Both the position numbers and the translations under genes were made by a program. This document shows positions 1-62,659 of a DNA stretch of 62,659 bases, piece after piece; positions within the stretch are counted from its first letter, which is position 1, and the number at the start of each line of letters is the position of its first letter. The stretch spans positions 1,116,001 to 1,178,659 of the forward strand of contig NW_026782009.1 of NCBI RefSeq assembly GCF_031769215.1, in the 5' to 3' direction. The DNA is from Ylistrum balloti (taxonomy: Eukaryota). Under the pieces are notes generated by a model. That model had not been told where the DNA came from. It worked only from the letters and a program-made list of their open reading frames with translations, and did not search any database.

Positions 1-137
1 ATCCAGATATGTTCGTCACTCTGACGAAGGCCCGGATGGCGTCACCTACTGGCCAGTGTCAAGCTTTCTCCGCTAACGCCGATGGATACGCTCGTGGAGA
101 GGGATGCGGTATCGTCATACTAGAAAGGCTAAATAAT
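1..137 (+). CDS. PKS exon, mid-KS domain (runs off left edge)
   Basis: [45 protein letters not shown] contains the KS motif (F..ADGY.RGEG). Donor AAT|GTATGT at 137/138, phase 0. Confidence 0.93.
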
Positions 138-3100
138 GTATGTTGTCTGTACATGTTTGGACAAATCATTTTTTATCATGTGCTATTGTGAACAAATGAA
201 TTTTGTCAATTGTTCAATTGTTAATTTTCGCTCAAACGAGGATCATTATCACAAACTTTCAGCTGTAGTTAACCATCGAAAATACTATTACAGGCTCTAA
301 AGAATGGCAGACATATTTGGGCGACTATCCGCACGGGCTGTAACCAAGATGGACAGACTGTGAGGCCAATTACTGCACCATCAGGGATCCAACAGAATCG
401 ACTTCTTCATGACATATATCTTCACTCCAACAACATCAACCCGAGCCATGTCCAGTACATAGAGGCCCATGGTATGTATGTTTATATGCGTTAGATACTG
501 CACAGAACTTAAAACTGTTGCAGTGTCGGTCTCCTTCCACAGACTGTTAACTATAAATCTCCCGTGGAGACATCAACTATCATAATAACCTATTAGGATC
601 TTCCAAAAGTGAGTTTGGTCGTACAATAAAACATTTTACGAATAAGAATGCGATCTGCTGATTCGCCCATCTTCAGAATATTTCAAACTCCTTCTTGTTG
701 CATTTAGTCATGTCTCTTTACTTTTAACTGTTCCGTGAGTGATGAAATCTGGAAGTGAATATTCTTTAGAATGACTAGTTCTCCAATTGACGATAACATT
801 CCATTTTCACCTCTTTTGAGACATCTTCTGTTTTGAGCATTGGTAGGAAACAAGGGTAACTAATATTTGAGATTTTAAAAGGATTCATCTTAAACGACAA
901 ATATCCCCTCACTTAAGTTTATCAGCATTTGTTAAAATATCTTGGACAGACTCGAGTTTCAGTATTATTGGGTCAAGGTCAAGGCCACTGTTACTCTTTG
1001 AAATGATTGTTAGCGCTCTATGGCTTCAGTCTTAACTGGATTTTTCAATAAACACCACACGCTTATAAAGCATCAAATACTTGGATAAGCTCAAGTGCCA
1101 AGGCTGATGTGTTGCGGTCATTGTTACAATTGCAAATCACTTATATATATGCGTGGGGTTTGTTTTCACTTTAATATATGAGGAGAGTCAATCGCTAATT
1201 AAAATATCTCACAATGTTTCCACGAGACACACCGACTTAATTGTATTCTTATGGAATCGGAACGGAAAGTGCAAAAAAATAGTAAAAAGAGAAAATCATT
1301 ATTCAATATTATCTTCGTGTTGCAGGACTACATCAGCAATAGTTGGAAATATTTACGATGTCCAAGGTGCTGGAACTGTTCAATTGTCTGCTTCGACCGT
1401 AATAGAAACGGACTTTAAAATTAACACATATCATAACACATCTACATACGCTTTTAGCACATTGATTGAAACGAGTAGATATCTCTCCTATGTAGTAACT
1501 CGGTATTTTTTTTTATAAATGTACTTACATAGTTAAAATTACAAGTAAAACTAATATTATTTGGTTATGAAAAAATATGATTTTCTGAAGTAATAAATTA
1601 GACGACAGAAAATTCGTTCCAAGAGAGAGAAACAATTATGACCACTCTCTTTCATCATTCTTTCACTAATCTATTTACAATGCATTGCATCTAGCAAAAT
1701 CATATGATATTCATATAACACTGAAATCAGGTTTCGTAATCATATGCAATATAAGTTAAATTCTTACATGTCGTTCTTTGTTTTGCCTCTTCTGTTTTAG
1801 CGCCGATCGTTCGATGTTTTGCATTTACATTTTCCGTTTTTCATCGACAATTTTCATTTTAAAAAAATCTTGGTCTGTATTTATATAGGTTAGGGTTTTG
1901 TGATTCAACTTACGAAAAAAGCGTTTTGTTTGATTGCTTTTGGTCTTTTAAAGGAATTGATTTAATAACGAGAAACATGAACGTATCTGAAAAATACTAT
2001 CCGTTTGCAAAAATTGAAAAAAAAACTCATATGATTAATTGATTTGGAAATGCTTTTTATAGTCTGAATGGTTAATAACAGTAAAAATATACTTATATTT
2101 ATGTTTATTCCAAATTAGCGGTATGCTTGACACTTAAGTGATAGAAACATGCAATGAAATTTTACGAAAATGTTCGCGTTTCTTCTGCTTCAGGTACCGG
2201 TACACCAATCGGCGACCCGGTCGAGGTCAACAGTCTTGGGAGCTTCTTTAAAGATTATCCGATACAGCCCAATTATGTGACCAAACAGCGGTTTATCGGA
2301 TCTGTTAAAACAAACATAGGACATCTGGAATCTGGTGCAGGAGCTGCAAGTCTCATTAAGACTCTTTTGATGATGAACCATGCAACAATTGTACCATCTC
2401 TTCATTCGCTTCCACGGAACCCGAAAATAGACTTTGAGAATTACGAACTGCAAATACCTACATCGGTTAACCCATGGCCTGTACTAGAAGATGGTTCAAG
2501 AGCTGCCTGCATAAATTGTTTCGGATTTGGTGGAACGAACAGTCATGCCTTTGTACGACAATGGGTTGGAAGGTCGAACGATACTAATACAACAATGAAC
2601 AAGAACCTCAAATCCACGTGCATTCCACTTTCGGCAAAATCTCAAACGTGTCTGATTAAAGTACTTAGCCATTTGGTTAAACGACTGACAGAAGAACCAT
2701 GCGATCTGAAGCAACTGTCATACACTGCTTCGTGCAAACGAGATCACTTTCGATACCGGAAATTGTTCGTTGCATTCACTATTGCAGATCTTATCGAAAG
2801 TTGCACAGGGGCAATTGAAAGAATGAAAGATGAAAATATTAAACCCGGCAGGAATATCAGGATAGTATACGTGTTTTGTGGCGTCGGGACCACATGGACG
2901 AAAATGGGCATGGAACTTGTTCGACATTTCCCTGTATTTGCTGACACCTTGAAGCGCATTGATAACTATCTGACGTCAATGACTGGATGGTCAGTAGAGG
3001 ACATAATACGTGATGGAGCAAAAATGGATGACCCCTTCATTAGTCATATTGGTATATTTGCATGTCAAGTTGGACTGTCAGACCTCTGGAAACATTGGGG

Positions 3101-6100
3101 AATCTCTCCTGACGCGATTGTAGGTCAATCCGTTGGTGAAGTAGCCGCTGCCTATAGTAGTGGGGTACTATCTCTGAAAGATGCTGTCAAAGTAATTTAC
3201 CACAGGTCCAGGTTGCTGGCAGAGGAATCGGGAGGCAAAATGATAGTGGTAACGAATGTTAATACCACATATGTATCCAAGATATGTAAAAAGGTTGGCC
3301 ATGTTGATATAGCAGTACATATCAGTCCAAATGCATGTACAATAAGTGGTGATGCCAAAGAAGTAAATGAAGTGAAAAACCTCATAGCAATGCATACTAA
3401 AAACACGAGTGAAATTCCTTTGTTTCATGACTTGAATGTCCAGTGTGCTTATCATAGTTTCAAGATGGAAAACGCAGCAAAACGCATTACAGAATGTCTT
3501 AATGGAATTAAAGCTAATCCCCCAGATATTCCAGTATTTTCCACCGTGACAGGAATGATAGCAGAAGATTTCGGTACACCCGAGTATTGGGAAAAAAATG
3601 TCGAAAGGCCAGTATTATTTCACCAGGCAATTAAAGAATCGACGGGTAAAGAGTCAACTATATTCCTGGAACTCGGTCCTCGGCCAGTTTTGAAGGCTCA
3701 TTTGAGTGACATATTCACAAAGGAAGTTGTCACTTCAATTCCATGTATGAAATTTGGTACAGGTTCAATTCAAGTGTTGACTGCGCTTGGTGATTTGTAC
3801 ACATTAGGCGTTAATCCATGCTGGGGAAATATCGTAGAGAAAACAAACCTGACAGACTTGCCTCAATATCAGTTTGACGGTAAGGTCTTAATGGTAGAGT
3901 CCGACTACCGCTTCCTCCGAAAACAGGGATTGATGAATGATTGCTCGGGTAGGTACCTTATGTTGACACAAACAGATACGAAAGGGAAATTTAAGGTTAA
4001 TTTAAGTCCAAGCGAAACACCTTTCGTGTATGACCATGTTATCGATGACGTCGTCGTCATTCCAGGTGCTGTTTACGCTGAGGTGGCATTTGAACTGGGT
4101 ATGAGTGTCATGAATGTAGCAGCTGAATGTTTGCATGTTGAGTACGATATCATCAAAGTGGTCCCCTTGTCGAAAGATAAACCGTTTTATCTGGATATCG
4201 CATCCAACATAGAAGAAACGAATGATTGCTTGATGAAAATTGTTTTTTCAATCACCAAGGATACAATAACGGTTGTCGAAGGATCTGTGACAAACATACT
4301 TCCCACACATTTGCCAACTGTTCAAAATGAGGATATATTCATAAGTACTGGGAACAATTTGGAGCGTGAACAGTTATATAAAGCGTTGGCAATGCATGGA
4401 TACAAATATGGAACTAGAAGTCAGGTCTTGGAAAGAATTATATTCAACAAAAACGAATGCACTGCCTATATAAATCTCACTGAAGGAGTGGCACGACAAA
4501 TTAATCGAACAGCTTTCCATCCTGCTATTCTAGATGCAATGCTTCACTCGAGCGCTCTAATATTCCTTTCTCAACAAAATGAAACATCTAACAAAATCTA
4601 CCCGGTCCGCCTTGGTAGCGTTACCGTGTTTAGATCGTTAGAGAAACGAATGTTGTGTTATACCCGGATCATAAAAGAGGTCAGTGATAGGAGCATAACC
4701 AACATCATTCTTACTACACACAATGGTTTGGTGCTGGCTGAAGTGAAGGAAATCGAACACAATATCATGAATGGTAGCACGGGTGTAAACACATTTGCTT
4801 ATCAGATTGCTTGGACTGAAGAGAATGTGCCAGATGTTATCTGCGATACCCAAGACGACCCAAAACAAAATGTTATCATCTGCTACGACGACAGCGGCAT
4901 TCACACCTTACTTAGGAGTTTTTATCCACGAGGAGAATCCTTTCGACTGAGAGACGTGGCTGACGACCCTGAGTCCATGATATCCGCAATAGACACTGAA
5001 GGTGTGAAGATGACCTTAATTGTTCCAGACTCTTATACTGCCTCACAAAGCGAAAGTAGCGATCATATTTTTGATAATATTTGCAAATGCTGCGAGGCAT
5101 TCCTCAACATTATGAAGAAGCTAAAATACACAGACAAAACTTTGATAATAGTTACAGAGAATACACAAGATGGTGGCTATGAAAAAAATATCAAACAAAA
5201 TGTTTTTGGTTCTGAACTATGGGGGTTTGCTAGATCTTTACGACAAGAAGGTACCAGATGTCGGATTGTATTGATCGATATCCAGCCATCTATTCCCATG
5301 GAAGTGGAGACATTGAACAAAGCCATTCTTTTTTTCATGTCCTCCGATCAAGCTAGTACGCTTACGGAATGTCTAGTTGCTGATGGCAAAATACATAGTA
5401 ACTTCCTACAGCGAGGACTGCATAAAGGTTTAGAAAATGTACACAGAACATTGTACCCTGATACAAATCTACGTCTTCAGGTTCGCAGTACCAAGCCAGA
5501 CAGAGTAGAACGCCCGTTCCTCATACCTGCAGACAACACATGTGTTTCAAAGAAAAATGACATAATTCTTCAAGTTGATGCAATTTGTAGTCACTCGTCA
5601 TCCATATTTTGCGTCACTGAGTTAGATTCAAGTATTGACAATTCACTTTGGACAGATTGGCAAGGTTACCCAGTTATAGGATTAGAATTTCAAGGAACTA
5701 TTATGGGCAAAAAGCAACACGTTGTGGCATGTCACCCTACAAGAGCTACCAATTTGATATCTATACCAGAATGTTGTGTTTGTGAACGATCAAAATTGCC
5801 AATGTATACACCGGGTCTCATCATCAATGCAATGTTAATGTGGCATATCATGCAGCATGTTGAAGACAAATCTGTAGTTTATATCGTCACAGACTCTGAC
5901 CCGTCTGATGATGCACCACTTGCCCTTCTTCGTGATATGATCTTGACGACAAAGCACTGCCAAGTCAAAATAGCATCGATTCACTCTCTCAATGATGCCT
6001 GTGAATGTGAGAATGGCGTGTTTATTTTATTAGAAAAACTTTCCTTATCACAAATAACATGTATTTTACGATTTGGAAATACCATTGTGGGTTATTTCGA

Positions 6101-9100
6101 TGCCATGGGATGCGTGTCAACTCGACAATATCAGATATGCTCAAGAGGGATTAAAGTATGTATCATTAAGCAAAATGACGTGTTTTCTGACATCAACGTC
6201 ATTAGTACTTTTCCAAAAGTAATACGTTGGCTACAACGACAATCAAGAAACCATGATGTAACTTATAATAATCGAAGACCACTAATGACCATCAAATTCC
6301 CTCACGCTAAGGATTCGGAAAAAGATGATATAGAAATAAAGGCAGTTGGAGACATGCTCATCCATAACAATGCAACTTATGTTGTTGTTGGTGGACTGAC
6401 AGGTCTGGGTTGGGAGATTGTTAAATGGCTTGGTTTCAAAGGTGCTGGGATTGTGGTGTCGCTTTCTAGGAGAGATTGTAATCAACAGATGATTGAAAAA
6501 CTTCAAAACGCGATGGATATACATAAGTATCAAATTACCCCTGTGAAGTGTGACATTAAGAATTATGCAGATGTTAAGAATGCGTTTGCTAACATAAAAT
6601 CGCAGTTTCCAAATCATCCAATCAAGGGTATATTCCAGGGAGCAGGAGTTTTGAAAGATACCCGAATTGAAACTATGACAATGGACAATTTCAAGTCAGT
6701 GTTGTGCCCAAAAGTCTTGGGATCATGGAACTTACATCTTGTCTCCAAAGAGTTACCCTTGGATTTCTTCGTAATGCATTCTTCAGTTACTTCGGTATTT
6801 GGAAATGCCGGCCAAACAAGTTACGGGGCTGCCAATTCGTTCATGGATTCATTAGCCTTATACAGAAGGGCCAATAATCTGCCCGGTCAGAGCATCAACT
6901 GGGGAGCATTGGCGGTGGGTATGGCAAGCAACGCAACGATAAGGAATAGCCTTGAAGCTAATGGGTATTTTTTGTTGGAAACGAATCAGATTAAGGAATG
7001 TCTTTTAGATGTTCTGACTCGAAATCCAAGCCAAATAGTGTATGGCTTATTTGACTGGAATATTTTAAGAAAAAATCCCGCCATGATGCGGACCTCTGGA
7101 TTTGATAGCGAGGAGATGTCAAATGCCAGACAGTCATCCATGCAACGGCATGTCAACACAGAGCTCGACATTGCCAATTTCAAGGAAGCGTCTCATGAGG
7201 AACAGAGACAGATTATCGTTGATTTGTTTTTCTCTAGCCTCTCCAGAGTTTTATCAGCATATGACAGAGCAGAAGTAAAGAATCAAAATCTTCTAAGTCT
7301 TGGCATGGAGTCGCAAAAAGCCATAGAATTAATCCAAGCCTTTAAGGACGCTACTGGTTGTAGACTTCCGTTGGCCTATATTCTGTCTCCTGAATATTCT
7401 GTAGAGATGCTTATTGACTTTGCTCATTCTAGTATCACCGCTAACATCGACAGGGAGGTTCATTCCCCAGTGAAATGTGAAAATGTACATGAATCACCGT
7501 CGTGGATGGAAAAATTCTATTTAGACATACACGAAATAAATCAGAAAGATTCAAGTCTTTGGTTCAGCATTGCTTTTAAACTAGGGAGCGGTCTATCCGA
7601 TATCGGAATGTGGCGTACTGTCTTGCGACGGATTACTATCAAACACCGAGAATTGAGAACAGCGTATCAACCTAGCGGGCGAAGATTCGGATTCAGAAAA
7701 GTTACTGCGGATCCAGAGGATGCCAAGGTTGACTTTCGGTGTGTAGATTCTAGCGTTATAACGAGTGAGAAAGACGAAGATATTGCAAAATATTGCACTT
7801 TCGATATAGCAAAAGATCCGCCGTTGCGAGTTCTGTATTGTGACACTGGAAAAAAGCATCGCCTGAGATTCATTATTAGTCACATCACTATGGACCTGGG
7901 AAGCCTTTTCACGCTCGTTGAACAATTGCAGCTGTACATTCCAGCGTTTTTTCTTCATAAACATATCGATTTGACACCTGTAGAGACTCCAGATTTTGCT
8001 GTGCTGATGGAAGAACGAATCGAGTCTGAGAGGGTACATCTTGATAATTTCTGGAGAGGAGAGCTTGAAAAGAGTCGCAGTGTGCCATCTGTAGTTGGGG
8101 ATAAAGTACCCAAACATATGTCAGGAAAGACAAAGAAATTATCTAAGCTTCTACCAAGAGAGCTGGTTGATAATATCAGTCTCGACGTATATCACATAAC
8201 TGTACCTACTCTACTATTTAGTTTGTATCAGATTCTTCTACATGAGATGACATGCGTGTCTGCTGTTCCGGTTGTGCTGACAGTGGACATGCGCCGACAC
8301 TTTCCGGAGTTCATTGGAAAGATATTTCTTGGTACCAACTACATTCCAGTCATAACACAGCTCCCCAGGGTATGTGCAACATTACGAGAATGCATTTCAT
8401 TGTGCTCCAACCAGATGTTGCTCGCGAGTGCGAACAGCTTGTACCCATTCCAACTTATCAAACAAATTGATATTGATAAAGAGAACTATTTCCGACATTT
8501 TTTCAATGTAAGAGACATATCAAAACAACTCGAAAAACGTGAAATGTATTCAAATTACCATATGACAAATATAGGCTATATCACCGGTTTCCTAAACAAA
8601 GTGGAGACAGCTTTAAATGTGGTGACTGGTCGCCAGGACAGATCTATGGAATTAGTGTTGAGTTATGACTCAGAAATTGTCAGTTCCTCCAAAGCTGAAA
8701 GTATGCTTAACGACCTTGTGCTACTGGCCAGTGCTGCTGTAGCAAATCCAGATCTCGGACTGAAAGACATACCTTTGGAGTGTTATCAAACCGAGGCTTC
8801 CGACAAAATGGACCCTCACTTGCCTATGGGTAAATATTGTGTTACAATTTGTCGTCGTGAAATTTTATATATCTTGATTATTGCCTAGTGTCAAATTGGA
8901 CACTGCGTCTGTTTTCGTCAATTCAATGTTCCCTTAGCAAATGACAGATAACTCACTTATTAATTCTGATTATAAATGGACATCGTTGTAAACAATTTCA
9001 CTAAAATAGACAAGAAATGGAATGCTATGAAATGTATGCTTGTATAGTATATATTTGGTTACTAGTAAATGAGACCAACGAAATACCAGAGAGAAATCTG

Positions 9101-11666
9101 CCATTTCTTTTTGGAAAAAAAATCGCCAATATTTTGTCACATTTTGTTCGATTTTCAAATCTGAGGTATCAAAGTAATCGCATACGGTAATAAATAAATT
9201 GCCTACAAGGAAAACTAAAAATACAAACTAAACTAACACACCTTTCATTCATTGTATATGTGAATTACGACCGGCGAATTCCCCGATGTAGCTATGCATG
9301 TCCGCTAAAATTCAGGTCAAACAAGGCTATTATAAAGTCAAAACGTCATACCATCTATTTGATTAATTTTAAAGGGGACAATTTTCGATTTCATATTCAC
9401 ATAAACAAGCTCCGGATCGTATGCAAGGTATTTAGTTAATATCAGAAAATAGACTTCTTCTCGATTTCATTCAAATCAAATCCGTCTCCATTACCGAAAT
9501 AGGAACAGGGCAAAAGATTTTTCAACAGATGTATTGGATTGGTTGATTTTATTCATTGGTTCATCAAAAATGTCCTTAAAAATGTAAAATTATCCCGTTC
9601 CTATTTTCATTCAATATTAATTTGAAGTTAAAAGAGTCACAGGGAGCTGATAGTTTGTCAGTAGCATACTGCAATCAATTGCTATATAAAGTAATGATAA
9701 ATATTTATAAAAATCGATCTTTCGGATTTCGATAGGAGTCAAAGGTCAAAAGTGATATGTTGTTTACAAGCATTTTGAAAAACTTCTAATGTTCTACCGA
9801 TGAGATTTATCTCATTCTTGCCTGAAAACCCCGGTATAGTCCGGACCAAGTATTAATATTTTTGAGTTGGTCGGAAATTAAATATGAACTCCCATATCGC
9901 CTTCTTGAAAAAACACATTTGAATCTATTTTTCCAGTTTGACCAGTGTCATTGAGCTGAAAATTAGTTTGGAAAGGATTCCAAGAAATGTTGCCTTATAA
10001 AGTATTCGAATGCTAGCTAAAAAATGTATCCATGTCAGTTTCTAGATTGGTTTATTTCTAAATAACTTCCGATGGTTTTTTCCGATTAGGACCTATGCTT
10101 CATTTGGTATTGCGTAATTTGGAAATATAAGAAAATGATGCTTCATCGGGATATCCGTTTTTATTTTCATACTTGCTACAAGCCATATATTGCAATAAGT
10201 GCGACATAAATTGGAGATTTTAAAAATTAGATTGTTAATATCTAAACATTCCCATGTAAAAAAAGTGTGAAATCTTAAAATTCACGATTATATGACAGAT
10301 GTATTATGCAAATTACTTTTATCAGGTGCAATTATAGGATCGCACAAAGTTATACAATGTGCGATGTGTGCGTGGTGTATGCACGGTGGGAAACTGAACA
10401 AAATTAGCTATTGCACATTTGTGCGCGCGATGTGCGATTCCATAGGGGTACATACCAATTAAAAATAATAATGAATAAGTGTTGGATAGGATTACTTTGA
10501 TCTCTAGATATATATGAGTACATTTAAGTAAGTTTATTAAGCCATATATTTACAAGTATATACACAAGTGCTTCTTCAGAAGAAGACTGAAGAGTATTTA
10601 AGAGCGTTTTATATACAAAGTAAGTAATGTTTGAAAAGCATGTCACAAAGTTTTTGACGGATTTTTGAAACGATCAACCTTCGAAGTAATGGAATGTACC
10701 ATAACACTACCAAAAGTCCTTGTTTAATTAAAGTTAAATCAAAAGAAACTTACGCTACGACATTTTTGACAGAACAATGCACTGACACTTGAAATTCCCT
10801 CGCTGGACATTATCGATACCACTAACAGGAAAGTCTAATACCAACGAAATCGGACACATGTAGACTCACAGCTCATAGCTTTCTGAAAGCGCAATACATC
10901 ACAAAACTAACGCAGCTGTAAGGACAGGCGATAAAATATTTTGTAACTGTGAAATTGGATATTCAATACGATTTCTGTACCATCAAAATATACAAATGAT
11001 AGCAGTGTTAAGATACAGTTGACCTTGTTGTATAGGCTATGACTTAAGTGGCAACCATTCGTTATGTTAGAACAATTGTATAAACGGCCAGATTAATTCA
11101 TTTGTTCTACAATCTAAAATATTTGGGCTTTTTTAAATAATGTTTTATCAAAGTTTGATTGATTCTTTTATATCATCAAATGTTGGATGATACTAGTCGC
11201 AGCTGCATTACTATTGATTCGTTTATTCCTAGATTTTATGTGCTGTTGTTTTATGCATAAGTTAGAAAATAAAGCATCATCTAACATATGACCGCAAATG
11301 TAAAATATGAAATTGCGTTCTCTTTCTGTTTGCAGCAATATTTATGAAAGAGACTTCAAACGGTTGGGAATATCCAGTGCAGCTGGAATTGGACGTGCAA
11401 AATGATATTACCAGGATAAGATTGATCAATCCTAATGGCCGAGGAACGTCAAGACATAAAGCAATACCAAGTCATTGTATCATTGCTGTAGACATCGGAA
11501 AAATCTCTGGTATGTATAATATGCATTCAATTCAAATACGACAATTTAAAGTTGTTTGGTTATCTCGTTACTCTCGTAAATAGTTCATATCAAAATTCAC
11601 CTTTTTCATCATAGTGGAATAAATTACATCTTTTTTCTAGCTTCTTATTTTGTGCCAACTTACTGA
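1..11666 (+). CDS. Spliced iterative type I PKS with C-terminal NRPS condensation domain (KS-AT-DH-psiKR-psiER-KR-ACP-C-unknown); 5' end outside window
   Basis: Exons 1-137, 294-471, 2194-8829 and 11336-11509 join through GT-AG introns with matching phases (0,1,1). The KS motif EAHG|TGT is rebuilt across intron 472-2193. About 2,380 codons are visible. The 3' end (stop at 11664-11666) is provisional. Confidence 0.9.
294..471 (+). CDS. PKS exon, KS domain (not in ORF track)
   Basis: Acceptor TTACAG|GCT at 293/294. Reads [59 protein letters not shown]+G, with KS motifs NQDG, ITAPS and YIEAHG. Donor CATG|GTATGT at 471/472, phase 1. Confidence 0.93.
2194..8829 (+). CDS. PKS giant exon: KS C-terminus, AT, DH, psiKR, degenerate ER, KR, ACP, condensation domain
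   Basis: Acceptor TTCTGCTTCAG|GT at 2193/2194. Motifs: [11 protein letters not shown] (His 2322) and FGFGGTN; AT GQSVG (Ser 3129) and CAYHS; [13 protein letters not shown] (His 4035) and HPAILD (Asp 4533); KR GGLTGLG (6390), VLKD and SYGAAN (Tyr 6822); ACP LGMESQ (Ser 7311); C domain [26 protein letters not shown] (7878-7901), YPFQ, YDSEIV and ANPD. Probable donor ATGG|GTAAAT at 8829/8830, phase 1. Confidence 0.95.
9275..10157. mobile_element. Possible non-autonomous DNA element in PKS intron
   Basis: Imperfect inverted repeat (14/18): CGAATTCCCCGATGTAGC at 9275-9292 vs reverse complement of 10140-10157. No ORF; no TSD seen. Confidence 0.3.
11336..11509 (+). CDS. Probable next PKS exon; C-terminal extension of unknown domain
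   Basis: Strong acceptor TTCTCTTTCTGTTTGCAG| and donor CTCTG|GTATGT. Phase 1 in and out, matching the 8829 donor. Open frame (A)[57 protein letters not shown]. Confidence 0.72.
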
Positions 11667-11780
11667 ATTATGGTTTAACGAGATTTGAATGACAGGTCGG
11701 AATCGGTATCTCTGATGTCTTCTGTTAAGAGGACACCAGAGAACCTAAGAATATGGTATGCTGTATTCCACTACATAATA
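11641..11780 (+). CDS. Candidate last or next PKS exon (ambiguous)
   Basis: Acceptor TTTTTTCTAG| at 11640 gives (A)SYFVPTY-stop at 11664-11666. A weak acceptor at 11682 gives (D)LNDRSESVSLMSSVKRTPENLRIWYAVFHYII in the same frame, ending at donor ATA|GTAAGT (11780). Confidence 0.35.
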
Positions 11781-12620
11781 GTAAGTCACTTTGCAAGTAG
11801 CTATGCAGAATCGTGGTTTCCTTCCGCGAATTCTGCCAAAGGAACAGAAATAAATCTGGTGTCGTCCAAAATGCTTCTTTTTACCCGTTCTTTATTTTCC
11901 CCTTTTGATTTGTTTTCATATGATCCTTGCAATCGTGAGAACGTTAAACCCCATAAAACCACAAACAAGGTTGGGGTTAAATATAAAAATGACATACACG
12001 TTCTGACCAAATAATGAGACAAACAAATTATCATTTTCATAATCCCCCCAGTCATGGAAATGTGGAACCTGGTTTAGTTCGCTCAAATAGTTCATTCTAA
12101 ACTACGGAAAGTATCTTATTTATATTCTTCCCTAGTAGGCCGCCCTTTGCTTCAAAAGGTTTCTATGCAACAGCTTTTATTAAAAACTCTGCTCCTTTCA
12201 CTCAAGAATACTTCAGACCAAATTGCATCTTAACTACAAATGAAAGACAATAAAGAAGTTTAGGCCATGGGGCAGAGACCAATTATCTATACATACATAG
12301 CTTTCATTTACACAAGCTTATTTTTGGGCCACATCTGAATTAAATATCTTCATTCCAACAGAGTCATATTAAAGGACATGGGAAGCTATTTTATACCTCG
12401 TATACTAGTTTTATACTTCAACCAATAAGATGCAACAGTAGCTGTGATTCACAAGACGCCGACCCTTACTTCGCTATTCGATAAACGAGTGTTCTGAGTA
12501 TGCATATTCTATTGAATAAAAAATGAGCCGATTAACTTCTTAAGTCAAAGATGACATCCTGTCGATCATCCAGTACAAAATATGCCACACACGTGCATAT
12601 GGGGTATAATTTGTGTTCGA

Positions 12621-12936
12621 AATCATGTCCTTTGCCTCTAAAGTGATTCATCTATTCCCGATATTGGGCCCCACATCTTTCACCCCAGAGGCCGAGATCA
12701 TGTCCTTTGCCTCTAAAGTGATTCATCTATTCTCGATACTGGGCCCCACATCTTTCGCCCCAGAGGCCGAGATCATGTCCTTTGCCTCTAAAGTGATTCA
12801 TCTATTCCCGATATTGGGCCCCACATCTTTCGCCCCAGAGGCCGAGATCGTGTCCTTTGCCTCTAAAGTGATTCATCTATTCCCGATATTGGGCCCCACA
12901 TCTTTTGCCCCAGAAGCCGAGATCGTGTACTTTGAC
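12621..12936 (+). repeat. 75-bp tandem repeat, ~4.2 copies
   Basis: Units start at 12621, 12696, 12771, 12846 and 12921 (GATCATGTCCTTTGCCTCTAAAGTGATTCATCTATTCCCGATATTGGGCCCCACATCTTT...), near-identical. Confidence 0.95.
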
Positions 12937-13909
12937 ATTCCTACCATTTTTTTTAAAAATAATCTTTTCAGATTCCTGGAGTCTTATCATACAAACATCG
13001 AAGAGACATCACAATTTCAAAACCAACGACTATTTTATGGTCCAAGTCTGGAGAGCAAAAATCCGGAAATTGATATCTCCCCGTCCACTGCCGTCATCTT
13101 GATGAGTTAGTGATGCAGAGGCCTGTATGAAGAGTTTGTTTACATGTTTCTTTAAATGGTAGATGTTTCGTAACCTAAAAATTAGCTGAAGCCCTGTATT
13201 GCGGTATCAGAGCTTCAAGAGCTACAAACGATACATTTGTATATTGTATTGATGCTTTGATGTTGTGCAATACATTACTTACATTTGATTGAATTATGGC
13301 ACGTGGACATAAAAGAGGGAATATTTACTTGACGTCTTGTCCAAAGTAAAGATAAGGGTACTGGCAAAGGCGAAGCCAGACTGGTATGGAAGGGTATATG
13401 TTTTATTTACCTTTACTTTTCAAAAGGTTCGAGGTCATGTTCCCAAGGAAAAAAATATTATCGCCTATGGTTTTGTGTACTCTGAAAAATGAATTAAAAT
13501 AAGTTTGATTTGTTTAAAATGGTTCTTTATTAAATCATTTTCCTGAATGTACGTGATTCAGATAAGACACTTTCTTGTGAACATTTTTATTAATCATTTA
13601 CTAGGTAAAATTGTATAGCATCTTTTGTTTATTATTAAAGCTGCAATTTTGATATTATTATAGCAAGCCAACCGGTTATAAGTATTTTCTCTATGTATAT
13701 ATATATCATATTTGTACTTAAAATGTCGTCATGGCTGTCTCTGGTATTCATTAAGATTTCAAAAAGCCACAAAATATAGATAGCATGGATTGGAATTTAA
13801 ATATCGTACGCTTCGGTAAATAAACCTTTCATAATTTCCCCGTGTGGTAAGCCTATTTTAGTTAAGATTACTTAGATAAGTTGTTGTATAGTCATGCAGA
13901 GGAAAGGCG

Positions 13910-15700
13910 ATATCATGTGAAGTCAAGAGCCAGCATTGACTTTCTATCGTTCCAAATGACTGAAATAGGCCAATATCAATATTTGTGTTTTATAAGAGCG
14001 GAAATCCGGATACCGAATGATGGAATAGTTTTTGGTTTGTTTTGAAACAAGAATTTATTTTTTGATTCAAATATGAGCGAAAAAGCACGATTTGAAGGAT
14101 TTGACTTTAGCTGAATGTTGTATTGCAAAGCCACGGCTATATAGTTAGCAAAGCGTTTCTATCAGCTCTCCAACCAGTGTGGGGCACCATATTTAGAATA
14201 TTCAGTGGCGTAAGGTTTTATGTGGCTTTAAGGTTTTTTATATGTGGAAGGAACGATGTTTTCCTCTCGAACATTACACATAATGCTGGACAACCGGAAT
14301 GAGTATATCACATGTAGATAGATTTGGATCGTCGTGTTGTTTCCGAATTTGACAAAAATGTATACAAGCTGTTTTTGATTGTGAAAAATGTTAATCCATT
14401 TTCATCTGCTTAAATTTGTAGTCGATTCAAACATTTTATTTGTCTTCCGATGGTATTCATATGCTTAGATCGATATCATATAATGGCGTCATCAACATAA
14501 AGATCGCCCTCCATTAAAGATAAGGTTTGACAATACTGGTACGTTTAAGTCCAAAAAGTGTAACCGAGAGAATGCTGCCTTGTGGTACACTCATTTCCTG
14601 CTGATGAACATCGGAAAGGGACGTTCCATTCCGGACTTGAAATTAGTGCATTTTATAGAATTTAAAACAAATTTGTGACCCTTACAGAAGACAACATGAT
14701 TCAATAGCAAACATTGCTCAATACTTTCGTGTTGTCAAATCATCTCATTTAGTCTAAATATACTCGGATCAGATGTGGTTTCGCTTTGGTCAATAACATT
14801 AAAATAGTGTCATTATGTAAAGACTTATCTAATTAATTTTATAACAATTTAACCGTGATGTATGTATTAATATCTAACTGTATATTATTGGGGTCCTGTA
14901 ACACCTGATTCAATGGTCGGGGTTGAGACATTTTTATAGGCATGACACAGTTCGCCACTCCTATCAAAATGTTGCCCTCATTTTGTAATGACCTAACCTT
15001 GTCATTGATTTACGTAATCTATCTGATAGAAAATTTGAAATAAAATTTGATATATTACCTCTTATACCTATATCTTGCAGATCTTTCATTATGCCGTATT
15101 TCCATGTTATGTCGTAAGTCTTTTCCAAATCAAAGAAAAAAACAACCAAGTGTTCCTTCTTTAGAAAAGCTTCACGCTCAAAGGTTTCAAGTCTAACTAA
15201 ATATCGTCGGTACCTCTCATTGATCTAAACGCTTTGTTGGTTGATATTAGGGTTTTACAAACACAGTTCGTGAGTGATATTTGGCGGTACCTGGAGGGAT
15301 CTGTCGTATCTTTATCCTGTTTGGGAATAGGAATCACAGTTGCCATTTATCAAGAAGTTTTTCTAATGATTACTCTGGCAGCCGATTTTGGAACTGATAG
15401 TGAATATTATCAGGTCCTGTTGCAGAGTCATGTGAATTGTTCAATGATTTTCGGAGACAGGTTGATCGTAAGCTTCGGAGAGAATTGCAACTTCGATTTT
15501 TTAGAATGATCTTAAATTTTTTTCATATTTTTTGGAACGCGTATTTGCAGACAAATTTTTTGAAAAAGCAGGTCCTAAATTACTTACAATATCAAATTTC
15601 TCGAGTAGACAGGTCAATGAAGTGCAATAAAAACTTAACGGTGAATGGTTCATCATATACTATGCAACAAGAATTCTTCGCCTGTCAACATATATGAATG
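13910..15700 (-). mobile_element. Decayed I/Nimb-type LINE RT fragment, split by ~370-bp insertion (14644-15015)
   Basis: Minus-strand remnants VFFDLEKTYDITWKYGI, GDLYVDD and HQGLR match the copies at 53-62 kb. The sequence either side of the insert rejoins as CTTGAAAT..TCTATCTGATAG, as at ~60600. Confidence 0.8.
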
Positions 15701-16899
15701 TGTAAGGTAAGTATTGTCCATCCGAAGACGGACAAGTACAACTATTATCATTATGTAAATACTTATCTAATTAATTTTATAACAATTTAACCGTGATGTA
15801 TGTATTAATATCTAACTGTATATTATTGGGGTCCTGTAACACCTGATTCAATTGTCAAAAAATGTTTGATAGAGTAACAAATGAAATAAAATGAAGCTTA
15901 AACAAAGTCATTGATTTACGTCCGATTGAAGGGTTATATAGGTTATATATTTAACGCAATCTCGGAACTAAAACGTTATTTATAGCATTTGTTTTTTATG
16001 TATTAAATTCAGTGATAGAAAAAAGTTGAAGTATTTTAAGAAGAGAAGGATCTTGTGAGGATGATCGTGTAGAATCTTTTTAATACTGACTCTATCAAAC
16101 GTTTAACTGAATGTTTGTTGAAAGAATTAAAAAGAGGTAACTCCAGCCAACTTCAATTGAAATTCAAATAGCTTATATTTCGGCAAGCAAACCTCGCACG
16201 TTGTTGTCAGATTGCGTTGTTGTCAGATCACCTAACTGAGTCAAGATATACTTAGTCAGTTGCTGTGTAGTGATTACAGTCATTAACATAAAATGAGGAT
16301 TGATTCATAAATACCTATTTCATTATTATCATTTGTTTGTCATTTCCTTTTTTCCTCTTTCTGCCTTAGGAGATCAATTAGATTTACCCTTTTATCTTAA
16401 ATAGCATAATGTTAATGTGTATTATATTGCGTTTCCAATAAAATGTAATTACTTACAGTAATATCCGAAGTTATAATAGGTATCTATTGTACAGATAGTT
16501 TTGTATTTATTTCCGAATTTTACAGGTACATGCATAATAACTACCCGTATGATAATATTGTGTAAATTAAAAAATATAGAGTGTATTATTTTTCATCAAA
16601 TAAAGAAAAAAAAAGAGTTTTCGTGAATAGAAAATTATTGTTTGTAAATTAATTTCAAGTCAAATAGAACAGCATCATACGTCAAAAGTGGTCTATGGAA
16701 AGATGAAATTGGTTAATATATCGATTTCTGTGCTGGCTGACATAAACAGTCATCAAATTGGCCTGACTGTCGATCGTTTGACCAGTCTTGATTAGGGAGC
16801 TATTAAATCAAACTATTTTAAAATGTTGCGCCTCTACATTCAAGCAAAGACATTACAGTTAAGTGATATAGCAAAGTTATATATTCATTTCTTTCTCTC

Positions 16900-17900
16900 T
16901 CTTAATTTCATCAAGTCATCTGCTTATGCATATTTATGCTGTTTTCTTAATTGCTTTTGAGGTTGTGTTTGAGGACTCCTAAAACATTTGCATTGGTAGG
17001 AATTATGTTAGCTCGTTCCATCTTAAGTTTATTTTGGATTATTTCTCGAAGTTATTGGTTATAATGGGATGTCATTAACCAGTCACTTTCACATTGTTCT
17101 TCTACGTCAAGGTTCTGATTTAATCTGTGCGTTTCATTTGTGTTTCGTGGTTTTGTCTATGGCTATGTCTTCTATTGTCGGTAAACTGTTTGATAAATTC
17201 AGAGAATTCATTGGAAAATATTAGAAATCAAACATGTTTCCGAAAGCCTTCTCATTTTTTGATATGTTTAAATAGAGGAAGAGACCAGTAATCCATGTAA
17301 TTGTGTGCCTCTACTACACTGTATAATTATTTGATTTTAATCGATAATGTGGAATTTTGTCAGAATTCATGCTTTTTGTTTTGCTTTGGTATTTTGGAGG
17401 AAGGTGGGAATGGGGTCTATGAATTTCTAGATTTGTGTTACCCGTGCTCAGGAGGTCGAACAGTGTATTATTACTCATGTGGTCATGGTGGATGTTGTAA
17501 TGACGTGCTCTATGTGATATTGGAATGTAGGTTTAAGAAAGCATTGGTCGGTGCCCCTTCATTATTTTTCAGTAATGTGATCAGGACCTTTTGCATTGAG
17601 TGGGTCGATAAGATTAAGTCGACCAAGTTTTAACGCTTATTTCTGGCATTAAGGTGATGATCCTTTGTCGACTATTGGCAGTCGTTAACTGATACAAAGT
17701 TTGTTTATATTTGTTAATTTGGCGAGTTGCAGAATTTCAGCTGTTTATGTGAAATATTTGATAAGATTTCACAATGAGTTGAAGTTTTGCACATTGATTT
17801 GTTTATCATAATTACAGGCTAGCCGGTAATAAGTATCTATATATTATTGGCCTTTAGTTGAGCATTCACTACCTGTGAGGAAGCCTTTGAATTCTGTCTC
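16900..17900 (-). mobile_element. Very old LINE RT remnant
   Basis: Minus-strand KGPDHI and a degraded NYRPI-like segment, with many stops. Confidence 0.3.
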
Positions 17901-18043
17901 GTGGCCTACATACATCAGAGGTATTAGTAGTTACTGACTTGTTACCAACGGTAATTAACCCAATAACTAATATTCTAAAACATGACTTGAATTTTGTAGA
18001 CGACTAATATATACATTGCCTTTTATCGAATTGGTGAATATAT

Positions 18044-18921
18044 TGTAACGAACGACGTCTCGCGACCAACTAGTGGCCGCACCGCGGACGTCACCTCTGT
18101 AGTTACAATAATAAAAGTGCCCAATGGGTTCGACTGCCGCTTTCGCTTGCAGATTTCACAAACAAATTATTTTGGCAATAATGACGGAAGAATTAAACAG
18201 ATTCAACAATTTATTATATATTTTACAAGAGTAAAGTTTTGAAAGACATTTAACCGGCTCAGTGAGTGTTTTAAATTAACCATAACAATGTACAGAAGCC
18301 ACCTGAAATAAACAAACTTTTACCTAAACTAACTACCAGGCAGGAACCAATGTCGTGGTTGTCGAAATTCTCTAGCTAAATTAACTCTCGGCCCACGGAA
18401 ACACCGTTCCTCGGAGCATTTCAATGATCATCTCCGCCACGTCGACTCCAAATTTACAAAGTCCAACTCAACACTACCGCCTTCTCCTACGTTCGTCTTG
18501 GCGAGGGGGGCACACAGAATTAGCCTCACCGAACGAGAGAAAACTACTCCCGAGAATACCAATTCTCGAATTATCCACTATTTAACAAAATTTCAACAGC
18601 TGTTTCAATCACGACACGAGGTTCCCGCCAAAACTTAAGTCTGCATAAATCGAAAAATACACCAAATTACACGGTCGGAAATCAAACCTATCGGGTTGTA
18701 GGTGGCAACTGATGTTTAGTAACCCATTTTATAACATTTTAGGGAAGAGATGGGCGCTGACAACACAAAAATCTAACAGATTCCCTGCCTGAATTTCAAT
18801 ACCGACCTATCTATCTTGGCCTCCAAAGGAAGAGGCTGTGACGTAAGTAGTTCCTCGCTTCCTCGGACAGGGTTGTACTAAATTCCGAAAAACGACACGA
18901 AGTGACCCACGCGTCGCTACA
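18044..18921 (-). mobile_element. Solo LTR (Gypsy-like), 878 bp
   Basis: TGTAACGA...TCGCTACA termini (7/8 inverted), flanked by 4-bp direct repeat ATAT (18040-18043 and 18922-18925). No ORF. Orientation inferred from a minus-strand AATAAA near the left end. Confidence 0.75.
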
Positions 18922-20062
18922 ATATCTATCTGCTAGATATAGTTGAATCGGATTTGAGTCTAGGTCATAAAAATTATTTTATACCGGGAGCTTGTAATCG
19001 ATCTACGCGAGATTTTGTTTATTCAGTGGTTATATGTCGTACGAATCTAGTAAACAATATTCAAATTCATTCGAAATTCAACACTTCATTTCAATGATCA
19101 ATGGAAATAACTCGCTGTAGACTGACCACAATATGCCGTCCGCAATTTTAACATCTGAATGTTTATCCCGGATGACTTTGGATATAAACGTCATAGAACA
19201 TAAGTTTGGAAACTGACGGGAAAATAATATTTTGACCTCGAAAAGTCAACAAATTTGACTTAATACTATTGGCAATATAAGTATGTAGGAAAGAAACACA
19301 TTGTATGGTCCCCAACTATGAAGCTTGAAAGGAAGGGCATGCAAATTTCCACAATTTTAAAATTAAAAAAAAATCTTCTGAAGTTGAATTTAATATTAAG
19401 TAACCAGTAAATAAAGAAACAAGATGCTAAGGACTTGCTGGTTATCTGACAATAAAATCATTCTTCACATAAATTATTTCTTTTCAAGTAGCCAAAATTG
19501 CAACGGAAAGCAAAATTTCAGCTAAATCCCACGGCTTCTGGGTCAAACAAAATTTTCAAGTTCAAGACTGCTCGTGCGTTCGGGAAGAGTAGTTTCAAAG
19601 AATTTAAAAGGATGATTGCCCATTCCAAATATGTTTCCGACTTATTTAGCTAAAATTCACAAGGACGTTACTGAGAAGTAGCTTTTTAAAGGAGAAGTTT
19701 GCATTCAATGCAAGGCGGACGATGACGAATGAAACACGATGGCTGCATTTCATTTTGACACTTATGGAAAAACAAGTAGACAATTGATTTATTTTTAAAC
19801 GATATAGGTAGTTGTCCCTCAATACTTCTACAAATTAAACACGAAAAATACGGCGCAGATTAACGAATTATCAAAGATAGAAATTTTTCCAAAATTATGC
19901 AATAAATATCCGTTTTTTAACCTTAAAATTTTTAACCGACTGGAATGATTCTAAAAATTGCACAGTTTAAGATGACAGTATATCGTCGCATTCATCGGAT
20001 GATTGGTATTTGAACTGTATCAAAATAAAGGAAAATACATTTTATGCAGTGCATATCGTATT

Positions 20063-20810
20063 AAACAAGAGGCTTAGTGGCATTGACGGTCACCTGAGAT
20101 AAGCAATGTTGAAAATAAAGGATAAAAGAATAATTATCAAGTGTCATGAAACAGAAATTGAGACACTGAATATAGTAGTTCAGTATCAAAACATGTATAC
20201 TATCAAAACAGTCATCCTATACCAAAACAGAAATGTGAGATTAATTTTGGTATTAAAAGCACCTTACGATGCTTCCATACATGAAGAACATTTGATTATA
20301 CAATATCTAGGTCTTGAGAAGAAGATTTTTTAAATTTAAGTCAATGTGACCCATTTTGAGTTCAGTCAGGATCAAAATGGGCATACCATCAGGCCGTCAC
20401 CCTTCACTTATAATTCTAACCAAATTTAAAATATTTTCAATTGAGATTAAACAAAAAGTGCTCAAAAATATAGTTTTTCTATTTCTATATAAACTATTGT
20501 AAACTTTACCCCCTCCCTACGGGGAAATGTGAGACACTAGGACCATGAAATTCACAATTTTGGTAAAGCACATTAAGGTGCTTCCATTCATAAAGTATTT
20601 GATTCTACAATATCTGGGTCTGAAGAAGATTTTAAAATCCGAGTGAATTTGGCCCCGTCCCTCATGCGCCTGGGGTTGAGGACTATAACTCACAAGGCCT
20701 GGGAAGGTTTCTGTAAAATTTCATTGAAATCGGATCAGTCGAAAGTATTAAATTGTTTACGGATGCACGACGCAGGATGAAGGGTATTCGAAAAGGTGAC
20801 CACGTGAGAA
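20063..20810 (+). mobile_element. Non-autonomous interspersed repeat (Helentron/'pearl'-like bivalve family, from recollection)
   Basis: Starts AAACAAGAGG...GGTCACCTGAG and ends near a GGATGCACGACG...GGTGAC motif. Similar-looking sequence at ~870-1130, 22308-22860, 35000-35850, 39320-39780 and 52290-52680. Family assignment not verified. Confidence 0.35.
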
Positions 20811-23704
20811 AGTCTAATGTTGACCTAATTAAATAAGGTCAGAATAACATCACTGCCGATATTAAGCAGACATTCAATGAATTAGCCACGATACCTGACG
20901 TCATTAAATAGAAAAAGTTTTATTTTGGGGATTTTGATAAATATATGTTCAATTATCTATGAAAATGAGCCATAATTGATGATAAGTTATAAATACCTGT
21001 CACAGTCAATTCATAGGTATTTTGAAAACAACGAAAGATATCATAATGGCAATCAATGTAATCAAGATAGATAACAGTTGTAAATCCGAACATTTTTTGC
21101 AGGCAGTGAATAAAAGTGTCCAGGTTGTCATGAGTGAATTGAACTCGCTTTTTTTTTGTTTTTTTTTTTGTTTTTTTGGTTTTTTTTTTAACAAATTGTA
21201 CACTCAAAATTGTTAATTAATGTGTGTACATTGTTGATTTCAAAAGAAGTGAGATTGATAGTGTACATAACAGTTTTACTTACATATATCAATATGTACA
21301 AGTATGTGGAATATATTCATGGAGCTGAATATGTTCATGGAGCGTCTGTGACATTTGTACTTGTCAGTTGTAAATAAAGAATGTATTACGGAAATTGGTT
21401 TAAGCATTATTTTTGCTTGAAAACACTGAACTGTAAAAATATGACAACTCATTGGTAATTCAATCTTACGACCCTTTGAATTACTTGCCCGCCCGGTAAA
21501 GTTTGCTGATATTGCTTTCTCAAAACTAAATGAATATTGATTATATGATTGGTATTTATTTCCACTATTTGGTCCCACTCCTCTGCGCAATGCAGATCAG
21601 ATGAACCAATTACACAAAGTTCAATGCTCTTTACCATAGTATACTTCAGATCAAAATTGATTTAAAATTCAAGCATACTAAAGAATGAGAAATATTTCAG
21701 AGTTTGTTGTATTTCCTCTGTTGTGACCCGCCCCACCCTTTATACAAAATTAATTACTCTTTAACCAAGAATACTTCAATACAATTCAATTTTTTTGTAA
21801 ATTAATAACAAGTTGTCTACGCTTTTGATGTCATGTGGTGATGTATGACTAAGTTGTCTATTCAGACAGATGTTTTTTGCTACTCTTTCTGAACAATTTC
21901 ACTTTTACATTCCTTCACACTGTACCTCATGTTGGTCCTTAGTTGAGTCTTTGGCCACGTAAAGAGTGCGGCTTTGGTCCTGTCTCCTGGTCGCGACAAA
22001 ATAGGTATTAGGAGTAGTTGTTGCTGTTGCTTAAAACAAAATGGCAGTGCCGGGTAGTGTTTGTCAGCATAATTCAGTGAGAAAGCACTATGAAGTCGAA
22101 ATCAGGTGCGAGCTATCACAAAAAGGAAAACACGAACATACCATAGATTATAGATAACAGAAGAGGATAAATTTGAACCTTACCATTACATTGGACATAT
22201 TTTCGTAGAATATTCGCACCTTTAAAACTGAGTTCATAAGTAAGACAAGTGAGTCAAGAAATTAATGTTATGTTAACAACTATTCTTTTAGTTAACGTGT
22301 TACATTGAAACTAGAGGTCAAATGTACTTTTAAGGCCACTTGAGATTTCAAGAAAAGAGGCAATGACTATGAGATAACTGTGACCTTGAAGCCTTGGTGA
22401 AATACTCATCTGTGGAAGAAAAAATGAACACTTGTTACCCGAACATTGGCACCAGTCACCTTTAAACTTAATGATACATATAGCATTTAAATGCATGTCA
22501 TTACAAGAAGCTGACCTAGTGACCAAGACCAAGAAAATCAGCAAAACATACTCGCATTAGTCCTCTCAATTCCCAAATGCATATGCGTATTCGAAAGAAT
22601 ATGCGTTTTTTGAGCAAATTTACACTTTATTTTTTTCCAAGATTTCCAAAAGAGAAGACGGTTTTTTCTTAAAAAAGGACCCTATTTTTCATGATATTCG
22701 ACCCATCCCAAATTCCCTGGAAAGGAGGACCACGATTGTCGCTATCAAGATGTCCCTTGAGGTATTGATGCTAGAGACTAAGTCTGGTTGGAAACCGCAA
22801 AACATTTCTTGACAAGAAGTCAAAAAAAGAGTTAAAATTTGTACAAAAGACTCGCAAGTGAATAATACATAACAAATACAGTAGAGTCAAACAATGAATC
22901 GAATTGCGTCTCACAGCTGTTTCGTCCTTCTAGGTCAGTGATGCTAATGTTTGAAGCCTAGGAAGCGACAAAAGAAAATCCAAAGTGTTCAACAGAAAAG
23001 TACAGATAAAGAAGGGGAAGTGCAGCAGCCCCATAATTGAATATTTTTTTTTATATACATCAGATACGTCAGGTACATGTGCATTTTCTGAATCGTTCAC
23101 ACGACGCTAGACGAAATATGATCGGAAGGGGTCAGCAACAACAAAGCTCGGGTGACCTAAAAATGTGTCCTTTTAAATCGTTATTCGTCCGTGGCATTCT
23201 TGTTATCGTTATTTTTTGAGACGCACGTGATGGTTTATTTTTGTATTAATGCGATCATGTTTGATAGCAATAGTTTGTAATCTTATTTCTTTGGAAGTGT
23301 TCAATGGATCATTCGTAAAAACTACGATTTGTCCCTATTTATGTATATTTTGAACAGATTGGAAAACAAGAGGTTGATGGGTCGAGTTATAAATTATCAA
23401 CGTTATTTCTGTGCTGGATGATATTTCGTTACTTTCATATGATGGTTCCCTTTTTGTGCCTCGTGCCATTTGATTGTAACACTGATTACAAGAAACAAAA
23501 TAGGATTTTGACAGAAAATTGATTATCGCTATTTCTATGGTAGCATAGGGTTGATCATTCTCAAATTTCATACGTTTGTATACAAATTACCCTGGCCTCC
23601 ATTCGTGTTGTTTTCATCATAAATAAAAATGGTTTAGAACTGACAGTCTTGGATTTTGGCACAAGATGGTTATCGCTCTGATTTCATATATAGACTAGTC
23701 ATTC

Positions 23705-26614
23705 TAAGATTTGACCTCAAACTAATTGCAAAAGAATTGCTGTTTTTTGTATTGTACAGAACACGAATTACTTGATAACATATCAAAAGTCTAGAAAAAT
23801 CTAAACAAGGGAACATTTCATAAATCAGACAAATCTGACGAAATACCGCTATCGAGTTGTACGTCGTGTTCGGGCCTCCTTAGGTGCAATGGGAGATAAT
23901 ACGGACACTGTTTCAGCGTACGGGATCCAGAACATATCCTGACAGATAACGATATTATTGTAGAGAAACGTGTCGGTAAGAGGTTATATATTTCTCATTA
24001 CAATATTTTATTCTTATTTGACATTATTTACTTGAGTTTTTATTGAGCATTTATTGTTTCTAGAAGTATTTCAACGACACAAATTTGGCAGAATATTGAA
24101 ATTCAAATTCAGCGTACACCTACCTTGCACAGATGCAGCAACTTGAGTTCGACCGCCCCAATGTCTACCAGCAGTTTTTGTCCGGATATCACGTTTTTCG
24201 AAGAAGCGATCGCTACTTGGCAGGCCTGTCTTGTGACCGCGTTATAGAACAGGAGCTTATGAGAAGTGTTAAGACATCTGGAGGTTTAACAAGAGGCCGT
24301 GGAATGGGCGAAGTTTAGCGGGCACAATGGTTGCTGTCGATACCAGCATGTGCAATAACGCCATGCAAATGTTGACTGGGGTCGGTTATCAAACAAGCGA
24401 TCAACATAAGGAATCTTCTATCTCGAGAAAGGAGAGGGACTACAAGGACATTGCCACTATTCTGTCTTTTCTGGAGGAGAGAAATCCATTTTCCGGCTGC
24501 GCATCTCTAAGAAACATAGAAACGTGAACCATGACAGATGACACAGTTACTCAGGACAAAGCAAAGGAAATAGAAAAGCGCACCATGGAAGGCAAACAGA
24601 TTCTTGACTTCTCATTTAAAAAGTCCCAGCAGGTGGTGACGTTAAGAGATAGATCGTGTGTTAATGCAGATGGAGAAAAAATTCAGAGTGATCCGCAGCT
24701 CTTATTTCAGCGCTTAACCATCGCTGCCAGCACACTTTGTGAAGATCCGTCTGCGGTATTCAAATATGAATTGAGCAGCTATCCATCATCACTTTTTGAA
24801 GTAACAGGGCTTCCTAGAGCAGCACAGAACTCATCTTTGGCCGACTGCATTTGGAATCTAGGACAATGTCGCATTGAAGCACTTCGATATGACCACGGAA
24901 CTATCATTGTTCTTGACGGGGGTTCGCTGTTACACCGAGTTCCATGGACTGTAGGCGCTACATTCTTAACGATTTGCCAGTCTTATGTAGAGTTTGTGAC
25001 AAGGAGATACTTGAATGCGATTGTAGTCTTTGATGGTTATGGGAATGACTTGTCCGCCAAATATGTCACTCACGTGAGACGAGGACTTACATCACAGATA
25101 GCAGACTTCACGGGAGAAATGCCTTGTCGGATGAAAAAGAAAAAAAATCTAGGAAATTCAGGAAATAAACAGCATTTAATAAATTTACTCAGCTGCAAAC
25201 TCCAAGAAAATGGCTGCACAACGGTACACTCTGCAGCGATGCAGATCTTCTTATAGTCCAGACGGCTGTGAACTGCGCAGACATTAACGACGTCGTCGTA
25301 GTCGGAGAAGACACTGACCTTCTTGTTCTCCTATGCTACCATGCTATTCCTTAGCAACACAATATATTATTCAAGTCGGACTGTAGCCGATCTCTTGGAA
25401 AGCAAATACAGATATGGGACATAAACCTAACAAAAACAGTTCTATGAGATGTGTGCACTCTGCTCCCAGTGTTACATGCGCTGACAGGATGTGATACAAC
25501 ATCTCGGCTATTCGGTTTACAGCCAAGATGAGGACGGGAATCACGTCTGTCAAGGTAACTTATTTCTCAACACTATTTTTTCTAATGTATGCGACGTATA
25601 ACGAAAGGCGGTTATAATAATTACTCAATGTTTACTGTAAAGATATTTTGTAACATATTGAGTCAGACTGTTTCTCTCATACACTGTATCTTCTTTTTCT
25701 TTTTGTGGACAATGAACTAATTAATTACTGGAGTAAATTTTCAAGATATGTGCAGTGTATATGACAGAGCAATTACTGAAAACTGTCAGGTGCAGTTGCA
25801 AAATGAATTGCGATACGAAAAGGTGTACATGCCGCAAAAATGGACTCGATTGTACCGCAGGACGCAGTGAGTGAAGGGGTACCAGCTGTTCCAATTTGTC
25901 AGCAATTACTCATTCTGACTTAACTGAGGACTTGTAGGAAATACTGATCAAGCATTGCAGATATTTTGTTAATTCAGCCACCAAGATAAACTTTCATATT
26001 GAAGTGTGCTGTTAGTTGTATATAAGCAATGTGTATGTGTTAAGAAATCAAGCATAAAAGGTACAATGTATTGTGTAATAATCAAACACTACTTATTTTG
26101 TTGAACATGTCATTTTTGCATTTAATCGATAACAATGAAGTTGTAGCCATTCTGGATAGTTTAACTTTTTAATGTTATAAAGGAAATGTAATACAAATTT
26201 AAACTTATCATAAACATGCAGAAATAGAAAAAATATGTTTTGCAAATGAATAATGAGCATTTTTGCTATATACATGAACAAAACTGATGTGCAAGCATTT
26301 ATGCTTAATTAATAAAATAATGTTCTCCACCCAGATATATTTTATTAACAAAATTAAAACAAGATATGACTACAGTAATCAACAAGTATTGTCGCTTGAT
26401 TGTTGATCATTTTGATATCCATGCATTTTTAACTATCACACATTATTACTAGAATCCTTGAAATTTCCCCTTGCGGTCCACTTGTAAATATTAAAAAAAA
26501 GATATCTTCCCCTTCGTATATAAGCCTAGACTTTTAATATAATGTTTATGGAAAATTTCTTACTTCATTGCAGTTGAAATAAATTCTTTTGGAATTAGTT
26601 TGAGGTTAAGCCTA
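23705..26614 (+). mobile_element. Academ-like (AcademX) DNA transposon copy A, internally deleted and decayed
   Basis: TIR: GACCTCAAACTAATTGCAAAAGAATT (~23713) vs AATTCTTTTGGAATTAGTTTGAGGTTAAGCCTA (ends 26614). Remnants 24100-25905: IEQELMRSVKTSGGLTRGRGM, XPG/PIN-like VLDGGSLLH, VVFDGY and EDTDLLVLL, and Cys-rich CSCKMNCDTKRCTCRKNGLDC. Transposase+XPG+Cys8 is the established AcademX layout. Confidence 0.7.
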
Positions 26615-27083
26615 ATTTTGGCATAAAATGACTGGACTAATAGGCTTTACTTGGTACTTATTTTTACTCTTCATTTTGCGACTTATCTGGAAAAAAAAAG
26701 GTTAACAGACAACCATCTTGGATTCTGAGTGATTTTGAGAAATACAGGATGCATCTTCCTCGAATTTCAATTATCAGATTATCAGTTCAAACTATTCGTA
26801 GGCATTTTCTGATGTATCTTCTGATATTGCTACGGTCTGAACGGCCCGTAGATAAACCACATACATTGTCATTAAGGTCATCAAACGGTGAAACACACAG
26901 CGATAAAAGAAAGGAAAGAATATCTACCAAACTATGAGGTAAAGGACAAATGCTAACAATCTAATATTGTTATTTTATCACAACATTTTAAAACGGTAGG
27001 TCACAATCTATAATATAGACCGATATCTTTCATTTACATATATTAAAATAAAGTAATGAAGGTTGTTATTGGTCCAGTCAATC

Positions 27084-30000
27084 TACGGTTTAACCTCCAA
27101 CTAATAGCAATAGAAACAATTCTTGTTAAAATGTAATCAGAATATGTTTAAATAAATCATAATAAAACTTTAGAAAAATCTAAATAGGGGAGCATTCTAT
27201 ATTTTGAGATTAAAAATTGCAAAAGTATGTTAGTGTTGATTTTACGCGTATGGGCCGCCGTACATATAAAGGGAGGTACATCCTGCGCAGAATATGTTTG
27301 TTTACCTACGACGATGCCAACTTTAATACGTCTCGAACCTGTTGTAATTATGATAAGCGACTTCTGTGAATTTTCTGCGACATATTTGATTTTTATCTTT
27401 GGAAACGTGTGCCATTTGCTTGTGATACTGACTCTTCCACATGTACGAAGCCTGCATTTTATAGAAATTGCTATGAAAAAATGTTGTACATGGCACAGTC
27501 TGAAATAGATATCCAATGCAATGAATGGTTTTATTTGATTGCGATGAGAAAACGAGCAACATTTATGTGTTCACATGTAAATGAAAACGACCTGTATCTT
27601 AGGTCGAAAAAATCTATGGAAACCTATAAGCGCTCTTTAAGCCCGCTTTATATTTTTTTTTATATATAATATTGTTATGTAAATGGTAATTTACATGTGT
27701 TTTCGAAACTGTAGTTTTTCGTGTATATACAACTTATTGTTCCATATTTAACCACATTTAAAATCATAATGTAAAGCTTGATTTCGAACTAGAACATTGG
27801 GTAACTTGGAGAGACCGAGGAACGTTTTGAAATCTTGAAACTATTTGACTATATATTAAGTTGATTTGGCAGACGTTTCACATATATACAATTGTTAAAT
27901 TTTGAAGCGTTAATTATTATTGTCACATAATACACTGTTTAATAAAAGCAATGTTCGGTGCTAAATAAAACAGATATTTTTCGCAAATTATCACCGAAGT
28001 ACATGTAGCAATATTTTAAAATTTAGACTAATGCTTCATAAATCACTGGATGACAATGATTTTTTATGATCAATCCTATTTCATTTTTATATTTGTTTAT
28101 TTTGATTTTTTTGTTTGTGTTTTGTTTTATTTAATATTATTTTCTTTTTTCAATTTAATTTTACAACGTGAAAATCTACACAAATATACTTAAATAGGAC
28201 CGGATGTCATTGACCACCAAAAACGGGGAGCAGTTCTAATCAAAAGGTTAAGTAATCTCATATTTTGCTTGTCTTATTTGTATATTTTGTTTCTTTTTGT
28301 TTCCAATTACTACTTGATTTATTTATCTTTTTAGCTTATCAAATGCACTTTTATTACTGAGCATATACAAAAAAGTATCTATGTACATCTACATTTGTAC
28401 ATCATAATTTTTTATTTTTTTTTTTTTTTTTACATTTTTATTGTAGGAACGCGTCTGTGCAATTTGCAAAGCGCCTGTTATAGACGGTGAAGATGTGGTC
28501 ACTCTTACAGAAAAAGGAAGCAGTGGTGTGAACAATGCCAACAAGGAACATGGTGATGTCGACACGGTCAATACATACACTGGTGATAAAGTTCATAGAG
28601 AGTGTAGGCGTCAGTATTGCTATAAAAACGTTATACAACGACCAGGCAAATTCCAGATAGTTATTCAAAACAACGTTCTCTTCGTTCGAATGATGACGAT
28701 CAACTTTAATTTTGTAAATGTGTATTTTCGGTGGGAAGCAGACAAAAAAAAAGAGGAAAAATGATGTAAATCCTGTACGGACTATGGGGTTTCAGACAAG
28801 CTTACCCCAAGCCATCAAGGATCGAGAGGAGGACAATTGGGCATTAGAAGTTAGAGCCCATCTAGAGTTTGTACGTGATATTCCTGCTCCCGATGCCGTT
28901 TACCATCAGCAATGAAATGTAAATTTCCGTACCAACAAGCAAGTTCCAAAGCAGTTTACAAAGGAAGAAAACAAAAGACGCAAATCATTTGGAAGACCTG
29001 TGAATTATCTTAATGAGGCTGGGTTTCAACAAATTATTAACATTTTAAATGAACATGCCGATGACCAGATCATTGTTCCAGGACTCATTGATCACATGAA
29101 GAGTTTTTGCAGAGAGGATGTTTATAGTGCCACCCATATGAAGAACAGACATTTAAAGCACTTTGGCGCAAACATTATCATCACTGAACTAAACGGGAAA
29201 CCAAACGTCATCACATTTAAAGCTACTGCATCTTCTATACTAAGTGATTTCCAGCAGAGACCAAAATATCAAGACACGGAAGCCGAAAAAAAGTATTATT
29301 GAAACAGCAGCCAAGAGACATCCAAAACTATGGATAGTACAAAGGATGTCTACCCAGCAGCTTACAATATACCTTCTTGCGAGGAAAATATTGAATATAT
29401 TCCCAAGAGTTTGCAGATAATGTTGCGCTACATTTTCAACGAAGCGGATGCGAACGTGAAGCTAGCATCAATAGGACAGGCGATAGTTCTGGCAACATGC
29501 CCAAGGGCCTTCATCACTCCACTTAGTTAGGTCTCGGTATACAGATGCATCACTAATTTGGATCCAATTTCCTGATAGATACTTTGCGTCAGCTGGGATT
29601 TTTCGTATCAGTGCAGCTGCATCGCAAGGAACTGATATCGACGGCATACCCAGGACCACACCATTCAATACGTAGTTTATAACGTTGATCATAACCTGAG
29701 GACAATAGATGGCCACAATACCTTCCATCGAATCGGAATAATTTCCTGTGTCACACCAGCCATGGCACGCCAACGACAAATTCTAAGAATAAGCATAGAT
29801 TTCTGTAAACTTTATGTAAACCAAAGACATCATTCACATTAGACGTACATGGGGAGCTGTTGGCGCCAAGGTAACCTTAACCGAAAACATGCCATTCAGG
29901 ACATAAAAAGAGCTTTTCCTTGCGACGCTGACACAATGATAGTTCAAACAACTGTTTGATACCGTTACGGTATCGATGGGCGAAGATACAGACCTAAAAG

Positions 30001-31812
30001 TTGCTGTTTCATGCCGATTTGAACGCCCACGATATTTTCTTCCAATCAGTAAAATCCGGTTGCAGAAAAACTAAGGTTTGGGACATACTTAAAACAAAAA
30101 CAAAACTACCTGGACCTCGCACCTGCTATTTCCAGCCGTTTGTGCATGCAATCACAGGATGTGACACTACTTTGGCGTTGGGAAAGGGACTGCGCTTAAA
30201 AAGGTGAGGAACGACCCGGGTTTTCAAGAACTGGAAGATGTATTTTGTAGAAATTATACACAAGAGGATGTTTTGGTAGCAAGGGAAAAGATAATCGTGG
30301 CATTGTACAGCGGTGAGAAATCTGATGGATTAAACTCACTTCGGTATAAGACGTTCTCCAGCAAAGTCATGTATTGTACCACCTGTGTGCAGGTGCACAC
30401 ACTACCACCGACAGCGGCTGCTGCTGCTTACCACAGCATGCGTGTGTACTTGCAGGTACAACAGTGGATGAGACCAAGTGAATGTTTGCTGCCAGAAGAC
30501 TGGGGTTCGTACATAGACAAAGACAGACTGTCCCCTGTGATGACACACTTACCACCAGCACATGCGCGCGCTCCTAAAAGTAATTCACTGTAACTGCAAA
30601 TCTAACTGTGACTCAAAGAGTTGTAGCTGTACGAAAAATGGACTGGAATGTACATCATGTGGTGGCGAATGCAAACATCATCATCTGTTCCAATGGACAA
30701 CGTCTTGTGGAGACGGACTTGATAGATGTAACATTTAAGAGACATAATTTACACTTAAGAAATCACGTGGCAGTTGTCGGGAAATTGTGACATGTCGGTG
30801 TATAACATGCCAAACTGAATGTTCACCTTGGCCATTGTACCTTAATTACTTGCAAACACTATGGCGCATGCAACATGTGGGCATTAGAATTCACTTGTCC
30901 GGAACACACAATCATGATGTTTCTGTTTTTTGTTTGAAATGATTTCCTTGTCTTGATCAGGGTTTGTGATATTATATATTTTATCAAGTTTAAAACCGTC
31001 CATTATTCAGTTAAAGAGTATTTAAAAATATATAAAGTTGTTTTTGTCCTGAATCTATGCACATTTGATAATATTAAGAGAAAAATGGAAATAATTTCAC
31101 AATTTTATAGGTGGTAGGGGTAGTTTTTCTGATTTTACCATTGAATTTTGTCATCAAAAATGATTATTTCGATTTGTAGGAACTTCCAATAGTTTCCTTT
31201 TTTATCGGTGTTATGTTTTCAACGGGTTGTTTCAAATGTACATTACAATACCAGAACACGTCCCGACATGAAAAGTCAAATAAACACACACTGCTGACTT
31301 ATGGGCAGGGAAAATGCAATATAAAAACGCATTTCTCTACATCAGTACTGTAGAATTTCGATATTACACACACCGTTGTTATCTAGTAACAATTCATTGT
31401 GTATAACGTATCAATTAAAAAAATATCAATAAAAATGTGTGTTTTTTGTTGTTTTTTTTATTTGTGAGGTATTCTAAAGGAGGTAGGAGTTCATTTTATC
31501 ATTAAACCCAAATGTATTGTCGAGAAAGTTTGTTAAAGTTACATTAAAACTAATAACCAATGAATAAACTTTCCGTCCGTACATAATAACAAGGAATTGT
31601 GTTTTCAAATTAAGACCACAAGCTTGAAATGGTTCGATAGATGCAAATTTATAAAGACGGCAGAAATATGACACTGTGTGAAAAAAACCCGCAAAAATTA
31701 CAATTTTCCCCTATTTAGATTTTTCTAGATTTTGAAATGTTTTCCCCTATATATTTGTGTACAAGAAAAAAGTCAAATAAATTCTGTTGCAATTAGCTGG
31801 AGGTTGACCCTT
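27084..31812 (+). mobile_element. Academ-like DNA transposon copy B, internally deleted and decayed
   Basis: Perfect 20-bp subterminal inverted repeat at 27171-27190 and 31708-31727, plus outer AACCTCCAACTAATAGCAA / TTGCAATTAGCTGGAGGTTGACC matching the copy A TIR. Remnants: VCAICKAP..VHRECRRQYC, DIPAPDAVYHQQ, HAITGCDTT, TLPPTAAAAAYHSMRVYLQVQQW and CNCKSNCDSKSCSCTKNGLEC. Confidence 0.72.
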
Positions 31813-31939
31813 TTTTGGTCGAAGATTGACAGGACTATTATCTATTCAGACTCTTTCTGTACAAAAAAAGTCTTAGCAATAGAAATATCGAAAATATTTT
31901 CATTCGTAATGCATTACTACTGTATCATGAACTTTCCTT

Positions 31940-32812
31940 TAACTTTCGTATAGTTTTTTGCTGTGCACATAAGAATACCAGGCAATGAAAAAGCAGATCG
32001 TGCCGCATAGAAAGATTTATCGCTACCACCTGTTTTATTAGAACTTCATTTCAATTATTTTAAACCATTTATTAAACGATTTTAAAATCTCCGTGACAGG
32101 AAGAATGGGATCAATATATCGGTATTAATTACACTTCGTAAAACCTTTAATCGGAGAATGGTCTCCATCCTATAGAGACAATCTTCGAATGGGCCATACA
32201 CACCTTAAGCATTCATATATGTTGAAAGTAAAACATAATCTTGGTGCATAGGATGAGATGAACCATTCCCTGTAAACATTTTGTATTGAACTGCATTAAC
32301 CTTTTGTTTATTCGAGAATTTTTTTATCATAAGGTTTCAACTCTAAAGACCCTTTTTTGAAACAGTTTATATTTGTAAAATTATAGGTATTTGAAAGATG
32401 TTAGTCTTTATTATAGAATATTAATAATCATTTTAATCATTAATGATATAACCATTACAGATTTTTAGCATTGGTCTTTTTTTCTTTCAGTTTGTATGAT
32501 GTTATTTCCTTTTTGTATCGCTGTACTTTTCACCGGTTGATGGTCCTTGTGATCTTTATTAAGATTATAATAATAATAATATAATATCGCAACTTACAAG
32601 TCTGAAGACCCTTTTTGAAGCTGTTCAGATTGATAAAATTTTAGATTATCTGAAAGATGTTGGTCTTTATCATAGGATGTGTCTTACTATTTTAATCTTT
32701 TGTGATAATATAACCAGTTAAGATTTTAAGTGTTTATCTTTCAGTTCGTTTGATGTTATTTTCTTTTTGATAGCTGTGTCTTTCTCCGGTTGATGGCCCT
32801 AATGATCTTTTA
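31940..32812 (+). mobile_element. Two consecutive 3' fragments of the I/Nimb-type LINE
   Basis: RNase H end (HIRIPGNEKADRAA) plus 3' UTR ending in a (TAA)n tail at ~32567-32585, followed by a second 3' UTR copy at 32588-32812. Confidence 0.75.
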
Positions 32813-32859
32813 TGTGTTAACGAGCCAATCCGAATATAATCATTATTGTACTTTTAATA

Positions 32860-34480
32860 TAAAATCGAAAATTAGATAGTAATAAATGAATAAAAAAAAA
32901 CAAGAAGATCCAATTATGGGCACTAGGAAAAGCTGGGTATATCTGTATAGTAGAGTATATCACAGGAACAGAAAATACGTGTGCTGACCTCTTATCCAGG
33001 TCATCCACATTACGTGGTACCCAAAGTTGAGATTTTAACAAAAATGGGGTCATCGTTGCTCGCTATGATGTCGAAGCGGCTGTCTCAGCCGTTAATGCGG
33101 ACCGTACCAGATTCTCGTATTTAAACATAGACGAAAAGAGCCAATATAAGGACTCCCAATATAACTCCTGTACAGTAAATATAAACATATTATGAATATG
33201 TGATTTAATTAAATTATTCAAAATTATGTTCATTTAGACATATGAAAGATTTTTAATCATAATTGAAATACCAAAATGAGACTAGATTGATTTATTACTG
33301 ACATCTATCGACCAGTGGGCAATTATGTATAGACCAGTAGCCAGAGGCATACTGTTGTTACTGAATCTACTACGTTTGCTCCTGTATTAAATCATTCCCT
33401 GATTATATAAGTAATTACCTTAGCCCTATCTAGGCAGTTTGGATGAAGGTCAGTGTACACTTATCTTGTGGAAAACAACCTAATCTACGACCATTCCCGT
33501 GTATAAGTTTATGTCAATAACTCGTGTATTAATCAATCTTTGTCAGCCGGTTTAAAAACATTTTAGTATAAATAGACCTATCTGGGTCTACCAGAAGAGA
33601 GGAGCGGAGGCCAGACAGGAGAGAGGTTGGGCTCCAATCGCGGGACGCCCGCTCGCTCGGGTTTTTTTTTTTTTTTTTTTTCCTGAACAAAACATCTCCA
33701 GTCCTGAAATACAACATAGTTGTAGAACTGTTCTTGCACAAACAAAGAGCATTGCGAAATAGTTGTAATTCCAGAGTCGTTGATACCAACAGCTACCTTG
33801 TTGACGTGAAGTGGATGGTTGTGACGGACAGCGTACTGCTGTTTGCTATAGTGTGTCCTGAAACAAACGAGAAAACTAACAGAATAACAGTTAAGCCAAC
33901 GATGCACATTGTCTAGTTACCGATAAGGTACACTACATCGAGTGATTATGTGAATTTATCTCCGTTTCACGTCCAAGAAAGTGCATAGAACATTATTGAA
34001 CCCACTAAGTTGTTATACAATGATATTTTTCGTAAGTCTAGTGTCTGGGAACCATTGAAAAAGGTTCTGCCAGTGTTCAAAACGTTTGAAATACCGAACC
34101 AGCTAATGGAAATTGTTCAAGTTTCTATGAATTATCTTGTAAATGAAATTAAGGGGTTACTGACGATTCCTATCGTTAGGCATTAATTGGCATTGGTCTT
34201 TGTAGGTATTGGGCGGATGGTTATTTCAGTAATTGGAGTCTAAAATATATTTGTTATTACGCAATGTGAGGTCACATCCGTAAGTCACATATTCACCTGA
34301 CCGAGAGGTGATGCCGATAGGCACGGGAAGCGCAATATATTGCTACAGGACAGGATGAAGTACTGTCCTCATCATTGTATGTATGGGACAAGCCTGGTCC
34401 CTTGCCACACTTTGGCCAAGCGGGTTTTCGGCCATCGCTAGACCATACACCATGGTTACATATTAGTGACGGAGACAAAA
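32860..34480 (+). mobile_element. Decayed Ty3/Gypsy pol (RNase H end, integrase remnants)
   Basis: IQLWAL...IVEYITGTENTCADLLSR (~32910-33000) fits the Gypsy RNase H C-terminal motif. IVVIPESLIP and later frameshifted segments resemble integrase. Confidence 0.5.
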
Positions 34481-34799
34481 ACTGACCAATATGTAGCCAC
34501 ATCTACGATGCAAAACCATGGGCCTATATAGGTTTATGCAGTGACTGTAAAACGTAGACCCTGTGAACTAAGGAGCGAAGGATACAATACTTACTCCACT
34601 TGCCAATCATAAAATATCCATAGTTATAGTACATATTGATGTAAGTTGTAATATGACTTCACAATGATTGCTAATGTGGAATTACTGTGAATATTGTGGC
34701 AATGGCAGTGATGGATCGATTACAAGGACCGACAAACTACCCATCAGGAACCGGTGGATAACATTGGTCTATTGCTTATCATACATGTGGAAATCATAT

Positions 34800-34950
34800 C
34801 GAGCTGGAATAATTATTACTATCGCGCATGTGGAGTTTTTCATATCGTGAAGAGTGGAAATCATTCGGATTTATTACTATTCTCATTGTGGATTTATTAC
34901 TATCTTGCAGTGCGTGATTATTGCTATCGTTGACTGTGGATTAACGACTT
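34800..34950 (+). repeat. Degenerate ~23-bp minisatellite
   Basis: GGATTTATTACTAT at 34867 and 34890, with looser copies on both sides. Confidence 0.6.
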
Positions 34951-37204
34951 TAGCTATGGATTCAATACATTCGTAGACAGATTATTGGATGGTAAGGCCT
35001 TAAGATGTTTTATAAAAAAGATTCTTGACCCGAGGATCTCGCATTTTCCCCAGGTGAGGGGGTTAAATTTACTATATTTTATTTTCTGTTGGAAACAGTT
35101 CAATCCTTGCTTGACTCATTAGTTTAACATGAAAGTTTTATAAGATGCATTTATTGACGACGTCTGCCTCCTAGAGACAATTGGGCAGGGCTAAACATGG
35201 GTCAAATTAAATTAAATTTCAAAATTCCGCTCAAACCAAAGATATATTACAATCAAGTCATCGTCATGCATGGAAAATCCTCCAAATGCTTAACCGAAAT
35301 TGACATTTTCATGACACCAGGGTCGCACATTTCGCCTTTTATTTACTATAGTTTATTTCGGTAACTTACAGTTTTGAACAGCATTTTCTGTTGGAAGTAG
35401 TTCAAAGCTTGATAGAATTATTAGTTTAAGATGAAAAATCAATGCGCATATTGACCTCAGCTAACCCCCAGGGGATGTCGGACGGGGCCATAATGGGTAA
35501 AATTTATTGAGATTTCGAAAATCTTCTCAATATCCGGATAATGTAGAACCAAATATTCTTCATGTATGGAAGTGTATTTTCATGAAATTGTAAATTTCAT
35601 GACCCATGGTTCTCACATTTTCCCTAGGGGAAGGGGAATATTTATTATATCATATATAGGAAAATTACATTTTTAAGCGTAATTTGTTTAATTTTGTTTC
35701 AGAAATAGTTCATACTAGCTTAGATTGTTTTTTGTTAGTAAAACCTGACACTTTGAGTGGATGCACATATTGGCCTTGATTGACTCCTAGGGACTGATAG
35801 GCGGCGCCAAAAATGGGTCAAATTGACTGAAATTTCAAAGATGTTCTACTGTTATGACAGTTATGCATTATATCATGCATATATTTATATATGTATGTAT
35901 GAAATACATTTATAAAGCGATTTACCGACCAAATTAAAATCGTCAAAATCTGGATCAGTAGTTCATAGGCATGTATCTATATGTGGCCCTCGTAGTAAAA
36001 GTTATATATATGTGCACTATGTGTTTATTATGGTGTTAGTATATCCACCATTAAAATTAAAGTCATTACGTCGGGTTTTATCTCATAAAATCTTAAGGGA
36101 TGGAAATTTTGTCAGTCCCAGTGAGTAACGTCGCGTTCTCAAATAAGAGCAAGGTATACAACAACGGAACCTACTAGCAAACTAACGAGCATCAAACACG
36201 TACAGTTTCTAAACCTTATAAGAGAACGAAGGCATTATCTCAGCTTAGAATGAGATAAGGTGTTGTAGAATGGTCGAAAGTTCTTTGAGTAAGATTTCAA
36301 CCAAGATATGATAGTGATGAGAATGATAGTGAGTGGTTTTGATAATGGTTTGGTTGAACAACCAGACGGGGCAACAATCAAACGTTGTTTAGATGGATTC
36401 TTGTGAAGTTTTTATACTCCAGTATAAACGGGGTAGGTCCGTTAAAGTAAAGATACCCATTTGTGCACCAACGACATGAATTGTGGATTCAAGCTGTACT
36501 ATTTTGAAAGGTATGGGGTTGTTAACGTAACCGATTGTTATTGCCAGCAACTACCAAACAGATTAATAAAATCTTAATATCTATATGTATTTATTTTCTT
36601 ACATTAAGTTTAAATATACCACACTCTCTCACTCTATTCCAAAACACAACGGCATATAATATTTTACACAGTATGTATATACACTTTACTATAACACTAT
36701 ACCATAACTAACAAGCCTGTAGCTTTCAACCATAGCATCTGCTCCTCATCAAACAACCATTGGCAATGTCAAAATGCTCCAGTTGACAAAATAATTGATC
36801 CTTTCCGGGATGTCTTGCAACTGGATACAATATCATAATCATCTGACGAGAAATTTCAGCTTCCATGTACTATGCAGTGGGTACAATGGTCATATCTGGT
36901 GATCACGTCGTGCAACCCTACAATAGGTTTGTAGAACACAGGTTCCACAACCCCCATTAGTTCGTGAATACATGTATGAGCAGTATGAGTTTCCATGGCT
37001 TTCAGTCAAAACATTGGCTAAGCATTGCATTCACGGTGACGTTAAAGCTAAAACAGATTAATAAGGTCCTATGAATATTTATGATATATTGATATAATAA
37101 TCCCACGTATATCATCAATATGATATAACCTTCCAATATTAGTACTCAGCCACCTTCGTGCTTACCTGTATACAACGCGCTATCGCACACCTAACCGAGA
37201 TGAC

Positions 37205-37810
37205 ATATTGGTGTCAATACACCGCAACACATCGTTTATAATGATAAGGATGCCGCGGCGATGGTTACACATGACGAAGCCTATGAATGCCGGCTACCCA
37301 ACAACGCCTCAATATTCACCAGCTATTTACCTCGCTCTTGACCATATTCAAACTAACAAAGTAATGAGTGCTGTTATCTATTCAGAATCTATTTCTGCAC
37401 TGCATAGTCTTAGCGATAAACATATTGAAAGCATGTTCATTCTATACTATATCATGAACCTGCCTCAAACTTTCGTATTGTTTTTTGCTGGGTTCCTGGA
37501 CGACAGATCGTGCCGCAAAGGCAGCTTTATCGCTACCGCCACCCGTTGTTGTTAAACTTCATTTTATTGATTTAAACCATTTCTCAAACAGTTTTAACAG
37601 CTCTGTGACATGGCGAATGGAATTAATATACCGATAATCAATCGTTTCTGTAAAACCTATCGTCGGGGAATGGTCTCCAATTTATAGAGACAACTACCGA
37701 GACGAAGTTGCCCTTGTGCGTCTTTGGATGGGCCATACATACCTTAAACATTCCTATCTGTTAAAAGGCGAATATCATACTCGGTGAATAGGATGTAATG
37801 AACCATTGTT
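37205..37810 (+). mobile_element. I/Nimb-type LINE 3' fragment (RNase H)
   Basis: AIYLALDHIQTNKVMSAVIYSES and RLWMGHTYLKHSYLLKG, homologous to the other copies. Confidence 0.8.
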
Positions 37811-38226
37811 TAAAATCAGTAAAATGAAGCACTGCCAGAATGGTCTTTTTCTATAAGGAATGATGAAACAGATAACATTGGTTTATATTTTCCACTGAGC
37901 GTATTGCGATGAACTGGTTGAATTCATGAGTCTGATGATGAAAGGCAAGGTTGTTTTTTGTGTTCATAATTAGTTGTTTAGATATTAATTACCAGTGTTC
38001 CTAACCCATCTCAGAGTTCCACACGACTAACGATACAGATCTCCGGTAAACGAGTGTCAAGGAAACACAGACAGCATACTCGAAAAAATAAAACTTTCCC
38101 GACCGACTCTTAAGCAAACGCCTTCTTTGATACAACCGTAAAATAAAAAAAAATACAAAAATAGATGGGTTTACTGCTGAGTGATATAAAAAGGAAAAAA
38201 CCAAACACTTAGGACATATAGTTGAC

Positions 38227-38800
38227 TTAGGGCTTTGCAAGACCAGCCAATAAGTTATTGAGGGCCGTCTTACTTAGATAGAGGCCAAAGTGATGTATAG
38301 GGTAGAAACAATGCCAGATTGCTAAAGAATGAAGCCCAAACACATCACCATTCCTCAACCACCAGGATTCGTTTTCCAGTACTAACGGGACGCCACCCAG
38401 GTTGGCCCTTTTTAGAGGACTTTTACCACTTGCAGTAGGACAAAGCGAATATATTCTAACCCCTATCCGCAGGGGATTTTGCTCCACCATAGCAATGCTT
38501 ACAGAGGCTCCATAAGGCTGTGGATCCATGACCTGAAGCTTGAGGTTTTCGTGATATGACGCATCAATCAAACAAATTGTCGATCGACAGCTGGGTTACC
38601 CACTTGCATTTTAACGTAGGCCTCTGCAGCCTGAACCAGAAGTTGGAACGCAACCAATAGTTTCTGTGTGGGTTAATACCCGTCAATGTAGCATATTAAT
38701 CGATCGACCTGATCCACTACTTACTGAACTCTTTATACCTTTAGTGTCAAAGGCTGATGTAAGTTATATCAATTGAGCTTGGTTTCATCCTGGTCACGGC
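38227..38800 (-). mobile_element. Probable LTR-retrotransposon gag remnant
   Basis: AVDRQFV..LIDASYHENLKLQVMDPQPYGASVSIAMVEQ resembles the Gypsy gag capsid C-terminal pattern. Interrupted by stops. Confidence 0.35.
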
Positions 38801-40229
38801 ACCAAAATAGGCGCATCTAATGTAACACAACAACACCACATGATTTACAATTTGTTTAGTTCCTTCGCGTTGTGTTTGCACATGCCTGCTTCATCCTCTC
38901 CCCAACGAGTTAATGTAGGTTTAGTTAAGATTTATATACAAAACCTGCCGACAGTAAAATAAAATTTCGCCAAAAACGACTTTTATTCTTATGCATATTC
39001 TGTAGGATATTTCAGTCATTATGTTCATTTAATTAAATTCAATATATAGCGACACAAAAATAATACATATCCGTATAAGTAGTATGCCATACAGATAATA
39101 ATCATTTTATCCTACTCAATTATCTATGTAATACTTACGAGCATTTGATATCATCGGGTATGATCTCTGGTGGTAGGAATCAAAAATGAATACAGATGAC
39201 TTTGCCAAATCCCAGCAAATGGGGTATGTAGGTGAAAAAGAAAACATGTGATTCTTGTTTCTATATACTGAACAATAATGTGCTTTTGGGTTGATATCGA
39301 ATCTACCATGTAGTTATTATTGTTTACTTGGTCCGAAGCTTATAGCATACCATAATGTCCATCTAACCATCCGTCTGTCATCCATCCGTCAACTTTCTTA
39401 TAAATTGCTATTAGTCATGACAAACTTTAGTCGCAAGTTTCCTTGGTTGAAGGAGACTCAGTTTTGTATAATCGATGGGTCGCGGTCCCCTGGGACGGAA
39501 GGACATGGCCACAAAAGGGAAACATATAAATTATCTAAAATCCTATTACCTCTTTAGGGATGATCTGCACAAATTTGGTGTGAAGGGAAATGAATCTTTT
39601 ATAAAGTGTGGGTATCGGCGCCCTGGGGTGGAAGGGGAATGTTACATTGGGGAAAATAGAGCAAATTCTTTAAAACCCAACTTCTGTCGGAACGATTGAT
39701 TTTTGCCAAAATTTGTGTCCATTATTCTAGTGTGAAGACAAAATCAGTTTTGTGTAAGTGATCGATCTAGTTTGGTGCTGTGATTTTGTTTCTGTATCTG
39801 AATTAACGACATGCCTTCTACTTTGAAACTGAAAATAGCATGATGAAATTATAACATTTCACATGTAGTAAGCAAGGCTAGCTCAAACATATAGATGATG
39901 TGTCACACATGTAATGTTTTCTAAGTATATAATCTAAATGACATGACTGCCACTTCCGTTGTAGCCGATGGTGATACGAATAAAAACTTCACTCATTTCT
40001 TTGTTAATCTTGATTGTTCACGTAATATGCTACCGTATGCACAATGTACGTTTTTAAAAGTTGTCTCAATTATTCTGTAAATGTAAACGTGAATATATAT
40101 GCATATATAAACTGAAATTTAGCATGAACCATGGTATTAACTCCAAGTAAAGCAACTGTCCGCTGCTAATCCTACTCGAATTTGACGGCGTCTGTAATGC
40201 AAACGTGACATCTGCCATAAACGCAATAT

Positions 40230-40420
40230 GGAAGTAATAATTTATATTTCATATGTACGCTGCTGCCGCCACCTACCATTTTAGCTGATATTGCTCTGTG
40301 TCCGCCACTCCTGCTAAGTTTTCCAAACAGTTCTTCCTCTGTCTCATGCCGGCAGTATCAAAACGAATTTCTCTCTGTCCAGTTTACACTTCTCACTCTT
40401 TTACTTGTACTGTCATTTTC
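40230..40420 (-). mobile_element. Myb/SANT-like DNA-binding fragment, probably Harbinger-derived
   Basis: Frameshifted minus-strand SKRVRSVNWTE...EELFGKLSRSGG, similar to the N-terminus of Harbinger ORF2/MSANTD-type proteins. Confidence 0.35.
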
Positions 40421-42499
40421 GATAATCAGCTGCAGATAACATGAAACTTACCTCCTCCAAAAAAAAAACAGTTTTCAGTCGGGCCGCTTAAGCCGGCGCA
40501 AAAATAACTCAACTTTATCTCAGTCCACAAACAACCTTTATATTTTTTATGCAAGCCGAATTGAAGGAAATCTGAATTTGAGATTGTTTTATACAAGCCG
40601 GACTAGGCATCATAAAATGACTCATAGGTTTGCTAAAGTCTTTTGTGATTCAAAAGGCTGGAAAATCAGGCAAATTCAGTGAAATCAATCAATAATGTAT
40701 CTGTTTCATTTTGAATCATCTGTACTGCTTACATATTAGCTTACATACTTACACATCGACGGAAGTAGATTTTTCCATGCTCATCAGAATCTAGGTCGTA
40801 GATTGCGTCTAGATTTCATCTGTCTCCTCATATCTCTTTCATATGATTCTCCCCGTGCACCAAAATGTTATTTGTTCCAGCCAATAACCTATATAACAAT
40901 CATCTCTACCACCTCCATTGATAGCAGTAGCTTAAACTCCTCCTCCTAATTAGCTACAACAACAAATATTAATTTATATATTGAAATATTTAGCCTACAA
41001 AGCGTTATATTTCCGAGAATTAATTATGCATGCCATGACTGAAATAAAAGGGGGGAAAAGTAACAAATTTCTTTTTGTCTCAGTTCTGTCAAGCTGTGTT
41101 TTATGTGTCTGTTCTGGTTGTAAAGTGTTCTGGGAGATAACTTTGTCAGCAAAACGAAGTGACGTCAAAGGGAAGTTGATCACAAAGAAAATTCTGTACG
41201 TATTATTTTGAATTCAAGTTTCTTTTATGTCCTAATTCACCACTGTAGCTTAGAAAATGCTTATATTTTGTTTTAATCATGGAAAATATCAATATTTACG
41301 AAATAAGCCGACCTGTGACCGGCAGACATCGGACTTTAACGTAAAAAAACGCGCAGCAACAGGGCAGCATCACAAGATCAAGACACGTTCACAGGAATTA
41401 TGTACACACAAACTATAGCCAGCTTTTAGTGATTAATAACAGTTTCTGCATCTCAAACTGTGTTCCTGTAATGCAAAGAATCCCTATGTGAAGAGGTTAT
41501 ACAGAGCTAAAAAAATATCGCGTTTACTCGGTCAGTATTCCAGTTATTTAGTTTACCCTTCTTCCATTACATAATTATATATCTTTTTTATTATCAGTAG
41601 TTCCCCAACTTTTGATTATTTTAGTTCAGACATCACACACCACAAAATGGTAGCCCTGTACACAACAAAAATGGAATACCCTTGTTCGTCGCTACTGCTA
41701 CCTCAGATCAAATATATTACAAGTATTATCATTCATCATAAGGCAACATAAATGGTAGAGGCGTCAACCCCGTTAGGCCTACGTTGTATCTAGTGCACTA
41801 GAGCATTTTCTTTCAAATTAATTGATGAAATAATCAACCACGTTTCAGCATTACTTGATACAACATCAAATCTTTGTTTAAAAGCATTCTTTGTTAAATT
41901 TTCCAAATACTATGTCATGTACATGAAATTTCCATTGCTTATTCATATAACAGTCTTTTAAATAGTTTGTCTCATAATAGGAGCATTTTGATATTATTGT
42001 AGCATTACTATAATGGCATGTAGTTAACCTTTTTTGATGGCCTTGATTTAAAACAAAAAGAAAATTCTCCCATTAATCTAATTTGGAAACTTTGTGAAGC
42101 TGCTTTTCTATCCCTTGTGAATTGATGATTGAATTTGTATACAGTAGTTCTTTTGAATTTGACCATTTCATGTAATGTTGTTGGCAAAACCTTACTTTAA
42201 GAATTCTGTTTTTGTAAATGAGTGTTTATACATCACAACATACAGACGTAATTTATTCTTTTTAGCAATTTGATTTGTTAACCATTGGAAAAGTTATTGC
42301 CCTTTGTATATATTATGATTTAATTTCCATTGAGAAGGGAAATAATTCAGCAGCTATAAACAAGAGAAATTGTTAGTAAATGTATTTTCTCTTATTGCAC
42401 CTGAAATTTCAGTGTTGATTTTATGCAACCATGCAGTTATTATTTTTGCATAGTTATTTATAAAGTTTTAATTGAATATGACTTCATTATATGCTATCG

Positions 42500-44945
42500 A
42501 GTTAAGTTTATGAATACCATCTAATGACAAATACAATAATATTTGAATCGACTCCATATTTGGGCAGATGAAAATGGATTTACATTTTCACAATCAACAG
42601 TTTGTATGTATTTTGTCAAATGCGGAGACAACACGACAATCAGAATCTCTCTTTCTGGTGCACCCATTTCAGTTAATGAACAAACCAAATTCTTAAGGGT
42701 AATATTCGACAGTAAATTGTCGTTCCTTCCACAACATATGTTATATCTCAAAGCCAAATGCCTTAAAACACTGAATAGTCGAAAGGTGGCGTCCCATACT
42801 GGTTGAGGAGCTGATACAAAAATACTTTATAGATCTCGTATTAGACTACGGTTCCATTGTGTATGTGTAGCAGGGACATTATTTCGTGTATTTTTAAGTT
42901 GTTTCATTAAATATCTATTATTGTGTTTTTGGCATTATTTTAATATTATTCTCCAATCGTCCAGTGTATTGTATTGTCGCGTCCGTAACACAGATTGCCG
43001 GAATTAGTATCGTCTGTATCATATAGTTATGTATCTGTATTTAGTGCCATTTCGTGTCGTCTTTATTGTACCAGTTATTGTAATGTCCAAGTGGTCAGTC
43101 TTTGTGGTATTATGTCACATAGTTCCTGTTGTTTCATTGGTTGTTTTTATTGGGCGATTTGGCGGGATATTTCTTTGTTCAGGCTTTTGTCTTGTCAGAC
43201 TGAGGCATTCGCTTGACCAGACTGGACGTGTTCAATAAACTTGAAAATATATTGATATATACATTGAACTAAACCGTCCCGTGGATTTGTTGTAGCTCCA
43301 TGGTCAGTTTCAGGACATGGGCTTTAAGCCATTATTCAGGTATATATGTATTTCTGTATATGTATGATTATATTTTAACTTTTAGCTCAATATAACTTGT
43401 AAAGATAAATGCATCTTGCATTTATCTATATATTTATTTGATCGATATAAATAGTATCGATATAAAAGTCTATAATAATCATTGTAAACGTCTCATTTGT
43501 AAATCGTAATAGTATACGATTGATAAGTAATGATTTTATTAGGGCTGTGAGAGTTATTTCCCTCTGTGTGTGTGTGGAAGTTAAGAAAGTATGGTTAGCT
43601 TGATTGTGTAGTTAAGTCTGTTTTATTATTATTTGTTACAGAGCTTTTTAAGATGTCCTGATAATGTTGGAATAAATATCGTACCTAACCCCCGTGACCT
43701 TGTCGTCATTTCAATACAAGACCATCACGATTACATATGGATCTGCTAGACCTTCATATCTCAAATTATTAGACACTGTGGATCACCAGGGTCTGAGGCT
43801 CGTTCTCGGAGCTTTTAAGACCACGCCTACAGCAAGCCTCTTTGTAAAGGCTAATGAACAATCACTATATAGCCGTCGAAATAAAAGTCAAAACCTTCAA
43901 ATCCTGCGTTTTCACTTGTAATTGGTTCAAAATACAAACATTGTATCAAAACAAACAGAAGACCATTTCACCATTCGGTATTCGGATTTCCGCTCTTTTA
44001 AAAACACAAAACTGATATTGACCAAATTCAGTAATTTAGTCCGATAGAAATTCCACACTGGCCCTTTTCTACACATGAAGTTGACTTTTCACTTCATAAA
44101 ATGGCTAATTAAGACAGTTGCACCCTACGTTACCCTACTCTAAATTGCAGTTTCTAAACTTAGATACAGATGATTCAAAAGATTATGATAAGGATGCCGC
44201 GCCCATGGTTTCACAAGATGAAGAATATAGATGCTGGCTATCGAACAACGCCTCAATATTCTCGCTGGAAGCGCGAGCTATCTACCCTGTACTTGAATAT
44301 ATCCAACAAAGTAATGAGAGCTGTTATCTATTCAGAAACTCTTTCTGTTAAACAAAGTCTTAGCAATAGAAATATTGAAAATATTTTCATTGCCCATAAT
44401 ATATTGATACTAACTATACCATGAACTTGCCTTCAACTTTCGAACTGTTTTTGCTGGGTTCCTAGGAACATGGGGAAAACAGACAATGAAAAAGCAGTTC
44501 GTGTCGTAAAAGCAGCTTTATCGCTTCCACGAAGTTGTCCTTGCCCGTCTTTACGCATTCATATGTGTTGAAAGGCAAAGATAATCCTTGGTGCATATGA
44601 TTCGATAGGCCGTTCACCGCTCAACATTTTTATAGGACTGCATTGACGTTCTGTCTACTCGAGATTTTTTTTATCGTAACGTTACAAGTCTAAAAACCCT
44701 TTTTGAAACTGCCGAGAGTTGTAAAATTCTTAAGTTGGTTATCTGCAAGATATTGGTCTATATTGCAGAATATGACTTACTTTCTCAATATTATGTGATG
44801 ATATAACCATTTAGGATTTTTAACATTTCAGTTTGTTTGACGTGATTTTCTTTTGTGATAACTGCGTGTTCCACAGGTTGATGGCCCTAATGACGTGTTT
44901 GTGTGCTGACGGGACGTTAGGATTTTAATAGTAATGATGATAGTA
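42500..44945 (+). mobile_element. I/Nimb-type LINE 3' half (RT end, RNase H, tail), interrupted by a solo LTR
   Basis: NRLHIWADENGFTFSQS, YGSARPSYLKLLDTVDHQGLRL and NASIFSLEARAI; TAA-like tail at ~44925. The frame rejoins across 42866-43735. Confidence 0.85.
42866..43735 (+). mobile_element. Solo LTR (Gypsy-like), 870 bp
   Basis: TGTAGC...GATTACA termini, TSD TATG at 42862-42865 and 43736-43739, AATAAA at 43671. Removing it restores GTGTATG|GATCTGCTAG of the LINE RT. Confidence 0.85.
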
Positions 44946-47789
44946 ATAGTCTTTTGGTGTTAAGTATAGAAAAAAGTGAGTCAGCAGAAATATGGTAGAT
45001 TTACATTTGAAAGTAAACTTCAATCCATTTCTCATCACATACTGATGTTATCAGTTGAACAATTCAAGCTGGATGAAGCATTTTGCATTTTTGTTTTAGG
45101 AAACAACAGGAAGTGTCAAATCAGAAAGAAACAGATGATGTTGAACACTATAAAGTATCACACAGTATTTACATATGAAAAAATACGATGTCTTGTAAAA
45201 ACAGCGCTAAAATCCATGAAGAGTACTACCGAAGTTCAGAGACATGTCATGGGAAAACGGGCACACTGACCTGTCGCTTTCTTTTCATATTTTATATATC
45301 TATATTCTTCCATTTAAAATCAAATGTGGTATGGCTTCCAAAAAAGTAAGTTATCAAGAGCAGATCCTTAAATGAAAAACATAAATCATCAGTAACAAAG
45401 TATTTATGTTAAACGAAATTAACACCATAATCGCTTATAATCAGGAAAACTCAAACATGTATCCGCTCATCAAACACGAAAGTGCCTGTCGTCATGCATC
45501 GTCCGACTTAAGTAAATTTTAGTATTTGAAACTACTTCTCATTTGCATCAATGTCGGGTCGGTTTGAAATCCAATATGACCATTTTGTTGAAAAATACTT
45601 TGTACACTCTGCCATTGAGCTGAAAATTGATGGGGATGTTTAAAAAAAGGTTTCAGTTTTTGGTCTAGCCGAAAATTAATATGGCAGCTATGGCTGCCAT
45701 TTTGTAACATGATTTTCCAACACCTATTTGAAACTTCAAGTTCAACAAGTAGTATTCATCTGAGATGGTCTTGACTAAGTGTCGTTGTTTTTGCAGCCCC
45801 GCCGATTGTTCAATATGGCAGCTATTGTGCAACAGGATTGTGCAATTATGATTCCTACTTTATTAACTTCTCAATTTACCATATTACCGTATACTTGGTA
45901 TTTTGCGGGTTATTGCCGTGGTCACAAGATTAGATCAGTGACACGGGTAAATATTACACAAACTGTGATGAAGAGTGTCGTTTTATTGTACCGTCATTAT
46001 CCAGAGCAGCCGGGGGCAATATTTTCGAAAAGTATGTCTTCTTATACCCAAATTGGGAAATTTTAATTAACTGAAATTTAATTCTTTGTTTTTAAATGAA
46101 AGTCTTATTTGTATTACCACAAAAACAACCATTATTCAGTATAACACAGGAATTCCGCACTGGAAACGGGACAGCCCAGACCACGAAATGTTATTTTTCG
46201 GGTACGTTGAAAACCCAATGTTGCCGCCATTGAAAGACATGGTATAAACTGCTTCTCATGAGCCACTGGTACCACCGAACTAAAATCTGGAGAGGATGAT
46301 AGAGAAAGATAGCAGCCAAAGTGTTATGATAGTTCTGTCTCTTCGAAATTTTGATACGGCAGCGAAGGCGGCTATTTTGTGTCATGAATGCGCAATAATG
46401 GTTTCTCCAAACAACACTTTTTATTCTTCTCAAGTTCAACAAGTAGTAAAGGTAGTCCGAAAGAGTCAACCAGAAAAGAAATGCGGATGCTATAGTCGCC
46501 ATCTTGAAAAACACATTTTAAAGTTTTGAAATTTTCCATGACAAAGCACTTTTAACAAGAGATCCAAGAGATATCTTATCTCCTATCATCGTTTATTTGC
46601 TCTTTGAAATACTGATTTTCCGTTCTTTTCTCTTCTCTGTTTTTGCTCTTATTAATATGAAATTTGACCAATCCTTTGCTGAAATAATGATATTTAATTG
46701 CCAAATCCAAGATGGCCGACTTCACCGAAACAATTCAAGATGACGACCTGTCGGCCATTTTTGTTTTCTGATCAGTCCCTCAATCAGGAAATATCGACAA
46801 CAACAAAATATTTAAGGACCACGGACGTAGGGCGATTTCAATAGATAAATTCAAAACGTCATTATCAATAGTTTGAATAATCACACGATTCAGATTATAC
46901 ACAAGCAGATGGCATTCTTTTAAAATGTTTATTGAATAATGGGACTAATGCAGCTCCTCATTTATAATTTGACATTTTTTCGACCAAATTAAATTCCTTC
47001 AGTCATCATATAGGTTTTCACTTACCAATCCTTTAACGACGAAACAGCTGTATGATGCATATCTATTCTTGACTAGGATCTACGGTATCGAATTCTCTTT
47101 TAAGAATCTTTTCATAATATTCAATTTTAGATTCAGTCGTTAAATGCAAACGCAAATTTTAGTTTTATAATAAATTTAATTCTCGGTCTGACTTTAGTCA
47201 CATAGATTGCGAAGTTATATGACACAGATTGCTGACATAGACCTATACCACTGTTGTAGTTGAGTCCTATATAAATGAGCAGGTGAACGTCGTGATGTCC
47301 TTGGACATGACAGGGCATATTTAATCTGTCAGATCGTAGAGCTCCAATGTAGAACTGTACTTGTTATCAGTAATTCATGAACTTGACATTTGATCTTCTC
47401 ACATTATGCATTTAAGCTATATAACTCAAATGTAATGTTTGATGTTTCCAGTCCGCTCACTAATTTTATGTACAAGATGAAATATATGGACAGATAAAAG
47501 CGCAAATGTACATTTTAAATGAGATAGTCAATTAGAAAAAGTAATCAACATTTTGAAATGTGATGGCAATTCCACTATTAAATTACAAAACGCCAATGGC
47601 ATTTAAATTTGGGTCATGTTTTAACAAAGTTATACATGTTGCTAAAAGGACTGTGAAAAACGCATGTAACGAATACATGATGAATGGTCTTCTAGAACTG
47701 CAATGCGATCATTACTAAGCCTTCGTGATGTTGCAGTGATTTGCCACCCACTTATTAGATTTATATTTGGAACAGAATTAATTCAGCAG

Positions 47790-48815
47790 TCACTGAAAAA
47801 CTCCCACGTAGAATCTCTCCCAAATAATTTTCACAGGAAGAAACCAAACAAATGGTTTCGTATGGCTGTTCGCTTTACCAAAATTCAGGATACTTCATTA
47901 TGCTTATTTTATACTGATGGTTCAAAAGATAATGATAAGGTTGCTGCGGCCATGGTTACACAAGATATATGGATGCCGGCTGCTTAAAAACGCATTAATA
48001 TTCTCAGCGGAAGCGCGAGCTATCTACCTCGCTCTTGAATATATTCAAAAAAAAAAAGTAATGATAGTTGTTATCCTTTCCGACTCTGTTTCAGTTCTAG
48101 TCTTAGCACTAGAAATATCGAATTTTTTTCATTTCTTATACATTAATATTCTATCATGTACTTTCCTTTAATTCCGTATTGCTTTTTGCTGGGTTCCTGG
48201 GCACAAGGGAATACCAGGCAATGAAAAAGCAGATCGTGCCGCAAAGGAAGCTTTATCGCTACCACATGTTGTTTTTGAACTTCATTTTAATTATTTTAAA
48301 CCATTTATTAAACAATTTTTAATATCTCCGTGACAAGAGGAATGGAATCAATATACCGGTAATAAATTACACTTCGTAAAACCTTTAATCGGAGAATGGT
48401 CTCCATCCTATAGAGACAATTTTCAGATAGGCCAACCTCACCTTACACATTTATATATGCTGAAAGGCGAAGATAATACCCGGTGCATAAGATGTGATAA
48501 TCCATTTACCGTTAAACATTATTGGACTGCATTAACCTTCTGTCTACTCGAGAAAGTTTTTATTGTAACATTACAAGACTGAAAACCCTTTTTGAAATTG
48601 TTGAGATTTGTAAAAGTTCTAGGCTACCTGAAAGATGTTGGTCTATAAAATAGACGTACCATTTTAATATTTTGTGATAACATACCCATTTTTGGCGTTT
48701 GTCTTTTACCTCTTCGTTTTTTAATGTAATTTCCTTTTGGATCGCTGTGTGTTTTTACCGGTCCTAATGACCTTTTATGTGTTTACGGGCCCTTAAGAAT
48801 GTAATAATAACAATA
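47790..48815 (+). mobile_element. I/Nimb-type LINE 3' fragment (RNase H to tail)
   Basis: FYTDGSK, IFSAEARAIYLALEYI and WVPGHKGIPGNEKAD; (TAA)-rich tail at ~48800. Confidence 0.88.
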
Positions 48816-51800
48816 AGCCTAATGCTTACTGTATGTGCAAATGGTATGATGTCAAAGAGTAACTAGAATGTTGAGCTCATCCTGTGGTACTTGATTATTT
48901 TCCTTCATTTCCGTCACTTAGCGGTAACTTGCTTTTGAGTTCTGTGCCGAACGTCACGTAGAGTAATCTATTTGTTTGTATCTGTCCTGCATAGGGCGGC
49001 AATCCTGATGATCATAAATTTTAAAGGACCTTAAAGAATGCAGAACCATTTTGTTTAATGATCCAGACAATGAATGTAGAAAAATTTATTGTGCCGTCAT
49101 ACTAATATACACGGTATTACGATACTCCAAACAGCCAATTAATACTGACAATAGACTAGACAGTGAAATGACTACATTACATCATACGTTTTTGTCCTTT
49201 AGAGACTCGTCAATGATGCTTACGGTCTAAAATGTTGAAATCTAAGAGGCGTCTTAAAACGTACATAACTCCATGTAAATCTCAACGTTTTTAGATCTAG
49301 AGGTGGACTGACTATAATGCAACAGATGCACGTGTTTTCAGTATCAGATATTTTGAAAATAACATACATACTTGGGTTAAATTATGTTGACTTGTTGGTA
49401 TTCTCTTGATATTTATTGGCCCATGACAAACAAATTCAAACAGCGGTTATCAAAGCTCACTAACAAATGTTATCATGTTTAAAACAACTCTACCTCCTTT
49501 ACAACTTATTAACAGTATTCTTTTTCTAGATATTGACTTCTTAAAAATGACATCAACGTTTTAAATAATGACCAGCAAACAATAACGATTAATATATTAA
49601 CTTAATTGAGGTTTTACGAAACAAGTCTAGTTCTTCATAAAAAGTTTAAATACGCTTCATTGTATGGTGCGCTGACATGCTTTTGTCATATACATATTTA
49701 TGATTATGCAAGAGGAAGATTCAATGACCTTACGGTAGAATATAGGCAACAATTATTCAAATTTGACACATAGACAGTGAACTCTATACCGTTTTATTGC
49801 TGCATATTTTCTGCTTGTTTTCGCAAGCAGATGACATTCGATTATCGACATTCACTGCTGACAAAATTTTTATACAAAATTTAACCTGCTTGAATTAAAT
49901 ATAGAGCATTTACTTTCGGTAATCTCAAAATTACATTTAGATACTGGAAAGTGTTAGCAAACAATTTTACGAGCTTTTCACTCGTATGATTCAAATGTTC
50001 AAACATGATTTCGATACAATTTTATTTCATCTCACACCGGTATAAATGAAAGAATGATATAAGCCTGTATACAGAAAGATGTTTAAGCTTTTCGTTGAAT
50101 TCTACAAGGTTTTGAAAATACTGATATAGGCGACATTTTGTAAAGGTCGGGTTTCCAGCAATGCTTATTTCCCATAGAGGTCAGCCGAAAGATTCGTTTC
50201 ACACTCCGCGGCCACTCACTGATAAATTGCTTTGTGCCTTCAAAGATGGTTCCTTTGGTTTTATAATCAATCCAAATTAATCGACGTCGAACTTGCCTAA
50301 AACATCACCTTTAAATATTTAATAAAGCTGTATACTTTCTCTTAATATTCAAAAGTTTGCATTACCATGTTAATGAAAAACGGCAAAAATCAAAAGGAAA
50401 CACGGATTTATATCATTATCGTTCCAAAAGTGTCTTTGCGCATGAGGGAAAATTAAGAAAGCATAAAGCGGCGTGTTAAAACGAAGTTACGGAAGTCACG
50501 TTCATGTAATAAACTCTGATGTCTCCGATAAAAACAGCAAAATTGTTATCAAAATAATTCCAATAATTACTTTCGACAACTTTGGTACACAGGTCACGTG
50601 TCAATAAAATGATAACAGGCGTCATGAAGAACAAATAAATTCATTAAAACCTAAATGTAATCGAGGTGAAAATGTACATATGTCTTTCATACCTAACGTA
50701 TATTCAAGTCAAATTAAAAATATGCATATAATGAATTACTTATATCGACAAGAGACACGTGTTTCTTCTGAGTGACATTTAGTTTGAAAGTTAAAAAAAC
50801 CAAACATCCATCATACAGTACACCATAAACACAAGTGGCTGACATTCTTCATTCCCTGAAGCACGCATTTGCTAATGTTATATTTTTTTCTGAACAGGAA
50901 ACAGTAGAAGAAATGCCCAAAGTTTGGATTTACGGTAAAAATCTCGATGACATCTTTGCATCTAACTCTAAACCTGCATTAAAAGGTGCTATTCACTTGC
51001 ACGTATAACACTGAGTAAATATGTATCTTGTTCTATGGGTCCAGACGCACGTAGAAGATCATAAAAAGTCACCTTTTGAATAAGGTACAATAGAACCCAA
51101 TAATGAACTAAAAATGTATCATGCAACTGTTTTGTCTTTCTAGGACTTGTCAGTGATGCTCAAGGCCCTATCTTTGAAACACGAGAGACGACTTAGGAAA
51201 ATAGAAGTGTCTTAGTTATAAACTTTAAATTAATGACAAAGTTAGGTTTCCGATATGACAATTTAGTAAAACACTTATTGATTCGTTGCCGTACTTTTAT
51301 CAATTTCAATACAATAATGTGTTTCTTTCCGGAATGTGACCGGCGGATATTGCTTAATTCGACGGTATTCTTGTTTCAATTCACTTGTACAAAAACATAT
51401 TGAAGTTCTAATGACACTCGAAGTTAAGAAAAACCGATTAATTGATGAGATACGATAGCAATGAAGATTTAGCTCTCGCGATATATTCTAGTCGCATATA
51501 TCGTAACTCATCTTAAAATTACTATTTCAGTCCTATTTCTATAAGTATACACTGGATGTTGAGTATGGTAATTATTTATTCACGATGTGTATATGCTAAC
51601 AAAAGATTATTAATAGCATACACATTTTCCGACCGCTGATGTCATGTAGTCGACAGGCGGCCATGCATTATGATGTCATATATCTACATGTGATGTATCA
51701 CCGCTTTTTAGCTTTAACATTGATCTAGGAGGTATATATCACTTTTATCATATCCCGTTCCGAATCTATGTTGGGTACTTTGGGAACTTTCAACGAATTT

Positions 51801-53369
51801 GATTCAGATTTACCTCAGAATATCTTCACATAAAGCATATTCACCAGGGAATGATCCTTGTGTATTGCATGCAGGCATTTTCTTGTGTGTAATGTTTGAT
51901 TTTTTTATTGATTGTTCTTTGTTTGATAATTAAACATGTACCTTATCAATATACTCTAATACGCCAGCTTACTCTTGCAACTTTTCGAAAGAAAAGTGTG
52001 GACCTAAGTCGTACAAACAAGTTAAAATTTCGTATGAACGAGATAAAAAGTCGTGAAAATGAGTTATAAAGGTGTATTTCAGAATAATCATAAACCTCAT
52101 CTGTGATTTTGAAAAGTACATTGAAAAAGTAGCTGTAAAATCAATATAAATAAGATATATTTAACATTATCGTTTGGTATATAGAAAGAACATGTAGCCA
52201 TGGTACACTTACATCGCAAGTTTTGAAATGGTAGCTTGTCTGGTCCAAATAGCCATGCAAGCTTATGCCATATCATGGCAGCCGTCGTCAATTGACATCT
52301 TCTATTTCACTAATTGAAATTAAACTCTATTTCCTGGATGCATTCCTGAGTGTAAGGGGATTCAAAACTAAAAACTGAGCTACCAGGGAACCGACGGGCG
52401 GAACCAAAAGGGATAATTTGCATTTGTGTAAAAATGGTAGGATTTGCATCCAAGGGGCCTTGCGGGCTAAGCCATAAAGTATTTTGTATCTTGGGACAGA
52501 GAAACGAGACCAAAAATGGGAAGAAGGTGGGGGGAGGGGGTGCCAAAATAATGTGAAATTTAGCCAAACATTTAGCAAAAGAAATGTCTTCCCCGTCTAT
52601 ACGAAAGACAAATTTTCGTTGAAAATCAATTCGCTGTGAGATGAAGGTCTCACTTCTCAGAGTGCAGAATGACATGGTTAAATAGGGCCTATAGATGTGT
52701 CTGCAACAGTGAAAGTATTTTAGATTAATATATTAAACTATACGCAGATATAGCGTGTACACTATGAGAAATTAAGGTAAGACAATGCATACTTCGTTTC
52801 GTTGTTGGAATAAGGTATTTTGTCAAAATTTGATTTGTAGCTTAGAAAATCATTTGAAAAAAAAGTAGCACTATAAATGTTACTAGACGTGTTTTGAAGA
52901 TAAAGTATCCTAGTAGTGGGCTATACGCCCACTGAAACCACCCCAATGATGCAGAAATCAAGAATAATTCATTATGTTCAATTACTTACAGACTGATAAG
53001 GTGATCAGGGGAAAAAAGCTTAAATGTAAAACATTGCAAAAACTTTTCAGAATCTAATTGAATGAAAGGGCTGCTAAATCTTCTCAGTTCTTAAACTTTC
53101 TGTATTCTAGTAAAACAGAAAAGCCGTCTTTCAAAAGTCAGACTTTTTCTGTCCATTGCTAAATTTCTTTTGTTAGCCAGGTGAATACATTTCCTTCACC
53201 TCTGAAAAATGAAGATAAATTTTATGTTAATTTTACAATATTCTTCTCATAATACTAAACAATATTTGCACAGTGTGTACAACGCTTTGCTATTCCTCTT
53301 AACATGAAAAAAAGGTTAAACAAAATGACTAACATTACTTTGGCTTTACAAAAACATCTGTGACATTAA

Positions 53370-55605
53370 CAATCCCACAAGCGATAGCTTAAACAACTAT
53401 AAAATCATTAGGGCCAACGCCCGTCGTGGTATAAGCTTATACAGAAATTTGTTTTGAAGATCTTATGTGTTCAAATTAAATTTTAAAACATCTACCAAAA
53501 AGATATGGGGTACGATTAAACGAATCAGCGGTAAAATGTCACTCATAACATAGAGACATCTAAAAACAGTTGGAAAATTAGCCACATCAAAATTTGATAT
53601 TGCAGATGCTTTGGGATCTGCTTATTCAAAAACCCTCGTCTGCAAATAAACATTCCAAACATTTTGAAAAATTCAAGACCACTCGAGAAAAACTAAGTTG
53701 AAATTATCTTCCGAAAAAAATGAAACTTACAAGCAACCTTCTCAAAGTTAGAGCTTGGAGAATCGTTGAAAAAAATCATAATCATTTGGTTAGACTTGAA
53801 ACCTTTGTGCGTGAGGTTTTTCTTAACAAGGAGCACTTGGTTGCTATTTTCTTCGATTTGGAAAAGGCTTACGACACAACGTGGAAATACGGTATAATGA
53901 AATATCTGCACGATAAAGGTATTTGAGGTAATCTACCAATTTTTATTTCAAATTTTCTATCAGATAGAGTATTTCAAGTCCGGAATGGAACGACCCTTTC
54001 CCATGTTCATCAGCAGGAAATGAGTGTACCATAAGGCAGCATTCTTTCGGTTACACTTTTTGGACTTAAAATGAACAAAACATTATCCCCTTCATTGGAG
54101 GGCGCTCTTTATGTTGATGACTTCATCATATACTATCGACCTAAGCATATAAATACCATCGAAAGAAAACTACAACAATGTTTTAATCAAATTTGGGCAG
54201 ATGAAAATGGTTTTAAATTTTCACAATCAAAAACAGTTTGTATGCATTTTTGTCAAACTCGGAAACAACACGACGATCCAAATCTGTTTCTCTGTTGTAC
54301 CAATCGCGGTTGTTGAGCAAACCAAACTGTTAGGTGTAATATCCGACAGGAAATTGTCGTTCCTTCCACATATAAAAGACCTTAAAGCCGCATGCCTTAA
54401 GGCACTGAATATTCTAAAGGTTGTGTCCCACACTGATTGGGGAGCTGATAAAAAAATTTTGCTAAGACTCTTTAGAGCTCGTATTAGATCAAAATTAGAC
54501 TACGGTTCCCTCGTATATGGATCTGCTAGACCTTCATATCTCAAATTATTAGACACTGTTCATCATCACCAAGGTCTCAGGCTCGCTTTCGGAGCTTTTA
54601 AGACCACACCTACAGCAAGTCTCTATGTAGAGGCTAACGAACCATCGCTATATGCCCGTCGAAATAAATTGGCTTTGCAATACACCATTCAACTAATGTA
54701 AAATCCTTCAAATCCTGCTTTTTCACTTGTATTTCATCCTGTTTCATTCCATCATTCGGTATTCGAATATCCGCTCTTTTACAAAACACAAATATTGATA
54801 TTGACCAAATTCAGTCTTTTTGGGTGTGTTAATAAGTAATAATTATTAGTAATAATTGTTGGCCCTAAATTCTTGTTTGTACTAAATTCAGTCTTTTGGA
54901 ACGACTGAAATTCCACCCTGGCTCTTAAATTCACCTGAAGTTGACTTTTCACTTCATGAAATGCTTAAATCAAACACAGACAGTTACACCTTTCGTTCAT
55001 CCTTCTCGAAATTGCAGTTAAAATATGAGAGAGGTTCTACATTTATATACTGATGGTTCAAAAGATAATGATAAGGTTGCTTACCTAAGAGAAAACCTAT
55101 GGATGCTGGCTACCGAACAACGCCTCAATATTCTCGGCGAGCTATTTAACTCGCCCTTGAATATATTCAAAGAAACAAAGTAATGAGAGCTGTTATCCAT
55201 TCTTTCTCTTCTGAAAAGTCTTAGTAATAGAAATATCGAAAATATTTTCACTCCTAATACATTAATACTATATCATGAACTTACATTTAATTTCCGTATT
55301 GCTTTTTGTTGGGTTTCATGGGCACATGGTAATATCAGGCAATGAAAAAGCAGATCGTATTGCAACGGAAGCTTTATCACTACCACCTGTTGCTTTAAAC
55401 TTCATTTTATCGATTTTAAACCATTTATTAAACACATTTTAAAAGCTCAGTGGAATACATATACCAATAAGAAATTGCATCCTGAAAAACATGTTATCAG
55501 TGAATGGTCTCCAGGCTATAGAGACAACCACCGAAACTAAGCTGTCCTTGCCCGTCTTCGGATGAATCATACATACCTTACACATTCATATATGTTGAAA
55601 GGTAT
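53370..55605 (+). pseudogene. I/Nimb-type LINE ORF2 remnant (RT + RNase H)
   Basis: FFDLEKAYDTTWKYGI, GALYVDDF, SKLDYGSLVYGSARPS and YTDGSK, with stops, frameshifts and an internal deletion near 53750. Confidence 0.9.
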
Positions 55606-55624
55606 ACAGTGTTAAGACAACATG

Positions 55625-56310
55625 TGAGCGATACAGCCTCTTTTTTTAAGCAACAAAGCAGCCGATGGAGTTGCCATCCTGGTTGACAACCAAGTTTCTC
55701 ACAGAAAAACAGCATTCAATACAGACCTCCAGGCAACTGTTGTTAGTGTTACGTTCCATAGAACACTTAAAGTATGCTCTATGTATCTACCTCCAAACTC
55801 CTTTCGCAACTGCCTTCCCCATCCATACTTTTTGGCGACTGATATGGTCAAAACAACCTTTTGGGGTTCACCCGACAGTAATGTGAGAGGAACAAAATTT
55901 GGAAAAAAAATATTGGAAAATAACTTTTGTCTTATTTGCATCCATTTTCCGGATCATTCTCGCGCCTTGATTAAACTTTAGGTCACCCATCGTTTTGACT
56001 CGATTTCGAACGGACGGTACATGACGATCTCTGTGGAATTGACCACTATCCAATATTTCTAAGGGATTGTGGATCCACAGAGAGCGATTATGTTCTCCAT
56101 TGGAAATTACACGAAGTAGATTGGAGTAAACCCGTTAAGATAACCGCTTTGAGGCAATTCAAAAACAATCCCACAAGTGATAGCTTGAACAACTATGAAA
56201 TTATGAGAGCAAATTCCCGTCGTGCTATACGCTTAAACACTCAAAAAAATGTCCAAAAATACATCCACCAAATAGGTATGGGGTATCATTAAACTATTCA
56301 GCGGTAAAAC
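55625..56310 (+). mobile_element. LINE AP-endonuclease fragment
   Basis: DGVAILVDNQV..LQATVVSVT..VCSMYLPP and FWGSPDSNVRG match the APE domain of the same LINE type. Confidence 0.7.
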
Positions 56311-56471
56311 AAAAGGTGGCTTCTGTTCACTAAAAGTTTAACGGTGAATGACTCCTCCCATCCTATGCACCGAAGATTATCTTCACCTTTTCAACATGAA
56401 TAAATGGGTAAGTTATGTGCTGTGACATAAAGAGACGTCCATTTCAAGTTTACATTGATATTGTATATATA

Positions 56472-56832
56472 ATGTGAGTCCGCATACTAATTACCTCTTA
56501 GTTTGTTTGATGTTATTTTTTTTATATCACTGTGTCACTCACCGGGTGATGGCCGTAATGACCTTTTATGTGTTGACGGGTCGTTAAGACTGTAGTTATA
56601 ATAAAAACAAATAATACAATGTAAATAAATTGTGTGTCCGCATACTAATTACCATTTAGTTTGTTTGATGTTATTTCTTTTTGTGTCACTGTGTCACTCA
56701 CCGGTTGGTGACTGTAATGACCTTTTATGTGTTGACGGGTCATTAAACCTATAATTATAATTAAAAAAATATGATATTATGTAAATAAATTGTGTGTTCG
56801 CATACTAATTACCTCTTAGTTTGTTTGATGTT
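56472..56832 (+). repeat. ~159-bp tandem repeat (~2.2 copies) containing the LINE 3' UTR end
   Basis: CGCATACTAA at 56481, 56639 and 56799. The unit contains GTTTGATGTTATTT...TAATGACCTTTTATGTGTTGACGGG, also seen at the LINE 3' ends (~48770, ~32800). Confidence 0.85.
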
Positions 56833-58333
56833 TGATGACGGACAAGGTGGTTGTCTCTATAGCCTGGAGACCATTCAATGATAACAGGTTTAAGGGGGTG
56901 CAATTTGTTTTTGGTATAGGTATTCCAATCCTCCTACCACTGAGCTTTTAAGATTTGTTAAATAAATGGTTTAAAATCGGTAAAATGAAGTTTCAAAACA
57001 ACAGATGGTAGCGATAAAGTTTCCTTTGCGACACGATCTGCTTTGTCTTTACCTGGTATTCCCATGCGCCTAGGAAACCAGCAAAAAGCAATACGAAAGT
57101 TAAAAGCAAGTTCATGATATAGGATTAATGCATTACGAATGAAAATATTTTCGATATTTTTTATTGTAAGAGTTTGTAGAGCAGAAAGAGTGTCTGAATG
57201 GATAACAGCTCTCATTATTTTGTTTCTTTGAATATATGCAAGGGCGAGGTATATAGCTCGCGCTTCTGCCGAGAATATTGAGGCGTTGTTCGGTAGCCGG
57301 CATCCATAGGTTTCATCTTGTGTCCATGGCCGCAGCAACCTTATAATTATCTTTTGAACCATCACCATATTAATGTAGAAATTGTTTTATATTTTGATTG
57401 CAATTTCGAGAAGGATGAACGAAAGGTGTAACTATCTGTGTATGATTTAAGCATTTCGTGAAGTGAAAAGCCAACTTCAGGTGAATTCATGAGCCAAGGG
57501 TAGAATTTCTATCGTTCCAAATGACTGAATTTGGTTAACATCAATATTTGTTTTTTTTAAAAGAGCAGGAAATCGAATACCAAATGATGGAATAGTTTTT
57601 GGTTTGCCCTGAAACAAGGTTTTATATTTTGGATCAAATACATTGGAAAAAACATGATTTGAAGGATTTGACCTTAGCTGAATGGTGCATTGCACAGCCA
57701 ATTTATTTAGACGGCTAAATAGTGATGGTTCGTTAACTTCTACATAGAGACTTGCTGTAGGTGTGGTCTTAAAAGCTCCGAGAGCGAGCCTGGGACCTTG
57801 GTGATGAACAGTGTCTAATAATTTTAAATATGAAGGTAAGGTCTAGCAGATCCATATACGATGGGACCGTAGTTCAATTTTGATCTCATAATGGCGCTAT
57901 AGTGTCTTAGTAAAACTTTCCTCTCAGTTCCCCAATCAGTGTGGGACACAACCTTTAGAATATTCAGTGCCTTAAGGCATGTGGCTTTAAGGTATTTTAT
58001 GTGTTGAAGAAACGACAATTTTCTGTCTAATATTACGGCTCAACAACCGCAATTGGTGCACCACACTCAGACAGATTTGGATCGTTCTGTTGTTTCCTAA
58101 TTTGACAAAAATGCATACAACTGTTTTTGATTGTGAAAATTTAAAACCATTTCCATCTGCCCAAATTTGTAGTCGATTAAAACATTGTCAAGTTGTCTTT
58201 CGATGGTATTGATATGCTTAGATCGATAGCACATGATGAATTCAACGACATAAAGAGCGCCCTCCATTGTAGGGGATAATGTTTTGACAATACTGTTCAT
58301 TTTAAGTCCAAAAAGTGTAATCGAAAGAATGCT

Positions 58334-60538
58334 TTTAATCTTTTAATAATTATTTTTTATCAATATCAGAAACTGAAAAGACTGCTTACGATTTACCTAC
58401 CGACTTTAACTGTCCAGAACATAGCTTCGCGATCTTTGACATCACAGAACAAGACATTATTGACCAACTTCACCAGCATAATGCTAATAAACCTCAAGGA
58501 CCTGACTCTATTCCTCCAAAATTTATTAAAGGAGTTTCTCAATCTTTAATTAGACCTCTTTTTCTAATCTTTAAAGGTAAAATGTCCATGTAACACCCGT
58601 GTACAAGTGCAAGGGTTCAAAAAATAATCCATCTAGTTATAGACCAATCTCTGTTACTACTATTTTTAGTAAATTACTTGACATTTTTTTTTAATATATG
58701 TTTAGTTATCTCTCAAGGTATAAAATTCTTTCTAAGAATCAATCAGGGTTTCTTCCTAAAGATTCAACTGTCTATCAATTATTAACCATATATGATGCTA
58801 TTGTAAAACACTTGGATAAAGGTAAAGAAGCCAGAATGATATTTTGCGATATAAGCAAAGCCTTTGACAGGGTTTGGCATGATTGTTTATTATTTAAATT
58901 AAAACAATATGGATTTTGTGGTAATATACTGAATTGGTTTTCATCGTGCTTAATAGATAGGAGACAGAGAGTGGTCTTAAATGGATTTAAATCTGACTGG
59001 AAATCTGGGGATACCTCAAGGATCAGTTTTAGGGCCATACTTGTTTTTATTATACATAAATGATATAGGAGATAATTTATCATCTAATGTCAAGCTTTTT
59101 GCTGATGACACATCTTTATATACATTGATAGAGGGTGACAGACAGGAGGCTGCTGATAAACTTAATGAAGATCTACGCAAAATTATTACTTTGGATAAAA
59201 AATGGGATATGATATTCAATCCGGACAAAACGGTTTCTCTTTTCTTTTTTCAAGACGGGCTGAATCTGGGACGTTGCATCCTGACCTCATTTTTAATAAC
59301 GAAGTAATAAATAATGTCTCTAATCATAAACACCTTGGTTTGATATTCAATGGCAATGCCAACTGGTCAACTCATATAAATTTTATTTATGAAAAAGCTT
59401 ATTCAAGACTTAATATTCTTAGAATGTTAAAATTCAAGCTTGATAGGAAATCTGTTGAGAAAATTTATATTTCATTCGTTCGTCTAATCTTAGAATGTTA
59501 AAATTCAAGCTTGATAGGAAATATGTTGAGAAAATTTATAGAGTATGCTGATATCGTATGGGCCAACTGTTCCCAGAGAGAGTGCGACGTCTAAGAGTCA
59601 GTCCAATATGAAGCATTACGAATTATTTCTGGATTAAGGCGAAGCACTAGCCATGATATTTTATATAAAGAGACTGACTATTGTATTTTTAAAATTTTTA
59701 ACAGTATTTGTCCATCTCATGTATCAGACTTGCTACTTCCCTTTTTTAACAACGCTGTTAATTACAACTTTCGACATGACAGGTTATTTGATGTCCTATT
59801 ATCAAGAACGCATTTATATAATTCTAGTTTTTTTCCATAACTTATGTCGGAATGGAACAAGCCAGCCTGTCTGTTACCCACTTTGACATCTCTTGGTGCA
59901 CTAAAAAGGAATGTTTAAACTCATCAGATATGGGTGCTTTCCCAAAATGTAGTAACATTTTTAAATATCATGGTGATAGGAAAATTAATATAACATTATG
60001 TCACTTAAAATCTGATTGATTCAATTCATATCTTAATGATAACCCTGTTTGTACATGTGGTGCTCCATTCGAAGATCGTGAACATTTTTTCCTGCACTGT
60101 CCTCTGTATACTAATCAAAGACTAATACTATTTAACTCTTTGTTAGCGCTAAATGACTCTATTCCTCTCAATATTCAAACTTTCATTTATGGTTTTCAGC
60201 CCCAAGATGTAAATATGAATATTAATATTATGGAGACGGTTCAGAAATACATAAGAGACACCAAACGATTTTTCTAGACCCTTAACTAGCTTAATTTTAC
60301 AATACTTTTAATATTTAAAATGTTTCTTGTCCATTGAAATTGACTGAAATGCACAAATAATTTCCTGTCCAAACTCTTTAATAATTCATGAAATTTATGT
60401 ATAAGTAATATTCATATGTAATGTGCATGTATATACTGTTATATTTTGTAAGGAGAGGGCTTATATAGGCTTTGCCTGTTGCCCAATTCCTTTTGTACAT
60501 ACGATCAGTACAATAAAATATTCTGAAATGAAAAAAAA
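58334..60538 (+). mobile_element. 5'-truncated CR1/L2-like LINE inserted in the minus-strand LINE
   Basis: GPDSIPP, YRPIS, NQSGFLPKDST, IFCDISKAFDRVWH, PQGSVLGPYLFLLYINDI and LFADDT. Ends with AATAAA and an A-run. Flanked by GCT (58331-58333 and 60539-60541). Confidence 0.88.
59417..59540 (+). repeat. 71-bp tandem duplication inside the CR1-like RT
   Basis: TCTTAGAATGTTAAAATTCAAGCTTGATAGGAAAT(C/A)TGTTGAGAAAATTTATA starts at 59417 and again at 59488. Confidence 0.9.
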
Positions 60539-62659
60539 GCTATCTTGTGGTACACCCATCTCCTGCTGATGAACATCGGAAAGGGTCGTTCCATTCCGGA
60601 CTTGAAATACTCTATCTGATAGAAAATTTGAAAAAAAATGGTTGATTACCTTTAATACCTATATTGTGCAGACCTTTCACTATACCGTATTTCCACGTTG
60701 TGTCGTAAGCCTTTTCCAAATCGAAGGAAACAGCAAGCAAGTGCTCCTTGTTTAGAAAAGCCTCGCGCACAAAGGTTTCAAGTCCAATCAAATGTTCGTT
60801 GGTACCTCGCTTAGATCTAAAACAATTTTGTAGGGGTGAAATTATGCGATTGGATTCCCGATAACAAATTAATCTTGAATTTATCATCCGCTCTAGAGTT
60901 TTACAAACGCAACTCGTAAGTGATATTGGACGGTAACTGGAGGGATCTGTTTTATCTTTACCCTGTTTGGGGATAGGAATCACAGTTGCCATTTTCCATG
61001 ACTTTGGGACATTTCTCGATCTAAAAATATAGTTAAAAATATCTAGAAGTTTTTCTAAAGATGCGTCTGGTAGGTGTTTTAGGAACTAATAGTGAATATC
61101 ATCAGGTCCTGTTGCAGAGTCATGTGATTTTTCCAACGATTCTCGAAGTTCTAACAATGAGAAAGGTTGATTGTAAGTTTCATTGTTTTCGGAAGAAAAT
61201 TTCAATTTAGTTTTTTCACGCGTGGTCTTAAATTTTTGAATTGTTTTTGGAATGATTATTATAAAAAAAAACAGATCACAAAGCATTTGCAATATCAATT
61301 TTCGATGTTGCTAATTTTCATTTAGTTTTCAGATGTCCTATTGTTTTGAATGATGTTTTTTCCACTGATTCGTTTAATCCTATTCCATACATTTTTGGTG
61401 GATGTATTGGAAATTAATTTGGATACTTAAGATCTCCAAGACAATTTTTTCTAAGCATATAGCACGAAGGGCTTTCGCCCGAATAATTTTGTAGTTGTTT
61501 AAGCTATCGCTTGAGGGGTTGTATTTGAATTGCCTCAAAGCGGTTTTCCTATTTCGAATAGCTTTATCACAATTTTCATTAATCCAAGGTCTTTTATTGC
61601 GTTTTCTTTTGGCTTTTGGTATACATACTTCGGCTAGTAAAGGATTCTATTTAACCTAAGGCGTTTTGACAGCATTAATAGAGATCTTGAAGGATCTTGA
61701 AGTAGCTACCTTGTACTCCATATCCTCCAGAGTGCCGAATTTGTTGAAAATGTGAATTGGGTCGTCAGACCCTTTTTTCGTTCTATCTGAGGAAATTTGA
61801 ATTTTCTGCTTTTGCTGGCTTTTCACTTTTTGAGTGTTGGAGGCAGGTTTTGATTGTGATTGAGGGTTCTGATTCTGTTTTGATGGTGATGGTGATGGTG
61901 TTGGTCGCAATGACTGTGTTGAAGTCGTTGATACAGCAGGTCTAAGGCCAGAAAGATTGTCGCACGCTATGTCAGTGTGTGTAACTGCATCACATGTCTG
62001 TGTTGCAGCATCACGGGTCTCCACGGTTTTAATACCAACCTTTGCACGACTGGCATAGGATGAACCCGACGAGGTACTTCAACAATCTTTCTTGCTTCGG
62101 GGAAAATAATGTTGTTTGTATACTTGACGCGAAGGATCTCTTTTAACCTTGCGCCAAGCAGGCAATCTCTAGAATATGCCGGATGCCTTTCATCACAGTT
62201 GGCACAGTGAGTTCGACCATCACAAGCGCCATCTGCTGTCCCATCTTCGTGGCCTACAACACCTCACTTTGTATTAACTTTCTGTTTCTTGGAGTTATCA
62301 GAATGATGTCCAAATTTCTGGCAACCAAAGCATCGCAGTGGATTTGGGATGCAACATCCACACCAACATTTTCGAAGCCAACTTTTACAGGTTTTGGCAA
62401 AATTGGGGTGTTAAAATAAGATCAAAAGTATTGGTGTCACGGATGCTGCCATCTCGCTTCATCCTGATCCGTTTTACATGATTTACTTTCTGTTTTTTTT
62501 TTTTTTTTTTTCTTTTTGTTTTGTTTTTTTTTTAAATAACAGAGGATGTTCTCTTAGCTCTCTCCCTGAAGAGATGGACAACGTATAACGCCCTTTGATG
62601 TGTTCAGTGAGGAGTGAGTGACAACCTGTACAGCTATTTCTAAGAGGTTCTTTGCCTGT

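Follow-up and report, generated by a model that had tools for sequence, protein, structure and literature searches.

How does an animal polyketide synthase (PKS) release its chain when it carries a condensation (C) domain and no thioesterase (TE)? To our knowledge, almost no mollusc PKS has a known product, and animal-encoded PKSs are a young field. The question is raised here by a gene at the start of a 62,659-nt stretch of DNA, all of which was analyzed (hereafter the window). A first-pass annotation of the window had described a host-encoded PKS-C hybrid whose protein ends in the C domain, and had proposed that this domain off-loads the chain as an acyl-amide or ester.

Gene Structure and Host Origin

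Positions 1-13102 of the forward strand carry five exons of a type I PKS (Table 1). All introns are GT-AG and phase-consistent, as the first-pass annotation had claimed of those it drew. The spliced model has 2417 aa in view with zero internal stops or frameshifts and all splice sites intact. The part of this intact, intron-bearing scallop PKS gene that falls in the window is its 3′ four-fifths. The N-terminal half of the KS and its catalytic Cys precede the window; in the collinear relative P0001 this Cys is present (DTACSSS). Exon a covers the last part of the N-terminal KS domain (PF00109, E 8e-12, profile positions 208-250 of 252) and shares 95.6% aa identity with the collinear scallop locus described below (L001). 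The giant exon c encodes the C-terminal part of the KS, the AT, the DH, a stretch without a family match, the KR, the ACP and the C domain. Exon d aligns with the tails of Pecten, Ylistrum, Mizuhopecten, Mytilus and other homologues and has its counterpart in L001 at 29397-29657. Exon e supplies the last strands and the Trp-bearing helix of the same tail, and its counterpart in L001 lies at 32074-32289. The first-pass annotation had placed the first of these two exons correctly but wrongly ended the gene at 11666, with a mini-exon at 11641-11666. This mini-exon, although phase-consistent, has no counterpart in any homologue and is replaced here by exon e. A 75-bp tandem repeat sits within the last intron and is non-coding for the PKS gene. 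The annotated C-terminus of P0001 is also judged to be an annotation error, because it uses far-downstream exons and skips the intact PH exons of its own locus. The window locus supplies a corrected gene model for one mollusc PKS.

Table 1. Coordinates of the PKS gene and associated features in the window.
Feature	Position	Strand	Basis and details
Exon a, cut by window start	1-137	+	In frame from base 3; donor GT at 138
Exon b, KS core to EAH|G	294-471	+	Translation matches relative P0001; acceptor AG 292-293, donor GT 472-473, phase 1
Giant exon c, 6636 nt	2194-8829	+	Pfam; stop-free model; acceptor AG 2192-2193, donor GT 8830-8831, phase 1
Acyltransferase domain	2865-3788	+	PF00698, E 6e-51
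AT motif GQSVGE	3123-3140	+
AT catalytic-His motif CAYHS	3444-3458	+
Dehydratase domain	3978-4757	+	PF21089 and PF14765
DH motif HxxxDxxxxP	4029-4064	+
DH motif DxxxH	4527-4547	+
531-aa stretch between DH and KR	4761-6353	+	No family match
Ketoreductase domain	6372-6911	+	PF08659, E 1e-54
KR motif GGLTGLG	6390-6410	+
KR motif LKD	6645-6659	+
KR catalytic Tyr motif	6819-6839	+
ACP core	7263-7379	+	PF00550, 19.3 bits (cutoff 20.8), slightly below threshold
ACP attachment-serine motif LGMES	7299-7313	+
NRPS-type condensation domain	7530-8771	+	PF00668, PDB profile matches, homologue model
C-domain motif C2	7644-7667	+	Motif search
C-domain motif C3 (SHITMDLGS)	7878-7904	+	Motif search
C-domain motif C4	7989-8009	+	Motif search
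C-domain motif C5	8328-8351	+	Motif search
C-domain motif C6	8436-8453	+	Motif search
C-domain motif C7	8490-8510	+	Motif search
Exon d, N-terminal half of PH-like domain (strands 1-4)	11336-11509	+	Homologue-tail alignment; acceptor AG 11334-11335, donor GT 11510-11511, phase 1 in and out
Tandem repeat, 75 bp x 4.2 copies	12618-12934	.	TRF score 571
Exon e, C-terminal half of PH-like domain and stop	12972-13102	+	Homologue-tail alignment; acceptor AG 12970-12971; TGA 13100-13102

The window is collinear with a locus (L001) of a scallop assembly (GCA_031769215.1, contig JAUZWB010001144.1), introns and downstream flank included, at nucleotide identities of 92.8% in the big exon, 84-91% in the introns and 68-75% in the flank. 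The surroundings of the PKS gene are AT-rich and full of reverse-transcriptase fragments. Given the introns, the collinear scallop locus and this repeat-rich, AT-rich context, bacterial contamination or recent horizontal transfer is rejected. The introns and the collinear locus likewise bear out the earlier description of a host-encoded spliceosomal gene.

The nearest named proteins belong to Pecten, Mizuhopecten, Argopecten and Ylistrum. Family members are present in Pecten, Argopecten, Mytilus, Pinctada, Saccostrea, Sinanodonta, Mercenaria, Patella and a chiton, and more than 30 proteins of molluscs share the KS-to-C architecture. The family is expanded: a single Ylistrum contig carries three copies and a single Pecten chromosome two. 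The window copy is a scallop-lineage paralogue. Relative to L001, dN/dS is 0.33 overall, 0.29 in the C domain and 0.38 in the PH-like domain, and is well below 1 in every domain; both the C and PH-like domains are under purifying selection. Scallops thus have an intact TE-less, C-domain-bearing form of the enzyme that is under selection, and the C-PH unit has been kept across bivalve orders. In Mytilus, the homologue (C-PH included) is encoded by a single ORF of 8070 nt, free of interruptions, on a Logan contig of 8.2 kb that looks like a transcript.

PKS Core and Its Relatives

The ORF at 2154-8888 (2244 aa) matches the Pfam families Ketoacyl-synt_C, KS-AT linker, Acyl_transf_1, PS-DH, KR, PP-binding (weakly) and Condensation (PF00668). 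KS-AT-DH-KR-ACP and then C thus lie in one reading frame, as first proposed, and an architecture of this kind is far beyond chance. The attachment serine of the weakly matched ACP is invariant among 19 family members. There is no thioesterase family among the Pfam matches of the window protein, in agreement with the earlier reading of a gene without one, and a methyltransferase is missing from the Pfam matches of both the window protein and three full-length relatives. In a PDB search, the KS-AT of P0001 reaches 460-620 bits with PKSs and 317 bits with FAS, and is PKS-like rather than FAS-like as judged from sequence.

The 531 residues between DH and KR probably comprise a structural psi-KR and a degenerate ER-like remnant. 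Where the GGVG NADPH site would be expected, the sequence is SDPSDD (5877-5912), and Pfam and PDB sequence searches of this stretch returned no ER or methyltransferase match. Its nearest ESM-Atlas feature clusters, ADH_N/ADH_zinc_N and SpnB_Rossmann (score 0.91), serve only as a lead.

A mollusc PKS clade that includes forms with and without C domains, and whose genes have few introns, located at the N-terminus, has been described in a survey covering the scallop genera Argopecten, Mimachlamys, Pecten and Mizuhopecten (Lin et al., 2024, Nat Commun 15:236, PMC10764717). The hybrid proposed by the first-pass annotation is therefore real, but it is not a new architecture. The window gene shares with this clade a mollusc host, a PKS-like KS, the order KS-AT-DH-KR-ACP-C, the lack of a TE and a few 5′ introns (two inside the KS) followed by one very large exon. 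It is accordingly classed, on its domains and best matches, with the mollusc canonical type I PKSs in their C-domain form and not with the FAS-like AFPKs. AFPKs (EcPKS1/2) and animal FAS are also animal-encoded iterative megasynthases, and AFPKs too off-load without a TE. However, introns are abundant along the whole of AFPK and FAS genes, which lack a C domain (Lin et al., 2024), whereas here the KS is PKS-like, the gene is intron-poor and a C domain is present. The 2024 study covers the C domain only and gives no product or function. The two extra 3′ introns that flank the PH exons here are not mentioned in its accessible text, and the word “pleckstrin” is absent from the accessible text and supplements. 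No functional study of mollusc PKS-C enzymes was found in the literature searched, and the earlier statement that no mollusc example has been biochemically characterized holds within the same scope.

Outside animals, the arrangement resembles that of fungal LovB and MokA (PDB 7cpx, 6ad3), with a single, presumably iterative module, an inactive ER and a C-family domain directly after the ACP. The LovB KS-AT matches that of P0001 at 404 bits, and the MokA CON domain (6ad3) aligns with the homologue C-domain model at Z 21.1. In contrast to these enzymes (KS-MAT-DH-MT-ER0-KR-ACP-CON), the window protein has no methyltransferase and has an extra PH-like tail, and the C domain of its family is no closer to fungal CON than to bacterial NRPS C domains.

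The Condensation Domain

Is the domain after the ACP a genuine NRPS-type C domain? The region 7490-8780, where a full-length domain had been predicted, exceeds the PF00668 cutoff of 30.6 bits, with 60.4 bits (E 1.8e-16) on the whole ORF and 64.5 bits (E 9.8e-18) on the sub-region. The match spans profile positions 17-444 of 456, and all seven core motifs can be located, again as predicted. NCBIfam returned nothing useful for the region. Compared with the consensus HHxxxDG, motif C3 (SHITMDL) has the first His and the Gly substituted; reading SHITMD, it preserves the second (catalytic) His and the Asp. The Asp is invariant across 33 family members. The second His is retained in the scallop, Mytilus, Pinctada, Saccostrea and Patella lineages and is absent in a sister lineage comprising Sinanodonta, Mercenaria and the chiton, so catalysis by this residue is not universal in the family.

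The family profile matches the FscG PCP-C and LgrA C domains in the PDB (E 4e-12). Structures were predicted for P0008, a Pecten homologue with 57% identity to the C domain of the window, rather than for the window protein. The AF2 model of this homologue recovers NRPS C domains in Foldseek (E 1e-20) and aligns with them at VIA Z 20-24 over 350-390 residues, with a high overall rmsd of 16-18 Å. In this model, the two-lobed chloramphenicol-acetyltransferase-like fold is present. The best sequence-profile and structural matches are LCL elongation C domains (FscG PCP-C, 7kvw; LgrA, 6mfw; Txo1/2, 6p4u), with which the domain shares the two-lobed fold and motifs C1-C7. It differs from them in its low identity (14-18%), in the replaced first His and Gly of HHxxxDG, in the lack of a downstream A-T module and in its donor, which would be a PKS ACP. 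The domain is a genuine NRPS-type C domain, with its predicted catalytic His and Asp kept and under purifying selection.

A PH-Like Tail

The protein does not end in the C domain as had been supposed; exons d and e together add a conserved domain of ~100 aa that is predicted to adopt a PH fold. The AF2 model of a homologue tail (pLDDT 88.5) consists of seven strands (E11-15, 21-29, 36-40, 50-53, 57-65, 68-75, 79-84) and a C-terminal helix (H87-108), and every one of its top 50 PDB matches in Foldseek is a PH or PH-like domain (maximum TM 0.77). The seven-stranded sandwich and the C-terminal helix with a conserved Trp are shared with the PH domains of GRK2, Dok1/2, ARAP2/3, PLC-delta1 and Sbf1/MTMR5 (TM 0.52-0.77, identity 7-19%). 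An HMM of the tail scores 90 bits on the spliced window model. The tail is kept in five bivalve families and has a pI of ~10 in most members. Pfam PH-clan matches fall below threshold (best PF00169, 21.9 vs. 25.1 bits, for the Ylistrum tail) and most tails have no match, and the canonical phosphoinositide-binding basic motif K-Xn-(K/R)-X-R of the strand 1-2 loop is not evident by eye in the tail alignment. No description of a PH domain fused to a PKS, and no mention of a PH-like tail of mollusc PKSs, was found in the literature searched.

Possible Routes of Chain Release

With no thioesterase present, the C domain is proposed as the release step. We lean toward an iterative, ER-less PKS in which the C domain frees the chain by transferring the acyl group to a nucleophile and the PH-like tail positions the enzyme. 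The single module would work iteratively and, with an active KR and DH and without a functional ER, would leave an unsaturated or hydroxylated acyl chain on the ACP. This ACP-bound chain would then be the donor for the C domain, and its transfer to an amine or hydroxyl nucleophile would yield an amide or ester. The product first proposed, an acyl-amide or ester, is a reasonable expectation. The basic PH-like tail would occupy the position of an NRPS adenylation domain and could bring the enzyme to a membrane or to an acceptor-supplying partner. Off-loading of acyl chains onto free nucleophiles is carried out by terminal or free-standing C-family enzymes such as mycobacterial PapA5, fungal C_T domains and Fum14 (fumonisin). 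These share only the proposed logic, namely an acyl donor bound to a carrier and an amine or alcohol acceptor that is not; no sequence or structural affinity of the C domain to these subtypes was seen, its top matches being ordinary elongation C domains. Several findings speak against release by the C domain: its nearest solved relatives are of the elongation type, with carrier-bound rather than free acceptors, its C3 motif is degenerate (SHxxxDL), and the second His is missing from a sister lineage of the family. The lack of an evident phosphoinositide-binding motif and the sub-threshold Pfam scores of the ACP and the tail also count against the reading as a whole.

A bolder form of release by acyl transfer, which we consider quite unlikely, would make C-PH a new release device, in which the PH-like domain docks the synthase at a membrane or to a particular protein and the C domain acylates a non-carrier macromolecule or lipid with an ER-less, polyene-type chain. 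Unsubstituted polyene pigments have been reported from bivalve shells, and such pigments anchored to a lipid or matrix component would be a possible example. If this were true, it would provide a genetic basis for mollusc polyene color, and a PH-guided condensation domain would join the off-loading routes of PKSs.

What else could the C domain do? Its acceptor might be an amino acid held on a separate A-T protein, giving a polyketide-amino acid hybrid from a split PKS/NRPS. The carrier-bound acceptors of its closest solved relatives (FscG PCP-C, LgrA, Txo) are consistent with this, as are the antiSMASH label Condensation_LCL given to related mollusc domains in the accessible supplements of Lin et al. 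(2024) and the NRPS-type enzymes that molluscs encode, according to the accessible part of PMC11869996. However, a PH-like domain stands where an A domain would come, and no partner A/T or tailoring gene was found in the 49 kb downstream of the PKS, which hold reverse-transcriptase fragments and unassignable ORFs, nor was an A/T-domain gene called around L001. As animal pathway genes are often unclustered, the absence of a nearby A/T gene is weak evidence; overall, we regard a split system as unlikely.

A C domain at the end of a PKS does not have to be the enzyme that releases the chain, as the terminal CON of fungal LovB and MokA illustrates. The domain could be a non-releasing structural or accessory remnant, a role that has been proposed for this CON, with the chain leaving by spontaneous cyclization or through a trans-acting hydrolase or reductase, and we give this a minor but appreciable chance. 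The degenerate C3 motif, the loss of the second His in part of the family and the LovB-like order KS-AT-DH-ER0-KR-ACP-C, together with the MokA CON match above, fit a remnant, and TE-less off-loading is known for AFPKs (Lin et al., 2024). Against it stand the seven recognizable core motifs, the His and Asp retained in the window lineage, a C-domain dN/dS equal to or below that of the reductive domains and the preservation of the C-PH unit across bivalve orders. It is highly improbable that the window copy is instead a decaying or unexpressed paralogue, for which the expansion of the family and the relaxed dN/dS of several domains (0.33-0.43) could be cited; its 2417 codons are free of stops and frameshifts, its splice sites and catalytic motifs are intact and dN/dS nowhere approaches 1.

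Nothing is overturned by these results, because the PKS-plus-C architecture had already been published in 2024. The added detail is the predicted PH-fold domain that follows the C domain across bivalves, which was not found in the literature searched and which directs experiments to the cellular location of the enzyme and to its acceptor.

A separate observation concerns shell color in another bivalve. In a pearl-mussel transcriptome, two adjacent PKS genes are upregulated in colored mantle (PMC12652611), and a link between PKS genes and shell color may be followed from there as a lead.

Gene Model and Domain Organization

A single forward-strand ORF (2154-8888) codes for 2244 aa of a type I polyketide synthase (PKS). 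The gene model rebuilt from the window sequence, which is free of N, and from homologues comprises 2417 codons with a sole, terminal stop, and the GT-AG introns in consistent phase described by the first-pass annotation hold throughout its five exons (Table). That annotation also read KS-AT-DH-KR-ACP and then a C domain in one frame, and Pfam returns this order in the ORF: KS C-terminal half, KS-AT linker, AT (6e-51), DH, KR (1e-54), phosphopantetheine site and Condensation, with the KS partial and the ACP match weak. The part of KS that holds the active-site Cys falls upstream of the window; P0001, the annotated protein of the collinear scallop locus L001, reads DTACSSS. The domain order of the full protein is KS-AT-DH-(psi-KR/ER remnant)-KR-ACP-C-PH.

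The splice from 8829 to 11336 proposed earlier is right, as the tails of homologues match the exon it opens. A gene end at 11666 via a mini-exon is wrong, since these tails continue into a further exon ending in TGA. Nor is the C domain terminal, as had been claimed: in 12 scallop homologues it is followed by a conserved stretch of ~105 residues, the PH-fold tail encoded here by the last two exons. In L001 intact PH exons (29397-29657 and 32074-32289) are skipped in the annotated P0001 (2601 aa), where the C domain is joined to exons up to ~15 kb further downstream; this C-terminus is probably a gene-model error. In the last PKS intron of the window, a 75-bp unit (4.2 copies, 95% match, 12618-12934) creates a spurious 165-aa ORF (12613-13110) running into the true last exon.

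Table. Exons, catalytic motifs and reverse-transcriptase fragments in the window
Feature	Position	Strand	Remark
PKS exon	3-137	+	end of KS N-terminal domain (Pfam)
PKS exon	294-471	+	rebuilt from sequence and homologues
PKS exon	2194-8829	+	rebuilt from sequence and homologues
PKS exon	11336-11509	+	first half of homologues' conserved tail
PKS exon	12972-13102	+	second half of tail; clean acceptor, TGA
KS	471/2194 splice junction	+	HGTGT, spanning junction
KS	2313-2330	+	NIGHLE
AT	3123-3140	+	GQSVGE
AT	3444-3458	+	AYH His
DH	4029-4064	+	HxxxDxxxxP
DH	4527-4547	+	DxxxH
KR	6390-6410	+	GGLTGLG
KR	6645-6659	+	LKD
KR	6819-6839	+	Tyr
ACP	7299-7313	+	LGMES
C domain	7878-7904	+	C3, SHITMDLGS; motifs C2 to C7 read
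RVT_3-like	56961-57368	-	broken ORF
RVT_1	58698-59304	+	broken ORF
RVT_1	60615-60992	-	broken ORF

The DH-KR interval (531 aa) has no match in Pfam or among PDB sequences. Its nearest ESM-Atlas feature clusters are PKS enoylreductase and psi-KR (0.91), a resemblance that is a lead only. SDPSDD occupies the site expected for the glycine-rich NADPH motif, from which we read a PKS with live KR and DH and an ER that would not work.

Condensation Domain and PH-Like Tail

The Condensation match spans positions 17-444 of the 456-position profile (E 1.8e-16, 60.4 bits; gathering score 30.6) and reaches 64.5 bits on sub-region 7200-8828, bearing out the claim of a full-length C domain matching PF00668. 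Relative to HHxxxDG, C3 lacks the first His as well as the Gly but retains the second His along with the Asp. In the PDB, the family profile matched the NRPS C domains of FscG PCP-C (4e-12), LgrA, AB3403 and TycC. Structures were compared using a model of a Pecten homologue (P0008) 57% identical to the window over the C region, which matched C domains with Foldseek E ~1e-20 and VIA-align Z 20-24 over 350-390 residues, although global rmsd was poor (16-18 Å). From this combination we take the C region to share the fold of NRPS C domains, and do not take the model as precise.

For the tail, AlphaFold2 on the family alignment predicts seven strands with a long helix at the C-terminus (pLDDT 83-92 in the C-plus-tail model, 88.5 for the tail by itself). 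Its top 50 structural matches in the PDB are all PH or PH-like, including GRK2, ASK1, ARAP2/3, Dok2, PLC-delta1, DAPP1, BTK, AKT1, Tfb1 and Sbf1, with TM 0.46-0.63 normalized by query and up to 0.77 by target, and AlphaFold DB Swiss-Prot matches agree. The predicted fold is thus PH, but sequence makes only a weak case and does not establish membership of the PH family: Pfam PH scores 21.9 bits on one tail, below the cutoff of 25.1, and the family profile searched against the PDB matches the PH domain of Sbf1 at E 0.5.

Selection, Proposed Mechanism and Alternatives

Compared region by region with L001, the window gives dN/dS of 0.11 (KS), 0.19 (AT), 0.43 (DH), 0.40 (unassigned DH-KR middle), 0.36 (KR), 0.29 (C) and 0.38 (PH tail), the last two values indicating that both terminal domains are under constraint. 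Along the large exon (2194-8829 vs. L001 20669-27319), dS rises ~seven-fold from 0.03 (AT) to 0.21 (C). To judge by this gradient, the 5′ half may have undergone gene conversion or recombination, in line with the remark that C-terminal parts of mollusc PKSs get exchanged (PMC10764717).

The mechanism we consider most likely builds on what was observed: the set of domains, motifs that are intact, constraint on C and PH tail alike, and no TE. The single module would act iteratively and, without an ER, yield an unsaturated or hydroxylated chain, and the C domain would free this chain by passing it to an amine or hydroxyl. The PH-like tail, mostly basic across the family (pI ~10), occupies the place of an NRPS A domain and may place the synthase at a membrane or next to a partner that provides the acceptor.

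With two residues of the C3 motif gone, the C domain could be a LovB-like remnant that does not release the chain; we consider this unlikely, the second His and Asp being retained and the domain constrained. Somewhat less probable again is that an A-T protein encoded elsewhere supplies a carrier-bound acceptor in trans. That the window gene is a silent paralogue seems very improbable; paralogues do occur in scallops, and the frame and motifs here are intact. In a sequencing-run assembly, an 8.2-kb contig carries a Mytilus member, including C-PH, as an 8070-nt ORF with no interruption; this looks like a transcript and bears on expression of the family, not of the window gene.

Distribution in Molluscs

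Word-based and exhaustive searches found C-terminated PKSs in Pecten, Mizuhopecten, Argopecten, Ylistrum, Mytilus (four species), Pinctada, Saccostrea, Sinanodonta, Mercenaria, the limpet Patella and the chiton Liolophura. A PH-tail HMM was positive in all scallop lineages, Mytilus, Sinanodonta, Mercenaria and Saccostrea and had no match in the gene models of Pinctada, Patella and Liolophura, which may lack the terminal exons as P0001 does. In a C-domain tree with six sampled NRPS C domains as outgroup, the 33 C domains attached to PKSs group together with 100/100 support; with an outgroup this small, a single origin is suggested, not proven. The window falls beside P0001 in a clade of nine that is limited to scallops. 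The ACP serine and C3 Asp are invariant in the family. The lineage of the window gene retains the second C3 His (xHxxxD), whereas its sister lineage (including Sinanodonta, Mercenaria and the chiton) has the first His only (HxxxxD; P0072, P0077, P0144, P0056, P0075, P0090, P0097, P0106, P0138), and the two may differ in chemistry. Neither His is present in P0040, P0073 and P0147.

Three paralogues share one 890-kb Ylistrum contig (P0004/P0007/P0012), two a Pecten maximus chromosome (P0002/P0008) and two an Argopecten chromosome (P0005/P0006), which points to tandem expansion in scallops. In the unionid Sinanodonta, a single scaffold carries the PKS-C-PH genes P0072 and P0186, which are nearly identical.

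Relation to Published Mollusc PKSs

A mollusc PKS clade with forms both with and without NRPS condensation domains has been published (Lin et al., 2024, PMC10764717), so a claim that the architecture is unrecognized does not hold. In the supplements of that paper the domain is labelled Condensation_LCL and scallop genera are listed; the genes are intron-poor, with introns concentrated N-terminally, and the off-loading mechanism is unknown for most TE-less AFPKs (PMC10764717). The word pleckstrin is absent from the text and from the 17 supplements searched. In the literature searched, whose coverage is incomplete, no report of a PKS-PH fusion was found and the PH-fold tail seems undescribed; no functional study of mollusc PKS-C enzymes was found either, in keeping with the earlier statement that no biochemically characterized mollusc example is known. 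The observation holds and the gene is sound; we file it as a member of this published, biochemically uncharacterized group, to which it adds a PH-fold tail and a corrected 3′ end. From mantle transcriptomes of Sinohyriopsis cumingii, up-regulation in purple and golden mantle is reported for the two adjacent PKS models Hcu_1142.t12 and t13, which the authors tie to a previous GWAS (PMC12652611).

Host Origin and Genomic Surroundings

In scallop assembly GCA_031769215.1, one contig runs collinear with the window (GC 33-41%), at 92.8% identity in the big exon, 84-91% in introns and 68-75% for ~12 kb past the gene. This collinearity, introns and flank included, upholds the claim of a host-encoded gene and led us to reject contamination. 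KS-AT of the relative P0001 scores 460-620 bits to CurL, Dictyostelium PKS, DEBS and MAS vs. 317 bits to FAS, on which AFPK identity was rejected; this is an animal gene of canonical PKS type.

The 49 kb downstream of the PKS hold nothing beyond reverse-transcriptase fragments and unassignable ORFs. Several broken reverse-transcriptase ORFs on both strands at 54201-62024 are non-LTR retrotransposon debris, and related repeats recur many times within L001. A 241-aa ORF (24531-25256, +) in the most GC-rich stretch (0.41), without a Pfam match and not seen among blocks collinear with L001, may belong to a mobile element.

What the first reader, a model, noticed from the sequence alone, without database searches (positions are those of the whole stretch)
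7490..8780. Variant C-domain active site SHITMDLG, with no partner adenylation domain
Seen: canonical HHxxxDG reads S-H-I-T-M-D-L. The catalytic second His (7881) and Asp (7893) are kept; the first His and the Gly are changed. No A-domain or second carrier motif occurs anywhere in the window. Inference: the acceptor nucleophile is a free small molecule or comes in trans. The Gly-to-Leu change may reshape the acceptor channel, or the domain may be a cyclising/release-type C domain.
Basis: partly seen in the sequence, partly recalled or inferred. Interest (0 to 1): 0.7.

Follow-up and report, generated by a model that had tools for sequence, protein, structure and literature searches.

The report
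Scallop polyketide synthase's terminal condensation domain
A scallop polyketide synthase gene ends in a conserved, intact condensation domain with an SHxxxDL active-site motif and then a PH domain, which probably releases the finished chain onto an unknown acceptor instead of joining it to an amino acid.

Summary
Codons 7878-7904 read S-H-I-T-M-D-L-G-S and align to HHxxxDG of solved condensation (C) domains. The second His and the Asp are kept; the first His and the Gly are replaced.

The domain is complete. Pfam Condensation scores E 1.8e-16, the AlphaFold model has pLDDT 93, and it matches the LgrA C domain at Z 37.5. It sits at the end of an intron-containing scallop (Pectinidae) gene: KS-AT-DH-KR-ACP-C, plus two small exons encoding a PH domain.

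The motif does not drift. Thirteen pectinid homologues (55-88% identical) keep [S/C]HxxxDL[Q/G]S. dN/dS of the C domain is 0.19-0.27, no higher than the rest of the exon.

The domain belongs to a family of about 45 PKS-C proteins. All named members are molluscs, and none has an adenylation domain. In this family Asp-Leu replaces Asp-Gly. One His sits at either the first or the second motif position, never both.

No adenylation domain or second carrier lies in the window or within 10 kb of two orthologous genes.

The best reading is a chain-releasing acyltransferase. It would work like the mycobacterial Mas/PapA5 pair, fused into one protein, or like a fungal terminal C domain. The acceptor is unknown and no activity or expression was tested.

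I found no paper describing this family.

The parts
1..137 (+). Partial ketosynthase exon. The gene runs off the 5' end of the window and the KS active-site Cys is not in view.
   Evidence: tblastn of P0001/P0002 residues 208-312 onto window 3-473. Reading frame and donor GT at 138-139 come from the sequence.
294..471 (+). Ketosynthase exon. It ends ...YIEAH-G, and the HGTGT motif is completed across the splice junction.
   Evidence: Acceptor AG at 292-293, donor GT at 472-473.
2194..8829 (+). Large exon encoding the KS C-terminal part, AT, DH, a roughly 480-residue region with no Pfam match, KR, ACP and the C domain.
   Evidence: Pfam hits: Ketoacyl-synt_C, Acyl_transf_1, PS-DH, KR, a weak PP-binding hit, and Condensation. 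The frame 2154-8888 is open for 2244 codons. The exon is 94.8% identical at DNA level to locus L001. Acceptor AG at 2192-2193 and donor GT at 8830-8831.
7311..7313 (+). Ser codon of the ACP phosphopantetheine-attachment motif (LSLGMESQK). This ACP would be the donor carrier for the C domain.
   Evidence: The motif G-[MIL]-E-S is conserved in the pectinid homologues, and G-x-D-S in most other family members. The Pfam PP-binding hit is weak, E 0.006.
7491..8829 (+). Complete condensation domain (446 residues).
   Evidence: Pfam E 1.8e-16. AlphaFold pLDDT 93.1. VIA-align Z 37.5 to the LgrA C domain and 37.1 to the fuscachelin PCP-C didomain. dN/dS 0.19-0.27.
7878..7904 (+). C3 active-site motif S-H-I-T-M-D-L-G-S. 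His is at 7881-7883 and Asp at 7893-7895.
11336..11509 (+). First PH-domain exon ([21 protein letters not shown]...).
   Evidence: tblastn of ten pectinid homologues. Splice sites read. A profile of the family tails hits the GRK2 PH domain 1bak at E 1.3e-5, then other PH domains. The nearest ESM Atlas clusters by features carry PH Pfam families, with scores of 0.81-0.89, which count as leads only.
12972..13102 (+). Second PH-domain exon and stop codon (...DSWSLIIQTSKRHHNFKTNDYFMVQVWRAKIRKL...; TGA at 13100-13102).

Best explanation
The domain is the catalytically competent chain-release domain of an iterative, partly reducing animal polyketide synthase with the architecture KS-AT-DH-KR-ACP-C-PH. 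The enzyme has no thioesterase. I propose that the upstream ACP (Ser codon 7311) brings the finished acyl thioester to the donor side of the C domain. His at 7881 then acts as general base, or positions the nucleophile. The nucleophile is a hydroxyl or amine that is not delivered by a carrier domain of the same protein. The chain leaves as an ester or amide. The C-terminal PH domain suggests that this step happens at a membrane, so the acceptor may be a lipid or another membrane-proximal molecule.

Shown here: the domain is complete; the His/Asp motif and the active-site scaffold are conserved; selection is purifying; no A-T partner is present; the architecture is fixed across a mollusc family.

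Inferred: catalysis itself, the kind of nucleophile, and membrane targeting.
For: - The domain is a complete C domain fold.
- The second His, the Asp and the following Leu and Ser are invariant in the 13-row pectinid alignment, and 13 pectinid homologues keep the motif. Twenty-four of the 53 family rows keep the second His.
- Other residues that are (nearly) invariant in the 58 bacterial NRPS C domains are also kept in the family: R56 47/53, W188 53/53, R268 48/53, N283 52/53, P319 53/53.
- dN/dS of the C domain is 0.27 against L001 and 0.19 against L002. The whole exon gives 0.33 and 0.19. The N-lobe, which carries the motif, gives 0.11-0.29.
- The ACP Ser motif just upstream is conserved.
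- Pfam finds no thioesterase or reductase release domain in the large exon.
- No A domain is in the window, within 10 kb of the genes at L001 and L002, or in any family protein.
- The family is one clade against the sampled bacterial NRPS C domains, SH-aLRT 100. It scores 80-400 bits per domain against 20-61 bits for NRPS C domains.
- The tail is a PH domain.
- Precedents come from papers. Fungal terminal C domains with SHxxxD release chains (PMC10510592, PMC6260248). PapA5 offloads the thioesterase-less iterative PKS Mas onto phthiocerol (PMC12370991).
Against: - No biochemical evidence exists and no expression evidence was obtained. The only public run holding this stretch is DNA, since one contig spans the intron.
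- In the wider family, 23 of 53 rows have His only at the first motif position and 6 have none. This resembles LovB/MokA CON and X domains, which the cited paper describes as not forming amide bonds (PMC6260248).
- Structure search does not separate subtypes. Elongating C domains score Z about 37, MokA CON 34.3 and HtmB2-CT 34.5.
- I could not inspect the model's tunnels.
- The model was built on an alignment half made of bacterial NRPS C domains, so it leans towards the canonical shape.
Confidence: 0.45

Rival explanations
1. The domain is a non-catalytic scaffold, as proposed for LovB/MokA CON or the glycopeptide X domain. It would hold the PKS reaction chamber together or recruit a partner enzyme, and another protein would release the chain.
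For: The position matches LovB CON: at the C-terminal end of a reducing iterative PKS, after the ACP (PMC6260248, PMC13492342). In the mollusc family 29 of 53 C domains lack the second His, yet they keep the fold-defining residues and the domain itself. The family's common function may therefore not need that His. MokA CON is a close structural match, Z 34.3.
Against: The window's clade and its sister clades keep the second His, the residue CON and X domains have lost (PMC6260248). The N-lobe around the motif is the most constrained part of the domain against L002, dN/dS 0.11. In the family, 47 of 53 rows have exactly one His at one of the two adjacent positions and none has both. That pattern is not what free drift of a dead site would give.
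Confidence: 0.2
2. The domain is a cyclising release domain like fungal terminal C (CT) domains. An internal hydroxyl or amine of the polyketide attacks the thioester and a macrolactone or lactam is released, with no second substrate.
For: The motif SHxxxDxxS matches the form given for fungal terminal C domains. TqaA CT has Ser in place of the first His (PMC10510592, PMC6260248). The domain is at the C-terminal side of the only carrier, with no acceptor carrier. KR and DH without an ER could leave hydroxyls on the chain.
Against: No sequence kinship to fungal CT domains was detected beyond the superfamily. PDB sequence searches at E up to 1 return only bacterial C domains. The nearest relatives outside the family are bacterial NRPS C domains. 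The same motif also occurs in fungal elongating C domains (PMC10212144). A PH domain is not explained by self-cyclisation.
Confidence: 0.15
3. The domain is an ordinary condensation domain whose acceptor is an aminoacyl- or acyl-carrier protein encoded elsewhere in the genome (a stand-alone A-T protein), giving a polyketide-amino acid hybrid in trans.
For: The closest sequences and structures are elongating bacterial C domains. The alignment shows no family-specific insertion or deletion longer than 3 residues inside the domain that could plug an acceptor entry. Scallops are reported to carry at least one A-T-R type NRPS gene, assigned to bursatellin synthesis (PMC11869996).
Against: No A domain or second carrier lies in 62.6 kb of window or within 10 kb of the genes at two orthologous loci. 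None of about 45 family proteins has one fused. The DGW part of the motif that is typical of NRPS C domains is replaced by DL plus a non-Trp residue across the family. That argues for a changed acceptor side.
Confidence: 0.15
4. The domain is a decaying remnant of a former PKS-NRPS hybrid, evolving without constraint.
For: Two of the seven positions of the canonical motif are changed. The A-T part of a putative ancestral NRPS module is absent.
Against: The frame is open for 2244 codons. dN/dS is 0.19-0.27. All core motifs are conserved at 55-60% identity among paralogues from at least four named scallop genera. The architecture is shared with mussels, oysters, pearl oysters, unionids and a limpet.
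Confidence: 0.03

Closest known systems
Fungal terminal condensation-like (CT) domains, e.g. TqaA CT (PDB 5DIJ)
   Same: It is the last catalytic domain after the last carrier, with no downstream A-T. The first His of the motif is replaced by Ser, and the second His and the Asp are kept (SHxxxDxxS) (PMC10510592, PMC6260248).
   Different: CT domains end NRPS or PKS-NRPS lines and cyclise peptides. Here the line is a pure PKS in an animal. No specific sequence kinship was found, the nearest outside relatives are bacterial, and a PH domain follows.
LovB / MokA CON domain of fungal highly reducing PKSs (PDB 6AD3)
   Same: Same place in the architecture: reducing iterative PKS, then ACP, then a C-like domain, with no A-T. 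The structural match is Z 34.3 over 407 residues.
   Different: CON has HRxxxDG, so it has lost the second His, and is reported unable to form amide bonds (PMC6260248, PMC13492342). The window's domain has lost the first His and keeps the second. About half of the wider mollusc family does resemble CON in this respect.
Mycobacterial Mas + PapA5 (iterative PKS without thioesterase, offloaded by a C-superfamily acyltransferase onto a lipid diol)
   Same: A thioesterase-less iterative PKS whose ACP-bound product would be removed by a condensation-type enzyme acting on a nucleophile that is not carrier-bound (PMC12370991). Automatic annotation of several homologues reads 'mycocerosic acid synthase-like'.
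   Different: PapA5 is a separate protein, whereas here the C domain is fused. I found no sequence match to PapA5 in the PDB searches. The resemblance is functional analogy only and was not tested.
Bacterial elongating (LCL-type) NRPS condensation domains, e.g. LgrA, fuscachelin PCP-C, SrfA-C
   Same: These are the best sequence and structure matches: E 8e-7 and Z 37.5. The domains are collinear, with no indel longer than 3 residues inside the domain.
   Different: Identity is 15-25%. The motif is HHIxxDGWS in 46-58 of 58 sampled domains, against x-H/H-x ... D-L-x-S in the family. Those domains always work with a downstream A-T module, which is absent here.

Membership tests
NRPS condensation-domain superfamily (Pfam PF00668) | Score above Pfam's gathering threshold over most of the profile | tested here: met
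   60.4 bits against a cut-off of 30.6, covering profile positions 17-444 of 456.
NRPS condensation-domain superfamily (Pfam PF00668) | Two-lobed (V-shaped) chloramphenicol-acetyltransferase-like fold | tested here: met
   The model has pLDDT 93.1. TM 0.75-0.81 and Z 34-37.5 to many solved C domains.
NRPS condensation-domain superfamily (Pfam PF00668) | Canonical HHxxxDG motif | tested here: not met
   The motif reads SHxxxDL. The second His and the Asp are present; the first His and the Gly are replaced. Variants of this kind occur in accepted members (PMC10510592).
Fungal terminal (CT) cyclising C domains | SHxxxDx-type motif at the end of the line, after the last carrier | tested here: met
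   motif form taken from PMC10510592.
Fungal terminal (CT) cyclising C domains | Specific sequence or structure kinship to CT domains rather than to other C subtypes | tested here: not met
   PDB sequence searches return only bacterial C domains. HtmB2-CT scores Z 34.5, below elongating C domains at about 37, though the differences are small.
Fungal terminal (CT) cyclising C domains | [quoted passage not shown] | not testable with these tools
   Model coordinates are not exposed to scripts. Only the lack of family-specific indels could be checked.
LovB/MokA CON-type domains | C-like domain fused after the ACP of a reducing iterative PKS, with no A-T | tested here: met
LovB/MokA CON-type domains | Second His replaced (HRxxxDG) | tested here: not met
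   The window has S-H, so the second His is kept. By contrast, 23 of 53 family rows have His at the first position only.
Elongating NRPS C domain of a PKS-NRPS hybrid | Downstream adenylation and carrier domains supplying the acceptor | tested here: not met
   None is in the window, within 10 kb of the genes at L001 and L002, or in any family protein. A partner elsewhere in the genome was not testable.
Mollusc PKS-C(-PH) family (defined here) | C domain scoring at least 75 bits against the pectinid profile, fused to KS-AT-DH-KR-ACP, forming one clade against NRPS C domains | tested here: met
   (SH-aLRT 100). Named members come from Pecten, Argopecten, Mizuhopecten, Ylistrum, Mytilus, Pinctada, Saccostrea, Sinanodonta and Patella.

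The most novel reading that the evidence does not exclude
Molluscs have a lineage-specific class of membrane-targeted polyketide synthases (KS-AT-DH-KR-ACP-C-PH). In this class the fused C domain would directly ester- or amide-link a polyene-type chain to a lipid, sugar or protein acceptor at a membrane. This chemistry would produce the bound polyene pigments of mollusc shells. The switch of the single His between the two motif positions would mark two mechanistic subclasses.
Probability: 0.12. Interest if true: 0.85.

Novelty: new variant of a known kind. Interest (0 to 1): 0.55.

Why it matters
Animal polyketide synthases are few and mostly uncharacterised, and how they release their products is largely unknown. 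This work defines a conserved family, so far named only from molluscs, in which release is apparently handled by a fused condensation domain followed by a PH domain. To my knowledge, and in the papers I could search, that combination has not been described.

If the domain is catalytic, its acceptor decides what bivalves actually make. The product could be a free acid, a lactone, or a lipid or protein conjugate.

This bears on the unresolved origin of shell polyene pigments. Papers report bivalve mantle PKS genes that rise with shell or nacre colour (PMC12652611) and a disputed clam macrolide claim (PMC9894158). Whether those genes belong to this family was not checked.

The family also offers a natural experiment on the C-domain active site. 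His occurs at position 1 or at position 2, never both. Asp-Leu replaces Asp-Gly.

Tried and rejected
- **First AlphaFold run.** The 13-sequence alignment gave an unusable N-lobe, pLDDT below 50 for residues 1-171. I replaced it with a 111-sequence alignment.
- **Structure searches.** Foldseek PDB, VIA-align and ESM Atlas confirm the fold but cannot tell C subtypes apart.
- **NCBIfam.** It gave nothing useful for the domain.
- **Expression.** The only public run holding the stretch is DNA, because one contig spans the intron. It gave no splice or expression evidence.
- **Model coordinates.** They are not available to scripts, so no tunnel or docking analysis was possible.
- **Pfam on the tail and on eight other window ORFs.** It found no PH hit and only reverse-transcriptase fragments. 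The PH assignment came from a family profile against PDB sequences and from the ESM Atlas.
- **Literature.** Eight searches found no description of a mollusc PKS ending in a C domain or a PH domain.
- **Clam 'erythromycin' PKS MpES.** Its link to this family could not be checked because no sequence was in hand.
- **Decaying-remnant reading.** Rejected on dN/dS and conservation.
- **P0001's annotated non-PH tail.** It looks like a gene-model artefact, since locus L001 contains both PH exons.
Full report
**What is there**

The window is animal nuclear DNA, about 35% G+C, with very few long open frames. One frame, 2154-8888, is open for 2244 codons. Pfam finds in it the C-terminal half of a ketosynthase, an acyltransferase, a dehydratase, a ketoreductase, a weak carrier-protein match and a Condensation domain. 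The Condensation hit has E 1.8e-16 and covers profile positions 17-444 of 456.

Upstream pieces at 1-137 and 294-471 continue the ketosynthase, with normal splice sites. This is therefore an intron-containing gene that runs off the 5' end of the window.

The closest proteins in the word-indexed database are 13 scallop (Pectinidae) proteins of about 2600 residues. The named ones come from Pecten maximus, Mizuhopecten yessoensis, Argopecten irradians and Ylistrum balloti. The window itself is 94.8% identical in DNA, exon and introns alike, to a locus in assembly GCA_031769215.1.

**The observation**

The motif lies in a complete domain. All seven classical core motifs are recognisable. With a 111-sequence alignment AlphaFold gives pLDDT 93.1 and pTM 0.91. 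The model superposes on solved condensation domains at Z 34-37.5 over about 400-420 residues.

tblastn with 18 bacterial NRPS proteins finds nothing in the window but this domain and the carrier before it. The claim of no adenylation domain and no second carrier therefore holds at that sensitivity.

**Is the motif under selection?**

That is not what is seen.

Thirteen pectinid homologues, 55-88% identical to the window in this domain, read [S/C]-H-[VI]-[ST]-[FM]-D-L-[QG]-S. His, Asp, Leu and the last Ser are invariant in the alignment.

I computed Nei-Gojobori dN/dS on codon alignments of the large exon. For the C domain it is 0.27 against L001 and 0.19 against the Pecten maximus orthologue L002. 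The whole exon gives 0.33 and 0.19. The N-lobe, which carries the motif, gives 0.29 and 0.11. dS against L002 is saturated, so the second set is only indicative.

The carrier domain just upstream keeps its Ser motif, G-[MIL]-E-S, in the pectinids.

**A wider family**

A profile of the pectinid domains was searched against 1.84 billion representative proteins. The search returned about 45 proteins whose single C domain scores 80-400 bits. Where the protein is full length, the C domain follows KS-AT-DH-KR-ACP. None of these proteins has an adenylation core motif. C domains of multimodular NRPSs score only 20-61 bits each.

Every member that carries a name is a mollusc: Pecten, Argopecten, Mytilus, Pinctada, Saccostrea, Sinanodonta, Potamilus and the limpet Patella. 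About 30 members are unnamed. The best-scoring outside domains that carry a name are bacterial: Chitinophagaceae, Arcicella and a gammaproteobacterium.

In a maximum-likelihood tree the 53 family domains are separated from the 58 NRPS domains by a branch with SH-aLRT 100. This was a quick search with the LG+G4 model. The tool warned that long branches meet, so the inner order is not reliable.

The motif pattern in the family is unusual:
- Asp is present in 53 of 53 rows.
- Leu follows the Asp in 39 of 53. In the NRPS set Gly follows in 46 of 58.
- The Trp two residues after the Asp is lost. It is present in 51 of 58 NRPS domains.
- His sits at the second position only in 24 rows, including the window's clade and the N-H clade of Mytilus, Pinctada and Argopecten.
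- His sits at the first position only in 23 rows, for example the H-K motif of Sinanodonta.
- His is at neither position in 6 rows.
- His is never at both positions.

Two independent aligners agree on this.

**What follows the domain**

The C-domain exon ends at 8829. Exons at 11336-11509 and 12972-13102 are conserved in the pectinid homologues. Similar tails occur in Mytilus, Argopecten, Saccostrea, Patella and Sinanodonta members.

A profile of 15 tails hits the PH domain of GRK2 (1bak) at E 1.3e-5, followed by FARP1, IRS-1 and other PH domains. The nearest ESM Atlas clusters by sequence features also carry PH Pfam families. Their scores are 0.81-0.89, which the tool counts as a lead only.

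The protein therefore reads KS-AT-DH-(unassigned region)-KR-ACP-C-PH.

**How it most likely works**

The protein has a single carrier, no thioesterase or reductase, and no acceptor module. The C domain is intact and constrained, with its catalytic His and Asp and the surrounding conserved residues in place: R56, W188, R268, N283 and P319.

The simplest reading is that it offloads the ACP-bound chain by acyl transfer to a nucleophile not carried by the same protein. The PH domain suggests that this happens at a membrane.

Known systems that work this way are:
- fungal terminal C domains, which also have Ser-His (PMC10510592, PMC6260248);
- the mycobacterial pair Mas/PapA5, in which a C-superfamily enzyme moves the product of a thioesterase-less iterative PKS onto a lipid diol (PMC12370991).

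I put this reading at 0.45.

**Rivals**

- **Cyclising release, as in fungal CT domains (0.15).** It fits the motif but not the lack of kinship or the PH domain.
- **Non-catalytic scaffold like LovB/MokA CON (0.2).** It is suggested by the many family members without the second His. It is countered by the strict retention of that His in this clade and by the one-His-never-two pattern.
- **Canonical condensation with a trans A-T partner (0.15).** It fits the closeness to elongating C domains and the absence of family-specific indels. No partner is in view, and the Asp-Gly-Trp part of the motif is remodelled.
- **Decay.** This is excluded as far as sequence can show.

**What is not known**

- No activity was tested and no product is known.
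- No expression data were obtained. The single public run that holds this stretch is DNA.
- The AlphaFold model rests on an alignment half composed of bacterial C domains.

**Comparison with the literature**

SHxxxD by itself is not new. Reviews give it as the normal motif of fungal terminal C domains and of an atypical fungal elongating subtype (PMC10510592, PMC10212144).

A C-like domain ending a reducing PKS is also known from LovB (PMC6260248, PMC13492342).

Three things appear to be undescribed in the eight full-text searches I ran:
- an animal family with this architecture;
- its Asp-Leu motif with a single His at either of two positions;
- the PH domain after it.

Two papers report bivalve mantle PKS genes linked to nacre colour or to a macrolide (PMC12652611, PMC9894158). 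I could not check whether those genes belong to this family. They remain leads.

**Verdict**

This is a new variant of a known kind, of moderate to good interest. The decisive steps are a His-mutant release assay and channel analysis.

Noticed in passing
window 11336-11509 and 12972-13102 (+): Two small exons after the C domain encode a PH domain. The family-tail profile hits the GRK2 PH domain at E 1.3e-5. The tail is shared by mussel, oyster, unionid and limpet members. To my knowledge a PH domain on a polyketide synthase is unusual.
   Followed up: partly
alignment A2, C3 motif columns (window 7878-7883): Across 53 mollusc PKS-C domains the His sits at the second motif position (24), the first position (23) or neither (6), and never both. 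All but one of the 58 bacterial NRPS C domains sampled have both.
   Followed up: partly
window 40878-40756 (-): A stretch 55-68% identical to residues about 18-64 (ketosynthase N-terminus) of the scallop PKSs, with in-frame stop codons. No other PKS exons lie nearby on that strand. It is probably a dead exon fragment of a paralogue.
   Followed up: partly
window 62658-62560 (-); L001 about 42.5 kb: This stretch is 69% identical to the annotated C-terminal tail of P0001. P0001's gene model skips the PH exons, although locus L001 contains them (L001 29226-29826 and 32039-32387). P0001's tail is therefore probably a gene-model artefact.
   Followed up: partly
window 2194-8829 vs L001 20635-27307: Synonymous divergence is uneven along the exon. 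dS is 0.05 in KS-AT and 0.22 in the C domain. This could reflect gene conversion among the clustered paralogues, or a recombinant history.
   Followed up: no
window ORF residues about 900-1380 (window about 4850-6290): About 480 residues between DH and KR have no Pfam match, so no enoylreductase or methyltransferase is detected. With DH and KR motifs present, this would fit an unsaturated or polyene-type product.
   Followed up: no
window 60615-60992 (-), 56961-57368 (-), and repeats at 43.7-58.2 kb: Reverse-transcriptase fragments are present (RVT_1 E 6.6e-14; RVT_3 weak). Dispersed repeats are shared several times with locus L001. This is retroelement debris downstream of the gene.
   Followed up: no
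contigs of P0002/P0008, P0004/P0007/P0012, P0005/P0006: Two or three paralogous PKS-C genes lie on the same contig or chromosome in several scallop assemblies. Two adjacent family genes occur in Sinanodonta. This suggests tandem gene clusters.
   Followed up: no
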